This document shows positions 1-64,000 of a DNA stretch of 64,000 nt, one piece after another (positions within the stretch are counted from its first letter, which is position 1; each line of letters begins with the position of its first letter). The stretch is from Trypanosoma brucei. Its lineage: Eukaryota. The position numbers and the translations under genes were made by a program. Where the stretch lies: NCBI GenBank assembly GCA_000002445.1, contig CM000208.1, positions 1,376,001 through 1,440,000 on the forward strand. Reading direction: 5' to 3'. Under the pieces are notes generated by a model. The model was not told where the DNA came from and made no database searches. It saw nothing but the letters and a program-made list of their open reading frames with translations.

Positions 1-612
1 CTCGCTTTGCCTAAGCTGGCGGTAGTTTTATCCATTTTCGTGACTTGGACTTTACCCGTGGATCATAATGTTGGCGGGTGTTACATGGTGGAAATACAAA
101 TGAGTCAAGAAAGAGGAGGTGCAAGATCCTTTCATCACAATTGCTGCTTGTTTCACCTCCACCGAGTCAAGGGACTGGCTGCTAGCCCACTGTGAAAGGG
201 GCGAATTGTGTTGACATACGGCTGCGGCTGGCGGAGTAGCTCTACCGGGTTAAATATGGAACTTCACCGTTGTAATGCGAATGGAAAACGTCCAATGGTG
301 AACAATCAAAAACTACGGTTGTGCTGTCCGATATCTGCACACCCCGATAGGTCATTACACGGGGAAGTACAACATCTTATCGTATATTTTGTCCCTTCCA
401 TCGTCTAAGTGCCATCTCCTTCTTGGAAAGGATAAACATACTTCTTTCTTCTATTTCGCTGTTAGAAAGAGTGGTTTCAACAAAATTGCAGGTCATTGCC
501 TTCGGTAGTTAATATTGTGCAGCCCTTTTCTTATTCAATCTACATATCTCATTGCTCTCATGACCCCTTTTGCCCCTCGTTGAATTTGTACTACGACACG
601 TAGGAAGTAGTC

Positions 613-990
613 ATGCGGACGATTGACTGCGAGTTCTCGCACTTCGCTGTACATCCGGGCCATGGCCGCCGCTACGTCCCGTTTGCCTTCTTATCAACGA
701 AGCCTGTGCTGACATTTGCGCGCCCGAAGTGTTTCGCGATGTACATGCGCAAAAAGAACCCACGCTTTATTGCCTGGACCCGCACGTACCGCCGCATTCA
801 TCGGAAGACGACGACCGACCGCGTGGGCCGCCGCCGTGCCGCCCGCACAGTGAGGGCAGAGCGCGCCATCGTCGGTGCTGAGCTCTCCTACATTCAAGAA
901 GTGCGAGCAAAGGCGAAGAAGGTTGACCGTACCGCCAAGGGCAAAGCCGTGCGTGAGGAGATGGCTGCTCGTAAGGCAGCGAAGAAATAG
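613..990 (+). CDS. Small, very basic (R/K-rich) protein. The C-terminus is reminiscent of a ribosomal or nucleic-acid-binding tail. The true start may be the internal ATG at 739 (MYMRKKNPRF...).
   Basis: ATG at 613 and an in-frame ATG at 739. GC-rich third positions (cgc/gcc/aag) typical of expressed trypanosome genes. A KAKK/REEMAARKAAKK tail. The antisense ORF 694..1014 is probably spurious. Confidence 0.35.
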   Translation: MRTIDCEFSHFAVHPGHGRRYVPFAFLSTKPVLTFARPKCFAMYMRKKNPRFIAWTRTYRRIHRKTTTDRVGRRRAARTVRAERAIVGAELSYIQEVRAKAKKVDRTAKGKAVREEMAARKAAKK

Positions 991-1431
991 AGGCGCGCAG
1001 GATTCGTTTCTCACTACTCCAATTCCTTCAATGAGATTTGTCTTTGTTAGTTTTTAGTTAGTGCTTTCCACGCCAACACCAATAGCGCTTTCTCATGTTC
1101 ACTGTTGTGAGGTGTGAACTGCTCAGCAGAGGCGAAGGCCATCGATTACCTTGTGTAGTATTTGCGTTTTATCTGCCTGATTGCGCCCTTGTTTATAGCT
1201 GCTGACACTATATGCTGCTTTTCCTTAATTTTTGTAGTCTTTTTTTTTTGAAGTGGTTCCCTTGTTTCGCTGTCCAATTTGTGCCATCGTTTTACCGTTT
1301 ATTATCGGCCTTTGGGGAAAATCGGCCTGTGCGGCTGGGAAGAAGGACCTTAAAAAAAAACGAATTGGCCAGGGAAAGAAAACAAACAGAAAAAGAAATC
1401 GAAGATTACTGTCGGAGATTATCGCAACTAC

Positions 1432-2703
1432 ATGACATCCACCGCGACGGAGGTTACTCAGACCCAAAGTCTTGCAGCCGTACGAAACTTTATTCGTGTG
1501 GCCGTTTCGTGCGTCACTTACCTTCGTGGATTGTGCAGTGATGAATCGTATCAACCCCGTCAGTTTCTTGGACTGCAGCTGAAGCAGCTTGTTCGCTCAT
1601 CTGGAGATGCCGGTGCCATTTCACGCTGGATGGAAGAGGGTGCTTTCGACGCGCTCAACAGGGGTTACCTTAAGGAACTCTCACTTTGTGTTCACGAACC
1701 AAACTGCACTGAGTTACTTGAGAGATACTCGTTTATGGTGTCATACAGCCCCGGCGGCCAGCGGGCCGCACTCTCGCTTACAGGTGAATCGATGAAGGAA
1801 AACCTCAGTTGCTCCTTTGGCACAGTGGGAGGAGGAGGAGGAGGAGATAAAATGGGTAAAGTATTGAGAAAACGTCGCTGCCGTCAGGAGGTACAGCAAG
1901 CGCTGGCAAGTATCATCACCAAACTCATGGAGGTTGTGGAGGGACTTCCACCGTTACTGTGCGAGCGTGTCCTCACCATGCAACTCAAATACTACGAGGA
2001 TGTAACACCTCCCTCTTATGAACCCCCTTGCTTTGCCCCTGCCAGTCCCAGCACTGTTGCGGCTCATTACAGAGAAGAAAAGAACAGCACCGATATCGCC
2101 ACACTCGACACGGGTCACCACACGCTCTCTATTAACATTCGACACAAATTCTTCGAACAACTGCGGCCACACAATTTGTCGCAAATGAACATGTACGATG
2201 CGAGCTCCTCGTCGGCGCGAAGGGACCCGACGAAGGGAGGCAAGGATGACGCTGCAGCTTATGGTTGTAGGAACGAGAGAGGTACCACAGAAAATCGCAC
2301 CAGTAGGGGGATTACCAACGACTGGGCCCATGCAGATGAAGTTGCGTTCCTTGTCTTCACAAGTTTTATATTAACAAAGTCTCCCACGGTATCCCGTGGC
2401 CGTATAACCATGGGTGAAATAGAAGAGTACCTTCGTGTCGCTTGTCCCATGGAAATTGAGATGAAACAGGTTCAATCAATGATGCGGCGACTTGAAACTA
2501 GCGGTATCGTTTCGTTAGAAGCACCGCTTGAATGGGCTGTGAGTGAGCAACGTTCTGCAGCGGTAGTAAGTGCAATACTTGAACGACAAGATGTAGTCTC
2601 TCTGCTCAGCGTTCAAACACGCATGGATTTGCGATATCTCACCACTGGACGGAAGGTATCCCGTCTTAGCTCTTCTAAAGGGCGTAAGCGAGTTCGTGCA
2701 TAG
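1432..2703 (+). CDS. HOP1: HORMA-domain protein, a HOP1-like meiotic chromosome axis protein.
   Basis: The N-terminal TQSLAAVRNFIRVAVSCVTYLRGLCSDESY matches the HORMA signature seen in Hop1/Mad2/Rev7 (xSxxxVxxxLxxAxxxIxYLRGLFP). ATG confirmed at 1432. Gly-run encoded by (GGA)n at about 1826-1844. Confidence 0.7.
   Translation: MTSTATEVTQTQSLAAVRNFIRVAVSCVTYLRGLCSDESYQPRQFLGLQLKQLVRSSGDAGAISRWMEEGAFDALNRGYLKELSLCVHEPNCTELLERYSFMVSYSPGGQRAALSLTGESMKENLSCSFGTVGGGGGGDKMGKVLRKRRCRQEVQQALASIITKLMEVVEGLPPLLCERVLTMQLKYYEDVTPPSYEPPCFAPASPSTVAAHYREEKNSTDIATLDTGHHTLSINIRHKFFEQLRPHNLSQMNMYDASSSSARRDPTKGGKDDAAAYGCRNERGTTENRTSRGITNDWAHADEVAFLVFTSFILTKSPTVSRGRITMGEIEEYLRVACPMEIEMKQVQSMMRRLETSGIVSLEAPLEWAVSEQRSAAVVSAILERQDVVSLLSVQTRMDLRYLTTGRKVSRLSSSKGRKRVRA
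1826..1844 (+). repeat. (GGA)n trinucleotide repeat encoding the Gly run inside the HOP1-like CDS.
   Basis: ggaggaggaggaggaggag read directly. Confidence 0.8.
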
Positions 2704-2939
2704 TACCTGACAAATAACATTCGTCACATCTATGATTTTACTTTTCTTATTTCCCCTCTGTGTTGCTGTTAGGACGTTATTTATTCTCACCCTTTGTATC
2801 ACAGGTGCGTAAATGCACGTCCGAAGGTGTTTTTTTTTTAATCATCACATACAGTTTTAATTATTTACTTTCTTTTCCCTCGCGAAACTTATTGGAGTGA
2901 CGTACGATCTTTCTGGGATGTATGCTTTTTGGCTTCTCT

Positions 2940-3010
2940 AGGGTGTAACCCACAAAAAGTGCACCGTTGATTATTTTTTTTTCTTGTTTCCTCCATTTCC
3001 CACATTACTT
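2940..3010 (+). promoter_or_regulatory. Polypyrimidine tract upstream of the 3188 gene. Candidate spliced-leader trans-splicing signal for it, coupled to polyadenylation of the upstream HOP1 mRNA.
   Basis: T/C-rich run (ttattttttttttcttgtttcctccatttcccacattactttttttaatgtcac) about 180-250 nt upstream of the ATG at 3188. Confidence 0.4.
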
Positions 3011-3187
3011 TTTTTAATGTCACTAAATACATTGACAGATATTAAATTCAACCGTCTTTCCTTTGAATTATTGTTTGACTCCCGTAAATTGTCTCTCTGG
3101 CACGTTGACATAAACGATTAAAATCATCAGAAACAAAAGGACCATTGCTTTCTTCGCTATTTTCCTCAAGTCCTTTCAGCGGGTTAA

Positions 3188-4228
3188 ATGCGGTCGGTAG
3201 GTGGTGCCGTTGGTGCTACATGCTGCTTAGTTCCGTCTGTGGGTACCCAAAGGCGTCAGTATCATGCTTTTCAGTTCGCAGGGTTCCATGGGTGGAAGAT
3301 ACCATACGAGGGTAAAACGAAAGTGACGAAAGAGGAGCTAGACAACATTCGTTTCTTCACGCAGCGGTCCAAGGATAAATGGGACTACCACCGAGTCGAT
3401 GAAAACATTAACTCGAGTTCGGAGTTCCGCAAAACACATGACAGACCAGAGTTTGAACAGGGTATGCGTGAAGACAACTCAACGACCGATCACGGAGACT
3501 TACACACGCCCAAAAAGTACCGTCTGTATGAACACTTTGATGAGTATACAAAACCTGGGGTGAACAAAAAGGTTGCTGCTTGCTATGCCGTGAAAGAGCA
3601 GTGGGATGCTGAGGAGTTTTATTACCCTGGCGAGGCATGGAAGAAGAACCGACCCGGTTTCCGGAGTGTACCTAAGGAACTCTTGAACCGTCAAACGTGG
3701 TATCATTGGTCCGACACTATCATGAAGTGGGATGAGATTCAACCCACTATACGAACCCGTTCCTGGAACCCTGACTGGCCACCTCCTGGATATAAAGTGC
3801 CATCAATGCATTGCAAGAAGGAGTTTGTATTTGGTGTGGAGGATCCTGCTGTTGTGTCCGAAGTAGAGCGCTACAATTGGTATCGATCTTGGAGTGATAG
3901 TAATCTACGTTGTGGTTGGAAGGACATATGGTTGTTCGGTGTGCTGTTCGGAGCTATGTATTATATGGCCCGTAACGCGCTCGACATCGTTAGCATGCGT
4001 GCCATGATGAGCAACATGTTTTACCCGGGCCGCCAGTTTATCCGCTCTTTTGGCACACCGAGGGATTGGGAAACTGATGTTTTTTGGTGGCAACGCCCAC
4101 TTGAGGAATTTCCCAATCAGGGCGAAGTGTGGTACATTAATGAAAGCCGTTACAAGTACATTAACTATATAAAAAAACGTGACGCGATGGAACGGGCCTT
4201 AGCGGAAGCAGAAATGAATGCAGTTTAG
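3188..4228 (+). CDS. Conserved hypothetical protein. Trp-rich. The N-terminus looks like a mitochondrial presequence.
   Basis: ATG at 3188. 346 aa uninterrupted ORF. N-terminal MRSVGGAVGATCCLVPSVGTQRRQYHAF is R/S/hydrophobic-rich. No recognisable catalytic motif. Confidence 0.5.
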   Translation: MRSVGGAVGATCCLVPSVGTQRRQYHAFQFAGFHGWKIPYEGKTKVTKEELDNIRFFTQRSKDKWDYHRVDENINSSSEFRKTHDRPEFEQGMREDNSTTDHGDLHTPKKYRLYEHFDEYTKPGVNKKVAACYAVKEQWDAEEFYYPGEAWKKNRPGFRSVPKELLNRQTWYHWSDTIMKWDEIQPTIRTRSWNPDWPPPGYKVPSMHCKKEFVFGVEDPAVVSEVERYNWYRSWSDSNLRCGWKDIWLFGVLFGAMYYMARNALDIVSMRAMMSNMFYPGRQFIRSFGTPRDWETDVFWWQRPLEEFPNQGEVWYINESRYKYINYIKKRDAMERALAEAEMNAV

Positions 4229-5269
4229 ATGTTTTTGTTAGTAGGGCTGGCGAGTGACTGGTTTTCCCTACCTTACCTCAGTAAATACCCTGAAGAGAGA
4301 GAGCAAGAGGTTAGGCGAGTGGAGTAGTATGATATGGGGAGCTTAACGAAGGGTGATTATTTTACTATTATCATTGTCTGGAGAGGGGAAAAGCGGGACG
4401 CTGTACTTAACAGTGGACAGAACAGTGAAGTAGGAACATGTAGTGTAGCAGTCGTAGAATATTGAGGAGTAAGGTAATATAGTTCGGTACTGAGAAATGG
4501 AGGGAAACGGTCTCCCTTTCAAACACTTTCTTTTTTTACTTCTTCCTTGCGGTTCCGGCTCATTGAAACGTGTTCAATATGATTTGCGTAGGCGAATTAT
4601 GTGCATCTTTGTGCCGCTGTGTTCGCGTGTGGGTAGTACTTGGAAGGACGCCGTGCTGCAGTGCATCATCAGAAGTTTTGTTCACTGTCATCCCCTTCTA
4701 CTTTCTTTTTGTCATTCTCAGCGCCGAGCTTCAACCGGGAAGAGGCGTTGTGGGGCGGTGACGTATAACATTATCGTTTAGTGAGTTCCTTTTTTGGTTG
4801 TTTGCTAGTTGGAACCGAGCACTGTGGTAGTTGAGAGGTGTGATGATTACTGGAGGAACAATTGATGAGGTGTATCCGGTGCCTTAAATTCGGTGGTCTC
4901 GCATTTATGCGATAGTGTCATTCTGATATGATCGCACACCTCCACTGTTTCAGTGGTGGCACTTGACAACTTCAGCACATACCTTCAAACTTTCTTCGCT
5001 TCATACCGGAGCGAAGCTAAACCACAAACATTGGCGTTTCACCTTCTTCGTACTACACGTTGGAAGGGCTCAACGCTTCGTGTTGCCAATTCTTGAGGAT
5101 TTTGTTTCCCCTCCCGCACGATTTCCTTGCGCTGTCTAGTTCATCAAAACTCTTATTTTATTTTATTTCTTGCATGGTTGTTGCCCTTCTGTCTTGTCCA
5201 TTCCCATTCAGTAGTGTTGTAGTTTTTGTAACTCTGTGGGTGAAAGAAGGGGGGGGAGCATCACACCAA

Positions 5270-5302
5270 AACCCTCCTCTCTCTTTCTCTCTTTGCTCAG
5301 GT
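5270..5302 (+). promoter_or_regulatory. Polypyrimidine tract and AG acceptor region immediately upstream of the 5-phosphatase ATG. Candidate SL addition site.
   Basis: cctctctctttctctctttgctcag directly precedes the ATG at 5318. Confidence 0.4.
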
Positions 5303-5317
5303 TGCAGAGGAGGTGGA

Positions 5318-7012
5318 ATGAGGGCTGCCGAGGGTGATCACGTGGCGGAAGGCGCTGAGAACACTACCGCCACATCGCCCGGTCCCGGTTCAGTGCGGGA
5401 ATCGAGCAAAAGCCCAAAGTCGCGGTCGAGATGTCATTCCCCTCGAAATGGAAGAAGGGGCGACAGGAGCAAGCGCGGTTCAGTACAACATACACCTCCT
5501 AGGAATTCGGTCCGTGATCCGAGTGCCATTCCTAAGCAGTTGGACATTGATGCCATGCAGGTTGCCATTGCCACTTCCCTACCGCGCCGGCTTGACCAGT
5601 TCTGTGATGAATTCCACAGTATTCCTTTCGTTATACGTAATGAAACCTTCCCCGTGCCGGATTCTTTGAAGCGTAACTCATGGATTCCTGGGGAGGTGCT
5701 GCGAGTGGCGTACATTACCTGGAACATGGCGCACGCAAAACCAGACTTTTACAGGGTGTCAAAATATTGCATTTGTCCCAACGCCCATCTTGTGGTTGTG
5801 TGCACGCAGGAAAACGGTTGTAACTGGTACGCCAAGAAAAAACAGCAGCGACAATGGAGAGATCATATCACGCAGGCTTGCCTCAAGAATTCGTATGAAC
5901 TAGTGGGGTGCAACTCACTCTGGTACATTCACATGCTGGTCTACGCTAGAAAGCACGATGTAGCCCCCCATGTGGGGCATGTGGAAAAAGCGAAAGTGCG
6001 AACCGGAATTGGCAATGGTTTAGGCGGAAACAAAGGTGGCGTGGGCATTGCCCTGTCCATTTCAACAGAATGTAGGTTTAATGCGTTGAGTGATCCTCGC
6101 GGCCATAGAAGGGGTGCGCGGGCATCAAAACAGCAGCGCCAAGACATTTCTTGCTCTCATATGAACCCAATAGAGTGCGGTGGTGGTGATGATTCTTTAC
6201 ACAGTGCATTACCTCAGCCAGCACGTTTCACGATCTTATTTGTTGGCGCTCATCTTGCTGCCCATCAGGATGCAGTTGGTCTACGAAATAGAGACTACCG
6301 GAACATTGTCAAGATGTTGCATGTGGGACTTCGTGGGAAGTTTAAAGAGTTTCACGCAAGCATCCGGAGGAGTAGAGCTCTCGCGTGCTGCCCTCTGGAC
6401 ACCGAAAGCGCAAGGGGGTTAAACATCACGGAAGATCAGGCCACGCGCCAAAATGCTGTTTGCTCCAATGGCGGCTGTAAAGCAATGAATGGCTCAGCTG
6501 CTGTGTCTAACGAACGTGATGAAGACGATGGAGGCCCAGTTGGTATAATGAAACTTCCTTTTTGTATGAAGAATCAACCGCAAGAAGAGCGTCGAGATGC
6601 GACGGATGAGTTTGACCTTGTCTTCTTTGGAGGTGACCTGAATTACCGTCTCGACGGTACATCAAAGGCGATCCGGGATATAATTGATAATAAGAAGAAT
6701 GTTCGATCCGTACTTTGTAACAACGACCAGCTCAATCGAGAAAGAGCGAAGGGTGAAGTATTTAGGGGGTTTAAGGAGGGCAATCTCTTCTTCCGCCCAA
6801 CTTACAAGTACGAGTTGAGGAGTAGAAATTACAGTACTACTGATAAGCGCATACCGGCCTACTGTGACCGCGTTTTGTTCAAGAAGCCAGCTCAATCGTG
6901 TGTTGGAAAGGTAAGAATACGACTCTACACAGACGTCCAGGCGGTGCAAACAAGTGATCATCGCCCGGTAGTTGCAATTTTTGACGTTGCAACAATTCCA
7001 AGCAACAAATAA
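5318..7012 (+). CDS. Inositol polyphosphate 5-phosphatase (endonuclease/exonuclease/phosphatase, IPPc family).
   Basis: IPPc motifs WNMAHAKP, FVGAHLAAHQD, DLVFFGGDLNYRL, NDQLNRE, PTYKY, RIPAYCDRVLFK, SDHRPVVAIFDV. The track ORF begins at 5060, but its first 86 codons translate a pyrimidine tract, so the start is set at the ATG at 5318 (MRAAEGDH...). Confidence 0.85.
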   Translation: MRAAEGDHVAEGAENTTATSPGPGSVRESSKSPKSRSRCHSPRNGRRGDRSKRGSVQHTPPRNSVRDPSAIPKQLDIDAMQVAIATSLPRRLDQFCDEFHSIPFVIRNETFPVPDSLKRNSWIPGEVLRVAYITWNMAHAKPDFYRVSKYCICPNAHLVVVCTQENGCNWYAKKKQQRQWRDHITQACLKNSYELVGCNSLWYIHMLVYARKHDVAPHVGHVEKAKVRTGIGNGLGGNKGGVGIALSISTECRFNALSDPRGHRRGARASKQQRQDISCSHMNPIECGGGDDSLHSALPQPARFTILFVGAHLAAHQDAVGLRNRDYRNIVKMLHVGLRGKFKEFHASIRRSRALACCPLDTESARGLNITEDQATRQNAVCSNGGCKAMNGSAAVSNERDEDDGGPVGIMKLPFCMKNQPQEERRDATDEFDLVFFGGDLNYRLDGTSKAIRDIIDNKKNVRSVLCNNDQLNRERAKGEVFRGFKEGNLFFRPTYKYELRSRNYSTTDKRIPAYCDRVLFKKPAQSCVGKVRIRLYTDVQAVQTSDHRPVVAIFDVATIPSNK

Positions 7013-7784
7013 TTAAGCTGAGACCGTGTGAATTTCGAGAGATGTGGCCTATTGCGAACATTTCTGCTTTTCTTTTCCACCATTTGAATTCGCTCTTTTA
7101 TTCCAATACTGTTCCTTCCCACCACGAATCCCTTCTGCATCGGTTTCACTATTTTTTTTCTTCCTGCCTCTTGAGCCCTTTGTTTTGTCCCCCTATTTTT
7201 GTAGCCTAGCTGTCGACCCATTTAGCAAACGCTTTTTCGTTGTCTGCATCTCTCTGTGTATGAGTGATTTCACTTTTCTGAGTTATTTTTCGTAAGCTTC
7301 GAATTATTGTAACGGCTTTAGTCGAGCAGTTCCCTTTGCATCATTTATCCTTTTTTTCCTTCTAGATGTATAAATGTATTTGTGACCTTTCATTTACTTT
7401 CCGTTCTGCTGCTCCTTTTCGTAGTGTTTTCCCCTCCTCCAGTTCTTTTCGGTGGTGTCGATCTTTCGATTTACCAAATTCTACCTTTGTATTTTTCATT
7501 TTTGTTTTGCTTATTCCTCACAGCCACGATTGAGCCGTTTTCTATTTATGAGTGCGTGCTATTTTGCGGCAATTACGAAACTCCATGTTACAATATTTCC
7601 AACAAACTTTTTCATTTTTGTTTTTGTCATTTTTCCTCCTTCGTGTTTCTGCATCTTTTTTTTTTGGTAAATTTTTTTCCAATTACGATGTGGAAATGAC
7701 GATTGGGGGAAGGTGTGCCTCCCTCCCCCCAAGCTGCAAAGCGAAAAAAAGGTTATGAAAAAACATATTTGATTATTTCCCCCT

Positions 7785-7812
7785 GCTCTCTCTCTCTCTC
7801 TTTTTTTTTTTT
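7785..7812 (+). repeat. (CT)8 followed by T12 inside a 1.8-kb T-rich intergenic region.
   Basis: ctctctctctctctc tttttttttttt read directly. Confidence 0.8.
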
Positions 7813-8854
7813 GCCTCCTTTTCGAAACAAAATTTGTTGTTTTTTTTTTTTGTAAAAAAGAATGGTAGAAAAAAGGGTTGTTGTGGAGCACCAAAAGGAA
7901 AGGATGTTGAGTTTGAGGAGGGGAAAAGTTTACTTTCACGTGTAGTTTGTTGATATTGCGCAGCTTCTTTCCTTTTTTCTCTACTGTTGTTTCCATTAAT
8001 TTTTTTTTTGCTTTTCGGTCTTTGTGCCTTCTGTTATAGTTGTGGAAATGGCGTGCGGTGGTGTGGGCTTCAAGGAGCGGCGTAAAATGAGGGGAAGCGA
8101 CCAATATAATAACGGGTTTAATGACGAATATTACAACGTAAAGTACGAAAGGAAAAAAAGATTGTGCGGGATGGTCGCTGAACAAACAAAGAGGGAGAAT
8201 AACGGAGAGAAAAATTTGGCATACATGCATATAAATTCTCTCGCGTGTATGTATTCATTTCATGCATATGTTCTGATTTGTTGTTATTTTTGTTTGTTGC
8301 GGAGGCGGTGAGTAAAATGTTAGGAGTCTCACAAATTTTAACGAAAAAAAAAACAAGTCATATTATGTTATGTTATGTGGCGTGATGTGAAGTAAACATT
8401 AGAGCATCGGCATCCCTCACCTTTTTTCTTCGCCAGTTTATCTTTCATCCCCATCTTTTCCTGCTCATCTCTCCTCAATACTATCTTTTCTATTCTATTT
8501 TTTAACTGATTTGCCTTCTCCATTGCAGTGGTTCGCAAAATACTTTTTTTTTTTTAAATACCTCTAGAGCACGCGTTAACACCCTCGTGTCAACTAAAAG
8601 AAGATTGAAGCGGTGCCTTTGCTCCCTTTCCGGTTTCTTTCGCTGCGCGCTGAACCTCCCAACTGGCGCTGTGACAAAATTCAGGCTGCTCGTGTTTGCT
8701 TGTGTCCCGTGGGTTCGTTTGGGAAAATAATAAACAAAACTAAACAAGGACGGCACCGAAACCCAAAAGGTTGCGAGTGGGGAGCAGTGACGTACCACAA
8801 AAGAAACAACGCCACTGTCTGGTGGATCAAGAAGGAATAAACATCAAGAAAGGC

Positions 8855-9826
8855 ATGACATACTCACGCCGCGCCACTCATGCGGGTTCATGGTATGAGG
8901 GGTCCCCCAACGCACTTAAAGCTCTTGTGGACACATTGTTTAGCACAGCGAGCAAATCCCCACTGAAAGAGAGCGAGAAGATGATTGGTGTCATAAGTCC
9001 GCACGCTGGAATCAGCTACTCGGGCAACACCGCTTCTCATGTGTATGTTCATCTCCGTGATTACATATACGGTCATAAAGGCCGCAGTATTACTCGCATC
9101 TTCTTGTTAGGTCCCTCACATCATAAGGGGTTTGATGGAGTTGAGGTTTGTGCTGCGCAGAGGTATGAAACACCATTTGGGCCCCTCGTTGTTAACGCAA
9201 AGGTGGGGCAGGAGGTGGAAAAAGAACTTCGCGCCGCCGGTGTTCCTGTGGGTACGATGCATCGAATGACGGATGAGGATGAACACTCGATTGAAATGCA
9301 ACTGCCCTTTATTTCACACCTACTGCATTATCCACCAAACGGCTACAAACCGGCAATGGATCGTGTTGAACTTGTGCCGCTGCTCATCGGGGGAACAAAT
9401 CGCAAAATGGAAAACTTGATAGGTTCGGTTCTTTCCAAGTACCTGAAGGATAATCAGAATTTTTTTGTAATAAGTTCTGACTTCTGCCACTGGGGCGCAC
9501 GTTTTCAATACATGTATCACTATGAGAAAGCGGAATATCCAGACATTGGTGACGCTATTATTTCAATGGATCATGAGGGCATGCGACTGCTGGAGGCGCG
9601 GGATATGGACGGCTGGTATAAATATTTATCGACTACAAACAATACCATTTGCGGGCGCCGGCCAATTTCGGTACTGATGGCAGCTCTCGACTCAAAAAAG
9701 GAAGCCGTTGTGCGATTTCTTCACTACTCTCAATCCAACCGCTGCAAAAACATGTCTGACTCCTCTGTAAGTTATGCGGGAGCAATCGTTACTCTAGACG
9801 AGAGCGGTGATAAATCTGCGCCATGA
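8855..9826 (+). CDS. MEMO1-like protein (Memo/AmmeMemoRadiSam system protein B family, LigB-like fold).
   Basis: THAGSWY motif near the N-terminus and overall Memo-like length and pattern (ISPHAGISYSG, GPSHH). The track ORF starts on TTG at 8771. The first in-frame ATG is at 8855. Confidence 0.75.
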   Translation: MTYSRRATHAGSWYEGSPNALKALVDTLFSTASKSPLKESEKMIGVISPHAGISYSGNTASHVYVHLRDYIYGHKGRSITRIFLLGPSHHKGFDGVEVCAAQRYETPFGPLVVNAKVGQEVEKELRAAGVPVGTMHRMTDEDEHSIEMQLPFISHLLHYPPNGYKPAMDRVELVPLLIGGTNRKMENLIGSVLSKYLKDNQNFFVISSDFCHWGARFQYMYHYEKAEYPDIGDAIISMDHEGMRLLEARDMDGWYKYLSTTNNTICGRRPISVLMAALDSKKEAVVRFLHYSQSNRCKNMSDSSVSYAGAIVTLDESGDKSAP

Positions 9827-10745
9827 TGGGAAATGAAGAAACGAACAGGAAAAATAGGGGAAACAAAGGGTGAGAATGTTGCAAGCGCGGATGCAGAGGG
9901 TTATGCACTGCCATTCAGTTTGCTCTATTCCCTTGACAAATGAAAATGAGGTGAGGAGTTTTTTCTGTGCGTCAGTTATTTGTGTTCTTTAACACCTGTA
10001 ATTGTTCTATTATTTTTATTGTGGGGGTTACAAAATTCGTGATTGTCTTGCTCTGTGTGCTTCTTAAGGTTTCTGCTCATTTCCACACATCGGTGTTTAT
10101 GTGTTACCTTCCTTTCTACGGAGCCCCAAAACTTCCTATTGTTGTTACGAAAACTTAGTGATACTGTTGTTACCATTATTGTTTTTATTGAATTATCGAC
10201 AGGTTTCGGACAAGCTGCGGCGGCACCCATCTGCCTTACACCTCGCAGCTTACGTGTCTTCTGCACTTTGATACGGAGGCGTGTTTACGCGCAACCATGT
10301 TTACCAACTCGTTATAGGGGCTATGAACTTGATATGTGTATATCCGAAAGGTGTTACTGCTTTTTGTTCGTTTTGGCTAAATGTTACCTTCTCATTTCAA
10401 TACAAACATGTACATGTGCGCACGTCTCGTGCGTGAGGTGTATCTTTCCTGAAAGGAACACTTTGCAATGACATTGTGTTTACTCGGTTCTTCTCGTCTT
10501 TTTTTTTCCTTTTTTCCCTCTTGCATTATTACATTTTTTTTTTTTGACGACTGCATCCGAACACGTTACATGTTTCAAAGAGTACCGCTTGCATTACCAT
10601 AGCGAACAAGGAGAGAGAAGTAAGAGGCAGTACAAGGTGAAATTAAAATTAATATAATAACAATAAAGAAGTTTGCTTTAGTTAACGTCCTGTGTTCCCT
10701 TACACCTTATTAAATCTACCTGTGTAGGAAAGGGTGCGCTTCCTT

Positions 10746-10761
10746 TATATATATATATATT
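10746..10761. repeat. (TA)n microsatellite.
   Basis: tatatatatatatatat read directly. Confidence 0.8.
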
Positions 10762-11184
10762 TGGGAGTTAACACATCTCCATGAAATTGCAGCTGACACA
10801 CGAGTTGTACCACGGCACATAACACATAGACTCCATCACTTTACACAGAATAAAACCTACAACCTCCAATCGTTGCTACTTTAAACATCACACAGAAAGG
10901 GGTGGGAGGTGGCAAGGGGGGGGGAGAGAAAAGTAAAGCAAAGGGTTTACAAAAGTTTGAGGTGGTGTCAACAACTGTTGTGCCATTACAGAAACGGAAA
11001 AAGCACAGTGCTGAAGCTACTGTGCGATACAGTCAGCAATTTAAGTTTACCCAAGAATTGTTAAAGATAAACCGTCACTACCTTCAGCGACTTTGGATTT
11101 TACCAGAGGTGTGGACAGGCGGTAACACAAAACATAATTACAGGTGACGGTTTGGAACGTAGAGCCCTCCATTTAGTTTCTGTT

Positions 11185-12747
11185 ATGAAAGCCCGGCGAC
11201 GTGGAGGGTCCCTACATGCAGAACTCCCCTTTACATATACGCTGTTCAGCACCATTGACGTCTACGGTGATGACTTACTCGATTTTACAGGAGATGACAA
11301 ACCTGAAAGACATGCTGAGGTTACGGAATTCCTGCGCAGGAGGGGATCGGGTGCATGTCGTGATGCTCCTCTTGGGCCGTCATCGTACCTTCACATGAGA
11401 GAACCCTTCAGTTACATTGCCGAAGGCTCCATCAGTGAAAACACATCCGATGCAGGCGGCAGCTTTGCCCGTGTGGAAGATGCCATGCAACACGTGTGGT
11501 TCATTTCGCAGCGTGATGGAATCAGCACTCCGTTTGCTCTCAACTTCTCGACATCTGCGCAGTTTTTAAGGTACGCGGAGAGGGAATCGTTGCAGTTTCC
11601 GACGTTAAGATGTGGATCATCCACAATGGCTTCGGAGCCCATTGCAGCACATGAAGGACCTGCTAAGTGGTTGGATATTCAAACAAAGAACAAAACTCTC
11701 GTTACGGATATTCTTTCCCACTTCCCCGTCTCGGCGGATACAGTCGAACACTGCTGCTATCCAGATGATATGGATCGTGTTATTGCACATTCCACGCTTG
11801 GATATTTCTTCTTTAACCTCATGTGTACACCCATCGCCTTAGGGGAAGTGGCACGTGGCCGCCATCAAGTGAAAAGCGTCATACAGCAGCGACTTGAAGC
11901 TGCAATGAGCGCCGGTCCGCGTTCTTCGACCCCATCGGCTGTCGCCGTTTCTGTTATAGTTTTCTTTGATTGGGTCGTAACGGTGCATGAGGAGCCCTTT
12001 CATGAGTTTGATGACTTACTGCGTTTTATACTGATTAACTGTGGTAATCGGGCGCCCGCATCAAACAACCGAAGGCTCATGCAGGTGATGACGGCCCCTT
12101 TCATATTCGCTAGTTTCTTTCAAATTGTTGTGGGACACTTATTAGACAGCGAATCGCTAACCATGATAGTGGACGAGGTCAGTGATCTTGTGTTTCTTTC
12201 CAAGAGCACAGAAGGTCACAACGAAGAGGTTGTGCAGCGTATTACCAACGCGCGCCGGTGCTTTGCCGAGTACGCCGCCGAGTTGACTAGACGTGAGTAC
12301 ATTGCTTCTGTTCTTCTACATTCGCATATGATGGATTCGTTTCTCACAAAAGACAAAGTTTGCCGTACACAAATAGAGAGCGCTCAAGCTTACCTTTATC
12401 GTATGAGTGATGAAGTTGGGGACTGTCGTGACACAGTCGCACTGACAAATTGGTACCAGAATGTGAAGGACACGTGGCACCATCTTCAGTACGGTAATAA
12501 GGCACTCCGTCAAACAGTTTTGTTTACTGAGTTGATTAACATTATGTACCCCCTCATCACACTTCAAACGCTTTTCTCCCTTAACGTGCGGATCCCTTTC
12601 GCTTACTACGAGGATCAAATGGAAAAGGATTTGAAACCGTTTTTCATTATGATGGGGATTGTGTTATTCTTTTTGTTGTTGTGTGGGCGTGCGATGTATG
12701 CTCTGTGGCACAAGAAACACTGGTCGACGCGCCTGCTGGCAACGTAG
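11185..12747 (+). CDS. CorA/Mrs2-like (MIT superfamily) membrane protein with a degenerate GMN motif (SLN). Large N-terminal soluble domain.
   Basis: The C-terminal YPLITLQTLFSLNVRIPFAYYEDQ...FFIMMGIVLFFLLLCGRAMYALWHKKHW parallels CorA/Mrs2 TM1-GMN-loop-TM2 followed by a KKxW tail. First in-frame ATG at 11185 (the track start at 11152 is TTG). Confidence 0.5.
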   Translation: MKARRRGGSLHAELPFTYTLFSTIDVYGDDLLDFTGDDKPERHAEVTEFLRRRGSGACRDAPLGPSSYLHMREPFSYIAEGSISENTSDAGGSFARVEDAMQHVWFISQRDGISTPFALNFSTSAQFLRYAERESLQFPTLRCGSSTMASEPIAAHEGPAKWLDIQTKNKTLVTDILSHFPVSADTVEHCCYPDDMDRVIAHSTLGYFFFNLMCTPIALGEVARGRHQVKSVIQQRLEAAMSAGPRSSTPSAVAVSVIVFFDWVVTVHEEPFHEFDDLLRFILINCGNRAPASNNRRLMQVMTAPFIFASFFQIVVGHLLDSESLTMIVDEVSDLVFLSKSTEGHNEEVVQRITNARRCFAEYAAELTRREYIASVLLHSHMMDSFLTKDKVCRTQIESAQAYLYRMSDEVGDCRDTVALTNWYQNVKDTWHHLQYGNKALRQTVLFTELINIMYPLITLQTLFSLNVRIPFAYYEDQMEKDLKPFFIMMGIVLFFLLLCGRAMYALWHKKHWSTRLLAT

Positions 12748-13486
12748 CATGATCACTTGGAACTTTATGGTATGGAATGATATGTCTACCTATCAAAAGG
12801 TTGGCCGGAAATTTTATCAAGCAGATAACGCGACTGTTGTGTTTTGCGGCACCTGACTTATGCAGATTTTTTAAAATTTTCTCTGCAGTGTTTACTGATG
12901 CCGTTAGCGGTTTGCCCAAGCGAATTTCATCACAGGCTCTTTGGAGGCTTGAAGGCAGCGAGGGGAGGGGTAATGCTCTGAGGAGGGGGATGGGTGAATA
13001 TAATGTTTTCAGTGTTCTACTGCATTCCGCTTGTGCTGTTAGCAGGTGGAGGGTGGTAGTAGTTGACCAACCGTCGATTCTTTTCGGGTGAAGATCATCG
13101 ATTTATTTATTGTTTATGAAGACGCGGGTGAATGGATACAGTTGTTTACTATGGAACGAAGTGGGTGTTTCCTATCTGGTATAGGTTCCTGAAAGTCAGC
13201 GCTTAATTCACTTAATTTGTGTACGCGAACTTGTGGTGGTGGAGAATCTCTTCCCCGGACTCCGTTGCTGGCCCATCATTCATGTTTTTTTTTGAATTAT
13301 CTTTCCTTGGGACACAACGGAGTTAGTCGCCGCCCTCTCCAGTACTTTGCATATTTTCTGCCGCCGTTTCAGTAGGGGAGCGTATTTTAGTCGAGGGCTG
13401 AATAGAAACAAAGAGGTTGAAGCTCAGCAAGGATAGGGGTAGGTGATTGCGGGAAAATTTAGTGAAAGCAGTACCATAAAAAGCCG

Positions 13487-14302
13487 ATGCTTAGCCGCTG
13501 TTTTGTCGTGTACCGCAAGGCGGTAGCGCAATTCAGTGCGAGAGACTTTCGCCCGCGTCAGAGTATTGCCCTGACGCCAGAGAACGTAACTCTGATGTTG
13601 AAATCGAAACTACACCCGAATGATCGGCTGCTCCGCCAATCAACCGTTGGTCCCGGTGCTTCCCGCTTTTTAATAGTGGATCGAAACCAATGTGTGCGTG
13701 GAATTTATCGTCCTCTGCTCTGTTTACCATATCCAATGGCCGGGTCCAGTGTGTTGGGAGTACCCGTAGAATCATATCTGCAGGTGGTGGAGCAAAAACT
13801 GCTGTCAGAAGAGAATACTACGCTTATTTTTGTTTCGCATGCAAATGGGTTTAGCTTCACAGTGTATGGAATAGACGGGAGTCTTCGCCTTCCATTGGTC
13901 CATCTCAAGTTGCCCGGTGAACGGTCTGTGACGGCGGGTAAAATGAGTGACCGTGACATGCGACCTTTTGTGAATACGACAAATCTCATGGATGACCTTG
14001 CAGAGCTAGTTACTGACCACTATGCAACTTCTATACATCCATGCAGCTCATTTTTTTACCTATCGGGATCAGATTCCGTCTTGTCTTTTTCAGAAACCAA
14101 AGCGGCATGGAGAGAGCGGGGATATGCCGATAAACTGCCGCTTAGTTTTGAAGACAAGCGGTGGGTGAGTCTTCCAGATTTAGCTGCTCAGCACCGAGGT
14201 GTTACTCCACTTTATTGTACAGATTTTGACGGCTACAAAGTCGTAGATGAGAGGGGACTCACCACAAGGGTAAAATTGGGGCGACTTGAACTGGATTCGT
14301 GA
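13487..14302 (+). CDS. Hypothetical protein. The N-terminus looks like a mitochondrial presequence.
   Basis: ATG at 13487. MLSRCFVVYRKAVAQFSARDFRPR presequence-like start. 271 aa ORF. No family recognised. Confidence 0.45.
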   Translation: MLSRCFVVYRKAVAQFSARDFRPRQSIALTPENVTLMLKSKLHPNDRLLRQSTVGPGASRFLIVDRNQCVRGIYRPLLCLPYPMAGSSVLGVPVESYLQVVEQKLLSEENTTLIFVSHANGFSFTVYGIDGSLRLPLVHLKLPGERSVTAGKMSDRDMRPFVNTTNLMDDLAELVTDHYATSIHPCSSFFYLSGSDSVLSFSETKAAWRERGYADKLPLSFEDKRWVSLPDLAAQHRGVTPLYCTDFDGYKVVDERGLTTRVKLGRLELDS

Positions 14303-14633
14303 CAGGCTGTGGGAAATGAATGAGTTACATCGTCGTGTCATTGTTTCCCTTCCTTGTAACACTTTTTTTTTTTTTGGTGGGTAAAATATGGATTTTCGGT
14401 GAAGTGTTTGTGGAAGGGAAGGAAGAAGGGAGGGAATATAACATGAATGGGTCTCCAGCAGTGCACCCGAAAAAGCGGCAGAGGGGTCGGTTGTGATGTA
14501 ACGGAAGTGGATCCTTTCCGTTGTATCAAACGGTTTCATCTCCCCCTACTTTTTTGTGTGCTTTAGACGCTGTTTTCCCCAAATCTAAAACGTCTAATCC
14601 CACATAGCGTACGTCAATTCTCTTCTAATCCTT

Positions 14634-14650
14634 TGTGTGTGTGTGTGTGT
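14634..14650. repeat. (GT)n microsatellite.
   Basis: gtgtgtgtgtgtgtgtg read directly. Confidence 0.8.
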
Positions 14651-15147
14651 CGTTCCGGTCATGCGCCGGTTCCACCCAGACCACCACAGTTGCTCGTAAC
14701 ACTTCCGAAGGATGGTTGTTTGGCTTTGTCGGGTGGGGAGCAGAGGGTTTTCGCTGAAAGGGACCAAATTAATGTGAAAGAGGCAGTGGCTGAATACATG
14801 AGAGGGGGGAATTTGAAGTCATTTTACGCCATTCACACTCTGAAATAGAGAACCATACATTTGACCTTCGTCATAAACCACGATCGATAGCTGCAGGGGA
14901 GGTAATCCCAACCTTCAAATAATTTCATGTGTTTTTTTTGTTTTTGCTACATCCGGCAACGTCAAAAAGTGTTTTTTTTTGCCTTCTAAATAATGAGCAA
15001 ATGAAAATCCATTACCTCTTTTACTTCTTTCTTTCTCATTGCCCCCCTTGAGTTACCAGTGCAAGAGACAGCTTCTCGTAAATTAGTAGGGTCTCTAACA
15101 AGTGCCACGAGCAGAGGTGGTATTGCAAAGACATCGAGTGTTTCGTG

Positions 15148-15567
15148 ATGCGGCGCTCGTTCGTCGTGGCACCAGTAGTCGCAACTGCGTGTTCGTTAAG
15201 CACACCCATACGAACCATCATCGCTTGTAAAGGTATTGTGGAGAATCGGATCACGAAACACTATTCGAACCGCACCGTAGAGGAGGCTAAGGCGGCACGC
15301 GAAGCACAGATAGCAAAGGCGAAACACCCAAACCCACGCAACCGTAAGGAGGAGCTCAGTCATTTAACGCATCACTGTAGTTATGAGTATGTACCAGAGT
15401 TTCAACGCTGGGCAAATGACATGCTTGCGGTTTACAGTGATCCGCACGGGTATGGTCACGACATGGCGTACCATTACCATCGAATCTGGAAGGCAAAGAG
15501 TCCGACACGGAGGGGCATTGAAGACGGTAGTGGTGCATTCGATGTGTGCAAAATACATCCGAAGTAG
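15148..15567 (+). CDS. Small hypothetical protein (139 aa) with a mitochondrial-presequence-like N-terminus.
   Basis: ATG at 15148 (the track start at 15145 is GTG). MRRSFVVAPVVATACSLST. His/Tyr-rich C-terminal half. Confidence 0.35.
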   Translation: MRRSFVVAPVVATACSLSTPIRTIIACKGIVENRITKHYSNRTVEEAKAAREAQIAKAKHPNPRNRKEELSHLTHHCSYEYVPEFQRWANDMLAVYSDPHGYGHDMAYHYHRIWKAKSPTRRGIEDGSGAFDVCKIHPK

Positions 15568-15981
15568 GGGTAGTATTTTTGTTAATTTTTCCTATGCTTG
15601 TTGGTGGCCTGACTGCGCCAAGTAGGGAGTTGTGGGAGCAATTTGTATGAATGGCGATGGTGTTTTTTTTTTTCCTGTAAGAGCGTGGGAAGTTAGACAA
15701 TTTGTCTTCTTTTCACCCGCTTATCTCCACCCCATTTTTCCGTTTAGGTATTGAGCGTAACGTCTGTGAAGGGACTCGGCCCACGACCTCATTATTTTCT
15801 CTTTCGCCTACGACTTTGATATTTCTTCTGTCCTGGTGATCAAACCCGCTGCAACCACGTGTAGGTTGTGGTGACAAACGTATGCAGTGTATACATAAAC
15901 ATGTACATATGTATTTTATTTATTTATTCAAAATTATATTCTTCTTAGTTTTGTTCGAAGGGTTTATTATTTGACACATTA

Positions 15982-17751
15982 ATGAAGCGAGCACCTTGTT
16001 TGTCACGGTCACTTGCTGTGGGTAGTGCCGCCGTAATCTTAAGTGATGTCGCATCGGATTCCATTAAGCCTTACATGCCGTGGTGGTTGATTTCTCTCAC
16101 CTTCATTTATCGCCTATTTCTTTGTGCGACTATTCGCACTGTGGAGGCCCCGGACGAGTGGTGGCAGAGCACAGAAGTGGCATATAATATGGTTTTTGGA
16201 AAGGGGCATTTGCCGTGGGAATGGCGTTACGGGTTGCGCTCTGTTTTTTTTCCGGCTGTTGTGGCACTACCTTTCTATCTGTTGAAGTTGCTTGGACGCG
16301 ACACAACGTGGGCTGTTTGGTTCGCCCCACGTGTGTTGCAAGCACTGGTTCTCACACTAATAGATGTTAGTGTATTTCGCATGGGTGCTACGCTGGATGA
16401 ACTACTGGCGAAACGTGAACTGGAATTAGCTGAGGAAATGCGGCAGTCAAAGACAAAGGGATTTTCTTATTTTCGTGAAGTCTTCGTGTCTCGCAGTCGA
16501 CGAGGTATTTGCAACTCCATATCGTATACGGCACTGTTGCTCTCATTGAGTAACTGGTACATGGCCTACTGTGGAGTGCGGCTGTACGGCAACGTCATTG
16601 AAGCCTTGCTGGTGCTTTTAACGCTGCAGCAGCGTCGCTACGTCCCGTTTCTGCTTCTCACTGGACTCGCCTCAGCAATTCGAGTGACATCCGCCGTTGT
16701 CCTTTCACCCCTTGTTTTTCGTCACTTAGCGAATGCCACGCGAGAACATGGATTCACTCGGGGGCTGTTCCGGATCGTTTTAACAGGCCTAATCGTGCTT
16801 GTAGCTGTGTTAGGGGGAGTAATGGTACTCGATTACTGTTTTTATGGCCGGTGGGTCCTGACGCCACTTGCTTTTTTCCGATTCAATGTGCTACACAACC
16901 TCAGCCGCTTCTTTGGTGAGCATCCGTGGTACTTCTACGTGGGCCCTGTGCTCGTTGGTATTGTGGGTCCCCATGTTCTCTTCACAATTGCAGCGCCTCT
17001 TGTGTTGTGGCGTGATACCGCTTCCCGTGCCGTCTCCCGGCCTGTTCTTGGGATGCTGGGCATCGGTGCATGGACACTAGGATTCTATTCCTTGATTGAT
17101 CACAAAGAAATGCGTTTTGTTTTTGTAGTCATCCCATTGTCCCTTATTACAGCTGCCTTTGTGCTGGTGCGTTGGAGTCGAACATCGGCTGTAGTAGTGA
17201 AAATGAACCGTCTGTTTGTATTGTTCAACATTGTTATGATCTATTTGATGGGCTACGTGTACCGGAGAGGCCCTCTGGATGTAATGGCTGAGGTGCGTGA
17301 CGGCCCGAGAATTAACCGGCTCGACGTAATTGCAACATGTTACACGGTGCCCGGATATAGCTACATGCACAGGAAGGTAAATCATCTGGGTTTCGTTGAC
17401 TGTTCTATTGACTTGGATGAGAAAACGGGACTTCCTAAAGTTACGGAAGATATAATGTTTCGCCGCTATCCGAAAGAATATGTGTTGTGGAGATATGATG
17501 GTAAACATAGTTTTAACATGGGTGATCTGGAGGAAAGTCGAAAGGCTTCGGAGCTGCAGAGTGTTGTGATGCCGAAATCTGCGCCTCATCCCGACGCAAT
17601 GGTAATGACTCGTGCAGTAGCGAAGGAAATAGAGGAACCATTCCTTAAGAGACACGGTTACAGACTTTATCGTACGTTTCTACACAGTCCATTAACACTG
17701 GCTCCCTATGAAGACATTTATATACAAATGTGGGTCAAGGTGACGAAGTGA
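15982..17751 (+). CDS. GPI10: GT22-family dolichol-phosphate-mannose-dependent mannosyltransferase, most likely GPI mannosyltransferase III (PIG-B/GPI10).
   Basis: Conserved luminal-loop motif PDEWWQSTEVAYNMVFGKGHLPWEW of the PIG-B/ALG9/ALG12/SMP3 family. Multi-pass hydrophobic profile. 589 aa. ATG at 15982. Confidence 0.7.
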   Translation: MKRAPCLSRSLAVGSAAVILSDVASDSIKPYMPWWLISLTFIYRLFLCATIRTVEAPDEWWQSTEVAYNMVFGKGHLPWEWRYGLRSVFFPAVVALPFYLLKLLGRDTTWAVWFAPRVLQALVLTLIDVSVFRMGATLDELLAKRELELAEEMRQSKTKGFSYFREVFVSRSRRGICNSISYTALLLSLSNWYMAYCGVRLYGNVIEALLVLLTLQQRRYVPFLLLTGLASAIRVTSAVVLSPLVFRHLANATREHGFTRGLFRIVLTGLIVLVAVLGGVMVLDYCFYGRWVLTPLAFFRFNVLHNLSRFFGEHPWYFYVGPVLVGIVGPHVLFTIAAPLVLWRDTASRAVSRPVLGMLGIGAWTLGFYSLIDHKEMRFVFVVIPLSLITAAFVLVRWSRTSAVVVKMNRLFVLFNIVMIYLMGYVYRRGPLDVMAEVRDGPRINRLDVIATCYTVPGYSYMHRKVNHLGFVDCSIDLDEKTGLPKVTEDIMFRRYPKEYVLWRYDGKHSFNMGDLEESRKASELQSVVMPKSAPHPDAMVMTRAVAKEIEEPFLKRHGYRLYRTFLHSPLTLAPYEDIYIQMWVKVTK

Positions 17752-18267
17752 AAATTAGTAGTCGGTGAAGGGGACGCAATCGGGGTGTGTCTAAATATTT
17801 GTTTATTATGATAATGCTGCCTCCTGTAGTGTTCTACAATTTTGTTTGTGTCAAATGGATAAATGACGGTTATCCCTTTCTCCCTTCTTGCGTTTCCTTA
17901 CCGACAAATCAAACGTTCACATTTTTTTTTTGATTTGTATATTCACTTAGCCTACTAACCCCATTCTTGGTCCTCGGTTCAGTATTCGTTGTTTGTGCAT
18001 GTGCGTGCAAGCTGTTTCCCGCGCTGACCGTTTGGTCTTAAGGTATTGTTACGTGAACAAACGGCAGTGGCTCGTTCAACAATAATAAACGTGAGCGTTA
18101 CAAGGAACGACAGCGGAACGAAAAAAAAGAGTGATAATGTACTTCGTACTGCCTTGTTGCACCAACAAGTGGACCACGTTCTTTTTTTCTTTTTCTTGTC
18201 TCAAAATCTTCATTTCCAGGTGCGCGAAGGTGAAAGAGCACAATCGGTGGGCGAGGGAGTTTGAACC

Positions 18268-18966
18268 ATGGAGTCTCCGCCCTCAAATGATGAAAAGCAT
18301 GAATTGGCTGTTGCACTTCGTTTGAAAGAAGAGGACGACGCACTTTTGTGTGCCTTCGGACCAGATTACTTCAATGGGGCACGTGTGGGTGCCGGTTGCG
18401 GCGGAGTGTTTACGGCATTTCTCGCATGGTGGTCCTTTGTTGATTTAAAGGAGGATCACAAACTGTGTGACTCGGCACTGCCGACTCACATGCGTGATAG
18501 ATCATGGACTATAAGACGAGGTTTTCACTCGAGGCCCTTCTTCACAGTTGGCTGTGTTGCACTAGGTATTACAACACTAATGAAAGCAACCAAGTTTTGT
18601 TTGGCGAATTATCGGTATCAGGAATTTGCTGCGGATGATATTGGTTTCGAGTTGTTGAAGAGCATGTACGTTAGCTCGCCTGAAGGGCACCGGCAGTTTG
18701 AGGCCTTTGTGAAGAAAACGATTGGTAATGAAAAAGTATTGGAATTACCATCGCCTTCCACTAACTTTGCAACGGGTGGAAAAATCCGCAACAATCAGAA
18801 TCTTACGGAAACACTAGTGAGCAGTACATCGTCATTTTGTGATCGTAAACCACCGTCGTTTTGGGATGGAGTGGCTGTTGGAATTATGGGTTCCGTCATG
18901 GACTGCTACTTACCGTGCAAACCCCTCTATAGTTACTATGGCATGAGGTGCGGTATGCGCCTTTGA
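18268..18966 (+). CDS. Hypothetical membrane protein with a glycine-zipper-like segment (GARVGAGCGGVFTAFLAWW).
   Basis: ATG at 18268. 232 aa. Hydrophobic Gly-rich segment. No family assigned. Confidence 0.45.
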   Translation: MESPPSNDEKHELAVALRLKEEDDALLCAFGPDYFNGARVGAGCGGVFTAFLAWWSFVDLKEDHKLCDSALPTHMRDRSWTIRRGFHSRPFFTVGCVALGITTLMKATKFCLANYRYQEFAADDIGFELLKSMYVSSPEGHRQFEAFVKKTIGNEKVLELPSPSTNFATGGKIRNNQNLTETLVSSTSSFCDRKPPSFWDGVAVGIMGSVMDCYLPCKPLYSYYGMRCGMRL

Positions 18967-19295
18967 GGACCACGAGGTGTCGTAGGACGCGGGCGTAGAC
19001 TTGCGTGCGATTGGCGCATTTTGGAGAAGCGGCAACTTACAAACTGAGTACAAACTTTCTGAGCATCTTTACCTTCCCCTGTTGCAGCAATGCTTAGCCT
19101 CTGCCACTGGGAGCATAGTTTATATATATATATTTTTTCGTGTTTTCCTTTTTCTCCGCTTGTGTGTGGTGTGTTGCCCGGGTGAACCCCCTCTCGTTTC
19201 CCTTGCAGATTGCCTTTCCATTTTCGTTTCTTCTCTACATCATTCTGTCTAGCAATTTAGTGAAGTGCATCATCGGCGAACTTCAGTGTTGGAAG

Positions 19296-20336
19296 ATGGT
19301 CCTTTATGTAATGGGCCCCCCGCGAGGGAGGGGTGGTGCCAACACCTCACGCCCAATTATAGCAGTCCTTGCTGATGTGTCGTTCGACACCTTTCGGGTC
19401 CGAGTGTTATGTATTGAATCAATAGTCAACCGTCCGATGGCATTCACAGCACTTAAAAACACATATTGTGATGCATATAATCCTACTAGTTCCGGGCCTT
19501 TTCTCTCCGCGGGGAATTCGGACTCGTTAATGGATTTAACTGTTGATGATAAAAAGCAAGAATTAGGCGCATTGAAAGGGTTTCAAGCGTCTCCACCGAG
19601 TGCATTGGGGTCTGTGCTGATTGATATACCCTTAGACACCTCGCACATGTCGCCCGATGACTTCATGTCAATTGCGTTCTCCCCTCGGTGCAATCCACTG
19701 GGAAGCTTCCACCGTCTTAGTGTTTCCGCACCTCTCGTAAAGGCGGCGTACATTCACGACTACGTGATACACGGCCCCGATTCCCCTGGGCGGAATGACT
19801 TTATACGTGCGATGGAAAGGCGCGGTAGTGCGACGAGGCGGGATACCTCCACGCGCTCTGTTAGCCCCCTAACTCTTCCTCCTACATTTCCTTTACCCAG
19901 TGGTGTTTATGAACCCCTGATGTGGGAGGAGGTAGAGGCACGTGCACGCTTAGTACACTTGGAAGATGTCACCCGCCGACAGTGTCATTCAGCAGAGGTG
20001 TCAGGTTATCTTCGGGCTCAGCGGCTCACACGTTGCAAAACGTCATTTCACTTCTCCGACTTCTCAGCGAAGAAAAGAATACATGAGGCCGAGGTGAAAC
20101 TTTTGCGCGAAGATATGGAGGTGCGAGCAAAGCGGGAAAGAGCTGAACATGAGGAGTTCATGCGAGCGATGACGCGTGGGCGGACGCAGTTGTTGAAACT
20201 GCCAACTATTACAACATCCGGTAAAAAATACAAACCTACGGAGGTAGACAAGCACGTAGCGCGGGTCTTAACCTTCAGGAAACGTGCGGCTAACAAATCA
20301 GACAGCAAGGAGAGACATTTTCTTGAAATACTCTAG
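19296..20336 (+). CDS. Hypothetical protein with a C-terminal coiled-coil.
   Basis: The track ORF from 19140 translates a pyrimidine tract first. The first plausible ATG is at 19296 (MVLYVMGPPRGRGG). K/E/R-rich heptad-like C-terminus (KKRIHEAEVKLLREDMEVRAKRERAEHEEF). Confidence 0.45.
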   Translation: MVLYVMGPPRGRGGANTSRPIIAVLADVSFDTFRVRVLCIESIVNRPMAFTALKNTYCDAYNPTSSGPFLSAGNSDSLMDLTVDDKKQELGALKGFQASPPSALGSVLIDIPLDTSHMSPDDFMSIAFSPRCNPLGSFHRLSVSAPLVKAAYIHDYVIHGPDSPGRNDFIRAMERRGSATRRDTSTRSVSPLTLPPTFPLPSGVYEPLMWEEVEARARLVHLEDVTRRQCHSAEVSGYLRAQRLTRCKTSFHFSDFSAKKRIHEAEVKLLREDMEVRAKRERAEHEEFMRAMTRGRTQLLKLPTITTSGKKYKPTEVDKHVARVLTFRKRAANKSDSKERHFLEIL

Positions 20337-21092
20337 TAATGTACAAATTGTGGTGATATACTTAGAACAGCCGGTGCAACTCTGCGGTTGCGATATGTAT
20401 TTCTATTATCTTACTTCATTTTTTTTAAAATGTTCTTATCGCATTTCTTCTCGTCACACCGATATTGGCGTATACTAATATTTGTTGATATGATCTATCG
20501 GCAAAAGTAAATAAGCTATATAGTGCCGTGTTCATTGAAACTATTTTCATTTTTGGAAGTCTTCCCCACGCGCTGTTGATGCCGGGATAGATACCTTGAT
20601 GTGACCATTAAACATATATTATTCATGTGATGCACCAGGGATGAGGAGGGAGAGAGACTTTTGAAAATTTTGTGGCCCCTTTTTTTATAACACCTACTGT
20701 CGTGTCTGGTTATTACCCGCCTTGTATCTCTGTGTTAATTGTGATGAGTACCCCAACAGTAACACCATGAAGAAACTGTCAGAGAGCAGGGGGAAATAAC
20801 AACAGAAAAGACAACGATTGAGGTGGTTATATGTAAAGCTTGTAGAAGTGATCAGTTTTCTGTGTTTGTGGTTGCTGTACGTGTACTTATAATTCCTCGT
20901 TTCTTCCTTTTTTCCATTACTCATTGCTTAAATTCTTTTGATTTGGTGCGGTGACTGCCGGGCCCCTTCATTCTGTATTCCGGTTGTGAAGAGAACCTTA
21001 AAAGTGTGAAATGTTGTTTTTCTTTTTTGAGGAAGGGGGGAGAGGATACCAGTTTTTGTGCCCCGACTTATGAATATATACAAATAGATAAA

Positions 21093-21120
21093 CATATATA
21101 TATATATATATAGATAGATA
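21093..21120. repeat. (TA)n then (TAGA)n microsatellite.
   Basis: atatatatatatatatatatagatagata read directly. Confidence 0.8.
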
Positions 21121-21286
21121 TGTTTTTTCCCGTTTGTTGCCGCAGCGCATCCCCTATTATTACTGGTCTTGTTTGCTCTTCACAATAACAATAATAATAA
21201 TTGTCATTTTTTTTATTACTTTTCGATTAAGTGGCGGATCGAATTGCGAAAAAAAGCATAGGTTTCACCAACGATCGAACTGAAAC

Positions 21287-23083
21287 ATGTCCGGTCAGGG
21301 AAATTTGCTGCGTATGTTCCCCCTTCAACACAAGAAGATGTCCCAATTTTCGCTCAGATTTTTATCCGTCGGTGTTTGTGAAATGATGAATTGCGCGGAA
21401 AGGGAATACATGAGCTCATTCACTGTGCATAACAAGTTTAACCGCAGTGCTTACGCTGGTATCAACCCTCTTTCTTCCTCTTCAACCATTCAGTCACCTC
21501 TGATGGCGGATGTCGTGGCGGCTGGACTATTTGATAGTTACACAGGACATTCCTGCTCTCGGTTCATCTCGAAGTACCTTGCGAGGGCATTAAGTATGCA
21601 CTCCACGCTACCTGAAGAAATTGCATGGTTGCGGGGAGAGTTGAAGGATGACCCACTCGTTACAGTTATGACATCTTCATTATCGCGCTCAAGGGCAATG
21701 CATGGGACACAAATAGATAAACAAGGAGGAAACGGGGATATGCATACCATTCGCCCGCTGTTCTCAGAGTGGGACATGCAGCAATACGCGATGCTTGCTG
21801 ATATAGCTTTCTTAAGGGCTTGCGAGGACTCCAAGTTTGAGAGTTCCCTACCTGCTACAGAGTTGGCTAACGAAGGGTCCCGTGCTGTGTGGTTCACAGC
21901 AACAGCCGCCCCTTTTTCATTGCACGAGCAGCGCCGCTGCGAGCGGAGTCGTGAGGAAGCGAGCCATTGTGGTATGGCCCCGCCCCCTCTTCGCTCTCTC
22001 GATATGCCACAAGTTGCTTCAGAATCGCAAAGGCGCGCTTCTGCGGATGGGAAAGTTGGTAAGAAGTCACCAAAGTTCGCGGCGGATGAAAAGGAAGACT
22101 TTGAGCGAGAGTTCTGTGTTGACGTGTTGGTGAGCAATGTGGGTGATTCGCGTGCTTTCGGTATCGCCCGTAATCCCCTCACGTGGGGGCAGCGGAGCTT
22201 GCTGGACTCAACGCGGGAACGAGTAGTACCTTTGAGCGTCGATCACAAACCTCTACGTACGCCTGAGTTTCAACGCATCGTTTCCGCCGGCGGAGAAGTA
22301 CGCTCTGAAGTGGGTGACATGATTGATGCGAACCCCTTTTATAACGTGTCGCGTAGCTTCGGTCACTGGTCGATGAAACGTAACCCCAAGCGGGCGCCTA
22401 GTGAGCAGAAAATTACCGCTGTACCCACATGTAGTTCTTGGGAAATGTTACCAGGTGATGTACTTGTCTTGTGTAACCATGCAGTGTTCGAGACGCGGAG
22501 CCAGGAGGACACATCTATCGATGAAGCAGCAAAAGTTGTTGCACGTGAAATCAAACATGGAGCCTCACCGGGGGAAGCTGCGGGAGCGCTATGTGACTAC
22601 GCACTGCGTTTCGGTGCTGGACACTCACTGCAGGTGTTAGTTGCTTTGGCAACGGATGGGGGTGAGCACTGTCAGCAGGATAAGTCGGGGGAGCCGTATC
22701 GCTACGATTCAGTGATTCCTGGACCCATTTATGTACAACCATGCCGCCATTCCCTGTCGTATTCCGCGGCGCTATTAGCTGACTGCAGGCGTTGTGGTAT
22801 TACGTTGCCTGATTTACTGGAGAAAAGATGGCTTCACGTTCGAGATGAGCTTTGTAGCAGATACAAATTACCACTAATGTACTGTTATGGGAAAGAGTGC
22901 AGTGCTCTTCAGCAGCAAATGGAGGAAGAGGCTCTTCTTTTCAGCGGTGTGTCTTTCCCGCCAGGAAAGAGAGAATTGAGCGAACTGACAGAAAAAGAAT
23001 TGAGATGCGTTCGGGAGGAGTTTGAAAAGGTGGCGAGATCTATTATGCCATCCAAAAATCGTTTGCCGGAAAGGAAGGTTTGA
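21287..23083 (+). CDS. Protein phosphatase 2C-like (PPM family) with N- and C-terminal extensions.
   Basis: PP2C signatures VGDSRAFGI, LSVDHKPLRTPEFQRIVSAGGEV, FGHWSMK, and C-terminal VLVLCNHAVFE...LQVLVALA. ATG at 21287. Confidence 0.7.
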   Translation: MSGQGNLLRMFPLQHKKMSQFSLRFLSVGVCEMMNCAEREYMSSFTVHNKFNRSAYAGINPLSSSSTIQSPLMADVVAAGLFDSYTGHSCSRFISKYLARALSMHSTLPEEIAWLRGELKDDPLVTVMTSSLSRSRAMHGTQIDKQGGNGDMHTIRPLFSEWDMQQYAMLADIAFLRACEDSKFESSLPATELANEGSRAVWFTATAAPFSLHEQRRCERSREEASHCGMAPPPLRSLDMPQVASESQRRASADGKVGKKSPKFAADEKEDFEREFCVDVLVSNVGDSRAFGIARNPLTWGQRSLLDSTRERVVPLSVDHKPLRTPEFQRIVSAGGEVRSEVGDMIDANPFYNVSRSFGHWSMKRNPKRAPSEQKITAVPTCSSWEMLPGDVLVLCNHAVFETRSQEDTSIDEAAKVVAREIKHGASPGEAAGALCDYALRFGAGHSLQVLVALATDGGEHCQQDKSGEPYRYDSVIPGPIYVQPCRHSLSYSAALLADCRRCGITLPDLLEKRWLHVRDELCSRYKLPLMYCYGKECSALQQQMEEEALLFSGVSFPPGKRELSELTEKELRCVREEFEKVARSIMPSKNRLPERKV

Positions 23084-23984
23084 CATGGTGAATCTCCACA
23101 CCTTTTCTCCCATCCAAGGGGGAATGAGTTTTTGCCGTACCGTTTACTTTGTGAAGAAGAAAGGATGCGACAGTTTTTCATTGTCCTTTTTTTTGTTTGT
23201 TTTACCAGGGGACTTCCTGTACTGTCTGTTCCATGCAGGAACATCAACAGGGCGCCACACCGCTCAGCGCCACAACTACACACTACCCGCAGGCCGTTTC
23301 GTTCGTATATTTTTTTTGTTGTGCTTCAACAAAAAGCATCCCCTCGCGAACTATTCGTGCTGGGAAGCCCGCGAAAGAAATGGCCGGACCCTAAAACGTT
23401 AAAAATTTACGTTTTCTCTTTGATAACGTTACAGAAAAGAGGACCGAACGTAAGTTTTTTTTTTTTGAAAGCCCACCCATCCGACCCCTCCTCACCTCGC
23501 GTGGGAGGCGAGTTAGTGACAGTTTCAGCACTTCCTTATCGCAAATTTTCTTTAACTTGAAATGTTGATTAACCCCTTCTGTTCTTTGAGCGTGCTGATG
23601 ACCTACCAATTTATAAAACCTTTTTAATTTGTTTTTTCCTTTTTTTTTGGGGGGGGTGGTGGTGGTGTAAGGTAGGTAAGGTACTAACTTTTCTGCTCCC
23701 TTTAAACAGAAGATACGATCGAACCAAAAAAAAAATACGAAGGAGAAATTCTTTTTTTAGTGGAGAATTCTTCAAAGGTGTGATCAAGTTAAAGAGGGGC
23801 CACGGCAGCGGTTCTCAGCGCAGACTTCATTAGATAATAAGAACGTACCAAAAAACGGGCGGTGACAGCAACGAGAGGGGGAACATTTCGCATAATTTAT
23901 TTATTATTATTATTTTTTTTTTTTTGGCTTCTAAGCAGAAGCCAATAACGGCAACGACGACAGGGTGAGTAGTGGCAAAGTTGA

Positions 23985-25790
23985 ATGCATCACACGGGGA
24001 TGCCCAATACCCCGCCTCGCGCTTCACAGCCCCGTTACAACTGGTTGGCGGATAACAGAGCCTTGACGCAGGTGCTCACGCACTCAGATAATATGGGTCG
24101 ATTACCCGTTGACATTGTTAGGGATGCCGTTTGCGGTGGCGTTGTATGCGCCTTCACGGACGAAAAAAACCGATACGATGATCAGGTATTTCTTCCGTCG
24201 TCGTGTGATCTTACGGCACTTGCCTTTCTTATATCAGAGGGTTTCTTCGCACCATTTCTCCACCGTACTGTGGGGGATTGGTTTCAGCAATACACAATAC
24301 TGACGGAATCGGGATTTTTTGAACCACTTTCAATTCCTGTGCTTCTTTTCCCCGATTGTTTTTATGACGCCTCGTTCATTGACACATCATTGCCGAGAGT
24401 TTTGTCTCCTACGCCCAGCACAAATGGTAGCATTTCGAGCATGCCAAGTGATTCAATTTCATCGACAGCAGCTGATGTGTTGCACCTCCACAATCTGCGG
24501 TTGCAGGTGGGTGTTCTTCTTCTTAAAAGTATCAATGAGGTCCTACGAGATGCGGAAGTTTGGAAACTGAAGGCCAATAGACAAAAAAGAGGGCAAACCC
24601 CTCCTTCCGATGTGGTCGTTGCCAACGCTGTCATCGCACTCTTTTATGAAGTGAAGATGCTGTTACTCTGCTGTATTATTAGCACAGAACAGGCTTACCC
24701 AAAGGATGGCAGTCATGAAGAAACCCCTTTTAAGTCTGCGAGGAGCTACTTTGAAAGTATATTTAGCACAAAGGAGTTACGTAGAATTTTTGAGGAGCGT
24801 AGCAGACCGGGGGCGGAAGAAGTGATGAGGTGGTTTGATTCCACCTTGGGTGCGTTAACATCGACAGTATCGGGATTATTTTCCAGTTTGCAAGAACGAC
24901 TGCAGGAATTGCTGAATGATGTGTCAGTTGACGGCCGCAGGGTAACAGGAACTCCTGTACAAATTCTTCACCGTCCTCACGACTCCACGAGCACTAATGT
25001 GCTACAACTTCCTTTTGTTCAATCAAAACTCCCTCACCTCCCTCTCCAAACAGGTGAGTTGGCGACACTTCTTTCGCCAAACCCCGGAGAGATGCTGCTG
25101 TGTGATTCAGTTCCATCCCCACTCTCACTGTTGCTACGGCGTTGTGCCACGGTTAAGATGTCTGCCCTGGAACTTCGAGACGGGGTGGAGCAACTCGCAA
25201 TGAATCCGTGGTGGGCTCTTCATTATGCAGCTTCGCAAACCGTCCAGCGCCAGCTATCCGATACTCAGTTTATTCGTTCGGCTGTGGGGAAGAATTCTTG
25301 CTTCCTGATCGAGATAGTGCGGTGGTTGCGGGATGTACCTTCTGATGAGGCAAAGGATGTAGCAAAGGAGAGAGGCAGCGCTTGTAGCAATTCCGAGGGC
25401 ACGAAGCAACAAAATGGAAGAACAAATGGGGAAAGTAATAGGGAGCAGCGGCTTTTGTTGGGGTTGTCTACTTCAAATGAAATTATCGACCACGTTGTTC
25501 ACGATCTCCCCTTTGGCACCGCCGTTGCACAATTAATACGTGAACTCGTTGGCAGTAACTTGTTCACAGAGGAACAGTTGCACAGGTGGATCGGGCGCTC
25601 ACTTAAAGATGTAGAGAGTAAACCACCTGCAACAATCGGATGTTTTGCGGCACTTCTTGTTTTCGTTCTTCTTCACAGTAGGTGGGAACTCCCAGCAGAT
25701 ATACGAGAGATGACAGTCCAACTCTGCTCGCAGAACAAACAGCAGCAGGACTGTGTTCAACTGATTAACATTTTGCAGCGGGGCGCTTAG
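23985..25790 (+). CDS. Hypothetical protein (601 aa).
   Basis: ATG at 23985. Long uninterrupted ORF with balanced composition. No motif recognised. Confidence 0.5.
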
Positions 25791-26479
25791 CGTTGACGCA
25801 CTCGCGCAAACGTTGAGTGGTGCCGCATTTGGAAGACATTTCCTTGATGGGTGCTGAGTGGAGTTGTCTTCCGAGGGACTTTGTGCCAAACAGTGTAACA
25901 AATTGCTAAAATCGAATAACGCGCCTCTGGGCAGAACAATCGCGCATGAGGTTTCCCTTGTGACTTCACTGGAACAATAGGTGTTATTATGGAAGAGTGT
26001 GCCCCAGCAGGAGGAAAAAAGGGGGTGAGGGAAAACCACGTCACAACACAAGCCTCATATTCGTGTAAAAAATAATAACAATAATTTTTCATTTACCAGT
26101 TGTATCAGTCTTTACTCTTTAAAAAAAAATGCTTCGACTCACCTGACACGTACCCTTAAGCATCAATAAAGCGGTTGCTTGCTACTCGTGTTATTATTCG
26201 CTCGCCTGTCCAAAGCGTGAGGAAGCGAGCTTTGTTGCTGTGCACGTTTGTCCGCTTTGAGTTTATTTAGTCCCCGTCCTTTGTGTCGTATTGGTAGTAA
26301 CTTTTTCAGTGTCCAAGCAAATTTATTTGGTGCTAATGTAACATGAATAATGAAAGTCGAATCGCCCTCTCGATGTGTTTGCTCCCCTGTACAAGCGCTT
26401 CCTCTTCCTTTTCTTTTCGTGCCTACACTAACTTTTATTTATGTATTGCATTATTTACGTGCTTACGAAAGGGGTTAAA

Positions 26480-27052
26480 ATGCGCAACTACAACAACTTC
26501 AACCGTGTTTGGAAGGCCCCACGACGCCCCTTCGAGAAGGAGCGTCTCGACCGCGAGATGAAGCTCTGCGGGCAGTACGGTCTCCGCTGCAAGCGCGAGA
26601 TTTGGCGCGTCAACATGACTCTCTCAAAGATGCGTCGCACCGCGCGTCTTTTGCTGACGCTTCCGGAGAACCACCCGCGCCGCCTTCTTGAGGGCTCTGC
26701 AATTATGCGCCGCTGCCACGGATATGGTTTCCTCGACGAAGATAAGGACAAACTCGATTATGTGCTTTCGCTCACCGTTCCCGACATTCTCGAGCGCCGC
26801 CTTCAAACGGTCGTCTTCAAGCATGGCCTCGCAAAGTCCGTTCACCACTCCCGTGTTCTTATCCAACAGCGGCACATTGCCGTTGCTAAGCAGATTGTTA
26901 CGATTCCTTCCTTCATTGTCCGCGTGAGTTCTGAGCACCATATCGCCTTTGCGGATGCGTCGCCATTCGGCAACGGCCGACCGGGTCGCGTGAAGCGTGT
27001 GAAGAGGAACGCTGCGAAGAAGGGTAGCGGTGGCGGTGATGATGACGAGTAA
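26480..27052 (+). CDS. RPS9: 40S ribosomal protein S9 (uS4).
   Basis: [44 protein letters not shown]...[22 protein letters not shown] is a textbook eukaryotic S9/uS4. The track ORF starts 13 codons early. ATG at 26480. Confidence 0.9.
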
Positions 27053-27080
27053 AGATGTGAATGTGTCAAAAACCCTCATT

Positions 27081-27125
27081 ACTGACGTTCTTTCTACTTT
27101 CTTTATTCTTTCTGAGTAAAATCTT
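27081..27125 (+). promoter_or_regulatory. Polypyrimidine tract upstream of aldolase. Candidate SL trans-splicing signal.
   Basis: tactgacgttctttctactttctttattctttctgag about 240 nt upstream of the ATG at 27364. Confidence 0.4.
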
Positions 27126-27363
27126 TTCTCCTCATCAGCATTGCTGGGTCTGTTGCGCGACCAGGACGCGGGTGCTCAAGCTGTGTAGAGCACGCGCTTC
27201 CTTACATATTTCTCTAACAGGCAGGGAAGCCTAACAAAAACACTTGGCTTATTTTTTGCCCCCTCATGTCTTGTACAAATATTTGCGATAGCTTAGCTAT
27301 CAGCCACATTAATCAAACAAGTATACCAACAAGCCCGAAAACATAAACTCAACTGCAACGAAG

Positions 27364-28482
27364 ATGTCCAAGCGTGTTGAAGTTCTGCTTACCCAACTCC
27401 CTGCGTACAACCGCCTGAAGACGCCATATGAAGCGGAACTGATTGAAACCGCCAAAAAGATGACCGCCCCCGGTAAGGGTCTCCTCGCCGCCGATGAGTC
27501 CACTGGTTCATGTTCGAAGCGCTTTGCGGGCATCGGTCTCAGCAACACTGCAGAGCACCGCCGTCAGTACCGCGCTCTCATGCTGGAATGCGAAGGTTTC
27601 GAGCAGTACATCAGCGGTGTCATCCTGCACGATGAGACCGTGTATCAGAAAGCTAAGACCGGCGAAACATTCCCTCAGTACCTCCGTCGTCGTGGTGTGG
27701 TGCCTGGCATCAAAACCGATTGCGGTCTCGAGCCCCTCGTGGAGGGCGCCAAGGGCGAGCAGATGACTGCTGGTCTCGACGGTTACATCAAACGGGCCAA
27801 GAAATACTACGCTATGGGCTGCCGCTTCTGCAAGTGGCGCAACGTGTACAAGATCCAGAACGGCACCGTGTCTGAAGCTGTTGTTCGTTTCAACGCTGAA
27901 ACACTCGCTCGCTACGCTATCCTCTCCCAACTCTGCGGTCTTGTCCCTATTGTGGAGCCTGAGGTGATGATCGATGGCACTCACGACATTGAGACTTGCC
28001 AACGCGTTTCGCAGCATGTGTGGTCGGAGGTGGTTTCTGCACTCCACCGCCACGGCGTTGTATGGGAGGGATGCCTGCTGAAGCCCAACATGGTCGTCCC
28101 TGGCGCTGAATCCGGCCTCAAGGCCACTGCGGAGCAGGTTGCCGAGTACACCGTCAAAACCCTCGCCCGTGTTATTCCCCCTGCGCTCCCCGGCGTGACG
28201 TTCCTATCAGGTGGCCTCAGTGAGGTTATGGCCTCCGAGTACCTCAACGCTATGAACAACTGCCCGTTACCACGCCCATGGAAACTGACCTTTTCATACG
28301 CCCGTGCACTTCAGTCCAGCGCCATAAAGGCGTGGGGTGGAAAGGAATCTGGTGTCGAAGCTGGCCGCCGTGCGTTCATGCACCGCGCAAAGATGAACTC
28401 ACTTGCCCAACTCGGCAAGTACAACCGTGCTGATGACGACAAGGACTCGCAGTCTCTGTACGTTGCTGGCAACACATACTAA
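27364..28482 (+). CDS. ALD: Fructose-1,6-bisphosphate aldolase, class I, glycosomal (N-terminal PTS2).
   Basis: The full-length class I aldolase sequence matches T. brucei glycosomal aldolase as I recall it. The N-terminal RVEVLLTQL fits the PTS2 consensus R[LVI]x5[HQ][LA]. Confidence 0.95.
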
Positions 28483-28946
28483 AATAATTATGCCCATTTA
28501 GTTGGCTTTTCCCTTGTCTCGTGTCTTTTCCGTGGAAAGGTTCCCGGAGTAATCTGATGGCACAGCAGGGAGGTGCGCCTGCAGGTTGGTTAGGAAGGGG
28601 GGATGATGTAAAAGAAAAAAATGGGGGGATATCTTATGTTTAAGAGGATAAATAATGTGAAGGGGCTTTATATGCTTGCTTGGTTGTCTCGTTGGTGTAT
28701 GGGGAATTTGCATGTTTGCTTTGGAGCACGCGTGGTACATCAATGGGATCATATCTTGCTGCCTCCCACAGTCACCGTGCGGAGCTGCCGGTGCCCCGTT
28801 TCTCATAGGCGTGTGCACCTTCCGTCTGAGACCTGTAAATGGTTAAAAAGGAATATATAATTACCTTTTGAAAAGTGGTAAAAAACGAATATATGTTTTT
28901 TTTTGGTTTTAATACGCTCTTTTGTGTGTATGAGAGGAATAAATAA

Positions 28947-28964
28947 GTGTGTGTGTGTGTGTGT
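28947..28964. repeat. (GT)n microsatellite.
   Basis: gtgtgtgtgtgtgtgtgt read directly. Confidence 0.8.
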
Positions 28965-29348
28965 TGTTGAAAAAATGAAGGACACGAAAGCGCTCATTAA
29001 GGGTGGGGATACACCAGGCATAATTATCCGAAAATATTTTGATGCACCAAATAAGTGAACATACTGACGAAATCAAAGAGTTGGAGGATGGATAGGGAGG
29101 CCTCATTGGCAGTGGTAAATTGATTTGACTTGAATATGATACCCTCTTACTGTTTCATTGCCACTACAAGTTGGTTTCCTTCCCCGGATGAATGGTCGTG
29201 AGGACATCCTTTTATGTGCCTTTGAGCCTCTTTATTTTCACTTCTTGTACCCTTATTTTACTCGCCATGCCATCGATACTTTGCTTGTGGTGGCGGTCGT
29301 GTGGGTTACCTGTTCGCTTGTTAAGGTGGTTAATTCCTTTGGTAGAAG

Positions 29349-29906
29349 ATGGATGATGGTGTAGAAGCCAAGCCCCTCTGCTTGACACGGGAACAAATTG
29401 ATAAGCAAGTAGAGCGGCTGTCGCGCCGGCCGGAGCAGCGAACGCTACCGGATCCGTTTCCTGTTTGTCCGACTGTGCGAATGTCGAAGGAGCAACTTGA
29501 GCAAGTTACGAAACGTGTGTTTTATCATTATTCGGAGAAACACGCCGAAGCGTTGCGACTTGCGGAAGAAAGGCGCGAGAAGGAATGCGGGGTTGCATCC
29601 ACTGTATTGAGCGCGAGTGATGTGGATGACATCGTGAAGCGTTTGTACTATGAGGGAATGGAGCGTGTGAAGGTGGGTCGCAAGGAGGCTAGTGACCGTC
29701 TGTTGTTTAAGTCAACCAAGGTTCTTCCAGTTATCTCGCTAAAGAGGTTTGTCAACGACATGTATCTACGCGGTTTGGAACGGGAAAAGAAGAAGGAGGA
29801 AAAGCTGTACGAGAAGTACATTCTCCCTACAGAGATTCCCAATCTGAGGATATCGAAGTCTCAAGCCGCGGAGTCAGCAGTGCGCTTGTCACGTCGACAT
29901 GAATAA
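29349..29906 (+). CDS. Hypothetical protein (185 aa), charged and probably helical.
   Basis: ATG at 29349. No family recognised. Confidence 0.4.
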   Translation: MDDGVEAKPLCLTREQIDKQVERLSRRPEQRTLPDPFPVCPTVRMSKEQLEQVTKRVFYHYSEKHAEALRLAEERREKECGVASTVLSASDVDDIVKRLYYEGMERVKVGRKEASDRLLFKSTKVLPVISLKRFVNDMYLRGLEREKKKEEKLYEKYILPTEIPNLRISKSQAAESAVRLSRRHE

Positions 29907-30299
29907 TCACTGTGTATCATTTATCCGGGTGTAGTGACGGTGAGTTTCTCGTGGCTGAAGGGGGTTCCTTGCACCATTTGTACTGTGCACTGCGTAACTA
30001 GCATTTTGCCTCTGTTGCTCCTTAAGGGCATAGGTTCATGTAGATTAGCGTCCCGGAGGAATTAGTGTGGAATTGTGTTGGAGAAGCTTCTTGCCTCCGT
30101 TTTAGACCACGATTGTGATAGCCATGACTGTGTGGACGTTTTCCGTGTGTCCCGTGATTGGTGCCCTGTGTTTCCACCTGAAGGTGATTTCCTCCTTATC
30201 ATTTGATTCTTCACTATGATATTCATTTTCACCTTTTAATTTTTTCGTGTGTATGCATTTCACGTAAGGAGTTTAACTAGGGGTAGTCAAGGCGAGCTG

Positions 30300-31787
30300 A
30301 TGGAAGACGATGCTGATGCCTACCTTCGGCGGGTGTCTCAACTGAAGCGGAAACACTTCAGAAAGGATTCTGTCACTGCATATCATCCCACGCCGGTGGA
30401 GGTGGAAACAGCCGACACCAGACCTATACATACCGTGGCTCGAAGGCTACCAATGAAGAAACGAAAGCGGATGTGTGATGATGATGAATTTGACGTTATT
30501 TCTCTTGTGAGGGACGCTGTCAATGTTTCTTCTGGTGGAGTTTTTGTCGCGGATATTCCTTCTACCGGTCCATTGGTTGGTTGTAGTGGTGATAGAAAAG
30601 TATTGCAACAACCGGTGAAAATTACGCTGATGGAAAAGTGGTTTCCTGGGAGGACGTTGCAGAATGCGACTCTGGACCCTGCCCAAGCACCACTGTACCA
30701 GTACACGGAAGTGTCGACGAAGCGAATGAAGGATGCCCGAGAGCGTTTTGTTTCCTTAAAAGCCGGGGTGGAGGATGCGTTGAAGTACTCTTTTGTGGGC
30801 GAGTGCACTAATTTTGACGAAGTTGTCTCCAGAATGACCAAAGAGAGTTGGATTGAGCTTCGCAACACCCTATTTCAAATATCGTCGCGTGCTTCCTTGC
30901 GAAGGAAAAAGGGTGCAGTGAGGGCCATGAAGTACATTTTGTCAACAAATGTTGGGGAACATGTGCCGAAATCCTCAATTTTGCGGCACTGGAACGAATA
31001 TCTTTTGATTCATGGCCCAGAACAGGGATTCCAGCCTACCCTTTCGCTTTTCGTTTGGGTCGAAAGTGCGGGCATTACCGCTCTCTTCACTGCCGTCGTT
31101 AGCCGCGCACTAAAATTGTTTAAGCAAGGCAAAAAACCAATGGCGTACTCGTTTTATGATGCTCAGGAGGAGTCTGAGCCCAGTTGTTGTGATGAGGCTG
31201 CTACAAGTGAAGAAGACGAGTGCGTTGACAGCGGCGAGGTGCTTTCTTGTGAAGGGAGCGTTGAAAAATCGGCAAAGGAGAGTGAACCGATCGCAGTGGG
31301 GACTGGGGAAGGAAACGATAATAATTTAGTGAGGCCGCCTTCCCTAGTGGAGCGCCTTCCTCGACTCGGCGGCTGTTCAGAAGATGTAATATCGCTTCTT
31401 TCGTTCTTGCGCGTATTAATGCCAGTGGACTATCTGGACGAGGATGGGAGGATGATTGGTCGTTCCGCTGGTTACGGCGTTTGGTTGTATGCCTGCTTGA
31501 CCGCTGTTGACACACCCTTTGACCCGGACTTGGACCGACTTGTTCATGAGTTTTTCCGTACTTGTTGCTTACAATTACGGGTACTCGGGGAGGCACACAA
31601 CGTCCGCGGAGATGATCGTGGGGCGATACTGAAAGTTTTCCCATCCCGCAAAGATGACCCCCCTCAGTCGTCACAATACAACTCCCTTGGTGATGTGAGG
31701 AAGGAGGATGTGTTGGCACTCCACACCATTATCGTTGTGCTAGCCAAGTTATTCCGCCTAAATGGTAATCGTTTGGTTCCGCTGTAA
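30300..31787 (+). CDS. Hypothetical protein (about 495 aa).
   Basis: The track start at 30249 is GTG. First in-frame ATG at 30300 (MEDDADAYLRR). No motif recognised. Confidence 0.5.
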   Translation: MEDDADAYLRRVSQLKRKHFRKDSVTAYHPTPVEVETADTRPIHTVARRLPMKKRKRMCDDDEFDVISLVRDAVNVSSGGVFVADIPSTGPLVGCSGDRKVLQQPVKITLMEKWFPGRTLQNATLDPAQAPLYQYTEVSTKRMKDARERFVSLKAGVEDALKYSFVGECTNFDEVVSRMTKESWIELRNTLFQISSRASLRRKKGAVRAMKYILSTNVGEHVPKSSILRHWNEYLLIHGPEQGFQPTLSLFVWVESAGITALFTAVVSRALKLFKQGKKPMAYSFYDAQEESEPSCCDEAATSEEDECVDSGEVLSCEGSVEKSAKESEPIAVGTGEGNDNNLVRPPSLVERLPRLGGCSEDVISLLSFLRVLMPVDYLDEDGRMIGRSAGYGVWLYACLTAVDTPFDPDLDRLVHEFFRTCCLQLRVLGEAHNVRGDDRGAILKVFPSRKDDPPQSSQYNSLGDVRKEDVLALHTIIVVLAKLFRLNGNRLVPL

Positions 31788-33062
31788 AAGGATTTGAGGT
31801 ACTGCAGTTACAACGTTCGAGTGGGCACTATACGAGATGGCAGTCGGGGCATAGGTGAGAGCGACTGCTAATGAAACGGAAAGGAGAGTAGTTACTTCAG
31901 CTATAAAGTTTCATGGACAACATTTGCACCTGGTTTCAGTGTTACTTACGTGCGGTGGGTTGCAGTTTGCTTTCCTCCTTTTACGAGGATGTCAGCAGAC
32001 TTTCATGTATGGTGTGCTACCTTCGGTTTAAGAATCTTGATGCTCATTGCCATCCGAATGACTCCCAATGTCTGTGCGGACGACACATCCTAACAAGGGA
32101 AACACGTTGTTATTTTCCCCTTTTAGGTTTGTTTAATTTGGGACCTTGGATCTCGAAACTCTAGGAGGACTTTTTGAGCTCAAGTTTTATGCGAATGTGG
32201 TGATCTAAACACGCTTTGTTATCCTGTAGATGGGGGTATGGTATCGGTGAACTTGTGAAGAAATGGATTCAGTAACGGGGGTGAAGCGCCAGTTACGTTC
32301 CCGTGTGTGTTCACGAAGAGAGACTTACTGTGGCCTGTGTAGAAGAAGCGGGTACATTAATCCTTCCTATCCTTCTCTACAGGGGCTTCATCGAAACTTT
32401 GTGATACATTTAGTGTCTTCCCGTGTCTTTTCGGTAGCTACCGCATCGGTTGAGGTGTCGTTTCTGCTGCCTTGCGTATGGATAACGATAAAACGGTTTC
32501 GTGAGGGGTGACGAGGAAGTATGTATTATGGATGCGAGTCCTTGTACCAAATACGGCCGAAAACGTTACTTCAGCTTTAGGAGGGTAATACTTGTCTTCA
32601 AAGGTTCCCTTTCGTCTTTAGCACGCAACCAGTGATTTCCTCCCCAAGTTTTCACAGCGTGTTTTTGGAGCGTGGGCCCACTGACGCCCCGGGTCGAGTG
32701 TAGTGCAGCGTACAGAAAGTGATTTACCGCTGTGTTGTTATTGCGTCACTATTGACTTCCTTTGGTTTTGGAACTGAGTCCCTTCCCCTTTAAATTAAAA
32801 AAAGAAGTTTAGGTCTTACATTCTACGACCCCCAAAGGCAATTTCTTTGGTGTCCACTACGCTGTCATTCCGTCTTCTCACTTCTCACCGTGCACATATA
32901 TGGATACAAACCCTCTTCTTGCCTAGGTAAAAAGGAAAGACGCGCGGCGAGGTCAGTTTTTTTTGTTGTTGTTCTTTCTCACAGGAGGGGCGAAAGAGAC
33001 AACAAACCGAAAAAAGTGTAACAGTACATTAGCGGTGTACGGAGCTACTTTGTTAAGATCAA

Positions 33063-33761
33063 ATGTACCCACTCCTCGTGTGCGCTGACCTGTACGGGGA
33101 GAAATACAATTTGGAGGTAAGGTTCCCTTCAAAACCGACCATAGAAGATCTCCAGAAGAGAATAGTTACTGTGTTTTCTACAGAAATGGACTCCCGGCGA
33201 CCAGAGGGGTACCCTGAGGCGGACTTTAGCATTGCATTAGTTCACATTTACGACGATAAATCTCAACAATGGGAGAAACTTCTTAGTGACGCGCAGCTGC
33301 ATGAATATGACCAACTCTACGTATTCCAGCCCCAGACAAGGTGGCATATGGACGTCCAAAAGAATCTTCCCCCTCCCACAACTCCTTCAAAAGACCATAG
33401 AACTGCTACACCTCATTCGATATGCAAATCACCACAATCAAAAGGTTGTGATGACGTATACTCTTTTTCACAGAATTGTGAAGCAACTGTAACAGCGAAA
33501 ACACGGTTGGAGGAGCAGCGGCGACGCGAACGAGTGCTCAGAGAAGAGTTATTTCGTGTCAGAGAGGAAACGGAACGGCTGGAGCGAGAGGCTGCGTTGG
33601 AGCTATCGCGGAAGCGTTTGCTCAAATGGCAGGTAATGTACACAAGTACTTCACACAAAGAGACAAGTGGTATTTACATGGCTAGTATGTGTAATTATCC
33701 ACCACTGGGAGAATGTCTTTACACCGTCGATGCGCCAAAACCTGTTTCGCCTGGCCGCTAG
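33063..33761 (+). CDS. Hypothetical protein with a C-terminal coiled-coil.
   Basis: ATG at 33063. RLEEQRRRERVLREELFRVREETERLEREAALE heptad-like region. Confidence 0.45.
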   Translation: MYPLLVCADLYGEKYNLEVRFPSKPTIEDLQKRIVTVFSTEMDSRRPEGYPEADFSIALVHIYDDKSQQWEKLLSDAQLHEYDQLYVFQPQTRWHMDVQKNLPPPTTPSKDHRTATPHSICKSPQSKGCDDVYSFSQNCEATVTAKTRLEEQRRRERVLREELFRVREETERLEREAALELSRKRLLKWQVMYTSTSHKETSGIYMASMCNYPPLGECLYTVDAPKPVSPGR

Positions 33762-34360
33762 CAACAGCGGGTGTATCTGTGTATCCCGTTCCGTTGTGAC
33801 GAAAACCCCAACTGGCTCTGCTGGAGGTGCTCATACAATGAGGGAAATGTGCACCAACCATGTGCAGATGTACGACGTGGTAATGTCCACCGTTTATGAA
33901 AAAGATGTTTAATTTTTTCCGTTCGGTTATGTTCGTTGTACGTGTTATGATTTTGTCGTATATTCTCTTGTTTACGCGCGATGCTGCTCATCAACCTCTC
34001 ACTGTCTGACAGCAACCCTTGGGTAAATGGAACAATATCCCCGAAACATCCCAAGGCTGTCTTAATTGTCTTAATTTCCTCTGTCTTGAATATAATTTCC
34101 TCTTTATGGTGTTATTGCCGTTTTAGTTGCTTTTCTCCAGAATTTGCCGTTAAGGAATTCGCTCCCTACTAAGGGTGCCAATATTCATATATGTCTCTTT
34201 GTTTTTGTTTTGCATTTGCGCTGTTGCGCCTGCAGTGCGCTTCTGTGATCGCACAGATACCTCTTCTTTCTGCACCCACTGAATTCTTTTGCCTCACGTA
34301 GTTTTTATTGGAAGGAACCGATTCGACCGTGAGAGCATCTCCGGTAACACCGTAATAGGA

Positions 34361-35368
34361 ATGCGAGGTCTAATAAAATCATTTAGCGGACGTTCAGCAC
34401 CCACAATCTCAACCGTCACTTTGCGGGCAAGCATATGCCACCCTGCGGGACCCCTTGCCGTTCCTAGCCGATTGCAGTCAACGTCTCCGATGGAGCAACT
34501 GATCATTAACGGCGCCGCATGGGAAAGCAGCAATTATTATCACAGACTTGGGTTTCAGGAGGCGGTACGGGACAGCAGCAGAATTAAGGAGCATTATCAC
34601 ATTCTAGCGAAGCACTTTCATCCCGACAACCCCAATGCACCACCCAACGCAACAGCGGCGTTTCAGAATATAAAGGAGGCATATGATCATCTCATGGAAG
34701 AAGTCAAAGATGAGGTTCCAAAAAGTCATCCGCACACAGGACATTCATATCGTTTTACCGACCACGAACGGCGGCAACAACAAATGCGTTTCCTAGGTGA
34801 AGGCATTGGCCTTTTTATGGCCATGACACTTGTTTTCATTTTTATTGTTTCGCGTCACAACAGTAACCGTGTCGAAGGACGCTACCTTGGCCATTTCGCC
34901 ATAATCTTTTTGACTATACAAGTATTCCCACGGCTTCTGGCGGCTGCGATTCTTTATGCCTGTCACTCGAACTATTTGGTAAGTATTGCTGAGCGCACGG
35001 AGCAGGCTGCGGTAAGTCTCATTGTGGAACAGCGGGAAAGCCATCTCGCCATACGTGCGGAAGGCATCGACAAAAGGGTGCGGGACCGTGTGGTTATGCA
35101 GGTGACGTATCCTCACAATGACGAACCTCGAAGGCACACCGAGGAGGGCAGTAAAGATAATGAAAATAACAATAAGAAGGAAACAGATACGAGGAAGGGT
35201 AATTTGGGAACCTCACCGCGAGTGCTCACTACAGTAACATTTGACTCAGGTGTAACGCAAGTTATTGTCCCTGCAACGCGTGCCGGCCGTGAACCTGCGG
35301 AGTGCCGCGTGAAGGTTGTGGATGAGGCGAGAGGTTTTGTTATTGTCGACCGTACATTTGAGATCTGA
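34361..35368 (+). CDS. DnaJ (J-domain) membrane protein. A J domain with an HPD motif is followed by two predicted TM helices. The N-terminus looks like a presequence.
   Basis: J domain YYHRLGFQEAVRDSSRIKEHYHILAKHFHPDNPNAPPNATAAFQNIKEAYDHL. Hydrophobic stretches FLGEGIGLFMAMTLVFIFIV and GHFAIIFLTIQVFPRLLAAAILY. The track start at 34289 is TTG. First ATG at 34361. Confidence 0.65.
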   Translation: MRGLIKSFSGRSAPTISTVTLRASICHPAGPLAVPSRLQSTSPMEQLIINGAAWESSNYYHRLGFQEAVRDSSRIKEHYHILAKHFHPDNPNAPPNATAAFQNIKEAYDHLMEEVKDEVPKSHPHTGHSYRFTDHERRQQQMRFLGEGIGLFMAMTLVFIFIVSRHNSNRVEGRYLGHFAIIFLTIQVFPRLLAAAILYACHSNYLVSIAERTEQAAVSLIVEQRESHLAIRAEGIDKRVRDRVVMQVTYPHNDEPRRHTEEGSKDNENNNKKETDTRKGNLGTSPRVLTTVTFDSGVTQVIVPATRAGREPAECRVKVVDEARGFVIVDRTFEI

Positions 35369-35397
35369 TTTGTCGGGGTGCTTGTATCATTATTGGC

Positions 35398-35400
<3 letters not shown>

Positions 35401-35430
<30 letters not shown>
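35401..35430. repeat. (TA)15 microsatellite. A second (TA)8 sits at about 35595-35611.
   Basis: tatatatatatatatatatatatatatata read directly. Confidence 0.85.
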
Positions 35431-35433
<3 letters not shown>

Positions 35434-36039
35434 TGCGCATTGGAGACGCCTGCGCTGTAGTGTCTTCGGAGAGAAATTGTTTTTAAACGCTTAACGAACG
35501 TTCGTGCATGTCGCCGCTGTTAACACAACCGCATGTATATTTTGTGGCGTCTCCGCACACGTCGCTTGTGGTAGACCATTATATTGTGCAACTTTATATA
35601 TATATATATATTGGGTAACCGCGGTTATAGTAACACTAAATCGTACCTTTTTTTAAAAAAAAGTTCTGTCACATCCGTCTCCAATCTTGTTATTTTATTT
35701 TTGGCGGCAAAGACTATGAGGGAAATCGTGGTGGGCGAAGGGCGGAAACAAGCGAGGAAGGAGATGTAACTTCCGCTTTATTTTGGTTTCAGTTCTGTTT
35801 GGCCGTTGGTCATCTCATCCCACCATTGGCGGTGGTTTTGTCTTCTGTATTTCTTCTCTAATATGCGTTGCTTCTCCCTTTTTTGTTTTCTTCTTTATTT
35901 CATCACATACGTCTTCCTCTTCCATTGCGATCCGCATTTACTCACATCGACGGGAAAGTGGCTAACGTTGGCGTGTTATCTCACGTGACTAACCGTGTGA
36001 CACACGAGACCCAACAAGAGCAGCGGTAAAAGTTATTGA

Positions 36040-36500
36040 CACAGCTCGACCAAAATCAAGAAAAACAAACGACCACGTGTGAAAGGTAAAACAAAAAAAA
36101 AGATAATAATAACGAAGAAAAAAGGAAAAAAAAATAGGGAAAAGGAATATTTTTCCCGGTTCTGATCACACTCTAGCGAGTCTTTTCCTCTCGGTGTTGT
36201 ATCCGGTGGCACAAACACGCAAAAAAGAAGTTAAAAATAAATAAAAATAAAGCCAAGGGTGGAATCCTGGGAGCGGAGAAGTCGTTAAAAAAATAATTCT
36301 TGAATAATTACAGTAACTTGTCACATCGACAAAAGGAAACGAAAGAGAAAAATAGGAGGAAAAGAGGAGTTGATACGGTAACAACAACAGTAAAGGGAAG
36401 GCAGATAAGTGGGATCAGTAAACAACCATCAAACACCGGCAACTGCTGTGATAGGCGAGTGTAACCACTAAAACAAGAAGAAAAAAAAGGGAAATTTCTA
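36040..36500 (+). other. About 460-nt purine (A/G)-rich block on the coding strand of the plus-strand unit, immediately upstream of the NAA15 gene.
   Basis: Runs such as aaaaacaaacgaccacgtgtgaaaggtaaaacaaaaaaaaagataataataacgaagaaaaaaggaaaaaaaaataggg. This is unusual because the other plus-strand intergenic regions here are pyrimidine-rich. Confidence 0.6.
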
Positions 36501-36516
36501 CACTTGTTGAGTGGCA

Positions 36517-38652
36517 ATGGCTACAACCTTGCCTTTACAGCAACAGCGACTCTTTGACAAACTCGCGCGCGATTTCGATGCACGGGAATATGCAAAGGGC
36601 CTGCGCACAGCCGACAGCATTCTGTCCGTCGTCCCCAACCACGCGGACACCCTCGCACTGAAGGGGTTGACGTTGCACCACATGGGTCGTAAGGAAGAGG
36701 GACGTGAAATCATCGAAAGCGCCCTCGGTTTCAACGATACTTCCACAGTTGTGTGGCATTCGCTCGGGATGTGCCACCGCGCAGATGATAATCACGTGGA
36801 GGCGCTGCATGCGTTCCAGAAGGCACACGAATACGGCCCATCGAACGTAAACGTTCTACGAGATATTTCATCAATCTGTGTACAATTGAGGGAGTGGGAG
36901 CAATTCGTGGACGTTCGCAGAAAGATGGTGACCTTAAGACCAGGCGTCCGCGCCAACTGGATTGCACTATCCTGTGGCCATCGCATGCTTGGAAACAAGG
37001 AATTGGCGGCTGCTGTGATAGACGTTATGACTACTATAATGGAAGCAGGAGATAACAGGGCGGAGAAGAGCGAAGTGCGCCTCTATCAGGTGGAACTAGA
37101 GTTGGCTTGTAATGCGCCTGCCCGAGCATTGGATCTACTGAAGAAACACAGCCAGGAGATCATCGATGAATACGAAAAGGCGTCTCTTCGCGCCAAAACT
37201 CACGCACTTCTCGGGCAAAAGGTGGAAGCTGAGAAATGGTACATGGAGCTCATCACCAGAGGAATGGCGGAGGCGGATTGCGTTGCCGCGATTGCCCAAT
37301 TGCGCAAGATTCCTCTTGACGCAGCCCGACGTCCAAAGCGTGATGTGGATAAATACCTAGAACTTCTTAAACAAGTTCAGGAAGTAAACCCCAAGAGTAA
37401 CTACGCCAAACGGCAGGTCCTGGAATGTGTGCCTATCGAGCAGTTCAGGGACCAACTTCGTGAATACGCGGGGATGTTCATAGTGAAAACCATTCCCTCG
37501 CTTTTCAGTGTTCTCAAATCACTTTATCAGTGTCCTGATCGCACACAGCATATTGGTGAGGTGTTCCATCAATGGGAAGAGGAACTCATGGCGGGAGATT
37601 TCTCAAGCTTCGGTGGAAAGAAAGATCCTACTTTTATTTTGTGGGTTTGGATGTATTTGGCTTCCCACTATTGCCGTATACGTGAGTTTGGACGGGCTTT
37701 GGAGTATATTGGCCGCGCCATCGACCACACACCAACGTTTGACCTTTTGTACCTCATGAAGGCGAAAATACAAGCGAAGAACAACCAGTTGGACGAAGCT
37801 GCGAAAACGGCCGATATGGCACGCCGGTTGGACCTACAAGACAAGTACCTCAACGGAAAGGCTGCCAAGTACTTCTTCCGCGCCAATAAGATTAGGGAGG
37901 GGGAAGCACTAATGCAAATGTTCTACAAGACCACTGAGGTACCTGACGATACATACCTTACTGCGCTGGAATCCCAGTGCGCATGGTATGAAAGAGAGGT
38001 AGGGGATGCGTATTATCGAATGGGTGACTACATCTCTGCACTATCAAATTACCTGATGTGCGAGAGCCACCACCAACGTAATCACAATGAATTGTCCGAG
38101 TTTCACAACTATGTATTTCGTAGGTGCACGATGAGGGCCTGGTTTAACGTGATCGCCTGTGACGACAACCTCGAAGAAAACAAATTCTTTCAGAAACTGT
38201 GCCCCCGTATCGTTAGGACATATATGAAGATTCATGAGGAAGGTGAGGAGGCTGTGCGAGCCAAATATGCTCCTAGACCAGAAGTGGGTAAGTATAGCGA
38301 TGTGGAGGAAGGAAAGCGTATCGCAAACCTGAGACGTACATTCTACTTGCACAACGTAGACATCTCCGATCCTCTCAAGAAAGCAGGGCGATATCTTCAG
38401 GCGTCCCTTCTGCACAATGCGCTGTCATCGGAGGTGCACCTCCTAGCAGTTGAGTTCTACACAATGTGCCGAATGCCCTTTCTCGTGGCACGTGAGTTGT
38501 TGATTTTGGCTAAGTTGAAATGTCCGTCGACGAATGAGCTTGTTACTCAGTTCGAAAACAACCTGTTTCGTGAAATGGCATCCAGCATGGATCCACGGGT
38601 GGAGTCCATAATCAAGGAAACGCTTACTACCGCTTTGGAAAAACTGAATTAA
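36517..38652 (+). CDS. NAA15: N-alpha-acetyltransferase A auxiliary subunit (NAA15/Nat1-like, TPR repeats).
   Basis: N-terminal LFDKLARDFDAREYAKGLRTADSILSVVPNHADTLALKGLTLHHMGRKEEGREI..VWHSLGMCHRADDNHVEALHAFQKA parallels human NAA15 ([53 protein letters not shown]). 712 aa. The track start is GTG. ATG at 36517. Confidence 0.8.
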   Translation: MATTLPLQQQRLFDKLARDFDAREYAKGLRTADSILSVVPNHADTLALKGLTLHHMGRKEEGREIIESALGFNDTSTVVWHSLGMCHRADDNHVEALHAFQKAHEYGPSNVNVLRDISSICVQLREWEQFVDVRRKMVTLRPGVRANWIALSCGHRMLGNKELAAAVIDVMTTIMEAGDNRAEKSEVRLYQVELELACNAPARALDLLKKHSQEIIDEYEKASLRAKTHALLGQKVEAEKWYMELITRGMAEADCVAAIAQLRKIPLDAARRPKRDVDKYLELLKQVQEVNPKSNYAKRQVLECVPIEQFRDQLREYAGMFIVKTIPSLFSVLKSLYQCPDRTQHIGEVFHQWEEELMAGDFSSFGGKKDPTFILWVWMYLASHYCRIREFGRALEYIGRAIDHTPTFDLLYLMKAKIQAKNNQLDEAAKTADMARRLDLQDKYLNGKAAKYFFRANKIREGEALMQMFYKTTEVPDDTYLTALESQCAWYEREVGDAYYRMGDYISALSNYLMCESHHQRNHNELSEFHNYVFRRCTMRAWFNVIACDDNLEENKFFQKLCPRIVRTYMKIHEEGEEAVRAKYAPRPEVGKYSDVEEGKRIANLRRTFYLHNVDISDPLKKAGRYLQASLLHNALSSEVHLLAVEFYTMCRMPFLVARELLILAKLKCPSTNELVTQFENNLFREMASSMDPRVESIIKETLTTALEKLN

Positions 38653-39518
38653 CCGAAGCGGGGTGTTTCACACTACTGCACACAAGCAGGTTTCCCGCTC
38701 AGCTCGCAAGGGGGAATAGGGTAGTGGAGGTGTCGTCATACAAAAACAGATGTGAGGGTGAGATAAACGTACCGAGTAATGGATGTAAGGGAAGGGGATG
38801 GCTCAAATGCAATATAACCCGATCACAACACAGACTGTGGTTGTTTCTGTGCAGCGTACACGTAGCGTGCATAAGGCCAGGTGAGTCCTCTACCGTTTTT
38901 CCAGGTAACGGCTCCCAACTTTCTCTCCCCACTTGTGTTTCCTTTGTGCTGAATCTTCTCTGGGTTACCTTTCATCGACTTCAGCTACATGGCCGCACTT
39001 CGTACTCCCTTATTCTATATACATAGTAGGCCAAGAACATTGAGTAGGCGCACGGTTTGTCCGACCGACCTAGCGAACGAAACAGGAAGGTAAAGCCAAA
39101 AACACATCAAAATAGCTGAGAATGTGTACATGTTATTATTTTTTTTCTTTTCACTGTATACGATAACGATGAAGTATCAGCAAACAAAGTGTATAAGACC
39201 TAGAGGATTTGCGGGGATCGCACACTGTGATGATGGCGTGTGCGGTGCCTAATGTGTCGCATTCGTACTACGAGGTTGTGCGTGTATGTGTGTGGGTAAT
39301 CATCCGCAATCTTTTACTGGAATCATTCTCACTGTTGCACGGGATGTAATATTTCATCTTCACTCCTTTGACTTATTGTTGTGGCAGAGGATGCTGAGGA
39401 GGATGTAGGAGTGCTCTTAAAGGAGATAGAGGAAGTGGAGAGGGTGTAGGTTGTTCTTGTTAATTGTATTTTAATATTAGTAATGTCTTGAGAGAAGTGT
39501 GTATTGTGTAGGTCTATG

Positions 39519-39540
39519 TATGTGTGTGTGTGGGGGGGGG
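39519..39540. repeat. (TG)6 followed by G9 homopolymer.
   Basis: tgtgtgtgtgtgggggggggag read directly. Confidence 0.8.
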
Positions 39541-39845
39541 AGAGATTGTTGGTAGTTGGGAGAAGGGATAGAAAGAAGAAATGAGGGCTCTACGTAAAGT
39601 ACTTTGTGTCAGTGTTGTAGTTATAAATAATACCCGTCACTAAAGTCCGTTGCCACTCAGCGGAGTGCCGCGGGTCGTCGCGGCAGGGTCAATAACCATC
39701 ACCCAAATAACAGGATACCAAGCACCTAACTGGATTATTGAACGGAACGTGTATAAATAGGTATAAAGGAACGGATGCGTGGATCAGCTGCGGTAATATT
39801 CCACCCTCTCCTTTGTTCTTTGTTCTTTAAAGAAGGGTCGGACCT

Positions 39846-41030
39846 ATGAAGGTGAATTGTTTTCTACCTTTGTTGCTGTCAGTCAGTTATTGCACTTTAG
39901 CCGACGATAGCGCGCTCACACTGAAGGCGGGGGAAAGTATCTGCAAACTGTCGAAAAGGTTGAAGTCAGTGTTCAAGTATGTAGACCGAAGAACGGATAT
40001 TGCCTTGGAAAAGATCTCCGATCTTGAGGATATGTTGGAAGTGGTGAAGTTTAAGATTGTGAAGGGAAGGTCGAATAATACGAATAGAGAGTGCAAGGAT
40101 GTCTCCGATTTTATTATGAGTAAAGCAACTTGGTTGATAAGAAAAGGGAGGAAGGAGGTTGATAGATTGAAATACGTGGGGCTTGCGGCAATTGGAAATG
40201 CGGGACTGGCGGCAGGGAGGTTAGATGAGATGGTCAATGTGTGGAGGAGGGTGTACAGTGCCGGTACTGGAAACTTTTGCATTGGGGATGAAGGGAATGA
40301 AACAAAGAGGACTGCACTTCCAGATTGCTATCTGACAGATTCGGAGAGGGATGACTTTACTGGGATTGATGAAGGGGACAGGTTAGAAGATATAAACAAT
40401 GTTACCGCTGATGCCTTTAATGAATTATTGGAGTTGCATACAGAGGATGATTTGTGGAGTAGCCCATTGACGAGTGGCATGGACGGTAAGGACTGCCGTC
40501 TAACAAATGCCAGGTCTGGCGGAGGTTACCTCGTCGGAGAGAGCCCATCTGGTAATTTGTTTTGGGGAGACGGGGTGCTTGGGGTGAAGAGGGGTAGCCG
40601 AGGGTATGACGGAAGGACGTCGAATGTAAGGAGCAAATTACTCATAAATGATGTAGTGTGGGAAGCAGACACTGTAGAGCATACCCCTATTATAAGGAAT
40701 GTACACGAAGACTTGCAAAATTTTTTTATCGACGCAGAAAAAATTGATGAATTGGTGGGGGAGACTGGGGATAAGTGGAATTGGGAGTTCTCTCATGAAA
40801 TTGGAAGTCACAGTGGTCATCCCTCAGAGTTTGATGATGAGGAGACTGACGATGTAGCGGACAACACATCGGCAGTGGAAGAGGCAGTAGGGAAGGCATT
40901 TGTGGGGTTGGGAAATAGGGAAGCGTTTCAGGAAGAGATGGTGTTGGAAGAGATGGCGTTGTGTGGAGAATGTAATATTTACACTTATTACCAGTTGTTT
41001 TTCTTAGTTTTCGTTCCTGTTTTTGTTTGA
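39846..41030 (+). CDS. Predicted surface protein. Signal peptide, helical N-terminal domain, Cys pattern, and a C-terminal hydrophobic tail (GPI-signal or TM-like). Paralog A of a tandem pair.
   Basis: MKVNCFLPLLLSVSYCTLA signal peptide. C-terminal YYQLFFLVFVPVFV. Motifs shared with the downstream paralog: CKLSKRLKSVF, AAGRLDEMVNV, GGGY, WGDGVLGV, NDVVWEA. Confidence 0.6.
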   Translation: MKVNCFLPLLLSVSYCTLADDSALTLKAGESICKLSKRLKSVFKYVDRRTDIALEKISDLEDMLEVVKFKIVKGRSNNTNRECKDVSDFIMSKATWLIRKGRKEVDRLKYVGLAAIGNAGLAAGRLDEMVNVWRRVYSAGTGNFCIGDEGNETKRTALPDCYLTDSERDDFTGIDEGDRLEDINNVTADAFNELLELHTEDDLWSSPLTSGMDGKDCRLTNARSGGGYLVGESPSGNLFWGDGVLGVKRGSRGYDGRTSNVRSKLLINDVVWEADTVEHTPIIRNVHEDLQNFFIDAEKIDELVGETGDKWNWEFSHEIGSHSGHPSEFDDEETDDVADNTSAVEEAVGKAFVGLGNREAFQEEMVLEEMALCGECNIYTYYQLFFLVFVPVFV

Positions 41031-41140
41031 ATCAGTTTCACTTGTTTTGCATCACCGTAGACCAGGTGTCTTTAACATGTGTATATCTTCGGTGGTGGTG
41101 TGTTAGCCTTCCGTGCTGATTTTTTTTTTTGATAGTAGAG

Positions 41141-42304
41141 ATGCTCAAGTTTGTTCTTGTGTTAATACTGATTATTGTTGGTGGTGACTATTGTTATCGT
41201 GGTAACGCTGGGGTGGCTTTGAAGTTGCAAGCCGTGAAGTCCGTGTGCAGAGCATCGAAAAAGCTTAAATCGGTTTTTACATTTGTGAAGGACAAACTGG
41301 AAAAAGCGGATAGAAACTTTTACGAGGTGAAACTGCTGCAAAAGCTACTCCGCTTGAAGCTTCTAACGGAATGGACTAAAGGAGAAAAGTGCGGGACAAT
41401 GAGGGTTTTTCTTACCAACATAAGGGCGAAGGAGAGAAATATGCGACGGGAACTGTCAGCCTTATGGAAAATGGGGAGGAGAGTTGTGGGTGAGGCAGGG
41501 ATTGCAGCTGGGAGACTGGACGAAATGGTGAATGTGTTCGCACAGTCGTACGGCAACGAAAGTGAAACGAAAACGTGTATTGGGGGTACAAATGGCAGTC
41601 CTATGGAGGTTTTGAAAAGGTGCTACGCTAACAATTCCAAAACAGGGGAATGGGAGTTCCTCACAATTACAGAGGGGGGAGAACTGTTTGACAACGAGTT
41701 TGAGACAAACTTGGAGACCACGCTTCACGTTATGTTGTCGCTTGGGAATAGAGCCGATCCGTGGTATGACTATGGAAAGGATATGGGGTGTCAACTCACT
41801 AAAGGAGCCCCTGGGGGTGGGTACATGAAGAGCCATAACCTCACAGAGAACATCATTTGGGGTGATGGCATACTCGGGGTGAGCAAAAATGGAAATGGAA
41901 CTACCGGCTCCAAAGGAAACACGAGAGATGGGAAATATGCTCACGATGTCGTGTGGGAAGCAGAACCCACGAAAAATAATCCCACTCTCCGCAGGGTGAT
42001 CAAAGATTTTAGTGCATTCGAAGAATTATTTGCGAAGGTGGAGTCTTCCCACAAGCTGTTAATAGATGCATTTCTCCAGGAGAAATTGTTTGCTGAGGAA
42101 TTCGAGGCTCTTGCGGTTAGAACTAAGAAGAAAAGAGTGATCATTGGCGGTTCCACCTCCACCAAAAATAAGCAGAACAATGCCTTGGGGGGTAGTGGTG
42201 CCGGCGATGATAACGAAGTGAGTATGGAAGAGTGGTTGTCGCAAGTGGATGGGGGAATTGTAGAAGAGAGGTTGTTGGCGGAGGAAATGAAGGAGTGTAC
42301 GTAA
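41141..42304 (+). CDS. Paralog B of the tandem pair. Signal peptide, helical domain and the same motif set, but no C-terminal hydrophobic anchor. It may be secreted or a decaying copy.
   Basis: MLKFVLVLILIIVGG signal peptide. CRASKKLKSVF, AAGRLDEMVNV, GGGY, WGDGILGV, HDVVWEA. Ends in EEMKECT. The track start at 41129 is TTG. ATG at 41141. Confidence 0.6.
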   Translation: MLKFVLVLILIIVGGDYCYRGNAGVALKLQAVKSVCRASKKLKSVFTFVKDKLEKADRNFYEVKLLQKLLRLKLLTEWTKGEKCGTMRVFLTNIRAKERNMRRELSALWKMGRRVVGEAGIAAGRLDEMVNVFAQSYGNESETKTCIGGTNGSPMEVLKRCYANNSKTGEWEFLTITEGGELFDNEFETNLETTLHVMLSLGNRADPWYDYGKDMGCQLTKGAPGGGYMKSHNLTENIIWGDGILGVSKNGNGTTGSKGNTRDGKYAHDVVWEAEPTKNNPTLRRVIKDFSAFEELFAKVESSHKLLIDAFLQEKLFAEEFEALAVRTKKKRVIIGGSTSTKNKQNNALGGSGAGDDNEVSMEEWLSQVDGGIVEERLLAEEMKECT

Positions 42305-43869
42305 ACTACCTTGCACAAATTGGATAAAACTGCTTACCTAATATACAAATACATGTTAATATTGGATATAGTAATGTTTCCCCACTGGATTGATATTTGG
42401 GGTTCCCTTTTTTAAATTAGTTTCTTTGTGTTAAAGTGCCTGTAACTTTGTGGAGATGTCCGCCAACGAAACTACGCTGTTGCTGTTGGTTGTTGTGAGC
42501 GTACATTCTCGTCGAAACGCTTTGAGAAAACGAATCACAAAAGAATATATGTCAGGGAGTTGGCTGCCGCCCACCAACCCTGCGACAAGGACGAATGTAT
42601 AATCCTCAGTTTTTGAAATACTGAAAACATTTGTTGCCATGACACTTCCTCATTCGACTGTTGGTCCGTAGATACATGGTAAAGTATATGATTTACTCCG
42701 TAATCCACTAAAAAATTTGGGAGGGTAATATATAAAAAGTTGTCCCTTTTTAAGATCAAAAAGTTGTTTGAGAGGTGGCGGAAGTCCGCAGTCGCCGAGG
42801 TTGGGGAAATTACACCACAGTGGGGCCCAGGGTACCAGTGGCAACTGGATAAGAGGCCTGTACAATCCAATTAAACAAGTATCGTGCATTTTCTTGTTTT
42901 GAAAATAATATTGTAACGTGGCAACCACATTAGTGAAGTAAAGTTAGTATGTTTATGCGTGCACCTCTTGTGAGAGCGGTAGAGGCGAGGTCGACGCAAC
43001 AATAGGGATCAAGTCACTGGACGCCCCCCTCAAAAAAAAAAAAAGTAAGTGATCTCTCACTTCTCAACCATTAGTGGCGCTGGAAACTTCAAACGGTTTC
43101 AAAGGCCTGACTAACCAGTAATGTTGAGGAATTCCAAGAAAAAAGGCAACGTCCTACACACGAGAATCGTCGTTGCGTGCCACATACGGCGTTTCACAAG
43201 CGCACACGTACCGAGCTATCGCATATTTTTCACACCAGTTGCATTGGACACAGTTTCATGTGAAGGGGCGACTCTCACCAAACAAAACAAAGCTGGAGAG
43301 AAACAACTCACTGCCAAATAAGTCACCACAGTCATGCCCCGGTTTACCACCCCTTTTCAGTCGCCCCTCGCCTGTCTGTGCTTTTGGATGCTCCCGCAGC
43401 ACAACAAGGTTTAACCGTACAAAACGATGTTGAATCGAGCTGTATTTCGCGATACGTCGGCAACATCCGCCAACTGGTTGAGTCTCAGTTACCTTCCGTT
43501 AACGTGCTACATGCGTTCTCCTTGTGACGGGGAAAGCAAAGGTTGACTTAGTGATACGACCAAGACGTCTGTTAGCGCCCATACCAACAACGACTAACCA
43601 GAAGAGCATTCACGTCCCACGTTGGCAAGTCGTTTAACTTCGTCCGATTACAAAGACAAGAAAAAAGTCTTTCATCCGCCTCGGCGTGGAAAGCGAGGAG
43701 GTCATCAGCATTTCAAGATTCCTAATCCTAACCTTATTAATAAACACGTTGCTCCCCAAACCACTAATTTCAAATTTACATTAGGGACGAAACTCTCGTT
43801 GGCAAACAAATCGCAATGTCTTAGCATAAAAGCAATCGCCAGACTATCGAAACGCGTACTGTTGTGTGT

Positions 43870-44675
43870 CACATTTTTATTTTCTAAAACAAAATTTTAT
43901 TGGTATTTGTGTGATAGAAGATCAACTAATGGACAAGCAGGAAATGTTGATTCTGTTATTTTCTTTACTGTTTCTTCGCAACCCAGCGGAAGCTTACATT
44001 TCGCGCTGGTATCTACGCCCGGATCGCGACCCGGATTGCACAGATTTGAAAGGCGTATCTGACGTTCTGACCATGATGCGTGATGCTGAAGTTGCCAAAT
44101 ACGCGACCAAAAATTGCACACAACTAAAGGGGGAGGACTCGCGTACAGGGAAGCAGACGGGCAACTGCACTATTTGCGTTGGTCATTACATCTGCCATTC
44201 TCTGTATAAATGTGTGAGTAAAGACTTTGTCAGGTTTTTTGGAAATGGTAGCCAGGAAGAACCCGCAAGCGAAGAAAAAAAGGACAACGAGTCGGCTCTA
44301 GATGCTGCAGACACTTCCTCCTCAGGAACTGGAACTGAGTCTCCTGAAGAAACTACTGGCGGTAGAACCAATGTTAGATCTAATGTGGAAGATGTGAATG
44401 ACGGTAAGGAGAATGTGACCTCTCCTGAAGAAGAAAGCAGGGGCGCTCCACACGGTACCGCGGTTCCCCCTCTCGAGGAAAGAAGCCCGAACCCTACTGA
44501 CAGAAACAACCTAACACGTAATCACGTCTTAACTCTATTTGCTGGAAAATTTTCAAGCAATTCTCAACTTGTGTTGAATTTAAACAATAAGATTATGCTT
44601 TCAACGTTATTTTTCTTGCTATAAAAAAGACGAGAGATAAACTAGTTTGCTAACTGAAAACAATCCAAAACCCCT
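43870..44675 (+). repeat. Tandem duplication unit 1 (about 0.8 kb). It covers the 5' flank, the small-surface-protein CDS and about 50 nt of 3' flank.
   Basis: Near-identical to 45145..45940 except for a central block of about 190 nt and a short block near the 3' end of the CDS. Confidence 0.8.
43929..44624 (+). CDS. Small Cys-containing, Ser/Thr/Glu-rich surface protein with a signal peptide and a C-terminal GPI-anchor-type hydrophobic tail (copy 1).
   Basis: MDKQEMLILLFSLLFLRNPAEA signal peptide. Four conserved Cys (NCT..NCTICVGHYICHSLYKC). N-glycosylation sequons. Acidic S/T-rich spacer. C-terminal NSQLVLNLNNKIMLSTLFFLL. ATG at 43929, set inside the track ORF that starts at 43866. Confidence 0.65.
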   Translation: MDKQEMLILLFSLLFLRNPAEAYISRWYLRPDRDPDCTDLKGVSDVLTMMRDAEVAKYATKNCTQLKGEDSRTGKQTGNCTICVGHYICHSLYKCVSKDFVRFFGNGSQEEPASEEKKDNESALDAADTSSSGTGTESPEETTGGRTNVRSNVEDVNDGKENVTSPEEESRGAPHGTAVPPLEERSPNPTDRNNLTRNHVLTLFAGKFSSNSQLVLNLNNKIMLSTLFFLL

Positions 44676-45144
44676 AACTGTATTGCCGCTGTCCACGTAC
44701 ATATATGTTCATATCACCTATGAGCACCCAGTGGGTGTGTTCCAACATATATTTCCTCCCTATTTTGCGTACCCTTTTCATTTCGCAGGCACCATAGTGC
44801 TCATAACATCATATGTTTACAGATACGCCGAAGTTACTCTACATAGAGTAAGCGTACAAAACATATAACAGAAGGGGCTGCGTAATTAGCGATACTGTTT
44901 GCCAGTTACGTAACACAACAAATACTTGCTAGGTACCCACCTTGGACAGAGGCACGGGTGGAGTCGTGGACAATGTGTTGTGTGCTGCCGTTATCGATCA
45001 GTTGTGGCGAATGGTTGAACATGTACACTGTGAGTAAAGTGCCCCCTATAATACCTTTGTGAAACAGGAAAAGGTGTTTTAATGCATAGTAACCCTTATT
45101 GGTGGGTTGTAGTTGTTTCATCAAAATTTGTGTTGTTGTGTATT

Positions 45145-45940
45145 ATATTTTTATTTTCCAAAACAAAATTTTATTGGTATTAGTGTGATAGAAGATCAAC
45201 TAATGGACAAGCAGGAAATGTTGATTCTGTTATTTTCTTTACTGTTTCTTCGCAACCCAGCGGAAGCTTTCGAATCGCGTTCGTATGTAAAGCCAGATGG
45301 AGACCCGGACTGCACAAATTTGACAGGTGTTTCTCATGTTCCCTATCACAATGATATGGATGATTACGCGGAAGAAAATTGCACAAAAATAAAGACACCG
45401 TCTCATAATAAAGAGCAGACGGGCAACTGCACTCTTTGCGTTGGTCATTACATCTGTCATTCTCTGTATAAATGTGTGAGTAAAGACTTTGTCAGGTTTT
45501 TTGGAAATGGTAGCCAGGAAGAACCCGCAAGCGAAGAAAAAAAGGACAACGAGTCGGCTCTAGATGCTGCTGACACTTCCTCCTCAGGAACTGGAACTGA
45601 GTCTCCTGAAGAAACCACTGGCGGCAGAACCAATGTTAGATCTAATGTGGAAGATGTGAAGGACGGTAAGGAGAATGTGACCTCTCCTGAAGAAGAAAGC
45701 AGGGGCGCTCCACACGGTACCGCGGTTTCCCCTCTCGAGGAAAGAAGCCCGAACCCTACTGACAGAAAGAACCTACCACATGATCGCTTCCTCGCTTTAT
45801 TTACTGAACACTTTTTAAGCAATTCTCAACTTGTGTTGAATTTAAACAATAAGATTATGCTTTCAGCGTTATTTTTCTTGCTATAAAAAAACGAGAGATA
45901 AACTAGTTTGCTAACTGAAAACAATCAGAAATAGAGAGTG
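45145..45940 (+). repeat. Tandem duplication unit 2.
   Basis: See unit 1. The ATG-to-ATG offset is 1274 nt. Confidence 0.8.
45203..45886 (+). CDS. Small GPI-anchor-type surface protein, copy 2. The signal peptide, Cys core, acidic spacer and tail are identical to copy 1. The N-terminal mature segment of about 60 aa and the region before the omega site are diverged.
   Basis: Alignment of the two translations by eye. ATG at 45203 within track ORF 45113..45886. Confidence 0.65.
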   Translation: MDKQEMLILLFSLLFLRNPAEAFESRSYVKPDGDPDCTNLTGVSHVPYHNDMDDYAEENCTKIKTPSHNKEQTGNCTLCVGHYICHSLYKCVSKDFVRFFGNGSQEEPASEEKKDNESALDAADTSSSGTGTESPEETTGGRTNVRSNVEDVKDGKENVTSPEEESRGAPHGTAVSPLEERSPNPTDRKNLPHDRFLALFTEHFLSNSQLVLNLNNKIMLSALFFLL

Positions 45941-47445
45941 ATATCGTTCATACGTGTTTAATTGTATTTTTTTACCAATATTGCTGTATGTTTCTTTGAA
46001 CATTTAGTGGCTTGTAGTATTGTACGGTAGTGGAAAAGGTAGACACCTAATGGGGTTTGTACTTCTGTTGATGGTGGTGTAGTGTTGTTAAAGGATAGCG
46101 CTATTGACAGGGGATTGCGTGTAACGAGGGAATGGAAAATGTGTTTGGGACTAATGGAAGGGAAACGTAGATAACATAATGTAGTGAGGTCGCGTAATTA
46201 ATGCTCATTACGGTAGCATGGCTTCGTGGCGGGGTCTGATGGATACGCAACGGCATGCGTGGGGTGAACAGGGGCTATGTTACCCAGGCAAATACGGAGA
46301 GAAATTGTATGCCACTGCATCGTTGCGCGGTGTAGGAAGGATATTGACCACATGGGATGTTATGTTGTACGAATCTGGTTTCTCTTTTGTCCTAATCTCC
46401 TAGTTGGGGGTGGAAAGGGAATCTGCTAGAGGAAACGGGGAGAGGCATTATGTCTGCGGCGGTTTCGTTGGTCGAGGGAAATGGGTATGGATATTAGATC
46501 CGACTTGAGAGCCGCTCTTCACTACACCAGATTGCGGAGCTCTATCCGAAGGAAAAGTGCACCGGCACGGTGGGCAATTGGGTAGAGTGCTCAGAGTTGT
46601 GAGTATATGCTAGGGTGTATTTGCATATTTCCTGCTGAACCAAAGCGGGAGACAGGAATAAGCGGGGATAATGGGATGGTTTCTCGTGGTTTGTACTGCT
46701 ATGCGCGGATGTTTTGTCAGGTGTGGACGACGGGTTAACTGAGGGGCGGCGTTTCCCGAAAAGAAAAGTGCGGAGCGGATGCGACGCAGATATATTTTTA
46801 AGGCGCGTAATTGGCAGTGCGGTAAGCATACTGAGGGATATCGGAAAATAGGACAGTGAATATGCGGAGGGGAGTGAGCAATGGCAACTCCTGAAAAATG
46901 AAAGACCAAGAGGCGACGCCGGTACGACACACGAGGAAAGCACAGAAGCATTTTCGCGTTGTTGGCCATCCAGCAAGCTTTTCCTCCCATCCATACAATG
47001 CTTCCGCTGCCCCTTTCACGTACATTGGTCCCCGCAGGTGTAGTTCCTGTGGATAATTCTCTTAGGGTTAAGTTCGATTTCTCCGCGTGAAGTGGTGTAC
47101 CCCCAAAATTCCCCATTATTGTTCGTCCCACCTTTACAGTTTGCGGTTTCCTTGCAGGCCTCTTTTTCTACACATCCGTAATCAAATTTGTTTGCCGCTT
47201 CCGTGTCAATGGATGTTCATTGGGTGCCACCGCAGAAGTGGTAGGGGACTCTGGGGCGAACGCTGTTTTTGACAAGTTCCAGAGTTTTCTGATTTTGTTA
47301 CTCTTTGTTTTAGTGATTTGTCGATCCATGACCTTCTGAGGCAGCTCTACGTTAGCCCCCGTTTCATATAGTTGTTGTTGTTTTTCCAAACGCTTTGCGG
47401 GCGTTTACGCACTCCTCGACGTCCACTCCCCGTATTGTACGGCCT
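45941..47445. other. Convergent strand-switch region, a candidate Pol II transcription termination zone, between the plus-strand and minus-strand polycistronic units.
   Basis: All credible CDSs upstream are on the plus strand and all downstream are on the minus strand. Intergenic strand composition flips from T/C-rich on the plus strand to A/G-rich on the plus strand across this point. No tRNA-like structure found. Confidence 0.7.
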
Positions 47446-48039
47446 CTACGGGCAGGTCGTGGAGTCTCCAAACCCCTTTTCGTGCATTTGACACCTAAAC
47501 TTTTTCGCTTTCACAATGAAAACTTCCGGGGGAATCTCGGAAAGAGGTGGTATAACTGAGGCGGTTGTGCAGGTTCGAAGGCTTTGCCCATCTATAGCAA
47601 GGTGATTTCCAGCCGTACCGTTCATTTCATGCACCGACACTTCGCCCCAGAGAAAATAGCTCGGTTGAGCGGCATCAGCAACAACAACAAAAGAGAGGAA
47701 AAACGATCGTAGTTGCTCCACCTTCATGTTTCCCCAACCCGCGCCGCAGGCATGAGGAACGCAAGCCTGCGCTACACAACCAGTAAGGGTGACCGCCACA
47801 GTTCCCTGCACTTGATTCATTTCGAAATGCAAAATTGCGCGTCCTCCTCGCCGCCTGCAAAAAATAGGATCAACGCTCAGTTGTTTTAGTGGTGTTCTGT
47901 AATCCTGGCGCAGAAAAGTGGTGTTAAGATTTAATTCCTTCAGCCCCCAAGCATCTCGTGACTGCAAGAAAATGAAGAGAAGCATTACAACACCGACATG
48001 CCACCAGCGAACGCATGAGAATAAGACAGCGCTGGGCAT
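47446..48039 (-). CDS. Hypothetical protein with a signal-peptide-like or TM N-terminus (197 aa).
   Basis: ATG confirmed on the minus strand at 48039. MPSAVLFSCVRWWHVGVVMLLFIFLQS hydrophobic start. No family recognised. Confidence 0.4.
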   Translation of the reverse strand: MPSAVLFSCVRWWHVGVVMLLFIFLQSRDAWGLKELNLNTTFLRQDYRTPLKQLSVDPIFCRRRGGRAILHFEMNQVQGTVAVTLTGCVAQACVPHACGAGWGNMKVEQLRSFFLSFVVVADAAQPSYFLWGEVSVHEMNGTAGNHLAIDGQSLRTCTTASVIPPLSEIPPEVFIVKAKKFRCQMHEKGFGDSTTCP

Positions 48040-48405
48040 GGTTCCTCCATCAAGACGAAAGCTGAGCGCGACAGCAAGATTGGTGCAAAGGAAAGTTCGA
48101 AGAAGATATGGGCCAAGTCAAGTGTACAGAACAGAGCGACTCCAAAGGTCGGTGCGTGCGTGCAGTCGGCCCCCCCCATAAGTTTCATAAGGGATAAAAT
48201 ATCCCTCTATATCCCACGCCAAGCGTCATTTCCTCTTCTTGCGTACCTTCGCGTCGCGTCTTCGAAGCCATCCTCCTCCAGAACAGCGATACGCGTTTGC
48301 GATAGGACAGCTGAGGTTCCATGCACAGGTTAAAGCGTTATTTTTTTTTTTTGGTTCTCCGAATCCCACCTCCCCCCCTCCAGCCGCTCGTTGTGGCGTA
48401 GCTTC

Positions 48406-48993
48406 TCATTTGCTTCGCGTCAACCCAAGAGTGCAGCGGCGGTCACACAAAGGGCGACGATAACGAGGAAGGGAAGATGGGCTTTTAAGAAGCGACCGGC
48501 CGTGAATGGCAAGGCCCCATGCAATCCAAAACATATTCCACGGCCGCCGTGGTCCGTTTGTCATTTCCTCCAAAACAGACGCGACGTAAGAGTGGCAGTT
48601 GTTTGTGAAGAAATTGTACGTTTGTGTTTTGCGGAAACGCGTCGTAACGCCGCTTAGAGCTCTGTCGTACTCCTCCGTCTCCCGTCGCCTTCTCTCTTCT
48701 ACATCCCCCGACAACAAACCACCCGGAGGAAATCGGGAGGATGGAACGTACATGGCTGAAATGTCCCAATATTTTACGGGGTTTCCAAACAACATGTGAT
48801 CCACTCCAATGCAATACGACCCCTCAAAGTCAAATATTCTGCCAGTGGAATCACATATTCCCACGTGACCCACAAAGGGAAACAACCACGAGACCAGGGG
48901 GATATCGGTCCACACAATGCAGAACGGGTAACGCTCCGGGGTCACAGAGGAAGTTGAGGTTGTATTGTCACTCATTGCGTTCCGCCTTGTCAT
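48406..48993 (-). CDS. TMEM222-like protein (DUF778 family).
   Basis: HVGICDSTGRIFDFEGSYCIGVDHMLFGNPVKYWDI...FTNNCHSYVASVLEEM...WNMFWIAWGL parallels human TMEM222 (HVGICTS.G.I.DFAGPY.V..D.MAFG.P.KYW...CDNCHSHVALALN). First ATG at 48993 (the track start at 48999 is GTG). Confidence 0.6.
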   Translation of the reverse strand: MTRRNAMSDNTTSTSSVTPERYPFCIVWTDIPLVSWLFPFVGHVGICDSTGRIFDFEGSYCIGVDHMLFGNPVKYWDISAMYVPSSRFPPGGLLSGDVEERRRRETEEYDRALSGVTTRFRKTQTYNFFTNNCHSYVASVLEEMTNGPRRPWNMFWIAWGLAIHGRSLLKSPSSLPRYRRPLCDRRCTLGLTRSK

Positions 48994-49062
48994 TACCACT
49001 GTTGCGTATGGCGTATTTGGTGTTCCTAAACTTGAAGTAAAAATATTCTAAAACCCTTGAAA

Positions 49063-49079
49063 GTGTGTGTGTGTGTGTG
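49063..49079. repeat. (GT)8 microsatellite.
   Basis: gtgtgtgtgtgtgtgtg read directly. Confidence 0.8.
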
Positions 49080-49466
49080 GAAGTGAAAATGAAGCTCGTA
49101 GACTCCAACAGTCCTCACCTAGTCCTCTATTTCTCCATTTAAGGTGAATGTGACAGCGCGGATGAGAAGCTACCATATAAATTCATCGCTTTGCGTCGTT
49201 CGGACAATGAAATGCGATGCCTACGCACCCTCATCGGATGGAATTAACCGCTTCTGTCTTGTTTCTCACGTCTTTTTTTTTTGTTTTGCAGGTGGAGGAA
49301 CGACATGATTCATCAACATTGGTCAGCCTATAGCATCCCCACATCTCCTCATCTCGAAAGGAACACAGAGTGCATGATGTAACATTCCAAATAAACAAAA
49401 TAAAATAAACGGCAAGAAATAAAAAAAAACAATTGCGAAAACAAACACGGAGCGAAAGTGCCGTGA

Positions 49467-49489
49467 CCCCCCCCCCCAAAAAAAAAAAA
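49467..49489. repeat. C11 homopolymer directly followed by A12, in the intergenic region between the minus-strand genes.
   Basis: cccccccccccaaaaaaaaaaaa read directly. Confidence 0.85.
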
Positions 49490-49759
49490 TTATGAAAAAA
49501 TTAGTCACCACACCTTTGTAACATATATATATCCCGCATGTCACCTTCGACAATACTGCAACAAAAGTGACAATAATATTATTTGAACATCGCAATGATG
49601 CGCCTTCAGTGCAACAGAAACAAGGGTGACAGAAAATCACCCTTGACTTTCCATGGGCCTGTTTTCCACTCTCAGAATCTGGCTTTATTGAATGCATTTC
49701 TTCGCCGATGGGCCCTCTCCTAAAAATTCCGTAACGATAGCAAAACTATTTTTTCGCCC

Positions 49760-50569
49760 TCATTCAGTAAACAAGTAATTCCGTACATTGGCCCTACCAA
49801 ACGATATGCTAGCAACCTCCTCCGCGATATTTCCATTTGCGGCACCGACCAATGTTAAGAGCGGCATCAGGTGCTCGTGTTCACGGAGTGGTTGCGCTTC
49901 AGTGAAGCCCTCCATTGTTTTTACACGCTCCATCGCCTTCAGGCGGTCCTCAGGAAGCGTCGCAACCTCATTTTTACATAGAATGGAAGTCAGTGCATCT
50001 CCAAACTTCCTCCCAGCTCCCTCGCGGTTAAAATGCGCAAAATGGTGCATGGTGGAGCCACTTCCAATAAACATTACAGCATCAGAGCGTAAGGGACGGA
50101 GAGCCTTCCCCATGCGTATGTGCTCTGCAGGATCACCGGATCGCAACACAGACAGAGGTACCACAGGGATATTGGCTTCGGGGAACATGATCATGAGTGG
50201 GACAAACACGCCGTGGTCAAGAAGCCGCTCGGGTTCCATTTCCGCATGAAATCCTCCAACCGTGAGAGCATTCACAATGGCAGCAGCAAGTGGCGCATTA
50301 CCCGGCACGGGATATCGAAACTTATAGCTTTCTTCTGGAAATCCGTAGTAGTCAAACAGTAGAGAGGGCCGCTCCGCTCCGCCAACTTTTGGTGTATTCG
50401 TCTCATAATGTGCAGAAATCACAACAATGGCTTTCGGAAGGCCAAAACGATTCTCTAAAAGTTTCCGGTGGCTCTTAAGGGCATCAACCAACATTTTGTG
50501 CCCCTCATCCCGCAATAACGGCAAGGGGCCACCGCCATGACACACAAATAGTGAGGGGTACACCGTCAT
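49760..50569 (-). CDS. Class III extradiol ring-cleavage dioxygenase, LigB family (DOPA 4,5-dioxygenase/YgiD-like).
   Basis: MTVYPSLFVCHGGGPLPLL... ISAHYETN...DHGVFVPLMIMFPEANIPVVPLSV..FIGSGSTMHHF has the LigB/YgiD hallmarks. The track ORF extends 55 codons upstream through poly-F/L read-through of the UTR, so the start is set at the ATG at 50569. Confidence 0.8.
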   Translation of the reverse strand: MTVYPSLFVCHGGGPLPLLRDEGHKMLVDALKSHRKLLENRFGLPKAIVVISAHYETNTPKVGGAERPSLLFDYYGFPEESYKFRYPVPGNAPLAAAIVNALTVGGFHAEMEPERLLDHGVFVPLMIMFPEANIPVVPLSVLRSGDPAEHIRMGKALRPLRSDAVMFIGSGSTMHHFAHFNREGAGRKFGDALTSILCKNEVATLPEDRLKAMERVKTMEGFTEAQPLREHEHLMPLLTLVGAANGNIAEEVASISFGRANVRNYLFTE

Positions 50570-50599
50570 GAGTAGTAAGAACTTTGGTAATTTGTTTGT

Positions 50600-50700
50600 T
50601 CCATCAACCGCGATACCGCATAATATTGAAACAACAAAAACAGAACGAAATGAAACAAAAAGAAACAAAAAAAAAAGAAGCAACAAAAAAATGAATAGAT
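50600..50700 (-). promoter_or_regulatory. Polypyrimidine tract on the minus strand upstream of the dioxygenase gene. Candidate trans-splicing signal.
   Basis: The plus strand reads aacaacaaaaacagaacgaaatgaaacaaaaagaaacaaaaaaaaaagaagcaacaaaaaaa, which is T/C-rich on the minus strand. Confidence 0.4.
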
Positions 50701-52348
50701 AAATCCGCGGCAGTAAAGATTTTAATGTTACCAATTAGATAGTTGTGTGCATTGGAGGCGCTCCAAGCACTCAAACAACAGAGCGAAGCCTCCGTTCGTG
50801 GATGAAGTTGTGTCACATAAAGTAAGAGGCCGGCACGATACAAACGAACAAACAAAACGCACGTATTCACATTCAAAAACCCATCGCCCACAGCATGACA
50901 CCGAAAAGTGACCTCTGTAACGACGATGGCTACGACCGCAACTACTACCATAAGAGGCCGCTACATATATCCAAATAAAAACAACAACACCAACAACACA
51001 AAAGAGGAGTGCTGTATAACATGCGCCCCATTGGATCACCTGTTTCCTATGTTTTCCTTCCATTACTCCTTTGCTCCATTACAGTCCTCCTCCTCCTCCT
51101 CCAAACTCACGCACACACACGCGTACACACTCTGTTCACGCCTTCTCCTCCGTGCACAAGGCACAAAAGGAAGAAAAAAGAAAAAGAAAAAAAAGTACAC
51201 ATACATAGAGTCTCCACTAAACTAACGGATTCAACTTAACGGAGCGCCCTATACATTTTGCACATTTGCACTCGTTGGCGGCAAACAGGAATAACACCCT
51301 TCTGTTACATCTGTATTTTCCCCTCATTTATTTCTCTTCCTTACCCGTCATTCCAAGGGAAAGTGTGCACCATAAAAGACAAAGGGTCAAAAAAGAAAAG
51401 ATCCAGCACGGTGTCATTGTGAAGGGAGATACCGTGCACAAAAGGTAAAGCACACAATCTTCAAGGGATAAAAACAAAAGGAAGAATTGTGCGAAAAAAG
51501 GGGGGAAACGGTTGTAACAGGAAGGAAAAGGAGGGAAAAAAAACAAAATTGAAGCTCACGGTGACGGAAGTAGGCGATAACACACAAAAAAAAAGTATTT
51601 CGCAACGAGAAGCAACGAAAAGACGACACGCCGACGGGGAAAATGTGCATAAGGAAGCGCAATCTCAACTTAAGTTGTTGAATGTACTGCATCTACTGCC
51701 GTACCTCGTGCAAATAACACCAACAACAACATCCCCCCGCAAAAACATTTATTCCTTCATCCAACCGCTGATGCGCTGGCATTGGCGTTTAGCGTCTCTT
51801 GTTTCCTCGCAGTGCACCGTTGTTGTTTCAATAAGGAGAATATTTGGCCTTTTAACCCGAACACATGCGAAGAGATACACACATGCACACACGGAAAAAC
51901 AAAAACACCTCGGGAGGGCTCGCTGCTGCCCTGTAGAAGCGCAAGTCAACGATCGATACATTCAAACCTTTCCATCGTCAACAACCGTTGGGAGGAAAAG
52001 AAACAAAAAAAACACGAGTGGGCATACAGCCTTACGTGTTGTATATATTCTTTGGTACGTGTCGGTCTATCCGCCTCCTGTACCGTACGCGCCATGATAC
52101 GCGGTTCCAACTACACGGAAGCACGTTAACCGCACAACCTGCAATTGTCGGAGGCAATGGACACGAATTCCCTTAAGCGGTAATTTCTGGTACAAAAGTC
52201 GCTCAGTAAACCAGTTAACATTCCCCCTTTGATCGCCCATTTTGTTCCCTCTTGTTTTCGTTCATTTCTCTTTCTTTCCATTCTTCTATACAAGGTTACG
52301 GTTCGGACGCCTTTTCCCTTGTGCTTTTTTTTGTAATATTTATTTGCT

Positions 52349-52382
52349 TATATATATATATATATTTATTTATTTATTTAAT
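52349..52382. repeat. (TA)8 followed by (TTTA)4.
   Basis: tatatatatatatatatttatttatttattta read directly. Confidence 0.8.
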
Positions 52383-52448
52383 TCTTTGATTCTTGTGCAA
52401 AACTCCCCACCCCGATTGCCACTGCAATGTTTTTTCCTTCCCCCCCTG

Positions 52449-53096
52449 TTACAACTTGCTCTTTTCGATACGAAGAAGTTCATCCACTTTTGTGGCCACT
52501 GATTTGAGCACAACGGGAAGCGGAGGGTTGCCATCAACTTCCAACACCTTCCCACGGTAATATTCCATGAGGGATGCCTTCTGCTTCAGATAAACCTGCA
52601 TGCGGCGTCTGTGCTTTTCCCTGTTGTCGTCTGAGCGAATCAAAAGACGACCCATAATTTCTTGCGGCGACGGATCACTCTTTAGGTTGTAAATGCGGCC
52701 GGTCACTGGGTCTAAACGGCGGAACACGCAACGTTCCTCAAGTTTAATCTCGTCAACATCGATAAAAATCATCGCATCCACCTTGAACCCATTGGCGGCA
52801 AGCGTCTCCGCCTGTGCTCGGGTGCGTGGGAAACCATCAAGGAGAATTCCCCTTCCTTTTGTGTCAGGGCGTTGAAGGCGGTTAATAATCATGGCAACAA
52901 CCACATGGTCTGGTATTAGTTGTCCCTCACTCATAAGCCCCTCAACCTGCCGACCGATTGCACTACCCTTCTTCACTTCCTCTCGTAAGAGATTCCCCGT
53001 GCTTACGTGAATAAAATCATAACGACGGACAAGAAACTCGCTCGCAGTCCCTTTGCCACATCCCGGCGCTCCAAATAAAAGGATATGCAGACCCAT
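52449..53096 (-). CDS. ADK: Adenylate kinase, long type with a LID domain. The C-terminal -SKL is a PTS1-like glycosomal signal.
   Basis: P-loop GAPGCGKGT. LID RRLDPVTGRIYNLKSDPSPQEIMGRLLIRSDDN. NMP-binding region. Ends ...RIEKSKL. ATG confirmed at 53096. Confidence 0.9.
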   Translation of the reverse strand: MGLHILLFGAPGCGKGTASEFLVRRYDFIHVSTGNLLREEVKKGSAIGRQVEGLMSEGQLIPDHVVVAMIINRLQRPDTKGRGILLDGFPRTRAQAETLAANGFKVDAMIFIDVDEIKLEERCVFRRLDPVTGRIYNLKSDPSPQEIMGRLLIRSDDNREKHRRRMQVYLKQKASLMEYYRGKVLEVDGNPPLPVVLKSVATKVDELLRIEKSKL

Positions 53097-53901
53097 TCTT
53101 CAATTTATAAACAAACAAAGGTTCGTTATGAAACACAGCCCGCTACACGCTGACACTTCCTCCACGCTAATAGACAACCCTTTTCCTTGTATATTTGCTT
53201 GCTATTTGTCTTCCGTCATGTAAACTCCCCGTACGGGAAACTGGTTAAGTTTTCACCAAGAAAAGGGGCGCTAACACAACTGTTAAAAAAAATAAAATAA
53301 AATAGAAAACAGAAGAGTTAAAAAGGATGGATGAGGACCAGTGCAGGTGCTGATTTAAGGAGCAAACAATAGAAATCCTACCCTAGGTGATGCCGAACCG
53401 GCTCTGCGTGAAGCGTTACACTCTCTCAAGACCCTCCATATTTTTTTTGGGGGTTATTTCCTCAACTTCACGCGCCGTGCTGCGTTTGGCCATTTCTTAT
53501 CTTTCCTACGGCGCATGAGTAGGCGAAAAGCAAGGAGAAGAGAAGAGAAGGGATGGAAAAAAAAAAATGGGGAATAAAAAAACCACAGGACGCGAGTCGT
53601 CATTTCCCCCTTCTCACTTTCCCTCCCTTTTCTTTAAAAAGTTGCTGCTCAGCACACCATCCCAAATGTGACTTGGGTACGGAAAGAGCAGCTTTCAACA
53701 TAAAAAAAAAGTAAAAAAAAAAAGAAGTGGCGAAGCTCCCACAAGAATTACCACGAAGGGCATCTACGTCCACGAAGAGGGGGAAAAAAAAAACATACAA
53801 AAACTTCCGTTTTCCTAGTGCGGAAGACAAACAGAAGTTTTTGTCTGTTTTTTTTTTTCCTCTTCGTCAACTTATTCAGTCGGTAAAGGGTAAAATCCCA
53901 C

Positions 53902-56277
<2,376 letters not shown>

Positions 56278-56599
56278 TTAAAAAAAAAGAAAAAGTTATA
56301 TTGCCCCCAAATTTTGTTTTCTTGCACGCGTCCTTCTGTTGCGAGAAGTTGGATCTGCTATGTGCTTCTCCTACACTTCTTCGCGGTTCTGGATTATATA
56401 TGCACACAGCGCTTTCAAGTTAGAGTTTTTTTGTTCCCTTTTTTTACCGTTGCTGATTTCGTCCTTTTATCCTACTTCTAACTTTTCACCCCTCCCGATT
56501 GGTCCCTAAAGAAGCGACCTTTATATCCTTTATTTTTTTCCTTCAAATATTCTTCTTCTTCAGTGTCGTTTAACAACAAGTTTTGCAGTGATAAGCTTT

Positions 56600-56780
56600 G
56601 AGTGGTTGAAAGGGGGAGGAAATGGTAAAAGCGGAAGAGAACAGTAGAAAATGACACAAGATTGGTGTTATAAACGGGTAGAAACAAAAAATAATTCAGT
56701 GTTGATACGAAGGAAATATCCAATCTAAAAAGAAAAGGAGAAAAAAAAAAGGGAGACAGACAAACTACTACCATTTTGGA
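56600..56780 (-). promoter_or_regulatory. Pyrimidine-rich (minus-strand) region upstream of VCP. Candidate trans-splicing signal and 5'UTR.
   Basis: The plus strand is purine-rich, for example gaaagggggaggaaatggtaaaagcggaagagaacag and ctaaaaagaaaaggagaaaaaaaaaagggagacagacaaac. Confidence 0.35.
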
Positions 56781-57745
56781 AGTGATATATATGGGACAAA
56801 TCCCTAAAGCTGTTGGCCGCACAACACGACACAACAGACAGCTCTCTTTCTGTATGAATAATACGTAGCGCACATAATTCTATCAACATCATCACCTTCA
56901 GTAGCAGTAGCGGAAGCAGCAGCGTTTGCGGCGGCAGGAAAAACAACAACAGTAATAATAATGGAGTGCACAATCAATGATTACACATGATGGTGTGCCC
57001 ATACGCGTAATAAACGTGCGGTGGAGGTAACGAGATGAAGAAAGCAATGATGTTTTTCTCTAACTCTATCACACTCCACTTCCATCATATTTGTAAATGT
57101 GATAAACGAACAACCGGCAACATAAACGAATATGCAAAATAATAATAAAACGAAATAAAACAGAGAACAGCCGTAAAGAAACGCACGATAATAACCGATC
57201 AAGGTAACGACACGCAGCTGCACAAGAAGTAACTACCAATATTCACATTGTATTATACAACATGGCAGAGGGAGGTAAGTCATATGTTACCACATTCACC
57301 CGAGATTACACACATCACACCACTTCCCAAAACTCCTTTCGCGCGCTTTCATTCTTTTGTGCCACGCCATCACATTCCACAACACTATGGCTGCACGATT
57401 GCCTCGTGTTGTAAAAGAAAAAAAAAATACGCGCGGGTCACTCATTCATGACACTTTCGAGGGAAAATAACGAACACAACATGTGAAAAGTGCTCATATT
57501 ATCAAAGGGACACATAAGTATACAAAGAAATCAACAAAGCGTACTTCGGTTTTGCGCGGAACTGATGAAGCGTTTGTATCCATGTGATAGGTAAATAAAT
57601 AAATTAAATAAATCAAATAGTTGAATTGCGACCGTTTCTTACTCCCTACCTGCCAAAACAAATACATCATCTCCTCCTTTTCCCTTCCCCCCCCAAACTC
57701 CACTACACAGTGCATCAAGCGTATCCTTAAGTGAGAACATTCTCG

Positions 57746-59476
57746 TTACTTTGATAGCATTGGGGCGAAAGTAAAATAAATTCCTGCTACCCACACAAAG
57801 AGACTAAAAATAATGTACGCGTACCACCTGCAGTCGAAGGGGTTATCGGGGAATGTACAAAATATTTTCATGTAGTCACAAAAAGAAAGTTCTGCGCTCA
57901 CACCATCAACATCAGTACTGCTACGTGCATTTTCCACACGCTCGGTGAAAATGGCGAGGAGAGCGGGAAGCGTTACCATAAGGTGTATGCCAGTAAATGC
58001 CCCCAAGAAACCAGCGAAAAGGCTAACAGTCTCCGCACCAATACTTGCGGCGATGGCTCCAACAAAAATGTTAAAGGTTACGCGAACCATCACAAACATC
58101 GATTTCTCTCTGTGAAGCTCAATGCCCAACGCCCTGTCTAGTAACTGTATGGCTGGCACAAACTGGATAGGGTAGCCAAAAATGAGACTCAATCCGAGCA
58201 GCACTTGCATGAGCACCTTCATTGTGCTGGCTGGCATCGCGAGTACCACCGATGACTCCAACGCTTCCCCATAAGCTAAATAACCAAGAACACCAAAGAA
58301 AACATATAGTGCAACAATGGAGGCGTTAACGTACTTTACCACTTTTTCAAACTTCGGGTAGTCTTCGGGAGAAATGCTGTTTTCTACAGGAAGAACCACA
58401 CCAATACCTTCTAGGGAAAACACGTGGCCCGAAATAAAGAGAAATATGCGCATTGTCGGCACAATTGCCCACACTTCAGGAGCCACACCGGTTGTTGAAA
58501 GGGAACACACCTCTTCGGCTGTTGCTCCCGCAAGCACCACCATAACAAACACCGCTGCAATCATTGACATGTACGCCAGGAAACCCAGGCGATGCGAAAC
58601 AAAGGTCATGAATGTCACCACCACAATACTAATAAAAACGAACAGTTTGTACAAGTCATGACCGGTAAAGAACTCTGCAAACAGTGATGAGGCATACTGT
58701 ATGTACACTACACAAAACCCAAACTGTGTAAACAACAGTGAAAACTTGGCAAAGTGCATCCACAACTTTCCCAATACATACTTTACCACGGCCGGGTAGG
58801 TACGTGCACCTGTGTGGCCAATAATTTGCTTGGCACGAATAAGAGCCAACACACAGTCAATGATTAACCATCCCATCAGCACAACAACTACCCCGCCCAG
58901 AGCATATCCGGCGTCTCGGTAATAAGCTGGAAGAAGAAAAACACCCGTACCCACATTTCCCTTGAATATGTGAAAGGCAGCACGACCCAGCGAGGTGTAC
59001 GATTGTCCGCTGCTGGGGACGAAGGTGCCACTCCGAAAGGAGCACTCCAACGCGTCTGTTAATTGCGGTCCAAGAGAGTGTCTGTCCAACTCGTCACAAT
59101 CCTGTACACTGCCATATGTGAAACGGGTAAATCCGTCACCAACTGATGCCAAATCACTACCCCTTGAAGAACTTGGCCCAACCCTTTCTTTAGCACACCC
59201 CGGCGTTAGTGGTTGATCGAGCGATTCACCACTAAAGCGTTCCCCTTGGGACACTTCTCGAGGGGTTGCAGTTATTTTCGGACTTTTGAGTTGTGGTGAA
59301 AGCGACAGACGCGAATCAGCGGGTTGGGTTTGCGACGGTGACGCCACAGTTCGTGCTGAGGCAGCGCCTGAAATAAGAGTTCCACTTCTGGAAATGTCGG
59401 CGCCTTCCCCTTCCGGTTGAAAAATGGCGTCAACGGGTACCTCATATGGGGGGTGAATACCCTCACGACTTGTCAT
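57746..59476 (-). CDS. Amino acid transporter (AAAP/AAT family permease) with a hydrophilic N-terminal tail of about 150 aa.
   Basis: About 11 hydrophobic segments after the Ser/Pro-rich N-terminus. Conserved AAAP-like start of the core (FKGNVGTGVFLLPAYY). 576 aa. ATG confirmed at 59476. Confidence 0.8.
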   Translation of the reverse strand: MTSREGIHPPYEVPVDAIFQPEGEGADISRSGTLISGAASARTVASPSQTQPADSRLSLSPQLKSPKITATPREVSQGERFSGESLDQPLTPGCAKERVGPSSSRGSDLASVGDGFTRFTYGSVQDCDELDRHSLGPQLTDALECSFRSGTFVPSSGQSYTSLGRAAFHIFKGNVGTGVFLLPAYYRDAGYALGGVVVVLMGWLIIDCVLALIRAKQIIGHTGARTYPAVVKYVLGKLWMHFAKFSLLFTQFGFCVVYIQYASSLFAEFFTGHDLYKLFVFISIVVVTFMTFVSHRLGFLAYMSMIAAVFVMVVLAGATAEEVCSLSTTGVAPEVWAIVPTMRIFLFISGHVFSLEGIGVVLPVENSISPEDYPKFEKVVKYVNASIVALYVFFGVLGYLAYGEALESSVVLAMPASTMKVLMQVLLGLSLIFGYPIQFVPAIQLLDRALGIELHREKSMFVMVRVTFNIFVGAIAASIGAETVSLFAGFLGAFTGIHLMVTLPALLAIFTERVENARSSTDVDGVSAELSFCDYMKIFCTFPDNPFDCRWYAYIIFSLFVWVAGIYFTFAPMLSK

Positions 59477-59502
59477 TGTGCGAAGTAAGTTAAGTGTATT
59501 AC

Positions 59503-59520
59503 AAAACTAAACAATAATAA
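59503..59520. repeat. (AAT)6 trinucleotide repeat.
   Basis: aataataataataataat read directly. Confidence 0.8.
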
Positions 59521-60113
59521 TAATAATAATCACTACTATCGTTGTTATCGTTATTTATTGCGATTGTTGCGAAACCACCAGCCAGTTTATATGGGTATAT
59601 TTGTGAGGTTTTTCCTCAAAGCTCCGCTACTGCTGCTACAACCTGAGCACGCTGTGGGCTACACCACCAACACAAGTACGCAGACACACAAACGAGCTGC
59701 AGCTACTACCAAAGAAATGAGGGAAAAAAGGAAAATACAGAACTTTAGCTCATTTCTGGGCAAGGAGCCAACACAAGTCGCATTCTCCTCATGTGAATGC
59801 CAAGTACTTTGGGAAGCCGGAGGCGAAACAAAAGTGGTGTACCACTTAACCTTCTCGGCTTTTCTCTTTAACGCCTGCGCACCTCTTGTGTGATTTCATT
59901 TGGAAACATCTCAACCGATCTAATACATTAAGTGGGTTTTGGTGCAGAGGAATTGATCAAGATAGAGTGAGCCAAGGGAGCTGTGTTTTAAAAAAAAAAG
60001 GAGAGAGAAAACAAGACCAAAGCACAATAGTAACGACCACAGAAAACATGTTCTCCCCTTTACCTTTTTCTTACTATTTTTCAACTTGCTACCCATGCCA
60101 ACGTGCCCCAACC

Positions 60114-61724
60114 TCACAAAACTTTTGAGTGTGATATCACCGCAGGAAGTGAAATCCGCAATGCTTCGAATGCCCTCGGATGTTGCAAGATGACCGCCCG
60201 ACATGCCACATCGTTCCCAAACCCCCACAGAGCTTGGCTACCATCGAGAAGAATACGATCCACATCTTTGTGCTTGAGCATAATATCAACCAGTAGACCC
60301 GTGATGACGGAAACTCCTTTTGATCCACCACCCATGCCAACATCCCGCGACGTCACATACATGTTCACCGCCCTCGGGTTTTGGGCTATGAAACCAAGGA
60401 AACGCATGACAACCTCCATTAAAAGGACGTTATCCTTTCTCTCCTGCGCCAACCGCACAAGGTGTGCAATTACGCCTTGGCCGACAAGTATCTCAGCATT
60501 GCGAAGATTCGTCGCTATAAGGGAGTTAAAAAAGGCGAAGCCGAACTTCTGCAACATAACTGTTCCTTTAAATGTACGTAGCGTTGAGTGAACCAACGTC
60601 AGGGCACGCTCTTCGACGTCCCTTTCAAAATCTAGTTTGTCATTTCCCGAGCAGATGTTGTGCAAGAAGAGGGTAGCATGTTCTGCGATCTGTTCATTCT
60701 TCGGGAATTTTTCCATAGCATCAAGAATCATTCCAAGGGACTTTCCTCCACCGAGACACAGACGTATCAACTCTTCCGAGAAACTAATGTTCCACAGAGC
60801 TTTAATGCACGCAAACACCACTTCCTCGTCATCAATGAAGATATCCAATGCATTAAGAATTGCTTGTGCACCACCTTCTCTTACAAGTGTATTCAGAATC
60901 TCCCGCTGTGCCGCGTGCTCACACAGTTTCAGAATGGTTTCCCGAGTAATTGCACGGCTCTTAAAGTTCGCGGTGATGGAAAGAATCCGTGTGATATCAT
61001 TCTTGACGTACCATGTATTCCACACTTCCTCAAAAGTTTGGTTCCGATTGATGGACCACAATTGTTTGTTCGCAAAGAGGTGTTTAACAATGGCAGTTAT
61101 GGACACCACATGATTGACGATGCCAGTGCGTGGATGGCGGACTTGCGACTGGAGTCCAATGAGCTGACCGCGGTCATTAAATGCTGGACAACCCGCAGTT
61201 CGCACATCCCTGGTCGTTTTGAGGTAAAACAAGTCATCACGGTGACGGAGCACCTCAACAAACCTCTTCATCACTAAAGGAGGATCTGCACTACCAGCAG
61301 CCGGCGCTATGTCCCCGACTTCCGGATCCGCCTTACCCGAGTCACTGCTCTCTGCGGGATGCTGCACGACCAAAATGATATCCCCTTCAGTCACAGGGGC
61401 CCATTGATCTTTCGTCAAGGGTATTGTGACGGGTACGACATTAAGAAGACCAGCCTCCTCACAGGCCACCAAGCAGTAGTCCATGTACTCGGGGTATGCT
61501 GCGGCAAAAAAGTACTTTTGCGGTAGCAATTTTACTTCAACAGGTTTCTTCTTGGTGCCCTCAAAGAAAATGGCGGTCAGTGAAGCGCACGCGTCAGCTG
61601 TTCCTACGACATGCGTGGAAGTAAGAAGCATCCCCGGTGAGACAAGAGTGGCTGTGCCCTTTTCCGGGATGCGACAAACGGCAGGAATATTGTGAACATT
61701 GCTAGTTGTAAGAATTGTGGCCAT
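60114..61724 (-). CDS. Protein with an N-terminal trypsin-like (chymotrypsin-fold, DegP/Trypsin_2-like) domain fused to C-terminal armadillo/HEAT-like repeats. The nucleophile position appears substituted.
   Basis: GTATLVSPGMLLTSTHVVG matches the His region. DYCLVA matches the Asp region. RTAGCPAFNDRGQLIGLQS aligns with the GNSGGPLLNLDGEVIGI Ser region, with Ala at the Ser position and an adjacent Cys. ARM-like repeats follow from about aa 230 (EGGAQAILNALD...ACIKALWNISFSE...). ATG confirmed at 61724. Confidence 0.6.
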   Translation of the reverse strand: MATILTTSNVHNIPAVCRIPEKGTATLVSPGMLLTSTHVVGTADACASLTAIFFEGTKKKPVEVKLLPQKYFFAAAYPEYMDYCLVACEEAGLLNVVPVTIPLTKDQWAPVTEGDIILVVQHPAESSDSGKADPEVGDIAPAAGSADPPLVMKRFVEVLRHRDDLFYLKTTRDVRTAGCPAFNDRGQLIGLQSQVRHPRTGIVNHVVSITAIVKHLFANKQLWSINRNQTFEEVWNTWYVKNDITRILSITANFKSRAITRETILKLCEHAAQREILNTLVREGGAQAILNALDIFIDDEEVVFACIKALWNISFSEELIRLCLGGGKSLGMILDAMEKFPKNEQIAEHATLFLHNICSGNDKLDFERDVEERALTLVHSTLRTFKGTVMLQKFGFAFFNSLIATNLRNAEILVGQGVIAHLVRLAQERKDNVLLMEVVMRFLGFIAQNPRAVNMYVTSRDVGMGGGSKGVSVITGLLVDIMLKHKDVDRILLDGSQALWGFGNDVACRAVILQHPRAFEALRISLPAVISHSKVL

Positions 61725-61848
61725 TTTGTTGTTGATGTTGTCTCACTTTCTTCTATCCTGCTTTTTCCCCCTAGAGTAAATGTCCAGTTTTGTTTTGCTT
61801 TTCTGTAGAATAGGTGCCTCCCGGCTATGTGCGGGAACGCAAAATAAA

Positions 61849-61872
61849 AATAATGATAATAATAATAATAGA
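61849..61872. repeat. (ATA/AAT)n repeat.
   Basis: aataatgataataataataatag read directly. Confidence 0.75.
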
Positions 61873-62369
61873 AGGACGGAAAAGGCAACTTGCATCAAAC
61901 CAAGCAACAGGGGAGGAGAATAACAGGGGCGAAAGAAAATCCTTAGCAGCGATGACGGCACCCAACACCGGAAATTCCCCCCCCCCCCATGTTTTCAACC
62001 GCATCCACATCCATCGCGACCGCCACACCCAACACATGCTCGAGAAGAACTGTCATTTCGCCGGGGTCAGAAGAAAAGTAACTAATATATATATATATAT
62101 GTCCAGAAAACTAACTTCAAACTGACTGCATTCCATACCGCCCAATCCATAAGAGGAGCTGTTGCCGTTTTTCAACATTTCCACTACCGTATCGCCCTGG
62201 GATGTGATATCAAAGATATCACAACAGAACCGTACGGCCACCTAAGACGGGTATGAGCGCAGAGGCGTTTACAACGGGGAGTCAAACAACTGGGAAAAGA
62301 TGACAACATCATAAAGTGAAGTAAATACAAAGGTAGAAGTCTATGGAAAACGTAACTTCGTTAACAAAC

Positions 62370-62783
62370 CTAAAGTTGGTTTTCACACCACGGATACAAA
62401 GATGCACCAGAACGTCTAATTCCCTTCGCGGCCACCGCTATGCGGCGAAGCAGCAACCCTTCCTTTTGCATGAATTCCTCTCGACGCCGCAAAGCCGCAG
62501 TAATCCCACCCCAACACCTTTCCCCTCCCGCCTCCCTAAGGAGTGCCAATAAATGTTCATTCCTGCAATTGCGCGCATCACCATCACCATCACCAACAAC
62601 GTGGCGCAACATGAAATCGTACTGCTCGAATGTCCATTTACCACCACTGGCAGCAACACGCTCGGACACAACACGTTGAAATGCAGTTGCCTCATCACAC
62701 ATCAGAAGCGTCCGCTGAAGGTGCTCCGTACATATAATCTCAACAACAGCGATATGACATTCAGCATTGGAAGGTCCCGCCAT
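62370..62783 (-). CDS. Small hypothetical protein (137 aa).
   Basis: ATG confirmed at 62783. No motif recognised. The protein is short, so coding status is uncertain. Confidence 0.3.
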   Translation of the reverse strand: MAGPSNAECHIAVVEIICTEHLQRTLLMCDEATAFQRVVSERVAASGGKWTFEQYDFMLRHVVGDGDGDARNCRNEHLLALLREAGGERCWGGITAALRRREEFMQKEGLLLRRIAVAAKGIRRSGASLYPWCENQL

Positions 62784-64000
62784 TATTTTTCAGTAACGTG
62801 GCAGTCACAACAACAAAAGAGAGTAAATTAATACAGAGGGGGGGGGCTCCACCACCTAATTCGTAGCAACATTGTATGTTCGTAGAATGTAGTGATAAGG
62901 AAAAAAAAAGGAAGAAATATTATAAAAGGTCACGGAATCGGGGGAAATAATTCAGGTTGAGGTATAAAACACTCCTACACACAATGAGATCATGAGGGTT
63001 CCGTGGAAAAAAAAAACGCATAGTCCACCGAGGAAAAACACGAACAAGTAAGCATAATCGGCACCAACGCCACCGTTATTGTTGTGATTTTTCTTTTCTC
63101 CCCCTCCATTTCATATTGGTACTCCCTTCCTCCACCTTCTTCGTTACTGAAATTCACATTATTTAATAATATGATTAGTGGACCTGAGTAGTATTTTTAA
63201 AGGAAAGCAAGATGAACAGATCGAAAAGTATAAGAAAAAGGAAAAAGAAGAAAAGGGGAGAAAGAGAAGAAAAAAAGCGAAGGAAGGGGGAAAAGAAGGG
63301 TTCCCTGCGAAAAAAAAAAGAATGAGTGACACCAATCAACAACAATAACCTGTTCAATTTAGGAGCACAGAGTGGAGAGGTTACACGAGTTTTCCACTCC
63401 ATTCCTTTCCTTATTATTTTTTTTTCTGCCGGGAGCCGTGCGTCAACGCCATGATCACGTGTTACTGCATCGTCAGGGACCATTGCATCCACGAAAAGAA
63501 AGGAAATGAAGCGACTTTTTCGTCGAAAAGTTGATTTTAAACCCTCCTCCCTCCCCTTCTATTCAATTTTGATTCCCTTTCCTCTGTATTTTTTTTCAAA
63601 TTCCTTACCTTTTTTCTTTCGTTTTTGTTGCTGACGTCGCTTTCACTCTTCTTCAAAGTAAATTAAAATGGCAACTAATATGTACCAAAGAGGAAGCAAC
63701 GTTGAGCGAGTTTCAAAATATTTTTGTTTTTTTTTATTTATTCCGAGCAATTTTACATTCTTTTCCTCCCCACACCTTTGTTTTCCCCTTCACCTCCCCA
63801 AAGTCTGCTTTTCTTTTCCTTTTCCTTCCCGCACATCTGGCCTGTCGGAGTTGAGTCCATCGTGACTCCTCTTTTTTTTTTCCCCCCCCCCTGCACTTGC
63901 GCATTCACTGGTAAACAGTGATTAAATATTTTTATAAAAAAACCCTGGTATATATAACTTCTTCATACACTTTGATGTTTCCCACAAACACACAAACACA

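What the first reader, a model, noticed from the sequence alone, without database searches (positions are those of the whole stretch)
11185..12747. CorA/Mrs2-like membrane protein in which the selectivity motif GMN is replaced by SLN
The C-terminal 70 residues have the CorA/Mrs2 arrangement: TM1 ending in the signature motif, a short acidic loop, TM2, then a basic KKxW tail. The sequence is YPLITLQTLFSLNVRIPFAYYEDQMEKD-LKPFFIMMGIVLFFLLLCGRAMYALWHKKHW. The Gly-Met-Asn triplet, which is near-invariant and essential for Mg2+ transport, reads Ser-Leu-Asn. Known GMN variants such as GVN/GIN in ZntB change ion selectivity. A large substitution like SLN could mean a different substrate or a non-transporting regulatory homolog. 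The soluble domain of about 430 aa also fits the family architecture.
Basis: inference. Interest (0 to 1): 0.5.

Follow-up and report, generated by a model that had tools for sequence, protein, structure and literature searches.

The report
CorA-like channel with SLN filter motif
This Trypanosoma brucei "hypothetical protein" is a real but divergent relative of the CorA magnesium channels. Its whole trypanosomatid lineage lost the glycine of the signature GMN motif long ago, so it is an unusual variant of a known channel type whose function has not been tested.

Summary
Window 11185-12747 (+) encodes a 520-aa protein identical to T. brucei TREU927 Q38B51, annotated "hypothetical protein, conserved". 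Ser465-Leu466-Asn467 sits where CorA proteins carry Gly-Met-Asn.

The protein alone gets no Pfam CorA hit, but homology is secure:
- The ortholog profile matches GMN-bearing CorA-like proteins at hhalign probability 100%, E 1e-49.
- SLN aligns on GMN in 81 relatives.

The new point is the motif history. No member of this trypanosomatid orthogroup has the glycine: the motifs are AMN (most), TMN, SMN, SIN and SLN. Only T. brucei and T. congolense have SLN; T. vivax keeps AMN. Asn467, Pro456 and Pro471 are invariant, and TM1 is the most conserved segment, so the gene is not decaying.

The Leishmania ortholog lies on a ~2.7-Mb contig (size of chromosome 36), so the protein corresponds to neither MGT1 nor MGT2. 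The lineage is absent from a systematic Leishmania transportome.

The function is inferred: a pentameric cation channel with an altered filter, or a regulatory subunit. I rate it a new variant of a known kind, of moderate interest.

The parts
11185..12747 (+). Complete CDS, 520 aa plus stop. Identical to T. brucei brucei TREU927 XP_822797.1 / Q38B51 and to T. equiperdum TEOVI_000319000. From its neighbours it is probably Tb927.10.5540 (+/-10), but this gene ID was not verified.
   Evidence: neighbours HOP1 Tb927.10.5490, GPI10 Tb927.10.5560 and PP2C Tb927.10.5590
11185..11463 (+). N-terminal extension specific to the orthogroup (aa 1-93). It begins with the conserved MKxRRR. It lies outside the region that aligns with CorA-like relatives. 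It is partly ordered in the deeper AF2 model (aa 30-80, pLDDT 72-88).
11464..12054 (+). CorA-type cytosolic alpha/beta domain (aa 94-290). It contains the conserved W162-x-D164-x-Q166 and the F260-x-x-W263-x-x-T266-x-H268-x-x-P271-F272 strand-turn motifs, which GMN-bearing relatives share.
12094..12498 (+). Helical stalk (aa 304-438). It comprises helices 304-318, 322-337 and 343-377, then the first part of the long helix 391-465 that runs without a break into TM1, as in CorA.
12499..12579 (+). TM1, the putative pore helix (aa 439-465). It is the most conserved segment of the protein. Invariant N452, P456 and Q461 lie in it, and L446 and R442 are also invariant.
12577..12585 (+). S465-L466-N467 (tcc ctt aac), at the position of the CorA GMN signature. 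Only the Asn is conserved.
12586..12633 (+). Acidic inter-helix loop (aa 468-483, VRIPFAYYEDQMEKDL) with invariant V468 and P471. The GDPP found in other orthologs is lost in T. brucei and T. congolense.
12634..12708 (+). TM2 (aa 484-508).
12709..12747 (+). Basic C-terminal tail (aa 509-520, HKKHWSTRLLAT) plus the stop codon. Orthologs have R-K/R-R/K-W/F at this place.

Best explanation
SHOWN. The gene encodes a full-length homolog of the CorA/MIT channel superfamily: an alpha/beta cytosolic domain, a long stalk helix continuous with TM1, a short acidic loop, TM2 and a basic tail. It belongs to a conserved, trypanosomatid-wide orthogroup that is a separate lineage from the studied Leishmania MGT1 and MGT2. 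In this lineage the Gly of the GMN signature is never present: the motif is [A/S/T][M/I/L]N. In the T. brucei/T. congolense lineage the pore mouth changed further, with Y464F, M466L and loss of the loop prolines, giving F-S-L-N. INFERRED. The protein most likely still assembles as a CorA-type pentamer in an internal membrane. It would conduct cations through a pore whose outer mouth is a ring of the invariant Asn467, fed by the acidic loop. Ion preference and/or conductance would differ from those of canonical GMN Mg2+ channels. Which ion it carries and where it sits in the cell are unknown.
Against: No transport, localisation or oligomer data exist for any member. The Gly is regarded as essential: papers read here state that single substitutions in GMN abolish Mg2+ transport, and that G-to-A was the mutation used to show this in Mrs2 (PMC4613352). 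The natural AMN proteins OsMRS2-4 and OsMRS2-5 did not complement, and ZmMGT6 (AMN) complemented only weakly (PMC9948656). A conducting Mg2+ pore is therefore not assured. The protein alone does not reach any Pfam CorA threshold. The loop around the motif has the lowest confidence in the C-terminal part of the monomer model.
Confidence: 0.55

Rival explanations
1. It is a non-conducting or modulatory subunit. The G-less protein cannot pass Mg2+ itself. Instead it co-assembles with GMN-bearing paralogs into heteropentamers, or otherwise regulates them, and so tunes Mg2+ flux. From my own knowledge, not checked here, this is comparable to Lpe10 with Mrs2 or Alr2 with Alr1 in yeast.
For: The Gly is missing from the whole orthogroup. 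G-to-A abolishes Mg2+ transport in Mrs2, and rice AMN paralogs fail to complement (PMC4613352 and PMC9948656). Trypanosomatids keep other CorA-type proteins that could be partners: three MIT members in L. mexicana, and Tb927.9.5490 'magnesium transporter' in T. brucei. In Leishmania, genetic interplay between MGT1 and MGT2 has been reported; this comes from my recollection of the Zhu et al. 2009 abstract, and the paper is not held.
Against: The most conserved segment is the pore helix TM1 with its invariant polar residues and Asn467, not the cytosolic interfaces. This is what one expects of a working pore. The orthogroup is only about 15-23% identical to the GMN relatives, which makes tight co-assembly less obvious. 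There are no interaction data.
Confidence: 0.3
2. It is an ordinary Mg2+ channel. The [A/S/T][M/I/L]N motif would be functionally equivalent to GMN in this structural context, so nothing about function has changed.
For: The substitutions are conservative in size and hydrophobicity: Gly to Ala/Ser/Thr, and Met to Leu/Ile. The Asn, the TM1 Pro, the loop Pro, the acidic loop and the basic tail are all kept. Maize ZmMGT6 (AMN) retains weak complementing activity (PMC9948656).
Against: In the systems tested, mutagenesis and natural AMN variants show loss or strong reduction of Mg2+ transport. The orthogroup sits on a long branch with many other TM1 differences from GMN relatives, for example Q461-T462 in place of the A/T-G in TM1.
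Confidence: 0.12
3. It is a decaying gene or pseudo-channel in African trypanosomes. SLN would then reflect relaxed selection after loss of function in the T. brucei/T. congolense lineage.
For: The T. brucei protein is the only one of the A1 set scanned individually that gets no Pfam CorA hit at all. 20 otherwise conserved positions changed on this branch, several of them at the pore mouth.
Against: The reading frame is intact at 520 aa. It is 100% identical to T. equiperdum, clusters at >=90% identity with T. b. gambiense, and is 65% identical to T. congolense over its full length with the same SLN. TM1 is still the best conserved region. A similar S-I-N arose independently in other kinetoplastid sequences.
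Confidence: 0.03

Closest known systems
Prokaryotic CorA (Thermotoga maritima and Methanocaldococcus jannaschii CorA; TC 1.A.35, Pfam PF01544)
   Different: S-L-N replaces G-M-N. Sequence identity is only about 11-14%. There is an extra ~90-aa N-terminal extension. Single-sequence Pfam detection fails. The host is eukaryotic and the membrane location is unknown.
Leishmania MGT1 (LmxM.15.1310) and MGT2 (LmxM.25.1090), CorA-like proteins described as ER-localised (Zhu et al. 2009, pmid 19136005; cited in PMC12998195 and PMC11696137)
   Same: Kinetoplastid CorA-superfamily proteins with 2 TM helices. UniRef even labels some orthologs of the window protein 'MGT2 magnesium transporter'.
   Different: It is not orthologous to either. 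The Leishmania ortholog of the window protein lies on a ~2.7-Mb contig (size of chromosome 36), syntenic with GPI10, not on chromosome 15 or 25. It is not among the three MIT members of the TransLeish transportome. From my recollection of the abstract, Zhu et al. describe MGT1 and MGT2 as 2-TM-GxN proteins; this orthogroup has no Gly.
Natural AMN variants of plant MRS2/MGT (OsMRS2-4, OsMRS2-5, ZmMGT6, TaMGT1A/B/D)
   Same: A conserved natural replacement of the motif Gly by a small residue, with M-N or at least N kept. This is the same first step as in most of this orthogroup (AMN).
   Different: The plant proteins are Mrs2-type and arose independently. None is reported with S-L-N. In T. brucei the Met is changed as well.
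ZntB / CmaX (GIN/GVN-type CorA relatives that transport Zn2+ and other ions)
   Different: ZntB keeps the Gly and changes the middle residue. Here the Gly is lost. There is no specific sequence affinity to ZntB.
Mrs2 / Alr1 eukaryotic Mg2+ channels
   Same: Eukaryotic members of the CorA superfamily with the same architecture.

Membership tests
CorA / MIT superfamily (TC 1.A.35; Pfam PF01544; '2-TM-GxN') | Two C-terminal transmembrane helices joined by a short loop | tested here: met
   Hydropathy peaks at 445-468 and 484-506. AF2 helices 391-465 and 484-509, with a loop at 466-483.
CorA / MIT superfamily (TC 1.A.35; Pfam PF01544; '2-TM-GxN') | Cytosolic alpha/beta domain plus a long stalk helix continuous with TM1 (the CorA fold) | tested here: met
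CorA / MIT superfamily (TC 1.A.35; Pfam PF01544; '2-TM-GxN') | Match of the protein itself to the Pfam CorA model above the gathering score | tested here: not met
   No PF01544 hit at E<=10 for the window protein. T. congolense scores 15 bits against a cut-off of 27. Only some members pass: P0003 30.2, P0026 29.7 and P0029 32.0.
CorA / MIT superfamily (TC 1.A.35; Pfam PF01544; '2-TM-GxN') | Profile-level sequence homology to recognised CorA-domain proteins over the full domain | tested here: met
   hhalign of the orthogroup against GMN, PF01544-positive proteins: probability 100%, E 1.2e-49, 421 columns. 118 hits with the profile, of which 81 of the 102 outside the orthogroup carry GMN in the SLN column.
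CorA / MIT superfamily (TC 1.A.35; Pfam PF01544; '2-TM-GxN') | G-M-N (G-x-N) signature at the end of TM1 | tested here: not met
   S465-L466-N467. Only the Asn is retained. No member of the orthogroup has the Gly.
CorA / MIT superfamily (TC 1.A.35; Pfam PF01544; '2-TM-GxN') | Conserved Pro in TM1, Pro in the post-motif loop, and a basic cluster after TM2 | tested here: met
   P456 and P471 are invariant across 58 sequences. HKKHW follows TM2.
CorA / MIT superfamily (TC 1.A.35; Pfam PF01544; '2-TM-GxN') | Homopentameric assembly forming a central pore | not testable with these tools
   Only monomer prediction was available.
CorA / MIT superfamily (TC 1.A.35; Pfam PF01544; '2-TM-GxN') | Transport of Mg2+ or other divalent cations | not testable with these tools
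   No experimental data were found for any member of the orthogroup.
Leishmania MGT1 / MGT2 (Zhu et al. 2009) | Orthology to LmjF/LmxM.15.1310 (MGT1) or LmjF/LmxM.25.1090 (MGT2) | tested here: not met
   Leishmania orthologs lie on 2.7-2.9-Mb contigs (size of chromosome 36), next to the region syntenic with GPI10 (Tb927.10.5560 / LmxM.36.1200). No LmxM.36.11xx or 36.12xx gene is among the TransLeish MIT genes. The MGT1 and MGT2 sequences themselves could not be retrieved for a direct comparison.
ZntB-type Zn2+ transporters | G-I-N / G-V-N motif and specific similarity to ZntB | tested here: not met

The most novel reading that the evidence does not exclude
A conserved, trypanosomatid-wide CorA-fold channel has done without the supposedly indispensable Gly of the GxN filter throughout the divergence of trypanosomatids. 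In the ancestor of T. brucei and T. congolense its pore mouth was remodelled again (Y-A-M-N to F-S-L-N, with loss of the loop prolines). If this reflects a real switch of transported ion, or a dedicated regulatory pseudo-channel that controls the GMN paralogs, it would be a natural experiment on CorA selectivity and a parasite-specific ion-homeostasis component.
Probability: 0.3. Interest if true: 0.55.

Novelty: new variant of a known kind. Interest (0 to 1): 0.36.

Why it matters
It gives a fold and a testable function to a T. brucei gene annotated only as "hypothetical protein, conserved". It also shows that trypanosomatids have at least one more CorA-type lineage than the three counted in a systematic Leishmania transporter screen. 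The database label "MGT2" on some orthologs is misleading. For channel biology, the orthogroup offers a graded natural series at the selectivity motif (AMN, TMN, SMN, SIN, SLN) on an otherwise conserved pore helix. That series is a convenient system for asking what the Gly and Met of GMN actually contribute. It is not a new kind of system, and no function has been shown.

Tried and rejected
1. Single-sequence searches with the window protein found nothing relevant: Pfam, NCBIfam and PDB by phmmer. A profile of the 16 orthologs against PDB sequences also found nothing. Homology became visible only with profile-profile comparison and with structure.
2. I tried to retrieve the T. brucei and Leishmania GMN paralogs (MGT1, MGT2) for direct comparison. 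I used the search for homologous proteins with alignments of GMN-bearing relatives, both full-length (A2) and trimmed of the serine runs (A3). These returned only environmental sequences. Non-orthology to MGT1 and MGT2 therefore rests on chromosome or contig size and synteny, not on a tree that contains them.
3. The afdb50 structure library was unavailable.
4. Cluster look-ups of the second-tier hits gave no organism names.
5. Zhu et al. 2009 is not held. Its content is cited from other papers and from memory of its abstract.
6. Literature searches found nothing about this gene. I searched the protein accessions, candidate gene IDs Tb927.10.5520-5550, 'GMN' plus trypanosomes, and 'CorA-like' plus Tb927.
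8. Sequencing error is rejected, because SLN is shared across T. brucei subspecies and T. congolense.
9. Pseudogene status is rejected as unlikely, because the ORF is intact and TM1 is the most conserved region.
10. No dN/dS test was run, because no T. congolense or T. vivax DNA was available.

Full report
**1. Observation**

Window 11185-12747 (+) holds an intact ORF of 520 codons ending in TAG.
- The ATG at 11185 is the start used by all orthologs, which begin MK[ASGT]R....
- Ser465-Leu466-Asn467 is encoded by tcc ctt aac at 12577-12585.
- Hydropathy shows a moderately hydrophobic segment at 445-468 and a strongly hydrophobic one at 484-506.
- The loop between them carries E474, D475, E478 and D480. 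TM2 is followed by HKKHW.

**2. Source and context**

The protein is 100% identical to T. brucei brucei TREU927 XP_822797.1 / Q38B51 ("hypothetical protein, conserved") and to T. equiperdum TEOVI_000319000. It lies on a 4.05-Mb contig, the size I recall for chromosome 10.

The neighbours fit that chromosome:
- a HORMA protein (HOP1 is Tb927.10.5490);
- a Memo-like protein;
- a GT22 mannosyltransferase (GPI10 is Tb927.10.5560);
- a PP2C (Tb927.10.5590);
- aldolase;
- CDC48/VCP.

By position the gene is probably Tb927.10.5540 (+/-10). This is an inference; the ID could not be verified.

**3. Is it a CorA relative?**

The protein alone gives no hit to Pfam CorA, NCBIfam or PDB sequences. A word-indexed search found 15 orthologs in Trypanosoma, Leishmania, Leptomonas, Lotmaria and Angomonas.

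Sequence evidence:
- 13 of these 16 proteins hit PF01544 at E<=1, best 2.6e-7.
- Of the nine orthogroup members scanned individually, only three exceed the 27-bit gathering score; T. congolense reaches just 15 bits.
- A profile of the orthogroup, searched against 1.84 billion representative proteins, found 118 proteins at E<=1e-3. These fall into an upper tier (>=370 bits; two N-terminal fragments score lower), which is the orthogroup, and a lower tier (<=171 bits).
- In the resulting alignment the SLN column coincides with G-M-N in 81 of 102 lower-tier sequences.
- hhalign between the orthogroup and 15 lower-tier GMN proteins gives probability 100%, E 1.2e-49 over 421 columns, covering residues 94-516. 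Several of those proteins are PF01544-positive, for example P0036 at 79.5 bits.

Structural evidence:
- With a 58-sequence alignment the model improved to pLDDT 83.8 and pTM 0.81. It shows a 75-residue helix (391-465) that runs from the stalk into TM1 and ends exactly at Ser465, then a loop, then helix 484-509.

Homology to the CorA/MIT superfamily is therefore established over the whole CorA-like architecture.

**4. History of the motif**

Across the orthogroup the triplet is:

| Motif | Sequences | Where |
|---|---|---|
| AMN | 18 | T. vivax, T. theileri, T. grayi, T. melophagium, Leishmania, Leptomonas, Lotmaria, Angomonas, Strigomonas |
| TMN | 3 | T. cruzi marinkellei, T. rangeli |
| SMN | 3 | |
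| SIN | 3 | unnamed assemblies |
| SLN | 5 | T. brucei subspecies and T. congolense only |

No member has Gly.

- An NJ tree places the orthogroup as one clade on a long stem. T. brucei and T. congolense are sisters, and T. vivax (AMN) is next to them. SIN appears on two separate branches.
- The Gly was therefore lost before the trypanosomatids diverged. The event specific to the brucei/congolense lineage is M466L.
- That change came with Y464F (both positions are identical in all 14 other sequences), L447F, Y496F and loss of the two loop prolines. In all, 20 positions conserved in at least 12 of the 14 other sequences changed on this branch.
- Across 58 sequences of the orthogroup plus GMN relatives, the only invariant columns are P456, N467 and P471.
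- TM1 is the most conserved region of the protein: mean column conservation is 0.76, against 0.50 for the N-terminus and 0.55 for TM2.

This is the pattern of a constrained pore helix, not of a decaying gene.

**5. Relation to what is known in kinetoplastids**

Leishmania MGT1 and MGT2 (Zhu et al. 2009) are described as ER-localised CorA-like proteins. MGT1 is reported to transport Mg2+ directly, and MGT2 is apparently essential (PMC12998195; PMC11696137).
- In the TransLeish supplement MGT1 is LmxM.15.1310 and MGT2 is LmxM.25.1090. The only other MIT member listed is LmxM.28.1940.
- The Leishmania orthologs of the window protein lie on 2.7-2.9-Mb contigs, the size I recall for chromosome 36.
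- The neighbouring T. brucei GPI10 has its ortholog at LmxM.36.1200.
- No LmxM.36.11xx or 36.12xx gene is in the TransLeish lists.

The window protein therefore belongs to a further CorA-type lineage that the screen did not count. The UniRef label "MGT2 magnesium transporter" on the L. major ortholog Q4Q1V9 and others does not identify it with the MGT2 that was studied.

T. brucei has other CorA-type genes:
- Tb927.9.5490, listed as the T. brucei counterpart of a magnesium transporter detected near the acidocalcisomal VTC complex in L. tarentolae (PMC13375126);
- two "Mgt2 family" transcripts enriched in stumpy forms (PMC3694164).

I could not retrieve their sequences.

**6. Mechanism**

Shown: the fold, the position of the motif, the retained Asn ring residue, the TM1 and loop prolines, the acidic loop, the basic tail, and strong constraint on TM1.

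Inferred: the protein forms a CorA-like pentamer with its N-terminus in the cytosol. Its pore mouth would be a ring of Asn467, fed by an acidic loop.

The literature read here bears on whether such a pore conducts Mg2+:
- Single substitutions in GMN abolish Mg2+ transport, and G-to-A was the test case in Mrs2 (PMC4613352).
- Rice AMN paralogs do not complement, while maize ZmMGT6 (AMN) does so weakly (PMC9948656).
- GIN/GVN variants are linked to other cations.

My ranking of the explanations:

| Explanation | Confidence |
|---|---|
| Conducting channel with altered ion preference or conductance | ~0.55 |
| Non-conducting or modulatory subunit acting with GMN paralogs | ~0.3 |
| Functionally ordinary Mg2+ channel | ~0.12 |
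| Decaying gene | ~0.03 |

Ion, location and oligomeric state remain untested.

**7. Novelty and score**

Natural non-GMN variants are known, and the profile search itself turned up AMN, TMN, SMN, ATN, AVN, ASN, AAN, TCN and RMN among unnamed distant relatives. A specialist would not be astonished.

What appears undescribed in the held literature is threefold:
- a conserved kinetoplastid orthogroup that lacks the Gly entirely;
- the doubly substituted S-L-N in two African trypanosome lineages;
- the absence of this lineage from transporter inventories.

I class it as a new variant of a known kind, with interest about 0.36.

Noticed in passing
window 11185-11463 (aa 1-93): All orthologs start with MK[ASGT][RH][RQ][RH] and share a ~90-aa N-terminal extension that does not align with other CorA-like proteins. 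In the deeper AF2 model residues 30-80 gain order (pLDDT 72-88). With a cytosolic N-terminus, the arginine cluster near the N-terminus could be a di-arginine-type ER retention signal or another targeting signal. This is speculation only.
   Followed up: partly
Leishmania orthologs P0014, P0015 and P0024 (Q4Q1V9), ~2.7-Mb contigs: UniRef names several orthologs 'MGT2 magnesium transporter'. The experimentally studied MGT2 is LmxM/LmjF.25.1090 on another chromosome, so the label is a family-level name that could mislead.
   Followed up: partly
TransLeish supplement (PMC11696137), no window coordinates: The systematic L. mexicana transportome lists only three MIT (1.A.35) genes: 15.1310, 25.1090 and 28.1940. 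It contains no LmxM.36.11xx or 36.12xx gene. This orthogroup was therefore not screened, probably because it scores below the Pfam CorA cut-off.
   Followed up: partly
distant hits P0059, P0081, P0086-P0089, P0092, P0095, P0098, P0100, P0116, P0128, P0129, P0133: Among unnamed environmental CorA-like proteins outside the orthogroup, the motif position also shows AMN, TMN, SMN, ATN, AVN, ASN, AAN, TCN and RMN. Loss of the Gly seems to have happened repeatedly in eukaryote-like CorA relatives. P0128 and P0133 each contain two CorA-like repeats, one with GMN and one with RMN.
   Followed up: no
window 39846-41030 and 41129-42304 (+): Two tandem ORFs of about 390 aa each match the trypanosome VSG A-type N-terminal domain (PF00913, E 8e-11 and 2.5e-13). 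They sit among housekeeping genes in the middle of the chromosome, and they coincide with the strongest GC skew in the window (0.362 at 40001-42000).
   Followed up: no
window ~45900-49750: There is a convergent strand-switch region. Long ORFs are on the + strand up to about 45.9 kb and on the - strand from about 49.8 kb, and the cumulative GC skew turns over there. No tRNA gene and no tandem repeat was found anywhere in the window.
   Followed up: partly
window 13487-14302 (+), 18268-18966 (+), 19140-20336 (+), 3188-4228 (+), 30249-31787 (+): Several ORFs of 230-510 aa in the same polycistron have no Pfam match at E<=1e-3. One of them is the immediate downstream neighbour of the CorA-like gene.
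   Followed up: no

Follow-up and report, generated by a model that had tools for sequence, protein, structure and literature searches.

A tandem pair of chromosome-internal genes in Trypanosoma brucei encodes members of the ESAG6/7-PAG family and probably the subunits of a single-anchor receptor

Introduction

VSG-fold surface receptors, among them the transferrin receptor and SRA, play a central part in how trypanosomes take up nutrients and evade immunity, and they are candidate drug-entry or vaccine targets. In the only solved member of the ESAG6/7-PAG family, the transferrin receptor (PDB 6SOY), the anchor-less subunit ESAG7 is the obligate partner of ESAG6. Tandem pairs in which one gene carries a GPI signal and the other does not are typical of the family, according to Jackson 2013 (PMC3605285) and Tiengwe 2021 (PMC8259959). 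Among the PAGs, PAG1 is followed by PAG5 in the procyclin locus (PMC4288722), and it is from the procyclin loci that Haenni et al. deleted PAGs in their "all-PAG" knockout.

Here, we analyze two adjacent genes, A and B, that lie on the + strand of T. brucei TREU927 chromosome 10 within a stretch of 64,000 nucleotides (the window). The literature already covers these genes, along with the family they belong to, their stage regulation, and a predicted heterodimer. A four-gene cluster was reported to be up-regulated 122-, 14-, 95-, and 18-fold in bloodstream relative to procyclic forms (Veitch 2010), with 14-fold for gene B mRNA, where the identifiers used (Tb10.70.1300/1310) are tied to A and B by annotation names, gene order, and strand-switch context rather than by sequence. 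A 2026 preprint treats A and B as a predicted, coexpressed heterodimer. Since the two genes lie outside the procyclin loci, they were spared by the published "all-PAG" knockout.

Results

The products of both genes match database entries of T. brucei TREU927 exactly: EAN77984.1/XP_822812.1, annotated "PAG1, putative," for A and EAN77985.1/XP_822813.1, annotated "PAG2, putative," for B. Published primers for Tb927.10.5700 and Tb927.10.5710 match the two open reading frames (ORFs) directly 3' of B, which identifies A and B as Tb927.10.5680 and Tb927.10.5690 (Table 1). Gene A starts with an ATG at 39846 and stops with a TGA at 41028-41030. For gene B, the ORF list, made with the bacterial code, gives a TTG start at 41129; we used the first ATG, at 41141, which yields a protein of 387 residues ending at a TAA (42302-42304). 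A sequence-only reading of this DNA had described two tandem genes for proteins of roughly 390 residues at 39846-42304; both ORFs lie exactly there, with 394 and 387 residues. The genes are separated by only 110 nt, which implies a very short 3'UTR for A and 5'UTR for B. Immediately 5' of the B ATG, this spacer has a run of 11 T (41120-41130) as well as AG dinucleotides, and the two mRNAs presumably undergo coupled processing.

Upstream of the pair, the last conserved housekeeping gene encodes the NatA auxiliary subunit (Nat1), which we used as synteny anchor. Its orthologs in T. congolense, T. vivax, T. cruzi, and T. melophagium share 65-69% identity with it. Downstream are Tb927.10.5700, whose product has a signal-like N terminus and a hydrophobic C terminus but no match in a Pfam search and which belongs to the same co-regulated cluster as A and B, and its tandem paralog Tb927.10.5710 (80% identity, BLASTP E = 4e-126). 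These two are direct DNA repeats with a spacing of ~1.26 kb, the sole repeat found around the island. Among ORFs of at least 150 residues, those up to 45886 lie on the + strand, those from 47446 on lie on the - strand, and no tRNA genes were detected around the island or the strand-switch region. A six-frame search of the 64-kb window for EP and GPEET procyclin repeat ORFs returned none. A and B are hence not procyclin-associated in the strict sense, having no procyclin unit and a NatA auxiliary subunit gene as 5' neighbor. The view that A and B belong to a surface-protein island which varies between lineages and closes a polycistron is supported. Transcripts of Tb927.10.5700 and Tb927.10.5710 have been described in salivary-gland parasites only, at low level (Savage 2012), which conflicts with the bloodstream up-regulation reported by Veitch 2010.

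Table 1. Features of the A/B locus, with positions counted from the first nucleotide of the window
Feature	Position	Strand	Basis
NatA auxiliary subunit (Nat1) gene	36517..38652	+	Pfam PF12569, E = 1.5e-81
Gene A (Tb927.10.5680), 394 aa, PAG1-like, predicted C-terminal anchor signal	39846..41030	+	Exact protein match
A signal-peptide-like N terminus, aa 1-20, MKVNCFLPLLLSVSYCTLAD	39846..39905	+	Kyte-Doolittle maximum aa 3-19
A C-terminal hydrophobic tail, aa 375-394, ECNIYTYYQLFFLVFVPVFV	40968..41027	+	Kyte-Doolittle
A-B intergenic region, 110 nt	41031..41140	+	Read off the sequence
Gene B (Tb927.10.5690), 387 aa, PAG5-like anchor-less subunit	41141..42304	+	Exact protein match
B C-terminal helix up to the conserved Cys (…VEERLLAEEMKECT)	42251..42301	+	Alignments, DSSP helix 371-386
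B 3' flank, no anchor-coding remnant	42305..42470	+	Three-frame translation, local DNA alignment
Tb927.10.5700, 231 aa	43929..44624	+	Primers at 44177-44199 and 44298-44318
Tb927.10.5710	45203..45886	+	Primers at 45439-45461 and 45560-45580, 0 mismatches
Convergent strand-switch region, polycistron end	45887..47445	.	ORF orientation

The two proteins had been taken for tandem paralogs with an overall identity of about 30%. A BLASTP comparison aligned 303 residues with 94 identities (31%, E = 2e-34), a similarity far above chance, and identity across our comparisons was 27-31%. The set of motifs that the sequence-only reading had listed keeps its order in a MAFFT alignment: CKLSKRLKSVF in A and CRASKKLKSVF in B, an identical AAGRLDEMVNV, a Cys motif (FCIG in A and TCIG in B), and then GGGY, WGDG[VI]LGV, and [NH]DVVWEA in both. 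One motif was imprecise, since G[KM]DC fits A (GKDC) but not B, which has GKDMGC. Kyte-Doolittle profiles are in line with the signal peptides proposed for both proteins, each of which has a hydrophobic signal-like N terminus, and in A the leader preceding helix 1 is modeled as nonhelical with low pLDDT.

Family membership was determined using profile and structure searches. The VSG A-type domain PF00913 was found in both proteins, with 42.2 bits (E = 8e-11) for A and 50.5 bits (E = 2.5e-13) for B, as against a curated cut-off of 22.1 bits. In phmmer searches A matched ESAG6 (6SOY_A, E = 7e-14) and B matched ESAG7 (6SOY_B, E = 5.8e-20), and ESAG6 and ESAG7 were the only significant PDB sequence matches of either protein (E from 1e-13 to 6e-20). 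A profile search found PAG1, PAG5, PAG2, PAG4, PAG-like and ESAG6-like genes of T. congolense, and ESAG6. The outcome depended on the method: a word-indexed protein search returned A alone with a single query and ESAG6/7 alone with the family alignment, and the PAGs and T. congolense genes were found only by exhaustive HMM search. A and B are therefore members of the transferrin-receptor-like ESAG6/7-PAG family (Fam14/15).

AlphaFold models (pLDDT 72.5 and pTM 0.68 for A, 76.5 and 0.74 for B) point to the same family. As expected from the helical N-terminal halves noted earlier, DSSP assigns two ~50-residue helices to each model (residues 26-76 and 80-135 in A, 29-79 and 85-135 in B), and helix 2 is followed by a head of ~140 residues, about 136-275, before helix 3 begins. 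In Foldseek searches, the best match of A was 6SOY_A (E = 4.9e-12, TM 0.73) and that of B was 6SOY_B (E = 4.5e-13, TM 0.75), with target-normalized TM of 0.71-0.76 to the 6SOY chains overall, followed by class-A VSGs (E about 1e-4, probability 1.0). The long K/E/L-rich helices that prevail in the N-terminal half had instead suggested a three-helix bundle like that of HpHbR, GARP, FHR, or ISG65/75. That assignment is hardly tenable, since GARP and HpHbR are marginal matches (E = 0.15-0.4 for A and 0.006-0.19 for B, query-normalized TM at most 0.32), Pfam assigns the VSG A-type domain, and a VSG-type head separates helix 2 from helix 3. The predicted fold is that of class-A VSGs and of the ESAG6/7 transferrin receptor, not that of the HpHbR/GARP class.

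We then compared the C termini. A 15-residue Kyte-Doolittle maximum is present at the C terminus of A only (TYYQLFFLVFVPVFV), while B ends in ...EEMKECT with no hydrophobic tail. As the sequence-only reading had noted, B stops just before the point where the tail of A begins: its end, …VEERLLAEEMKECT, corresponds to …EEMVLEEMALCG in A. At the sequence level, this makes a tandem pair with a tail in A only. In alignments, the tail of A falls opposite that of PAG1 (…MCGVGRIGSLRRTLALLFLLF), which is likewise hydrophobic, and it has GPI-signal-like geometry, with a small residue around C373/G374, a spacer of ~7 residues, and a short hydrophobic end of 11-14 residues. It probably serves as a signal for GPI addition, for which the residues around C373/G374 are the candidate site. 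A BigPI-derived list (Savage 2012, supplementary file 4) includes PAG4 and Tb11.01.6220 as its only PAG-named genes, and gene A is absent from it.

The end of B could also be read as decay, with B an incipient pseudogene whose anchor was removed by a premature stop, or the stop could be a sequencing artifact. Such a reading would account for an end that falls just at the start of the A tail, but the findings below make it very improbable. The earlier proposal to look for an out-of-frame anchor remnant after the stop gave none: in the 3' flank of B, no hydrophobic stretch appeared in any of three translated frames, and in a local alignment with the tail-coding DNA of A, 374 of 500 shuffles reached the observed score. 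In T. b. gambiense and T. equiperdum, neither the A nor the B ORF is disrupted, and identity is at least 99%; for B, the same ORF of 387 residues is found in T. b. gambiense and in T. b. equiperdum, and 384-385 of its 387 residues are unchanged. The domain of B is confidently predicted, and, as mentioned above, its mRNA is 14-fold up in bloodstream forms. Finally, the C terminus of PAG5 (…EDRLLGEELKDCGV) falls in the same alignment column as that of B. Since B and PAG5 both stop at the conserved Cys from which the A and PAG1 tails extend, the anchor-less state is old and maintained rather than a recent decay. Hence, of the proposal that B is either a secreted variant or a copy that lost its anchor, the missing anchor holds, while recent loss or simple secretion does not fit a PAG5 that ends alike beside an anchored PAG1, nor the T. 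congolense pairs described below.

The closest relatives of A and B are PAG1 and PAG5 of the EP/PAG1 procyclin locus on chromosome 10 (EAN78417 and EAN78416), whose consecutive accessions fit the published gene order. In a neighbor-joining tree, A and PAG1 are sisters (42% identity, 100% bootstrap), and so are B and the 370-residue protein at the PAG5 position (55% identity, 100% bootstrap). These relationships indicate that an anchored/anchor-less pair was duplicated as one unit. The split between A and B is older than the duplication from which the two pairs, A/B and PAG1/PAG5, arose, so neither gene is a simple local duplicate of the other. The old duplication in a surface-protein island that had been inferred from sequence is thus right as to age and setting and wrong as to a local origin of the pair.

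A similar adjacency recurs in T. congolense, where on contig CAEQ01000762 an anchor-less gene of 432 residues adjoins a hydrophobic-tailed gene of 403 residues from the same family. In T. vivax, the position syntenic to A/B holds a single gene for a 433-residue secreted/tailed protein. Pfam and PDB sequence searches with this protein found no match, hmmsearch with the family gave 3.1 bits, and hhalign aligned a 51-column N-terminal stretch only (E = 0.0046, probability 7.6%). This gene may be a very distant ortholog of A/B, and if so, the origin of the receptor lineage predates the T. vivax split.

Do A and B act together? They might instead be independent, with A a GPI-anchored VSG-like homodimer and B a separate soluble factor, secreted as a decoy or scavenger. 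B does carry a signal peptide while lacking an anchor, and VSGs of the same fold homodimerize. However, the anchored/anchor-less adjacency survived a duplication so old that the copies now share 42-55% identity, and T. congolense shows such an adjacency as well. The obligate partnership of ESAG7 with ESAG6 in 6SOY and the heterodimer predicted in the 2026 preprint also argue for a pair, which leaves independent action unlikely.

As regards the ligand, we compared A and B with ESAG6/7 over two ESAG6/7 stretches that older mutagenesis had mapped as ligand-binding (205-215 and 223-238). Identical residues numbered 10/33 between A and ESAG6 and 11/33 between B and ESAG7, and what is shared is just a Cys/Gly/Trp framework, so that transferrin binding by A/B is not to be assumed. 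These alignments suggest, although not decisively, that the ligand of A/B differs from transferrin. The opposite view, that A/B is a second, chromosome-internal transferrin receptor backing up ESAG6/7, is in keeping with the shared family, fold, and pair architecture, with the conservation of transferrin-binding-domain positions in PAGs (Jackson 2013, PMC3605285), and with the up-regulation of two PAG genes in iron-starved bloodstream forms described in PMC8259959. We consider it improbable. Overall identity to ESAG6/7 is just 19-26%, the mapped stretches retain framework residues only, and, according to PMC8259959, TfR silencing leads to compensatory import of free iron and iron deprivation inhibits growth, which suggests that there is no efficient back-up transferrin receptor. 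In a 2026 complement screen, binding was reported only for ISG65, the factor H receptor, Tb927.10.3620, and Tb927.11.1470, and none for A/B.

Discussion

Taken together, these findings are best explained if A and B together make up a transferrin-receptor-like receptor of the ESAG6/7-PAG family, encoded at a chromosome-internal site and belonging to the bloodstream stage, with one subunit from each gene and a single anchor, a reading to which we give a probability of roughly 65%. GPI attachment of A, heterodimerization, surface location, and receptor function are what we infer from family, fold, and gene architecture. More tentatively, and with the balance against it, the pair could be a second VSG-derived, single-anchor, heterodimeric bloodstream receptor, with a host ligand that is neither transferrin nor one of the complement components screened.

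In the single-anchor receptor that we favor, both proteins would enter the ER via their N-terminal signal peptides, and each would fold as an elongated VSG class-A-type N-terminal domain, built of two antiparallel helices of ~50 residues each, a head that consists of loops and short strands and lies distal to the membrane, and a long third helix running back toward the membrane. A and B would pair side by side, like ESAG6 and ESAG7. The last ~20 residues of A would be swapped for a GPI anchor near C373/G374, and the anchor-less B, ending at the equivalent conserved Cys, would be held on the cell through A alone. The two divergent heads might jointly form a single asymmetric site that binds a host macromolecule, and the heterodimer might be handled like the transferrin receptor, in the flagellar pocket and by endocytosis.

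Since the genes, family, stage regulation, and predicted heterodimer have been published, our findings add no new kind of biology. They do place A/B among the few invariant, chromosome-internal, bloodstream-up-regulated members of the VSG-fold receptor class, and finding the ligand would lengthen the short list of VSG-fold receptors.

How does the A/B pair compare with known systems? With the N-terminal domains of class-A VSGs (VSG2 7AQY, mVSG531 8B3B, and 1VSG), A and B have in common a helical hairpin and a head lobe. They differ in being single-copy genes that encode no VSG C-terminal domain and are not variant antigens. VSGs form homo-oligomers in which each chain is anchored, whereas the predicted anchor signal here is on A only. 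The T. congolense PAG-like genes (Fam14, Jackson 2013) belong to the same subfamily (profile search E from 1e-26 to 1e-50), but they show 22-31% identity to A/B and lie on unassigned or subtelomeric contigs, the available T. congolense data showed no copy in synteny with chromosome 10, and the CAEQ01000762 pair has the tail-less gene first and a spacer of 880 nt, as opposed to tailed then tail-less with 110 nt in A/B. PAG1/PAG5 is arranged as A/B is, with the tailed gene first and a tail-less second whose product ends at the same conserved Cys. Unlike PAG1/PAG5, A/B do not lie 3' of procyclin genes, and the up-regulation reported for them is in bloodstream forms, whereas PAG1/PAG5 are associated with procyclic forms.

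ESAG6/ESAG7 (PDB 6SOY/6SOZ) share with A/B the PF00913 family, the fold, and the arrangement as tandem genes for one subunit with a GPI signal, predicted in the case of A, and one without, but ESAG6/7 lie in a telomeric VSG expression site and A/B inside the chromosome, where a housekeeping polycistron ends. ESAG7 lacks the GPI signal and also the ~24-residue stretch that precedes it in ESAG6, whereas B ends where mature A would. The helices of ESAG6 and ESAG7 are ~98% identical and those of A and B ~32%, which makes A/B a much older pair. By Foldseek, A is structurally closest to ESAG6 and B to ESAG7.

A tandem pair of tailed and anchor-less paralogs

Genes A (Tb927.10.5680, PAG1-like) and B (Tb927.10.5690, PAG5-like) are arranged head to tail on the same strand. 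The sequence-only reading, which described them as tandem paralogs of about 30% identity, one anchored and one anchor-less, was confirmed. BLASTP aligned A with B at 31% identity over 303 residues (E=2e-34), and MAFFT placed the motifs C.xSKxLKSVF, AAGRLDEMVNV, CIG, GGGY, WGDG[VI]LGV and DVVWEA in the same order in both. Each protein starts with a hydrophobic, signal-peptide-like leader, while only A has a hydrophobic C-terminal stretch (…CGECNIYTYYQLFFLVFVPVFV), B terminating at …EEMKECT. When we looked for a remnant of an anchor 3' of the B stop, no hydrophobic segment was encoded in any downstream frame, and DNA alignment of this flank with the tail-coding segment of A scored no better than shuffled sequence.

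A and B exactly match EAN77984.1 and EAN77985.1 (T. brucei brucei TREU927, chromosome 10), annotated as "procyclin-associated gene 1 (PAG1) polypeptide, putative" and "PAG2 polypeptide, putative", and T. b. gambiense and T. equiperdum have orthologs of at least 99% identity. Since the two genes lie so close together, either the two mRNAs overlap or very little room is left for the A 3'UTR and B 5'UTR; PAG1/PAG5 have been reported as bicistronic, with unusual processing (Haenni 2009). Upstream of the B ATG is a T run, with three AG dinucleotides at most 10 nt from the ATG. The coding strand of A and B is G-rich and C-poor, coinciding with by far the highest GC skew in the window (at most 0.14 elsewhere).

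Coordinates of the features discussed (L001, L003 and L004 are loci of other trypanosomes; all other positions are those of the window)
Feature	Position	Strand	Remarks
Gene A	39846-41030	+	394 aa ORF
Cys373 of A	40962-40964
GC skew maximum	40001-42000		0.36
A/B intergenic gap	41031-41140		110 nt, A stop to B ATG
T run	41120-41130		11 T
Gene B	41141 (first ATG)-42304	+	387 aa; ORF listing begins at TTG 41129
Cys386 of B	42296-42298
Tb927.10.5700	43929-44624	+	~230 aa; primer match 44177-44318
Tb927.10.5710	45203-45886	+	~230 aa; primer match 45439-45580
Convergent strand switch	about 45.9-47.4 kb
T. vivax gene	L001:13252-14553		433 aa; GCA_021307395.1 SOPI01000403.1; syntenic to A/B
T. melophagium GP63 array	L003:13099-22142		JAJSEB010000048.1; at least 4 genes
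T. congolense PAG-like pair	L004:761-4150		CAEQ01000762.1; 880-nt spacer

A and B have a VSG-like fold

Both proteins score above the curated threshold for Pfam PF00913 (VSG A-type), and among PDB sequences only ESAG6 and ESAG7, which together make up the T. brucei transferrin receptor (6SOY/6SOZ), match significantly, with E values of 7e-14 and 4e-13 (A) and of 6e-16 and 6e-20 (B). AlphaFold2 models built from a family alignment of 17-20 sequences were of moderate confidence (A, pLDDT 72.5 and pTM 0.68; B, pLDDT 76.5 and pTM 0.74). In both, two helices of ~50 residues lead into a loop-and-strand head (about 136-275) and a third long helix, after which a disordered acidic linker connects to a short C-terminal helix. 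In Foldseek searches of the PDB, 6SOY chains came top (E 5e-12 to 5e-13, target-normalised TM 0.71-0.76), ahead of class-A VSG N-terminal domains (about 1e-4), while GARP and HpHbR were marginal (E 0.15-0.4 for A, 0.006-0.19 for B). Because of this ranking, the three-helix-bundle architecture proposed earlier is better termed a VSG-like fold, which the field regards as a class separate from three-helix-bundle receptors (2026 preprint). Membership of A and B in the latter class is thus ruled out by fold comparison.

The locus is a species-variable surface-protein island

Despite the PAG naming, nothing is procyclin-associated here, and the window contains no EP/GPEET repeat ORFs. Downstream of a conserved NatA auxiliary subunit gene (Nat1), A, B, Tb927.10.5700 and Tb927.10.5710 are the final four genes of a + strand polycistron, beyond which lies a convergent strand switch. 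Gene identities follow from published primers for Tb927.10.5700/5710 (Savage 2012, PMC3378594, supplementary file 3), which match the two ORFs directly downstream of B. These are themselves tandem paralogs (80% identical) without a Pfam family. Their N-terminus resembles a signal peptide; the N-terminal part is rich in Cys, the middle is acidic and rich in Ser/Thr/Glu, and the C-terminus is hydrophobic.

In T. vivax, the position directly behind Nat1 is taken by one gene, whose product carries a signal peptide and a hydrophobic tail; convergent genes come next. Two motifs of this protein resemble those of the family, an N-terminal 'AAVKICSLSGALRDV' and, further along, 'CHLT'; the family profile matches it marginally (hhalign E=0.0046 over 51 columns; hmmsearch 3.1 bits), and the protein has no match in Pfam or the PDB. 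T. vivax is said to be without TfR-like genes. T. melophagium has an array of GP63 (Peptidase_M8) genes at the same position. Surface-protein families at this polycistron end therefore differ between trypanosomes, which supports the suggestion of a surface-protein island.

The anchor-less state is old and maintained

An exhaustive profile search with the A/B family returned 41 cluster representatives, which by source name comprise PAG1, a 370-aa gene at the PAG5 position, PAG2, PAG4 and a chromosome 11 PAG4-like gene in T. brucei, T. congolense "transferrin receptor-like, PAG-like" and "ESAG6-like" genes, ESAG6 and then VSGs. The bootstrapped NJ tree joined A to PAG1 (42% identical) and B to PAG5 (55%), both with 100% support; A and B are 27% identical in that alignment. 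Together with the published procyclin locus order EP1/EP2/PAG1/PAG5/PAG2*/PAG4 (PMC4288722), this pairing shows that a "tailed then tail-less" unit was duplicated whole. The A/B split predates that duplication.

Both anchor-less proteins end at a conserved Cys (B, …EEMKECT; PAG5, …EELKDCGV), the column at which A (…EEMALCG|ECNIY…) and PAG1 (…EEMAMCG|VGRIG…) run on into hydrophobic tails. The anchor-less state is thus old, shared and maintained, and not the outcome of a recent anchor loss. Ongoing pseudogenisation of B is contradicted by the same end point in PAG5, and by the conservation and expression of B. The Cys, at a predicted helix end (…EEM..C), is conserved not only in A, B, PAG1 and PAG5 but also in PAG2, PAG4 and most PAG-like proteins of T. 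congolense; one possible role is an inter-subunit disulfide.

Reported upregulation of the cluster in bloodstream forms

In T. b. gambiense, Tb10.70.1310 (PAG1 putative), Tb10.70.1300 (PAG2 putative) and the hypothetical genes Tb10.70.1290 and Tb10.70.1280 are 122-, 14-, 95- and 18-fold up in bloodstream versus procyclic forms (Veitch 2010), with the same bloodstream pattern in T. b. brucei RNA-seq according to the same authors. Matching names, order and context suggest that this cluster is the present locus. For Tb927.10.5700/5710, the 18-95-fold bloodstream upregulation conflicts with their weak detection, in salivary-gland parasites only (Savage 2012, PMC3378594). The same theme is seen on chromosome 11, where Tb11.01.6210/6220 (protein P0070) carry the annotations PAG2-like and PAG4 putative and the second of them encodes a hydrophobic tail; their bloodstream upregulation is reported as 73-90-fold (Veitch 2010).

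A and B as a putative ESAG6/7-style receptor

The best-supported reading is that A and B form an ESAG6/7-style receptor. Both chains would be secreted into the ER, take the VSG-like fold and pair side by side; A would receive a GPI anchor near C373/G374, as its tail suggests, B would be retained solely via A, and the two divergent heads would create one composite binding site. A does not appear in the accessible part of the BigPI-derived list of Savage 2012 (PMC3378594). That A is instead an anchored homodimer and B a secreted protein of independent function is possible but disfavoured, since an A/B-type pair has been retained long-term.

In the two stretches that mutagenesis has mapped in ESAG6/7 (205-215 and 223-238; PMC6958415), A and B share only a Cys/Gly/Trp framework, so transferrin is not a safe ligand guess, and a back-up transferrin receptor seems improbable. 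A complement screen found binding only for ISG65, factor H receptor, Tb927.10.3620 (judged a likely false positive) and Tb927.11.1470 (2026 preprint).

The genes, their family, the GPI+/GPI- pair logic, the stage-regulated cluster and the predicted heterodimer are already published or annotated, and the finding is real yet ordinary for the T. brucei genome. The pair lies outside the procyclin loci whose PAGs were removed in the published "all-PAG" knockout. GPI+/GPI- tandem pairs are a family trait reminiscent of ESAG6/7 (Jackson 2013, PMC3605285; Tiengwe 2021, PMC8259959). ESAG7 is without the C-terminal Cys region of A and B. In T. congolense, a tail-less 432-aa gene precedes an adjoining tailed 403-aa gene, an order opposite to that of A/B and PAG1/PAG5 but the same as in ESAG7-then-ESAG6 and PAG2-then-PAG4.

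What the first reader, a model, noticed from the sequence alone, without database searches (positions are those of the whole stretch)
39846..47445. Surface-protein gene island parked at the terminal end of a polycistron, abutting the convergent strand switch
The last four genes of the plus-strand unit (two roughly 390-aa paralogs and two small GPI-type paralogs) are all predicted secreted or surface proteins, and they sit immediately before the transcription termination zone. In trypanosomatids, positions far from the Pol II start site and close to termination regions are where developmentally regulated genes, or genes needing low basal expression, tend to accumulate. Both pairs arose by local duplication, which suggests this end-of-unit niche tolerates or promotes tandem expansion and recombination.
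Basis: inference. Interest (0 to 1): 0.5.

Follow-up and report, generated by a model that had tools for sequence, protein, structure and literature searches.

The report
Known trypanosome bloodstream surface-gene cluster

Summary
The last four plus-strand genes before a 1.56-kb convergent strand-switch region all encode signal-peptide proteins.

The window is T. brucei TREU927 chromosome 10. The genes are:
- Tb927.10.5680 and 5690: PAG-like proteins of the transferrin-receptor-like family Fam14.
- Tb927.10.5700 and 5710: family Fam05; 5700 is ESP3.

Published primers for 5700/5710 match both small genes, which fixes the identification at sequence level.

The finding is already in the literature:
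- Veitch 2010 lists these four genes as a cluster at a convergent strand switch, 14- to 122-fold higher in bloodstream than procyclic forms.
- Haenni 2009 noted that all annotated PAG-like genes lie at convergent strand switches.
- Jackson 2010 singled out 5710 as fast-evolving.

- The two ~390-aa genes are 31% identical, so they are old paralogs, not a recent local duplication. They form a GPI-plus/GPI-minus pair like ESAG6/ESAG7.
- Only the small pair is a recent tandem duplicate (80% identical, with a mosaic pattern).
- The cluster is well expressed in bloodstream forms, so it is not kept at low expression in every stage.

How the four genes are co-regulated remains unknown. Novelty: already known. 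Interest: low.

The parts
36511..38652 (+). Last housekeeping gene of the + unit: NatA auxiliary subunit (Tb927.10.5670, NAT1). It marks the upstream border of the island.
   Evidence: Pfam NatA_aux_su, E=1.5e-81. Gadelha 2015 supplement lists Tb927.10.5670 as NAT1.
38653..39845 (+). 1.19-kb intergenic region upstream of G1. It contains a short (TG)6 tract at 39521-39532. No promoter could be tested.
   Evidence: Sequence read. Similar GT tracts occur in other intergenic regions of the window.
39846..41030 (+). G1 = Tb927.10.5680 (old ID Tb10.70.1310), annotated 'PAG1, putative'. Fam14 transferrin-receptor-like protein with a signal peptide and a C-terminal hydrophobic (GPI-type) tail.
   Evidence: 100% identical to XP_822812. 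PF00913, E=8e-11. ESAG6 of PDB 6SOY, E=6.9e-14. Tail FFLVFVPVFV. Coding-strand GC skew 0.41.
41141..42304 (+). G2 = Tb927.10.5690 (Tb10.70.1300), annotated 'PAG2, putative'. Fam14 transferrin-receptor-like protein with a signal peptide and no GPI signal. Probable partner of G1.
   Evidence: 100% identical to XP_822813. PF00913, E=2.5e-13. ESAG7 of PDB 6SOY, E=5.8e-20. No C-terminal hydrophobic tail. 64 in the spectra/peptide-count column and 46% coverage in the bloodstream surface proteome.
43929..44624 (+). G3 = Tb927.10.5700 (Tb10.70.1290) = ESP3, family Fam05. Architecture: signal peptide, six-cysteine domain, acidic low-complexity stalk, GPI-type tail.
   Evidence: 100% identical to XP_822814. 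Savage 2012 primers match 44177-44199 and 44298-44318 with one mismatch each. ESP3 = Tb927.10.5700.
45203..45886 (+). G4 = Tb927.10.5710 (Tb10.70.1280), tandem Fam05 paralog of G3 and the last gene of the + unit. Fast-evolving between subspecies.
   Evidence: 100% identical to XP_822815. Savage primers match exactly at 45439-45461 and 45560-45580. Only 86-88% identical to the T. b. gambiense and T. b. equiperdum proteins. Jackson 2010 gives 93.7% nucleotide identity.
43860..44665 (+). Conserved block of tandem unit 1. It pairs with 45134-45926 at 88.5% identity over about 806 nt. Inside it, a 300-nt core (44152-44451 against 45414-45713) is 98% identical.
45887..47445 (.). Convergent strand-switch region between Tb927.10.5710 and 5720. 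No tRNA gene, Rfam match or repeat was found. GC skew is +0.20 on the + strand.
   Evidence: Fernandez-Moya 2014 describes silenced transcripts bound by RBP33 from this same switch region.
47446..48039 (-). Tb927.10.5720, the last gene of the opposing unit. 197-aa ORF with a signal-peptide-like N-terminus and no Pfam match. Normally silent.
   Evidence: its transcripts accumulate only when RBP33 is depleted.

Best explanation
The region is the Tb927.10.5680-5710 cluster of T. brucei TREU927 chromosome 10. It is a gene island confined to African trypanosomes and occupies the last 6 kb of an RNA polymerase II polycistron, ending at a convergent strand switch.

Shown:
- 5680 and 5690 are homologs of the ESAG6/ESAG7 transferrin-receptor subunits. 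They are arranged as a GPI-plus/GPI-minus tandem pair.
- 5700 and 5710 are tandem Fam05 genes. Each encodes a small six-cysteine, GPI-type glycoprotein with an acidic stalk.
- According to published data, mRNA of all four genes is much higher in bloodstream than in procyclic forms.
- Three of the four proteins are detected in the bloodstream surface-labelled proteome.

Inferred:
- 5680 and 5690 assemble into an ESAG6/7-like heterodimeric surface receptor whose host ligand is unknown.
- The Fam05 genes diversify their exposed N-terminal domain, while gene conversion keeps the stalk and anchor region uniform.
- The island sits where it does because strand-switch borders are non-syntenic positions. 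New lineage-specific genes can be inserted and duplicated there without disrupting the processing of conserved housekeeping genes.
- The shared bloodstream-specific expression most likely comes from control of each mRNA after transcription, possibly reinforced by a position effect at the unit's end. This last step is the weakest.
For: Identity:
- The window proteins are 100% identical to TREU927 entries XP_822812 to XP_822815.
- The published Tb927.10.5700/5710 primers hit both small genes.
- The flanking genes match the published order: aldolase (Pfam match) is listed as Tb927.10.5620, and NAT1 as 5670 and VCP as 5770, in the Gadelha supplement.

Layout.

Receptor homology and GPI asymmetry:
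-.
- The same GPI-minus/GPI-plus PF00913 pair, followed by ESAG-like genes and a convergent switch, recurs on chromosome 11 (locus L001).

Stage regulation: Veitch 2010 and Jensen 2009.

Protein detection: Gadelha 2015 supplement.

Polymerase II context: Reynolds 2016 and Pena 2014 both place the chromosome 10 'PAG2' copy in a Pol II unit. Both report that it does not respond to H3.V or H1 loss, unlike the copy in the procyclin locus.

General rule already published: Haenni 2009 and Jackson 2013.

Fam05 mosaicism.
Against: - No chromatin, nascent-RNA or polymerase data could be examined here, so the assignment to Pol II rests on statements in papers.
- Four adjacent genes with unrelated 3' flanks share one stage pattern. 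Only about 40 nt after the stop codon is conserved between G3 and G4. That is awkward for purely gene-by-gene post-transcriptional control and leaves room for a position or chromatin effect.
- Tagged ESP3 localised 'elsewhere' in the cell rather than to the surface.
- Savage 2012 did not detect 5700/5710 mRNA in bloodstream forms.
- The heterodimer is only a prediction, and no ligand came out of the complement screen.
Confidence: 0.85

Rival explanations
1. The island is its own transcription unit, driven by RNA polymerase I or a dedicated promoter upstream of G1, like VSG expression sites and procyclin loci. It would then not be the tail of the Pol II polycistron.
For: - Veitch 2010 speculated exactly this for these clusters, because four or five contiguous genes are co-regulated 14- to 122-fold and belong to PAG/ESAG families normally found in Pol I units.
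- There is a 1.19-kb gap before G1 and an abrupt compositional shift: GC skew is 0.35 across 39-42 kb.
Against: - Depletion of H1 and knockout of H3.V change the PAG2 copy in the procyclin locus but not the chromosome 10 polycistron copy. Both papers treat the latter as Pol II transcribed.
- Veitch found no promoter homology upstream of the analogous chromosome 11 cluster.
- There are no EP or GPEET genes in the window.
- GT tracts like the one upstream of G1 occur in other intergenic regions.
Confidence: 0.08
2. Expression of the island is set mainly by premature Pol II termination at H3.V/H4.V/base J chromatin just upstream of, or within, the island. That keeps basal expression low and allows stage-specific read-through.
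For: - Haenni 2009 reports, as a personal communication, H3V enrichment at all listed PAG loci.
- Reynolds 2016 documents termination inside polycistrons that silences terminal genes elsewhere in T. brucei.
- The switch region next to the island yields normally silenced RBP33-bound transcripts.
Against: - The island is high in bloodstream forms and low in procyclic forms. Base J exists only in bloodstream forms (established knowledge), so J-dependent attenuation predicts the opposite pattern.
- The proteins are readily detected in bloodstream forms.
- The Pol II copy of PAG2 on chromosome 10 did not change significantly in the H3.V knockout.
- My searches of the held supplements were uninformative.
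Confidence: 0.15
3. The PAG-like sequences are kept at strand switches mainly as DNA or RNA elements that stop or insulate transcription. Their protein-coding capacity would be secondary.
For: - Haenni 2009 showed that PAG1 contains elements promoting Pol I termination, and that PAG-like sequences lie almost exclusively at strand switches or polymerase changes.
- G1 and G2 have an outlying G-over-C skew that persists at third codon positions (0.38 and 0.29, against a mean of 0.05 with sd 0.10 elsewhere). The chromosome 11 pair shows the same skew.
Against: - Both ORFs are intact and 98.5-99.7% identical in protein sequence across T. brucei subspecies.
- They retain the conserved cysteines and the AAGRL[DE]E motif of the family.
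- Their proteins are detected by mass spectrometry.
- Two further expressed genes lie downstream of them in the same unit, so they do not terminate most Pol II transcription in bloodstream forms.
Confidence: 0.12

Closest known systems
ESAG6/ESAG7 heterodimeric transferrin receptor of T. brucei (PDB 6SOY)
   Same: G1 and G2 are sequence homologs of both subunits (E=7e-14 to 6e-20). They are adjacent, and one has a GPI-type tail while the other lacks it. They are expressed in bloodstream forms.
   Different: - G1 and G2 are only 31% identical to each other, whereas Jackson 2013 describes ESAG6 and ESAG7 as otherwise very closely related.
- They lie in a chromosome-internal Pol II unit, not behind a telomeric Pol I promoter.
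- They belong to Fam14 (PAG-like), not Fam15.
- Their ligand is unknown, and transferrin binding has not been tested.
Procyclin-associated genes PAG1/2/4/5 of the EP/PAG loci (Pol I units, chromosome 10)
   Same: Same family. G2 is 53% identical to a PAG annotated on the same chromosome. That locus also ends at a convergent strand switch.
   Different: - No procyclin genes lie upstream here.
- The stage bias is the opposite: bloodstream-high rather than procyclic.
- There is no response to H1 or H3.V loss.
- The annotated names 'PAG1' and 'PAG2' are therefore misnomers for PAG-like genes.
Chromosome 11 cluster Tb11.01.6210-6250 (Veitch 2010 'cluster 1'; locus L001 here)
   Same: A PF00913 GPI-minus/GPI-plus tandem pair, followed by further surface-protein genes, at the end of a unit at a convergent switch. 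It is bloodstream-upregulated 41- to 90-fold. The PAG-like pair shows the same G skew.
   Different: - The downstream cargo is ESAG2/ESAG11-like rather than Fam05.
- The order of the pair is reversed (GPI-minus first).
- Intergenic spacers are very short (12-203 bp according to Veitch), against 110-1,624 bp here.
Fam4-7 T. brucei-specific strand-switch-associated glycoprotein families (Jackson 2013)
   Same: G3 and G4 are Fam05. They have a signal peptide and GPI signal, lie in tandem next to a strand switch and are bloodstream-enriched, which is exactly the published description.
   Different: Nothing material. This locus is one of the examples on which that description is based.

Membership tests
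Fam14 / PAG-like transferrin-receptor-like proteins | A-type VSG N-terminal domain (PF00913) above the Pfam threshold | tested here: met
   G1 scores 42.2 bits and G2 50.5 bits against a cut-off of 22.1.
Fam14 / PAG-like transferrin-receptor-like proteins | Closer to PAGs than to other VSG-like proteins, and homologous to ESAG6/7 | tested here: met
   G2 is 53% identical to a PAG (XP_823244). Both genes hit 6SOY chains A and B and no VSG chain. They are labelled Fam14 in the Gadelha supplement.
Procyclin-associated genes in the strict sense | Located downstream of EP/GPEET procyclin genes in a Pol I unit | tested here: not met
   No EP, GPEET or DP repeat-coding sequence occurs in any frame of the window. 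The upstream neighbour is NAT1.
ESAG6/7-type heterodimeric receptor | Tandem pair with one GPI-anchored and one anchorless subunit | tested here: met
   G1 has a C-terminal hydrophobic tail (10-mer hydropathy 3.02). G2 has none (0.72).
ESAG6/7-type heterodimeric receptor | Physical heterodimer that binds a host ligand (transferrin for ESAG6/7) | not testable with these tools
   The heterodimer is only predicted in a 2026 preprint. No complement ligand was found. No multimer prediction tool was available.
ESAG6/7-type heterodimeric receptor | Sits directly behind a bloodstream expression-site promoter | tested here: not met
   The locus is chromosome-internal, between NAT1 and a convergent switch.
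Fam05 (ESP3 family) | Signal peptide, conserved cysteine-rich domain and GPI-type tail | tested here: met
   Six invariant cysteines plus the YA..NCT and GNCT.C.G motifs are shared with Tb927.3.600 and TEOVI_000696500. Signal peptide and tail.
Fam05 (ESP3 family) | Restricted to the T. brucei group | tested here: met
   HMMER against 1.84 billion representatives gave four hits. Three are T. brucei-group proteins and the fourth is a spurious repeat protein.
Fam05 (ESP3 family) | Adjacent to a strand switch and arrayed in tandem | tested here: met
   Matches the description in Jackson 2013.
Genes silenced by H3.V/base J termination inside a polycistron | Lie at the distal end of a polycistron | tested here: met
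Genes silenced by H3.V/base J termination inside a polycistron | H3.V/J peak upstream of the genes, and derepression when H3.V or J is lost | tested here: inconclusive
   - No ChIP data were available.
- The gene IDs are absent from the held supplements, but those files also lack control IDs.
- The text of Reynolds 2016 says the Pol II copy of PAG2 on chromosome 10 did not change significantly.

The most novel reading that the evidence does not exclude
Tb927.10.5680 and 5690 form a second heterodimeric receptor, encoded outside the expression sites, that captures an unidentified host ligand in bloodstream forms. In addition, the strongly G-skewed PAG-like ORFs slow or terminate polymerases at convergent strand switches, so that a receptor gene pair also acts as a boundary element. 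Both halves have been suggested separately in the literature, but neither has been demonstrated for this locus.
Probability: 0.2. Interest if true: 0.5.

Novelty: already known. Interest (0 to 1): 0.15.

Why it matters
The locus is a textbook-style example of a known rule. African-trypanosome-specific surface-protein genes collect at strand-switch borders of polycistrons, and they are co-regulated there even though Pol II initiation is generally considered not to be regulated gene by gene.

Two questions remain open:
- How is a block of four adjacent genes made 14- to 122-fold bloodstream-specific?
- What do the 5680/5690 receptor-like pair and the fast-evolving Fam05 proteins bind?

Neither question is raised for the first time by this finding. 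Both have been posed in print since 2009-2013.

Tried and rejected
1. Procyclin locus hypothesis. The annotated names 'PAG1' and 'PAG2' suggested the Pol I EP/PAG locus. No EP or GPEET repeats occur in any frame, so this was rejected.

2. tRNA or other RNA genes at the switch region. None were found.

3. Degenerate extra copies or pseudogenes of the four genes elsewhere in the window. tblastn found none.

4. Structure of Fam05.
- AlphaFold2 gave pLDDT 44 with a single sequence and 48 with an 8-sequence alignment.
- Foldseek against the PDB gave a best E-value of 6.
- No fold could be assigned.

5. A GT-rich promoter upstream of G1. The (TG)6 tract is not distinctive, because similar tracts lie at 14634, 28947 and 49063.

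6. Bacterial-type promoter and terminator scan of the switch region. Counts were at shuffle level, and the scan is irrelevant for a eukaryote.

7. Looking up the genes in the supplements of Reynolds 2016 and Kieft 2020. There were no hits, but control IDs are also absent from the Reynolds files, so the result is uninformative.

8. Reproducing the published splice-acceptor position for Tb927.10.5720 (396 nt upstream of the ATG). No AG lies exactly there in this strain's sequence, so I did not use it.

9. The look-up of encoding contigs for the TREU927 proteins. They are not on record. Only the T. b. equiperdum chromosome 11 locus could be fetched.

10. Positive selection on Fam05. dN/dS is 0.59 in the variable N-terminal domain. 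It is 2.0 in the last 41 codons, but that rests on only 16 substitutions. There is no convincing signal.


Full report
**What is there**

The window has a plain two-unit layout. All substantial ORFs up to 45886 are on the + strand, and all from 47446 onward are on the - strand. A convergent strand switch therefore lies at 45887-47445. It contains no tRNA gene, Rfam match or repeat.

The last four + genes are:

| Gene | Coordinates | Length |
|---|---|---|
| G1 | 39846-41030 | 394 aa |
| G2 | 41141-42304 (true ATG) | 387 aa |
| G3 | 43929-44624 | 231 aa |
| G4 | 45203-45886 | 227 aa |

A crude hydropathy check gave the following:
- G1 has a moderately hydrophobic N-terminus and a hydrophobic C-terminal tail.
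- G2 has a signal-peptide-like N-terminus but no tail.
- G3 and G4 have both features.

Only one of the 23 other ORFs in the window passes the same signal-peptide threshold. The first gene on the opposite side of the switch (47446-48039) also passes it. The clustering of secretory proteins at this unit border is real.

**Identity**

The four proteins are 100% identical to T. b. brucei TREU927 entries XP_822812 to XP_822815 on the 4.05-Mb chromosome record.

The neighbours match the published gene order:
- Aldolase (27364-28482, Pfam match) is listed as Tb927.10.5620.
- NAT1 (36511-38652) is listed as Tb927.10.5670.
- VCP (53902-56244) is listed as Tb927.10.5770.

The supplement of Gadelha 2015 gives:
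- 5680 = 'PAG1, putative', Fam14.
- 5690 = 'PAG2, putative', Fam14.
- 5700 = ESP3, Fam05.

The qPCR primers that Savage 2012 published for 'Tb927.10.5700/5710' match G4 exactly and G3 with one mismatch each. The ID assignment is therefore fixed at sequence level. The old IDs are Tb10.70.1310, 1300, 1290 and 1280.

**What the proteins are**

G1 and G2 carry the A-type VSG domain PF00913. In the PDB they hit only the two subunits of the T. brucei transferrin receptor, ESAG6 and ESAG7 (6SOY), with E-values from 7e-14 to 6e-20.

They are only 31% identical to each other. G2 is 53% identical to a PAG annotated elsewhere on chromosome 10. They are therefore old, differentiated paralogs and not a recent local duplicate.

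One has a GPI-type tail and the other lacks one, as in ESAG6/ESAG7. [quoted passage not shown] No complement ligand emerged from that screen.

There are no EP or GPEET procyclin repeats anywhere in the window. The name 'procyclin-associated' is therefore only a family label here.

G3 and G4 share this architecture:
- a signal peptide;
- a domain of about 70 residues with six invariant cysteines and the motifs YA..NCT and GNCT.C.G;
- an acidic low-complexity stalk;
- a hydrophobic tail.

A HMMER search of 1.84 billion representative proteins found only T. brucei-group relatives, Tb927.3.600 and TEOVI_000696500, apart from one spurious repeat protein. Structure prediction failed, with pLDDT of 44-48 and no Foldseek match.

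**Duplication and recombination**

The G3/G4 repeat is a block of about 806 nt at 88.5% identity. It covers the CDS plus about 70 nt upstream and about 40 nt downstream. The spacers between copies are unrelated.

Divergence within the pair is mosaic:

| Codons | Region | Synonymous divergence (dS) |
|---|---|---|
| 1-22 | signal peptide | 0 |
| 23-78 | mature N-terminal domain | 0.73 |
| 79-190 | central stalk | 0.055 |

Copies from T. b. gambiense and T. b. equiperdum combine the C-terminal variants (TGGR or TNDT, with AGKFSS or TEHFLS) in all four ways. T. b. equiperdum has three copies. This fits tandem expansion with gene conversion.

G4 is only 86-88% identical to its counterparts in other subspecies, whereas G1 and G2 are 98.5-99.7% identical. 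Jackson 2010 had already singled out Tb10.70.1280 as one of the fastest-evolving genes, 'located at strand-switch regions'.

**What is already published**

- Veitch 2010 lists exactly these four genes as 'differentially expressed gene cluster 2'. They are 122-, 14-, 95- and 18-fold higher in bloodstream than in procyclic forms. [quoted passage not shown] The authors speculated about Pol I transcription.
- Jensen 2009 found the PAG-like pair 3.6- and 9.9-fold up in bloodstream forms.
- Haenni 2009 reported that all annotated PAG and PAG-related genes lie at convergent strand switches. These regions are enriched for H3V (a personal communication in that paper), and PAG1 sequence promotes Pol I termination.
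- Fernandez-Moya 2014 studied the switch region between 5710 and 5720 as a source of silenced transcripts bound by RBP33.
- Reynolds 2016 and Pena 2014 both note a PAG2 copy on chromosome 10 in a Pol II unit. It does not respond to H3.V or H1 loss, unlike the copy in the procyclin locus.

**Replication at a second locus**

I fetched the chromosome 11 locus of T. b. equiperdum (L001). It shows the same design:
- a GPI-minus PF00913 gene of 417 aa;
- a GPI-plus PF00913 gene of 369 aa;
- ESAG2-like ORFs;
- a convergent switch.

This is Veitch's 'cluster 1'.

**Mechanism**

Shown:
- the position at the end of the unit;
- the protein families;
- the GPI asymmetry;
- bloodstream-biased mRNA and protein, from published data.

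Inferred:
- G1 and G2 form a heterodimeric receptor;
- the N-terminal domain of Fam05 is under diversification;
- strand-switch borders act as permissive sites for lineage-specific insertions.

The cause of co-regulation is unresolved.
It does not fit the direction of regulation, because base J is specific to bloodstream forms (established knowledge) while the island is bloodstream-high.
- The Pol I idea is disfavoured by the H1 and H3.V results.
- I regard post-transcriptional control, possibly with a position effect, as most likely, but I could not test it.

**Verdict**

- G1/G2 are not a recent local duplication.
- G2 is anchorless.
- The cluster is not kept at low expression in bloodstream forms.

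Every main element of the finding has been in print since 2009-2013. Novelty: already known. Interest: low.

Noticed in passing
window 39846-42304; L001 10001-15474: G1 and G2 have an outlying coding-strand GC skew of 0.41 and 0.31, and of 0.38 and 0.29 at third codon positions. The 26 other ORFs of the window range from -0.05 to 0.14 overall, with a third-position mean of 0.05 and sd of 0.10. The chromosome 11 PAG-like pair (0.27 and 0.31) and ESAG2 (0.23) share the skew. One G-quadruplex motif lies at 40564-40604. It is unclear whether this is a family codon habit or relates to the termination-promoting activity reported for PAG1 sequence.
   Followed up: partly
window 47446-48039 (-): Tb927.10.5720, the last gene of the opposing unit, also encodes a protein with a signal-peptide-like N-terminus. 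It is 197 aa with 8 cysteines and no Pfam match. The strand switch is therefore flanked on both sides by putative secretory genes. Published work shows its transcripts accumulate only after RBP33 depletion.
   Followed up: partly
window 43929-44624 vs 45203-45886: Mosaic divergence between the Fam05 paralogs. The signal peptide is identical. Codons 23-78 have dS 0.73 and dN 0.43. Codons 79-190 have dS 0.055. The last 41 codons have dN/dS of about 2, based on few substitutions. Copies from other subspecies carry all four combinations of the two C-terminal variant sites, which points to gene conversion.
   Followed up: yes
window 44666-45133 and 45927 onward: The tandem repeat period is 1,262-1,274 nt, but only about 806 nt is conserved. 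The spacers after each copy are unrelated. The two Fam05 genes therefore have different 3' flanks beyond about 40 nt after the stop codon, yet share the same stage-specific expression.
   Followed up: partly
L001 (T. b. equiperdum chr 11) 10001-18900: A second locus has the same architecture: a GPI-minus and a GPI-plus PF00913 pair, then ESAG2-like ORFs, then a convergent switch. The pair is in the reverse order relative to the chromosome 10 locus.
   Followed up: partly
Tb927.10.5700/5710 (window 43929-45886), literature: There is an unresolved discrepancy. Savage 2012 did not detect these mRNAs in bloodstream forms and saw a weak signal only in salivary glands. Veitch 2010 found them 18- to 95-fold higher in bloodstream than procyclic forms, and Gadelha 2015 found ESP3 peptides strongly enriched in the bloodstream surface-labelled fraction. 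Tagged ESP3 nevertheless localised away from the surface.
   Followed up: no
P0021 = Tb927.3.600; P0019 = TEOVI_000696500: These are distant Fam05 relatives (about 25% identity) with the same six cysteines, the NCT and GNCT.C.G motifs, an acidic stalk and a hydrophobic tail. They define a small cysteine-knot-like domain of unknown fold that was found only in the T. brucei group.
   Followed up: partly

Follow-up and report, generated by a model that had tools for sequence, protein, structure and literature searches.

The window analysed here, a stretch of 64,000 nt from Trypanosoma brucei TREU927 chromosome 10, contains two small surface-protein genes in tandem, both present as open reading frames at exactly the coordinates first proposed for them (Table 1). 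The proteins match XP_822814 and XP_822815 at 100%, which makes copy 1 Tb927.10.5700 and copy 2 Tb927.10.5710, and they are 80% identical to each other overall. The cluster of copy 1 includes a protein named ESP3, a name that belongs to Tb927.10.5700 (Gadelha et al., 2015, PMC4587319). The initial annotation did not recognise the family and suggested a comparison of both proteins with the cell-surface phylome families; both genes are members of Fam5, a catalogued family of the African trypanosome cell-surface phylome (Jackson et al., 2013, PMC3605285), and are already known as predicted GPI-anchored surface proteins. The Fam05 label is carried by Tb927.10.5700 (Gadelha et al., 2015, PMC4587319) and by Tb927.3.600, which was retrieved in our exhaustive HMMER search (heads, E = 5.9e-4; pairwise BLASTP, 1e-12), all six cysteines aligning. 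The pair has also been listed as a "gene family" of high-probability GPI-anchored proteins limited to T. brucei and T. b. gambiense (Savage et al., 2012, PMC3378594), and the published record holds a predicted signal peptide, GPI anchor and N-glycosylation and no similarity to known proteins (PMC3605285, PMC4587319, PMC3378594). Since the genes were already annotated and catalogued, the T. brucei genome gains no further element from our analysis; a whole-word literature search found no study dedicated to Fam5 in this species.

Together with the PAG-like pair directly upstream, the two genes form a four-gene surface-protein island. Minus-strand genes start at 46.6 kb, after both plus-strand copies, and the GC skew flips there; the convergent strand-switch region between Tb927.10.5710 and Tb927.10.5720 has been published, as has the general observation that Fam4-7 are tandem, T. 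brucei-specific and adjoin such regions. The searches returned proteins of T. brucei brucei, gambiense and equiperdum alone (5.8 billion clusters; exhaustive HMMER over 1.84 billion representatives), amounting to seven 90%-identity Fam5 clusters in all databases searched.

Table 1. Features of the Fam5 tandem pair and its surroundings (positions counted from the first nucleotide of the window)
Feature	Position	Strand	Basis or remark
PAG1-like and PAG2-like genes, Tb927.10.5680/5690	39846-42304	+	Fam14, PF00913; directly upstream of the Fam5 pair
5' flank, copy 1 (69 nt)	43860-43928	+	alignment; T-rich tract, then AGs at 43916-17 and 43919-20
Copy 1 CDS, Tb927.10.5700 (ESP3, XP_822814), 231 aa, head type A	43929-44624	+	ORF and protein match
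Signal peptide, copy 1, MDKQEMLILLFSLLFLRNPAEA	43929-43994	+	same in both copies; predicted cleavage after AEA (-3/-1 rule)
Variable head part, type A, 53 aa, Cys37 and Cys63	43995-44153	+	42% aa identity to type B
Conserved head part, QTGNCT.CVGHYICHSLYKCVSKDFVRFFG, Cys 80, 83, 89, 95	44154-44243	+	alignment
Stalk, acidic, S/T/P/G-rich, 87 aa, net charge -14, three N-X-S/T sequons	44244-44504	+	predicted disordered, pLDDT about 30
Membrane-proximal patch, type a, NNLTRNHVLTLFAGKFS	44505-44555	+	15/51 nt unlike copy 2; not in chromosome 3 relatives
GPI-signal-like tail, SNSQLVLNLNNKIMLSTLFFLL, and stop, copy 1	44556-44624	+	published PredGPI 0.997
3' flank, copy 1 (about 41 nt)	44625-44665	+	alignment; conserved
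Spacer, unique	44666-45133	+	alignment; no similarity to sequence 3' of copy 2
5' flank, copy 2	45134-45202	+	alignment; conserved
Copy 2 CDS, Tb927.10.5710 (XP_822815), 227 aa, head type B, allele B1	45203-45886	+	ORF and protein match
Signal peptide, copy 2	45203-45268	+	
Variable head part, copy 2	45269-45415	+	
Conserved head part, copy 2	45416-45505	+	
Stalk, copy 2	45506-45766	+	
Patch, type b	45767-45817	+	
Tail, copy 2	45818-45886	+	
3' flank, copy 2	45887-45926	+	alignment; conserved
Convergent strand-switch region, Tb927.10.5710 (+) / Tb927.10.5720 (-, 46610-47131)	45927-46609	.	ends the plus-strand transcription unit

What can be discerned about the proteins themselves? The architecture originally read from the DNA, with a signal peptide, a Cys-rich head, an acidic S/T/P-rich stalk and a GPI-type tail, is backed by two published prediction pipelines, both of which score the two genes as GPI-anchored (PMC3378594, PMC4587319). 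For Tb927.10.5700, SignalP gives 0.975 (Gadelha et al., 2015, supplementary file 5, PMC4587319), in line with a hydrophobic core and an AEA motif in the sequence, and PredGPI gives 0.997 (Gadelha et al., 2015, PMC4587319); the 22-aa tail is of moderate hydrophobicity only, and the Ser of SNS is its probable omega site. The AGs that follow the T-rich tract upstream of copy 1 are possible trans-splice acceptors. Neither protein matches a Pfam family, and a seven-sequence profile finds no match among PDB sequences, both at E <= 1. AlphaFold2 was unusable with three sequences (mean pLDDT 35); with seven it predicts, at moderate confidence, a small alpha/beta head (pLDDT 55-75), the disordered remainder staying at about 30. 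The stalk is compositionally biased, and the absence of tandem amino-acid repeats from it speaks against a mucin-like or procyclin-like repeat protein.

The two genes share one repeat of about 806 nt (43860-44665 and 45134-45926), beyond which blastn detected no further repeat in 42300-47500. In copy 1 coordinates, nucleotide identity between the copies is 97.6% across the 5' flank and signal peptide (43871-43994), 58.5% in the variable head (43995-44153), 98.0% across the conserved head part and stalk (44154-44504), 70.6% in a 51-nt patch (44505-44555) and 96.5% across the GPI-signal tail and 3' flank (44556-44668). Head and patch, 210 of the 799 alignment columns, hold 81 of the 95 differences (Fisher p = 1.4e-38; the block limits were set after inspection of the alignment, the contrast being very large all the same). 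These values bear out the mosaic of near-identical scaffold and diverged head and patch that the initial annotation had described, including the difference ahead of the omega site, and show that divergence is not spread uniformly along the gene. The conserved flanks, too, are as described, but measure about 69 nt (5') and 41 nt (3') rather than the 55 and 50 nt estimated. Where the first reading went too far is in calling the heads almost completely different, with only the cysteines and PD.DPDCT kept: 22 of 53 aligned residues (42%) are common to both, there are only two small indels, and SR.Y, L.GVS.V and YA..NCT are shared as well.

All heads are homologous. The six cysteines of A and B align, and the same framework recurs in Tb927.3.600, so that the capture of unrelated N-terminal domains, which had been considered, is not what the alignments show: the heads are 42% identical and share their six-Cys framework with the chromosome 3 relatives. 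Nor is the variable block a low-complexity or indel region, as it contains no tandem repeat (none was found in 42300-47500 by Tandem Repeats Finder at a minimum score of 30) and retains two conserved cysteines and conserved motifs alongside its two small indels.

The blocks also differ in apparent age. By the Nei-Gojobori method, dS and dN between the copies are 0.83 and 0.47 in the head, giving a dN/dS of 0.56 that is imprecise because head dS is near saturation, as against 0.052 and 0.011 in the core, and the signal peptides show no difference over 22 codons. Outside the repeat, the copies cannot be aligned (69 of 97 and 71 of 116 columns differ) and yet orthologues are identical there, which argues for an old duplication. 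Since the spacer is unlike the sequence after copy 2, the two genes must differ in their 3' UTRs, and these different 3' flanks make separate regulation of the two copies possible.

Comparison at the DNA level drew on assemblies of three subspecies and did not include TREU927 chromosome 3. In all three, the A head comes first on chromosome 10 and the B head last. Trypanosoma equiperdum has three copies there, in the order A - B/A - B; the middle copy joins a B 5' flank and B head to an A-type body and 3' flank, and is identical to the T. equiperdum A copy from a point between 44197 and 44309 on, including a 3-nt deletion specific to T. equiperdum. This arrangement is the expected product of unequal crossing-over. 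Conversion tracts vary among the B copies: patch b is whole in copy 2 of TREU927, is half present in T. equiperdum copy 3 and has given way to patch a in gambiense copy 2, and the core of TREU927 copy 2 is 7 nt from the A copies but 12 nt from its own B orthologues. The A head shows no synonymous and one non-synonymous change across the three subspecies, while two B alleles, B1 and B2, are 23 nt apart (dS 0.28, dN 0.08, dN/dS about 0.29). The Fam5 array on chromosome 3 repeats the chromosome 10 mosaic more strongly. Its tandem units, each about 4 kb long, share 98% identity outside a cassette of about 430 nt that cannot be aligned; head dS exceeds 2, compared with 0.03-0.09 for stalk and GPI signal; at least three mutually unalignable heads occur; and gambiense and equiperdum have different head types at the same chromosomal position. 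Per genome, chromosome 10 carries 2-3 Fam5 copies and chromosome 3 from 1 to about 3, numbers that may suffer from assembly collapse.

The proposal that gene conversion homogenised the scaffold is upheld by the contrast in dS between head (0.83) and core (0.05) and by the conversion and crossover products in three subspecies. Taken together, we consider it likely that repeated gene conversion and unequal crossing-over overwrote everything except an old, two-type Cys-rich head. In this scenario, both copies would descend from an old tandem duplication of a Fam5 gene specific to T. brucei and would each encode a small secreted glycoprotein with a signal peptide, a six-Cys head of about 83 aa, a presumably disordered acidic stalk of about 87 aa and a GPI-attachment signal. 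Conversion and crossing-over between the paralogues would repeatedly overwrite the 5' flank and signal, the conserved head and stalk, and the tail and 3' flank, which would give the signal, core and tail blocks their young appearance (dS 0-0.05). Over its first two-thirds, the head would never have been overwritten in any of the subspecies examined, and the A and B lineages (dS about 0.8-0.9) would be older than the separation of T. b. brucei, gambiense and equiperdum. The patch has a dN/dS of 2.2, which could be mistaken for positive selection; this value stems from 2 synonymous and 13 non-synonymous changes in 17 codons. Because conversion erases the patch in other subspecies, it is better read as a presumptive remnant of old B sequence left between two conversion tracts. 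The head may escape conversion through selection for two heads, be it for function or by host immunity, through divergence that blocks homologous recombination, or through both.

Could immunity instead be the main cause? A young duplicate might have had its exposed head residues pushed apart by immune-driven diversifying or balancing selection, in the manner of true variant antigens. Such an origin would fit the restriction of divergence to the presumed membrane-distal part of the sole folded domain, the two deeply diverged subspecies alleles of the B head (23 nt), the change of head type at one position on chromosome 3, and the ranking of both Fam5 surface-proteome hits among the top-enriched proteins of surface-labelled bloodstream forms. 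However, silent divergence equals or exceeds replacement divergence (0.83 versus 0.47 between A and B; 0.28 versus 0.08 between B1 and B2), and selection at the protein level cannot be the source of silent-site divergence; the A head does not vary among three subspecies, and the unalignable flanks indicate an old rather than a young duplication. We therefore regard this origin as unlikely. The diversifying selection and hypervariable tip postulated at the outset are not borne out in that form: with head dN/dS at 0.56 between the copies and about 0.29 between B alleles, and with an A head free of silent changes in three subspecies, positive selection is not demonstrated, the head ratios lying below 1.

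Still more doubtful is that the conserved blocks act as homology arms by which whole heads are exchanged between Fam5 copies, or imported from donors, as in VSG genes. Near-identical sequence does bracket the variable block on either side, recombination in the core did produce, in the T. equiperdum hybrid, a B head followed by the body and 3' flank of A, and the chromosome 3 units carry arms of more than 1 kb at 98% identity around their unalignable cassette. But no exchange of heads between positions was seen in three subspecies, no donor A or B heads turned up among all predicted proteins searched, and a single unequal crossover accounts for the lone hybrid. Least probable of all is a heterodimer like that of ESAG6/ESAG7, in which asymmetric heads on identical stalks and anchors would each supply half of a binding site: two distinct conserved heads are retained as a tandem pair in three subspecies, their variable parts are oppositely charged (+1 and -5), and the neighbouring PAG1-like/PAG2-like pair has been published as a predicted heterodimer, but copy number varies (three on T. 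equiperdum chromosome 10; on chromosome 3, one as opposed to at least two or three), a poor fit to fixed 1:1 partners, and of the chromosome 10 pair only Tb927.10.5700 has been reported in the bloodstream surface proteome.

The literature is less uniform on where the proteins are located and when they are expressed. Tb927.10.5700 was enriched 2842-fold after bloodstream surface labelling (Gadelha et al., 2015, PMC4587319), while GFP-tagged ESP3 localised to "other" compartments and not to the flagellar pocket or cell body, the authors allowing for contamination or mislocalisation by the tag. Labelling enrichment and predictions suggest a surface location, with the tagged protein elsewhere. Transcripts were reported as very low and only in tsetse salivary-gland parasites, by qRT-PCR with primers common to both copies (Savage et al., 2012, PMC3378594); another study, at odds with this, summarises these families as bloodstream-preferential. 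Published proteomics and predictions would place the proteins on the surface of mammal-infective stages, with the stalk perhaps holding the head off the membrane.

With concerted evolution in short tracts as the likely process, the gain is an evolutionary picture of a parasite-specific surface family, in which the stalk/anchor module evolves in concert and the six-Cys head persists as a few deep types that differ between subspecies. In the published Fam5 accounts (PMC3605285, PMC4587319, PMC3378594) we found no description of the block-wise mosaic, the two ancient heads, the T. equiperdum hybrid or the chromosome 3 cassettes. The sharp conversion boundaries would offer a natural system for studying what limits recombination tracts on trypanosome core chromosomes. 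Should the heads be exposed on mammal-infective stages, to which the two surface-proteome hits point, they become candidates for a strain-specific role in host interaction or immune recognition. A bolder reading, which we hold possible without favouring it, is that Fam5 comprises T. brucei-specific "head-on-a-stalk" GPI proteins whose polymorphic six-Cys head is a cassette of several ancient types (A, B1, B2 and especially those of chromosome 3) kept by balancing or immune selection, the continuously homogenised stalk, anchor and flanks serving as arms for head shuffling between copies and strains. If this holds, Fam5 would constitute an antigen or receptor system of bloodstream and metacyclic parasites that varies among strains but does not switch, a role in which the family has yet to be described.

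How does Fam5 relate to known systems? The likeness to variant surface antigens noted at the start holds only as an analogy, in that VSG genes and Fam5 alike combine a variable portion far from the membrane with a conserved one close to it that bears the GPI signal. In VSG genes the conserved C-terminal domain, GPI signal and 3' end provide homology for recombination, and the conserved sequence flanking the variable Fam5 segment could guide recombination as well. Neither protein contains a VSG N-terminal fold (Pfam PF00913 or PF13206), and there is no large silent repertoire in the genomes compared. VSG genes number thousands and are expressed from expression sites, whereas Fam5 has 2-3 copies per locus in a chromosome-internal Pol II unit. 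The ESAG6/ESAG7 transferrin receptor and the PAG-like Fam14 genes are likewise tandem, highly similar paralogues with localised variable segments, but are unrelated in fold and size to the 83-aa six-Cys head of Fam5. Other small tandem surface families of T. brucei that evolve in concert, such as Fam1, Fam10/MISP and Fam50/BARP, resemble Fam5 in being arrayed at one or a few loci, in their GPI signals, in copy numbers that vary among strains and in the high similarity of their copies. These families, however, are described as near-identical throughout, whereas in Fam5 homogenisation stops sharply at the head.

What distinguishes the two Fam5 genes on chromosome 10 of T. brucei TREU927 (927)? 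Copy 1 (Tb927.10.5700, ESP3; head type A) and copy 2 (Tb927.10.5710; head type B) encode proteins with 80% identity, and self-blastn of 42300-47500 returned no repeat other than the one that holds them. The initial annotation had described a mosaic of near-identical and diverged blocks in a tandem pair, and the DNA alignment bears this out in the five blocks of the table: 81 of the 95 nucleotide differences fall into 210 of the 799 columns (Fisher p = 1.4e-38), a contrast far exceeding chance even though the block limits were set after inspecting the alignment. Its description of the heads as almost completely different was overstated, as 22 of 53 aligned residues are common to both. Only two small indels interrupt the alignment of the heads, and the variable region is neither low-complexity sequence nor a tandem repeat. 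Beyond ~41 nt 3' of the stop codon the copies share no related sequence, so that their 3' UTRs must differ, and it is there that stage regulation usually acts in trypanosomes.

Features of the chromosome 10 window and of the related loci. Block positions are those of copy 1; identity, dS and dN (Nei-Gojobori) compare copy 1 with copy 2.
Feature	Position	Strand	Nt identity	Codons	dS	dN	dN/dS	Remark
PAG1-like and PAG2-like genes (Tb927.10.5680/5690, Fam14)	39846-41030 and 41129-42304	+						directly upstream of Fam5 pair
Repeat	43860-44665 vs 45134-45926							~806 nt
CDS copy 1	43929-44624	+						231 aa
CDS copy 2	45203-45886	+						227 aa
5' flank + signal peptide	43871-43994		97.6%	22	0	0		codons, dS, dN: signal peptide
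Variable head	43995-44153		58.5%	49	0.83	0.47	0.56	
Core (rest of head + stalk)	44154-44504		98.0%	117	0.052	0.011	0.21	
Patch	44505-44555		70.6%	17	0.195	0.436	2.2	2 synonymous, 13 non-synonymous changes
Tail + 3' flank	44556-44668		96.5%	22	0	0.019		codons, dS, dN: tail, one difference
Convergent strand-switch region	~45927-47131							
Tb927.10.5720	46610-47131	-						
ORF past strand-switch region	47446-48039	-						197 aa
T. equiperdum chr10 (L002), Fam5 copies	3459-6693							three copies
L002, middle copy	4731-5420							
T. b. gambiense chr3 (L003), array	7000-16700							units ~4.0 kb
L003, Fam5 CDSs	8001-8708, 12017-12715							third adjoins assembly gap at 15796-15896
L003, DAL972 gene call	11994-12731	-						245 aa
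T. equiperdum chr3 (L004), Fam5 unit	8001-8693							single unit

The silent sites of the head are ~16 times more diverged than those of the core, which argues that the contrast between the two reflects age and not selection on the protein sequence: an old head stands among blocks that have been made young. Of the two processes initially proposed, homogenisation of the scaffold by gene conversion is upheld by these silent-site values and by tracts seen between subspecies, while diversifying selection as the driver of head divergence finds no support in the dN/dS of the head.

All seven genes at the orthologous loci of 927, T. b. gambiense DAL972 (two copies, L001) and T. equiperdum (three copies) were aligned, each with 150-nt flanks. 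Beyond the limits of the repeat, the sequence flanking the first copy cannot be aligned with that flanking the last, yet each is identical between orthologues, pointing to an old duplication. The heads cluster strictly by type. Across the three subspecies, the A head shows a single change, which is non-synonymous; two alleles of the B head occur, one in 927 and one in gambiense and equiperdum, with 23 nt differences (dS 0.28, dN 0.08), and background divergence between 927 and gambiense is 1.8% over 12.7 kb. The third copy in T. equiperdum means that copy number on chromosome 10 varies between subspecies. The middle equiperdum copy has a B 5' flank and B head, is identical to the equiperdum A copy onward from a point between 44197 and 44309, shares with it a private 3-nt deletion and four substitutions, and continues into an A-type 3' flank. 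The resulting order A - B/A - B is exactly the product that an unequal crossover inside the conserved core would yield. Patch b, the B-type form of the patch, is whole in 927 copy 2; equiperdum copy 3 keeps just the 3' half of it, and in gambiense copy 2 the A-type patch a has taken its place entirely. The differing states represent conversion tracts of differing extent. The core of 927 copy 2 lies 7 nt from the A copies versus 12 nt from its own B orthologues, and the gambiense paralogues differ by 17 nt, indicating ongoing, lineage-specific homogenisation.

Outside the chromosome 10 group, an exhaustive HMMER search using the head profile gave one match, Tb927.3.600 (E = 5.9e-4), which has the same architecture, with all six Cys aligned, is labelled Fam05 and was reported as 1165-fold enriched in the surface proteome. 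Its subgroup (proteins P0008-P0011) displays the same mosaic, only stronger, with head dS >2 and dN ~0.95 and a dS of 0.03-0.09 in stalk and GPI signal. The tandem units in gambiense are 98% identical across >1 kb on either side of a ~430-nt cassette encoding signal peptide, head and mid region, and these cassettes do not align at all between units. With the upstream acetyltransferase gene as reference, the T. equiperdum unit occupies the matching position and carries yet another head type; compared with the first gambiense CDS, the heads are saturated for silent changes and stalk dS is 0.03. These heads are either extremely old alleles or the outcome of retaining different array units. The DAL972 gene call in the array lies exactly over a (+) strand Fam5 CDS with 79% identity to Tb927.3.600 and is probably a strand mis-annotation.

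The best-supported account of the mosaic is concerted evolution via short-tract gene conversion and unequal crossing-over, which leave the initial two-thirds of the head untouched; on this account the patch is an unconverted remnant. The head may have been spared through selection for two different heads or through suppression of recombination by divergence, which are not mutually exclusive. Selection would be favoured by the head, unlike the patch, persisting in all three subspecies, and by the sparing recurring independently on chromosome 3. The homology arms and the natural hybrid in T. equiperdum make an exchange of heads as cassettes possible, but no head was seen at a different position. 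A putative heterodimer of the A and B proteins offers an alternative. That Fam5 heads constitute a polymorphic, selection-maintained cassette system appears rather unlikely to us.

The PAG-like pair lies directly upstream, and with it the Fam5 pair completes a four-gene surface-protein island where the (+) transcription unit ends. Each PAG-like protein contains an A-type VSG domain (PF00913) and was enriched in the surface proteome of bloodstream forms; the two are 31% identical and have been reported as a predicted heterodimer (2026 preprint). Downstream, the onset of (-) strand ORFs at 46.6 kb, together with a GC skew that reverses near 47-48 kb, fits the strand-switch region published between Tb927.10.5710 and 5720 (Fernandez-Moya et al., 2014). 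Transcripts of Tb927.10.5720 reportedly rise upon RBP33 depletion. The 197-aa ORF has a hydrophobic N-terminus, is without Pfam match and is also called in gambiense and equiperdum. The 64,000-nt window contains no tRNA genes.

The Fam5 pair probably encodes GPI-anchored glycoproteins of the mammal-infective stages, with a head on a long flexible stalk. A 22-aa signal peptide ending in AEA precedes an ~83-aa head with six Cys (37, 63, 80, 83, 89 and 95 in copy 1), an 87-aa stalk rich in E, S, T, P, G and N (net charge -13 to -14), the 17-aa membrane-proximal patch and a 22-aa C-terminal tail, SNSQLVLNLNNKIM LS(T/A)LFFLL; each copy has six N-X-S/T sequons. From three sequences, AlphaFold2 gave no usable model (pLDDT 35); rerun with seven Fam5 sequences, it modelled the head with moderate confidence as a small alpha/beta domain (pLDDT 55-75; helices 43-49, 52-62, 97-104; strands 64-66, 80-84, 91-95) and the stalk as disordered (pLDDT ~30). 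Surface anchoring is supported by two independent published prediction pipelines, one giving high probability for signal peptide, GPI anchor and N-glycosylation of both proteins (Savage et al., 2012, PMC3378594), the other SignalP 0.975 and GPI 0.997 for Tb427.10.5700, assigned to Fam05 (Gadelha et al., 2015, supplementary table, PMC4587319). It is further supported by the surface-labelled fraction of bloodstream forms, where two Fam5 proteins were very strongly enriched, Tb427.10.5700 by 2842-fold (Gadelha et al., 2015). Counting against this role, or leaving it unsettled, are the assignment of tagged ESP3 to 'other' compartments (Gadelha et al., 2015) and very low transcripts in tsetse, confined to salivary-gland parasites (Savage et al., 2012).

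Published work already covers the genes, their family and its restriction to one lineage, the genomic setting and the predicted anchoring. Copies 1 and 2 match XP_822814 and XP_822815 of T. brucei brucei TREU927 at 100% identity, and the cluster of copy 1 includes 'Enriched in surface-labeled proteome protein 3' from T. equiperdum, ESP3 being Tb927.10.5700 (Gadelha et al., 2015). The two were grouped as a related gene family found in T. brucei and T. b. gambiense only (Savage et al., 2012), and our sequence-database searches found no Fam5 members outside T. brucei subspecies. Fam4-7 were described as T. brucei-specific, bloodstream-preferential hypothetical proteins with signal peptides and without similarity to known proteins, in tandem arrays adjoining strand-switch regions (Jackson et al., 2013, PMC3605285). 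The accessible literature on these genes describes neither the block-wise mosaic nor the trans-subspecific head types, nor the crossover hybrid or the cassette array on chromosome 3; they exemplify a process well known from the evolution of surface-protein gene families.

Follow-up and report, generated by a model that had tools for sequence, protein, structure and literature searches.

Does the protein encoded at positions 60114..61724 on the reverse strand of the Trypanosoma brucei DNA examined here (a window of 64,000 nucleotides) cut other proteins, as its trypsin-like N-terminal half would suggest at first sight, or does it bind them? The open reading frame is intact and, according to the ORF listing, constitutes a complete coding sequence of 536 aa plus the stop codon; its start and length match those of 31 orthologues, of which the N-terminus and size were compared. 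The locus is probably Tb927.10.5790 on chromosome 10, because it is flanked by the AAT12 and VCP genes. A literature search for this probable identifier and for the domain combination found no paper on the protein, and a search against NCBIfam gave zero matches. The maximum Kyte-Doolittle mean over 19 residues is 1.46 for the whole protein, neither a transmembrane segment nor a hydrophobic N-terminus is predicted with such windows, and the protein is likely soluble and cytosolic. Peroxisomal or glycosomal targeting, as considered by comparison with the processing proteases Tysnd1/Deg15, was rejected: the C-termini (KVL, AAS, RVT, KSL, etc.) are variable and do not conform to the PTS1 pattern. 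A place in the solved axoneme structures of T. brucei was also discarded, with no PDB chain similar in sequence beyond the LRRK2 ARM domain.

The N-terminal part of the protein (residues 14–220; 61065..61685, reverse strand) forms a chymotrypsin-fold, Trypsin_2-like domain. The landmark segments of trypsin-like peptidases quoted in a preliminary description of this DNA are all found at the expected places, i.e., LLTSTHVVG (33–41), DYCLVA (82–87), RTAGCPAF (175–182) and RGQLIGLQS (185–193), and profile searches of the kind proposed there gave significant matches to chymotrypsin-fold families. Residues 23–191 match the full 144-position Pfam Trypsin_2 profile with 29.2 bits (curated cutoff 27.6), a match that is shared by 31 out of 31 orthologues (best E 2.8e-12). 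With a profile of the N-terminal domain, 387 proteins, mostly canonical trypsin-like proteases, were retrieved at E<=1e-3 from 1.84 billion representative proteins. The AlphaFold model (pLDDT 84, pTM 0.80) contains the double beta-barrel that characterizes clan PA and family S1 (Pfam Trypsin_2), and a structure search with this model returned SplE, V8, MamO and Deg2. The second barrel carries an acidic insertion (residues 124–152; 61269..61355, reverse strand; six D+E, one K+R) that is absent from bacterial relatives, variable (mean entropy 2.67 bits vs. 1.02 for the remainder of the domain) and predicted with low confidence (pLDDT <50 for residues 127–152). Next come the conserved C-terminal helix of the protease fold and the linker (residues 209–230; 61035..61100, reverse strand), in which AlphaFold2 places a helix at 209–218, H215 and F217 are invariant, and the segment ITAIVKHLFAN ranks second in conservation. 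Pfam matches to PDZ, the domain that marks the HtrA/DegP (S1C) proteases, were not obtained at E<=10, the C-terminus being made up of armadillo (ARM) repeats.

The catalytic positions of this domain are only partly preserved. H38 (61611..61613, reverse strand), the equivalent of the catalytic His57, lines up with the His in the segment LMTNNHV of the active relatives and in LLTNAHCVE of Deg2. The equivalent of Asp102, D82 (61479..61481, reverse strand), is followed by Y83, C84 and C88, and in the alignment counts all four are invariant in A1. The nucleophile and oxyanion loop VRTAGCPAFN (residues 174–183; 61176..61205, reverse strand) is degenerate; the alignment, free of gaps, pairs it with PGSSGSPVFN in the active relatives and with GNSGGPAFND in Deg2, which places A177 (codon GCG) at the position of the Ser195 nucleophile and R175, two residues before it, at that of the oxyanion Gly193. 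No canonical Ser occurs at the nucleophile position, as had been claimed, although C179, previously placed one residue past the Ala, is in fact two residues beyond it (A-G-C), i.e., at Ser+2. The earlier account of catalytic loss thus stands for the Ser but it missed the loss of the oxyanion Gly, and the His on which it remarked, while present here, is not conserved in the orthologues. The Q121-H122 pair (61359..61364, reverse strand) was considered as a relocated catalytic His. However, this QHP motif is common to the active bacterial subfamily (Q121 in 47 of 48 orthologues and 101 of 111 other relatives; H122 in 48/48 and 107/111) and, since active enzymes carry it too, it does not represent a substitute for the catalytic His.

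To place these substitutions in context, 48 kinetoplastid and diplonemid orthologues (group A; some positions were counted in 47) were compared with non-euglenozoan relatives, 65 of which had complete alignments. The complete set of His, Asp, oxyanion Gly and Ser is kept in 62 of these 65 but in none of the 48 orthologues. The Asp is largely retained on both sides (45/48 orthologues, 116/119 other relatives), whereas the His occurs in only 19 of 47 orthologues against 120 of 121 relatives, the oxyanion Gly in 0/47 against 63/65, and the Ser in 5/47, with Ala in 37, against 65/65. C179 is present in 44 of the 47 orthologues, three divergent ones having Ser, and is flanked by the invariant G178 and P180. 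One Trypanosoma-like orthologue, P0006, runs counter to the overall loss in that it combines His, Asp and Ser, albeit with Arg in place of the oxyanion Gly. Depending on the clade, position 38 is occupied by Q, K, R, V, T, A, S, L, Y or N, with a change from H to Q inside one close clade, and the alignment indicates that this His is repeatedly lost among the orthologues. H38 and D82 are intact in every Trypanosoma sequence, although 47% of the domain columns are invariant within this genus regardless. The intact His-Asp pair, together with the invariance of C179 in Trypanosoma, leaves room for a non-canonical activity.

The conservation of the former active site is nevertheless pronounced. No other stretch of 13 residues in the protein is as conserved as the loop VRTAGCPAFNDRG (entropy 0.41 bits), and the protease-like domain as a whole has a lower mean entropy than the ARM domain (1.02 vs. 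1.86 bits). The full-length orthologues from Trypanosoma, Strigomonas, Trypanoplasma and diplonemids are 34–57% identical and share 45 invariant columns. Purifying selection is centered on the dead site. Hence, the fold is kept, the catalytic residues are substituted and the substitutions are under purifying selection, the combination by which pseudoproteases are recognized. It should be mentioned that such extreme loop conservation would equally be expected had the loop gained new chemistry.

Outside the Euglenozoa the closest sequence relatives are found in a bacterial Trypsin_2 subfamily with the signature AVCRI / IIQHP / GSSGSPVFN, which includes a protein of Paenibacillus oralis (WP_128633833.1) and proteins from Planctomycetota and Pseudomonadota MAGs. 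These bacterial relatives match the domain profile at E ~1e-17 and share the motifs AVCRI, IIQHP and PVFND; the N-terminal AVCRI strand, the QHP motif, the SGSPVFND loop and the C-terminal helix are common features, and the Asp strand ends in Cys in both (LDFTIVAC in the bacterial subfamily, MDYCLVAC in T. brucei). In contrast to the T. brucei protein, the bacterial subfamily retains the catalytic His, Asp, oxyanion Gly and Ser, lacks the acidic insertion and, instead of ARM repeats, has C-terminal regions with nuclease, NACHT or other domains, EEP and Endonuclease I nucleases being frequent fusion partners.

The remainder of the protein (residues 231–533; 60126..61034, reverse strand) is a solenoid of approximately 6–7 armadillo repeats, with the tandem three-helix units of ~42 residues and the superhelix that are typical of this fold. 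The H3 motifs ALW311-N312, LHN356 and ALW500G are conserved; in the orthologue alignment W311, N356 and W500 are invariant and N312 is mostly kept, which makes them candidates for the Asn and Trp residues with which the H3 helices of ARM proteins line a ligand-binding groove. Identity to known ARM scaffolds (APC-ARM, p120, beta-catenin, plakophilin, importin-alpha, LRRK2 ARM, ZYG11B/ZER1) is only 10–16%, none of these carries a protease-fold domain, and a search for orthology to any named ARM protein found none. The preliminary description was right in assuming a kinetoplastid source and in calling the domain combination uncommon: among the 1.84 billion representative proteins the Trypsin+ARM architecture is confined to Euglenozoa.

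The fold and the homology are established by these results, as are the substituted residues and the way in which conservation is distributed. On this basis, we consider it fairly probable that this is a soluble two-domain pseudoenzyme whose degenerate cleft has been retained for binding and is carried by an ARM scaffold. This favors the second of the two options offered in the preliminary description, a dead protease fold on an ARM scaffold. The N-terminal domain would derive from a bacterial-type Trypsin_2 serine protease that kept its double beta-barrel and lost its catalytic machinery, while the general-base His, present in Trypanosoma, would be dispensable in other lineages. Since the Ser is replaced by A177, the oxyanion Gly by R175 and the His is dispensable, peptide cleavage by a serine-protease mechanism is not to be expected, and we infer that catalytic activity is absent. 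Because the old active-site loop and its neighboring strands are the most constrained parts, the cleft was most likely retained for the binding of a ligand or peptide, akin to a natural Ser-to-Ala "substrate trap." It would be coupled to the 6–7-repeat solenoid, which may offer a second protein-binding groove, and the whole protein may work as an adaptor or scaffold that has no catalytic role. Given the loss of the residues needed for cutting and the fusion to ARM repeats, the protein thus most likely binds proteins rather than cleaving them.

The other option in the preliminary description, an active non-canonical Cys protease comparable to the viral 3C and 3C-like enzymes, would require C179 as the nucleophile and H38 or H122 as the general base. 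The near-invariance of C179, embedded between G178 and P180 in the stretch with the strongest conservation of all, the His-Asp pair of all Trypanosoma sequences and the invariant H122 are in line with this idea, as is the name "serine/cysteine trypsin-like peptidase" given by NCBI annotators to some orthologues, although a label from automated annotation does not prove protease activity. In PA-clan proteases the +2 residue sits behind the oxyanion loop, outside the cleft. In 3C proteases (clan PA(C)), which share the chymotrypsin fold and a Cys within the nucleophile loop, this Cys occupies the Ser195 position itself and is paired with a conserved His, whereas here it aligns without gaps to Ser+2, a position that holds only small residues in the 65 relatives (S 44, A 17, G 2, C 1, V 1) and Ser in the three divergent orthologues, and the His is replaced in 28 out of 47 orthologues. 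H122 is no replacement base, for the Q121-H122 pair is equally kept in relatives with a normal triad, and the oxyanion Gly is absent from every orthologue. Viral proteins do not match the structure any better than cellular serine proteases do, and the viral matches are generic and comprise chiefly serine proteases. A 3C-like Cys protease, therefore, seems unlikely.

It is likewise improbable, in our opinion, that the fold was reused, in the manner of MamO, not for peptides but for a metal-binding or redox-sensing site composed of C17, C84, C88, C179, H122 and H215. A domain of 200 residues holding four conserved Cys and two invariant His would fit such a role, and MamO, a degenerate trypsin-like domain whose crystals contained bound Ni, ranks among the top matches in structure. 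However, C17, C88, Q121 and H122 predate the loss of activity because they were inherited from active bacterial relatives. C84 and C179 do not co-vary either, with P0040 combining T84 and C179, and P0039 and P0042 combining C84 and S179. Moreover, C84 and C88 lie four residues apart on the predicted strand 83–88, a geometry too distant for one metal ion. An obligate disulfide or metal pair formed by C84-C179 or C84-C88 was, consequently, rejected. Finally, the idea that the ORF is what remains of a protease gene in decay or without function, to which the missing catalytic residues might point, can hardly be entertained and is effectively refuted by the conservation data, i.e., the intact 536 aa ORF, the full-length orthologues from Trypanosoma to diplonemids with their invariant columns, and the stronger conservation of the protease-like domain relative to the ARM domain.

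The pseudoenzyme with a binding cleft thus favored differs from those described before. Chymotrypsin-fold pseudoproteases include haptoglobin, HGF, azurocidin and arthropod serine protease homologues, next to the MamO protease domain (5hma/5hm9) and the inactivated protease paralogues SMIPP-S of the scabies mite (3h7o); none of them has a specific sequence kinship to the T. brucei protein. They are either secreted proteins of the S1A type or, in bacteria, a protein of the magnetosome, whereas the T. brucei protein, eukaryotic and presumably intracellular, derives from another Trypsin_2 subfamily and carries ARM repeats. The resemblance to HtrA/Deg proteases such as plant Deg2 (4fln) and Deg9 (5ila) is limited to the protease core, the PDZ domain, catalytic Ser and oxyanion Gly all being absent here. 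The protein may, therefore, represent a lineage-specific case in which a protease fold was turned into a probable binding module within a eukaryotic cell.

Ecotin docks in protease clefts in a substrate-like manner and does not require the catalytic Ser. Trypanosomatids possess ecotin-type inhibitors directed at peptidases of the trypsin fold, ISP1, ISP2 and ISP3, which is puzzling because trypsin-fold (S1A) peptidases have been reported missing from kinetoplastids, and ISP1 has an unexplained intracellular role in the homeostasis of the flagellum and flagellar pocket (PMC3440592, PMC2659362). Our results indicate that a chymotrypsin-fold protein does exist, strongly conserved from trypanosomes to diplonemids, in the form of an ARM-joined pseudoenzyme. 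In view of its conserved, putatively cytosolic trypsin fold, constrained cleft and ARM scaffold, it could serve the ISPs as a receptor or be an adaptor under ISP control, with the dead cleft as the intracellular partner of ISP1, ISP2 or ISP3. We regard this as a highly speculative idea, but the gene does provide a concrete candidate partner for the ISPs and, among the uncharacterized conserved genes, a parasite-specific protein without a human counterpart.

Two further observations concern the distribution of the architecture. In Diplonema papillatum (KAJ9467317.1) a USP/UCH domain is fused to the Trypsin+ARM module, and a link with ubiquitin was considered on this "Rosetta-stone" basis. It was rejected: the gene model is multi-exon and spans 17 kb, and the conserved N-terminus NIPAVCRI is absent at the junction. 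The model may represent two merged genes and was, therefore, left out as functional evidence. There is also a second, paralogous Trypsin+ARM group (group B), placed in the Euglenozoa through one Hemistasia transcript only; a profile search with its alignment recovered nothing beyond the query itself and a single, unrelated ARM protein. In group B the triad is eroded in another way, with the Asp changed to Gly or Pro and the His mostly gone, while Ser or Thr is retained.

The open reading frame at 60114..61724 (minus strand) starts with ATG, is uninterrupted and encodes a protein of 536 aa. All motifs quoted in the preliminary description were found, i.e., LLTSTHVVG at residues 33-41, DYCLVA at 82-87, RTAGCPAF at 175-182 and RGQLIGLQS at 185-193. 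The proposed trypsin-like N-terminal domain was indeed recovered by the Pfam search, where Trypsin_2 matches residues 23-191 over the whole 144-position profile with 29.2 bits (curated cutoff 27.6), and so were the proposed C-terminal ARM-like repeats, with ARM_LRRK2 at residues 277-445 (33 bits; cutoff 26.2) and Arm (27 bits; cutoff 20.6). An NCBIfam search of the protein gave no match, and the LRRK2 ARM region was the only match in a PDB sequence search (E 8e-4). No transmembrane segment or signal-like N-terminus was predicted, and the C-termini checked do not fit a PTS1.

An indexed search yielded 31 full-length homologues with 34-57% identity, many of them metagenomic or read-assembly sequences; the named sources are Trypanosoma species, Strigomonas culicis and Trypanoplasma borreli. 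Trypsin_2 is matched by all 31 (best E 2.8e-12) and ARM_LRRK2 by 28. The AlphaFold2 model built on their alignment (mean pLDDT 84.1, pTM 0.80) has beta-strands at residues 16-208 and nineteen helices at 231-533, and its high pTM suggests a fixed packing of the two modelled domains. An acidic, Gly/Ala/Pro-rich disordered insertion (residues 124-152; 61269..61355, minus strand), modelled with low confidence at 127-152, is located between strands of the second beta-barrel. Its length and sequence differ from one orthologue to another, with ca. 60 residues in Strigomonas, and it is missing in the bacterial relatives.

Searching 1.84 billion representative proteins with a profile built from the N-terminal domain (alignment A2) retrieved 387 proteins at E<=1e-3. 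The sixteen at E<1e-30 are orthologues, and the next-best relatives follow at E ~1e-17, where every named source is bacterial (Paenibacillus oralis, Planctomycetota and Pseudomonadota MAGs). These relatives share with the orthologues the AVCRI strand, the Asp strand ending in IVAC, the IIQHP motif and the loop, which in the relatives reads DTEPGSSGSPVFND; they frequently carry fused EEP and Endonuclease I nuclease domains. For the catalytic positions, 185 retrieved sequences were all aligned to the domain HMM, and residues were assigned via homology to active enzymes. The equivalent of His57 (position 38) is His in 120 of 121 non-euglenozoan relatives and in 19 of 47 of the kinetoplastid and diplonemid orthologues (group A, 48 proteins), while the Asp102 equivalent (position 82) is Asp in 116/119 and 45/48, respectively. 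The oxyanion Gly (position 175) is present in 63/65 relatives and in 0/47 of group A, where the position is variable and mostly Arg, and the Ser nucleophile (position 177) in 65/65 relatives and only 5/47 of group A, the others having Ala (37), Gly (3) or Phe (2). All four catalytic residues occur together in 62 of the 65 complete non-euglenozoan alignments versus none of the group A orthologues, which supports the reading, preferred from the outset, of a dead protease fold on an ARM scaffold. The T. brucei protein itself has H38, D82, R175 and A177 (codon GCG). An independent profile alignment to the plant protease Deg2 has an identical register (RTAGCPAFND vs GNSGGPAFND). Only one of the 48 orthologues, P0006 from a Logan contig of 1721 bp (RTSGCP; Trypanosoma-like, sharing 73% identity with its T. 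cruzi counterpart), as assembled combines His, Asp and Ser, and its oxyanion Gly position is Arg.

The preliminary description correctly placed Ala at the Ser position but put the Cys one residue downstream; the order A177-G178-C179 makes this two. In its alternative of a 3C-like protease, Cys179 would form a Cys-His dyad. C179 is kept in 44 of 47 orthologues, with Ser in the remaining three, but it occupies the Ser+2 position, where S, A, G, C and V are the sole residues in the relatives, rather than that of the nucleophile. In PA-clan proteases the +2 residue sits behind the oxyanion loop, outside the cleft. In 28/47 orthologues the position of the His needed by such a Cys holds Q, K, R, V, T, A, S, L, Y or N instead, with one H-to-Q change within a close clade. 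His38 is invariant in the genus Trypanosoma, but this carries little weight since 47% of the domain columns are invariant there as well. The invariant Q121-H122 pair was considered as a replacement base and rejected because the active bacterial enzymes conserve it to the same degree. Structure matches to viral proteins are generic and mainly involve serine proteases. In view of this register, the variable His, the shared Q121-H122 and the generic viral matches, a 3C-like mechanism is quite unlikely.

The conservation pattern, computed as entropy across a 31-sequence alignment, indicates strong purifying selection concentrated on the old active-site loop. No other 13-residue stretch in the protein is as conserved as VRTAGCPAFNDRG, with a mean entropy of 0.41 bits; the C-terminal helix (ITAIVKHLFAN) and the strand bearing the Asp (MDYCLVAC) come next. 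Mean entropy is 1.02 bits for the protease-like domain, 1.86 bits for the ARM domain and 2.67 bits for the acidic insert. There is no variation at G190, Q192 and Q194 and hardly any at S193, and we infer that this strand is the counterpart of the substrate-binding strand of S1 proteases. The ARM domain has invariant W311, N356 and W500 on its H3 helices. The fold is Trypsin_2-derived, with the nucleophile and oxyanion Gly replaced and a His that various lineages do without. To judge from these substitutions, the domain would no longer hydrolyze peptides; its retained cleft may bind a putative peptide or protein ligand, by analogy with engineered Ser-to-Ala proteases that trap substrates, and the ARM solenoid could provide a second binding groove. 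The whole protein would then act as an adaptor or scaffold, and we consider this overall picture of a catalytically dead protease fold with a ligand-binding cleft and an ARM groove reasonably probable.

A second, paralogous group of Trypsin+ARM proteins of 600-880 aa (P0055, P0064, P0065, P0069, P0071, P0072, P0078, P0086, P0087, P0100 and P0168) shares the AVCRIPGRG start and the layout with the target family; P0055 aligns with the T. brucei protein across 509 residues (E 3e-31). Their triad has decayed differently, with Asp changed to Gly or Pro, His mostly lost, and Ser or Thr kept. P0072 derives from Hemistasia phaeocysticola, a diplonemid. Since a fragment from this species also belongs to the cluster of a group A protein, the duplication probably predates the split of kinetoplastids and diplonemids. 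The domain combination, earlier described as uncommon, was not encountered outside the Euglenozoa among the matches listed. In Neochlamydia (P0079/P0185) the same protease subfamily, with intact triad, is fused to a NACHT NTPase and HEAT repeats. Bacteria supply the closest active relatives (P0048, P0049, P0057, P0063, P0067 and P0070), which have EEP and Endonuclease I fusions; these nuclease-fused and chlamydial architectures resemble conflict or defense systems. In Diplonema papillatum, KAJ9467317.1 (P0043; JAPJBO010000082.1, locus L001, 3001..19919) is a protein of 1248 aa with a USP/UCH deubiquitinase domain fused to Trypsin+ARM. Its gene model contains introns and extends over 17 kb; where the two parts join, the conserved N-terminal strand is missing, and the model may represent two merged genes instead of a true fusion.

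The target is homologous to S1/Trypsin_2 peptidases but lacks their defining catalytic features and is, therefore, to be classed as a non-peptidase homologue. It may be likened to the chymotrypsin-fold pseudoproteases MamO, SMIPP-S, haptoglobin, HGF and the arthropod serine protease homologues, although it is not related to these by descent, is predicted to be intracellular and is fused to ARM repeats. Orthologues carry automatic database names such as "Trypsin like peptidase domain," "serine/cysteine trypsin-like peptidase" and "LRRK2 ARM repeat domain-containing protein," and our literature search found no publication analyzing or characterizing the protein. The observation in the preliminary description is confirmed and its preferred interpretation supported, with corrections; what emerges is a clean, lineage-specific predicted pseudoenzyme whose function is open to testing, but not a categorically new kind of system.

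The Leishmania genome has been stated to lack trypsin-fold S1A peptidases, whereas the parasites encode three ecotin-like inhibitors, of which one, ISP1, plays a so far unexplained part in flagellar homeostasis within the cell (PMC3440592, PMC2659362). By this coincidence the conserved, presumably intracellular trypsin-fold cleft is a candidate ISP partner, though a very unlikely one. Strigomonas has an orthologue of the target.

Downstream of the target, on the same (minus) strand, lie genes for an amino-acid transporter (57746..59476), a CDC48/VCP ATPase (53902..56244), an adenylate kinase (52449..53096) and a LigB-family protein (49760..50734). Kinetoplastid transcription is polycistronic and, consequently, these neighbors have no functional implication. 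Each of the 17 published phosphosites of T. brucei AAT12 (Tb927.10.5780; PMC13524880) corresponds to a Ser or Thr at the matching position in the transporter, and the ATPase is TbVCP, Tb927.10.5770 (PMC6233060); the window therefore belongs to T. brucei chromosome 10. The convention of gene numbering makes Tb927.10.5790 the probable identifier of the target, one without mention in the searchable literature. Two antisense ORFs, 60637..61113 (plus strand; 158 aa) and 60660..61277 (plus strand; 205 aa), lie wholly within the target gene; they come from a mechanical ORF list only, with no evidence of being genes. ARAGORN detected no tRNA genes in the whole window. By its appearance, ~45900..49700 is a convergent strand-switch region: ORFs of at least 250 aa are all on the plus strand up to 45886 and all on the minus strand from 49760 onward, and the GC skew changes sign at ~48 kb. 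Two adjacent ORFs of ~390 aa on the plus strand, 39846..41030 and 41129..42304, both match Trypan_glycop (A-type VSG N-terminal domain; E 8e-11 and 2.5e-13) and are probably a tandem VSG-related pair in a chromosome-core context; the 2-kb bin they lie in, 40001-42000, has a GC skew of 0.36, the highest in the window. The ORF at 36511..38652 (plus strand), which contains TPR repeats, matches NatA_aux_su (N-terminal acetyltransferase A auxiliary subunit; E 1.5e-81), and the 36-38 kb bin has an unusual positive AT skew of 0.21.
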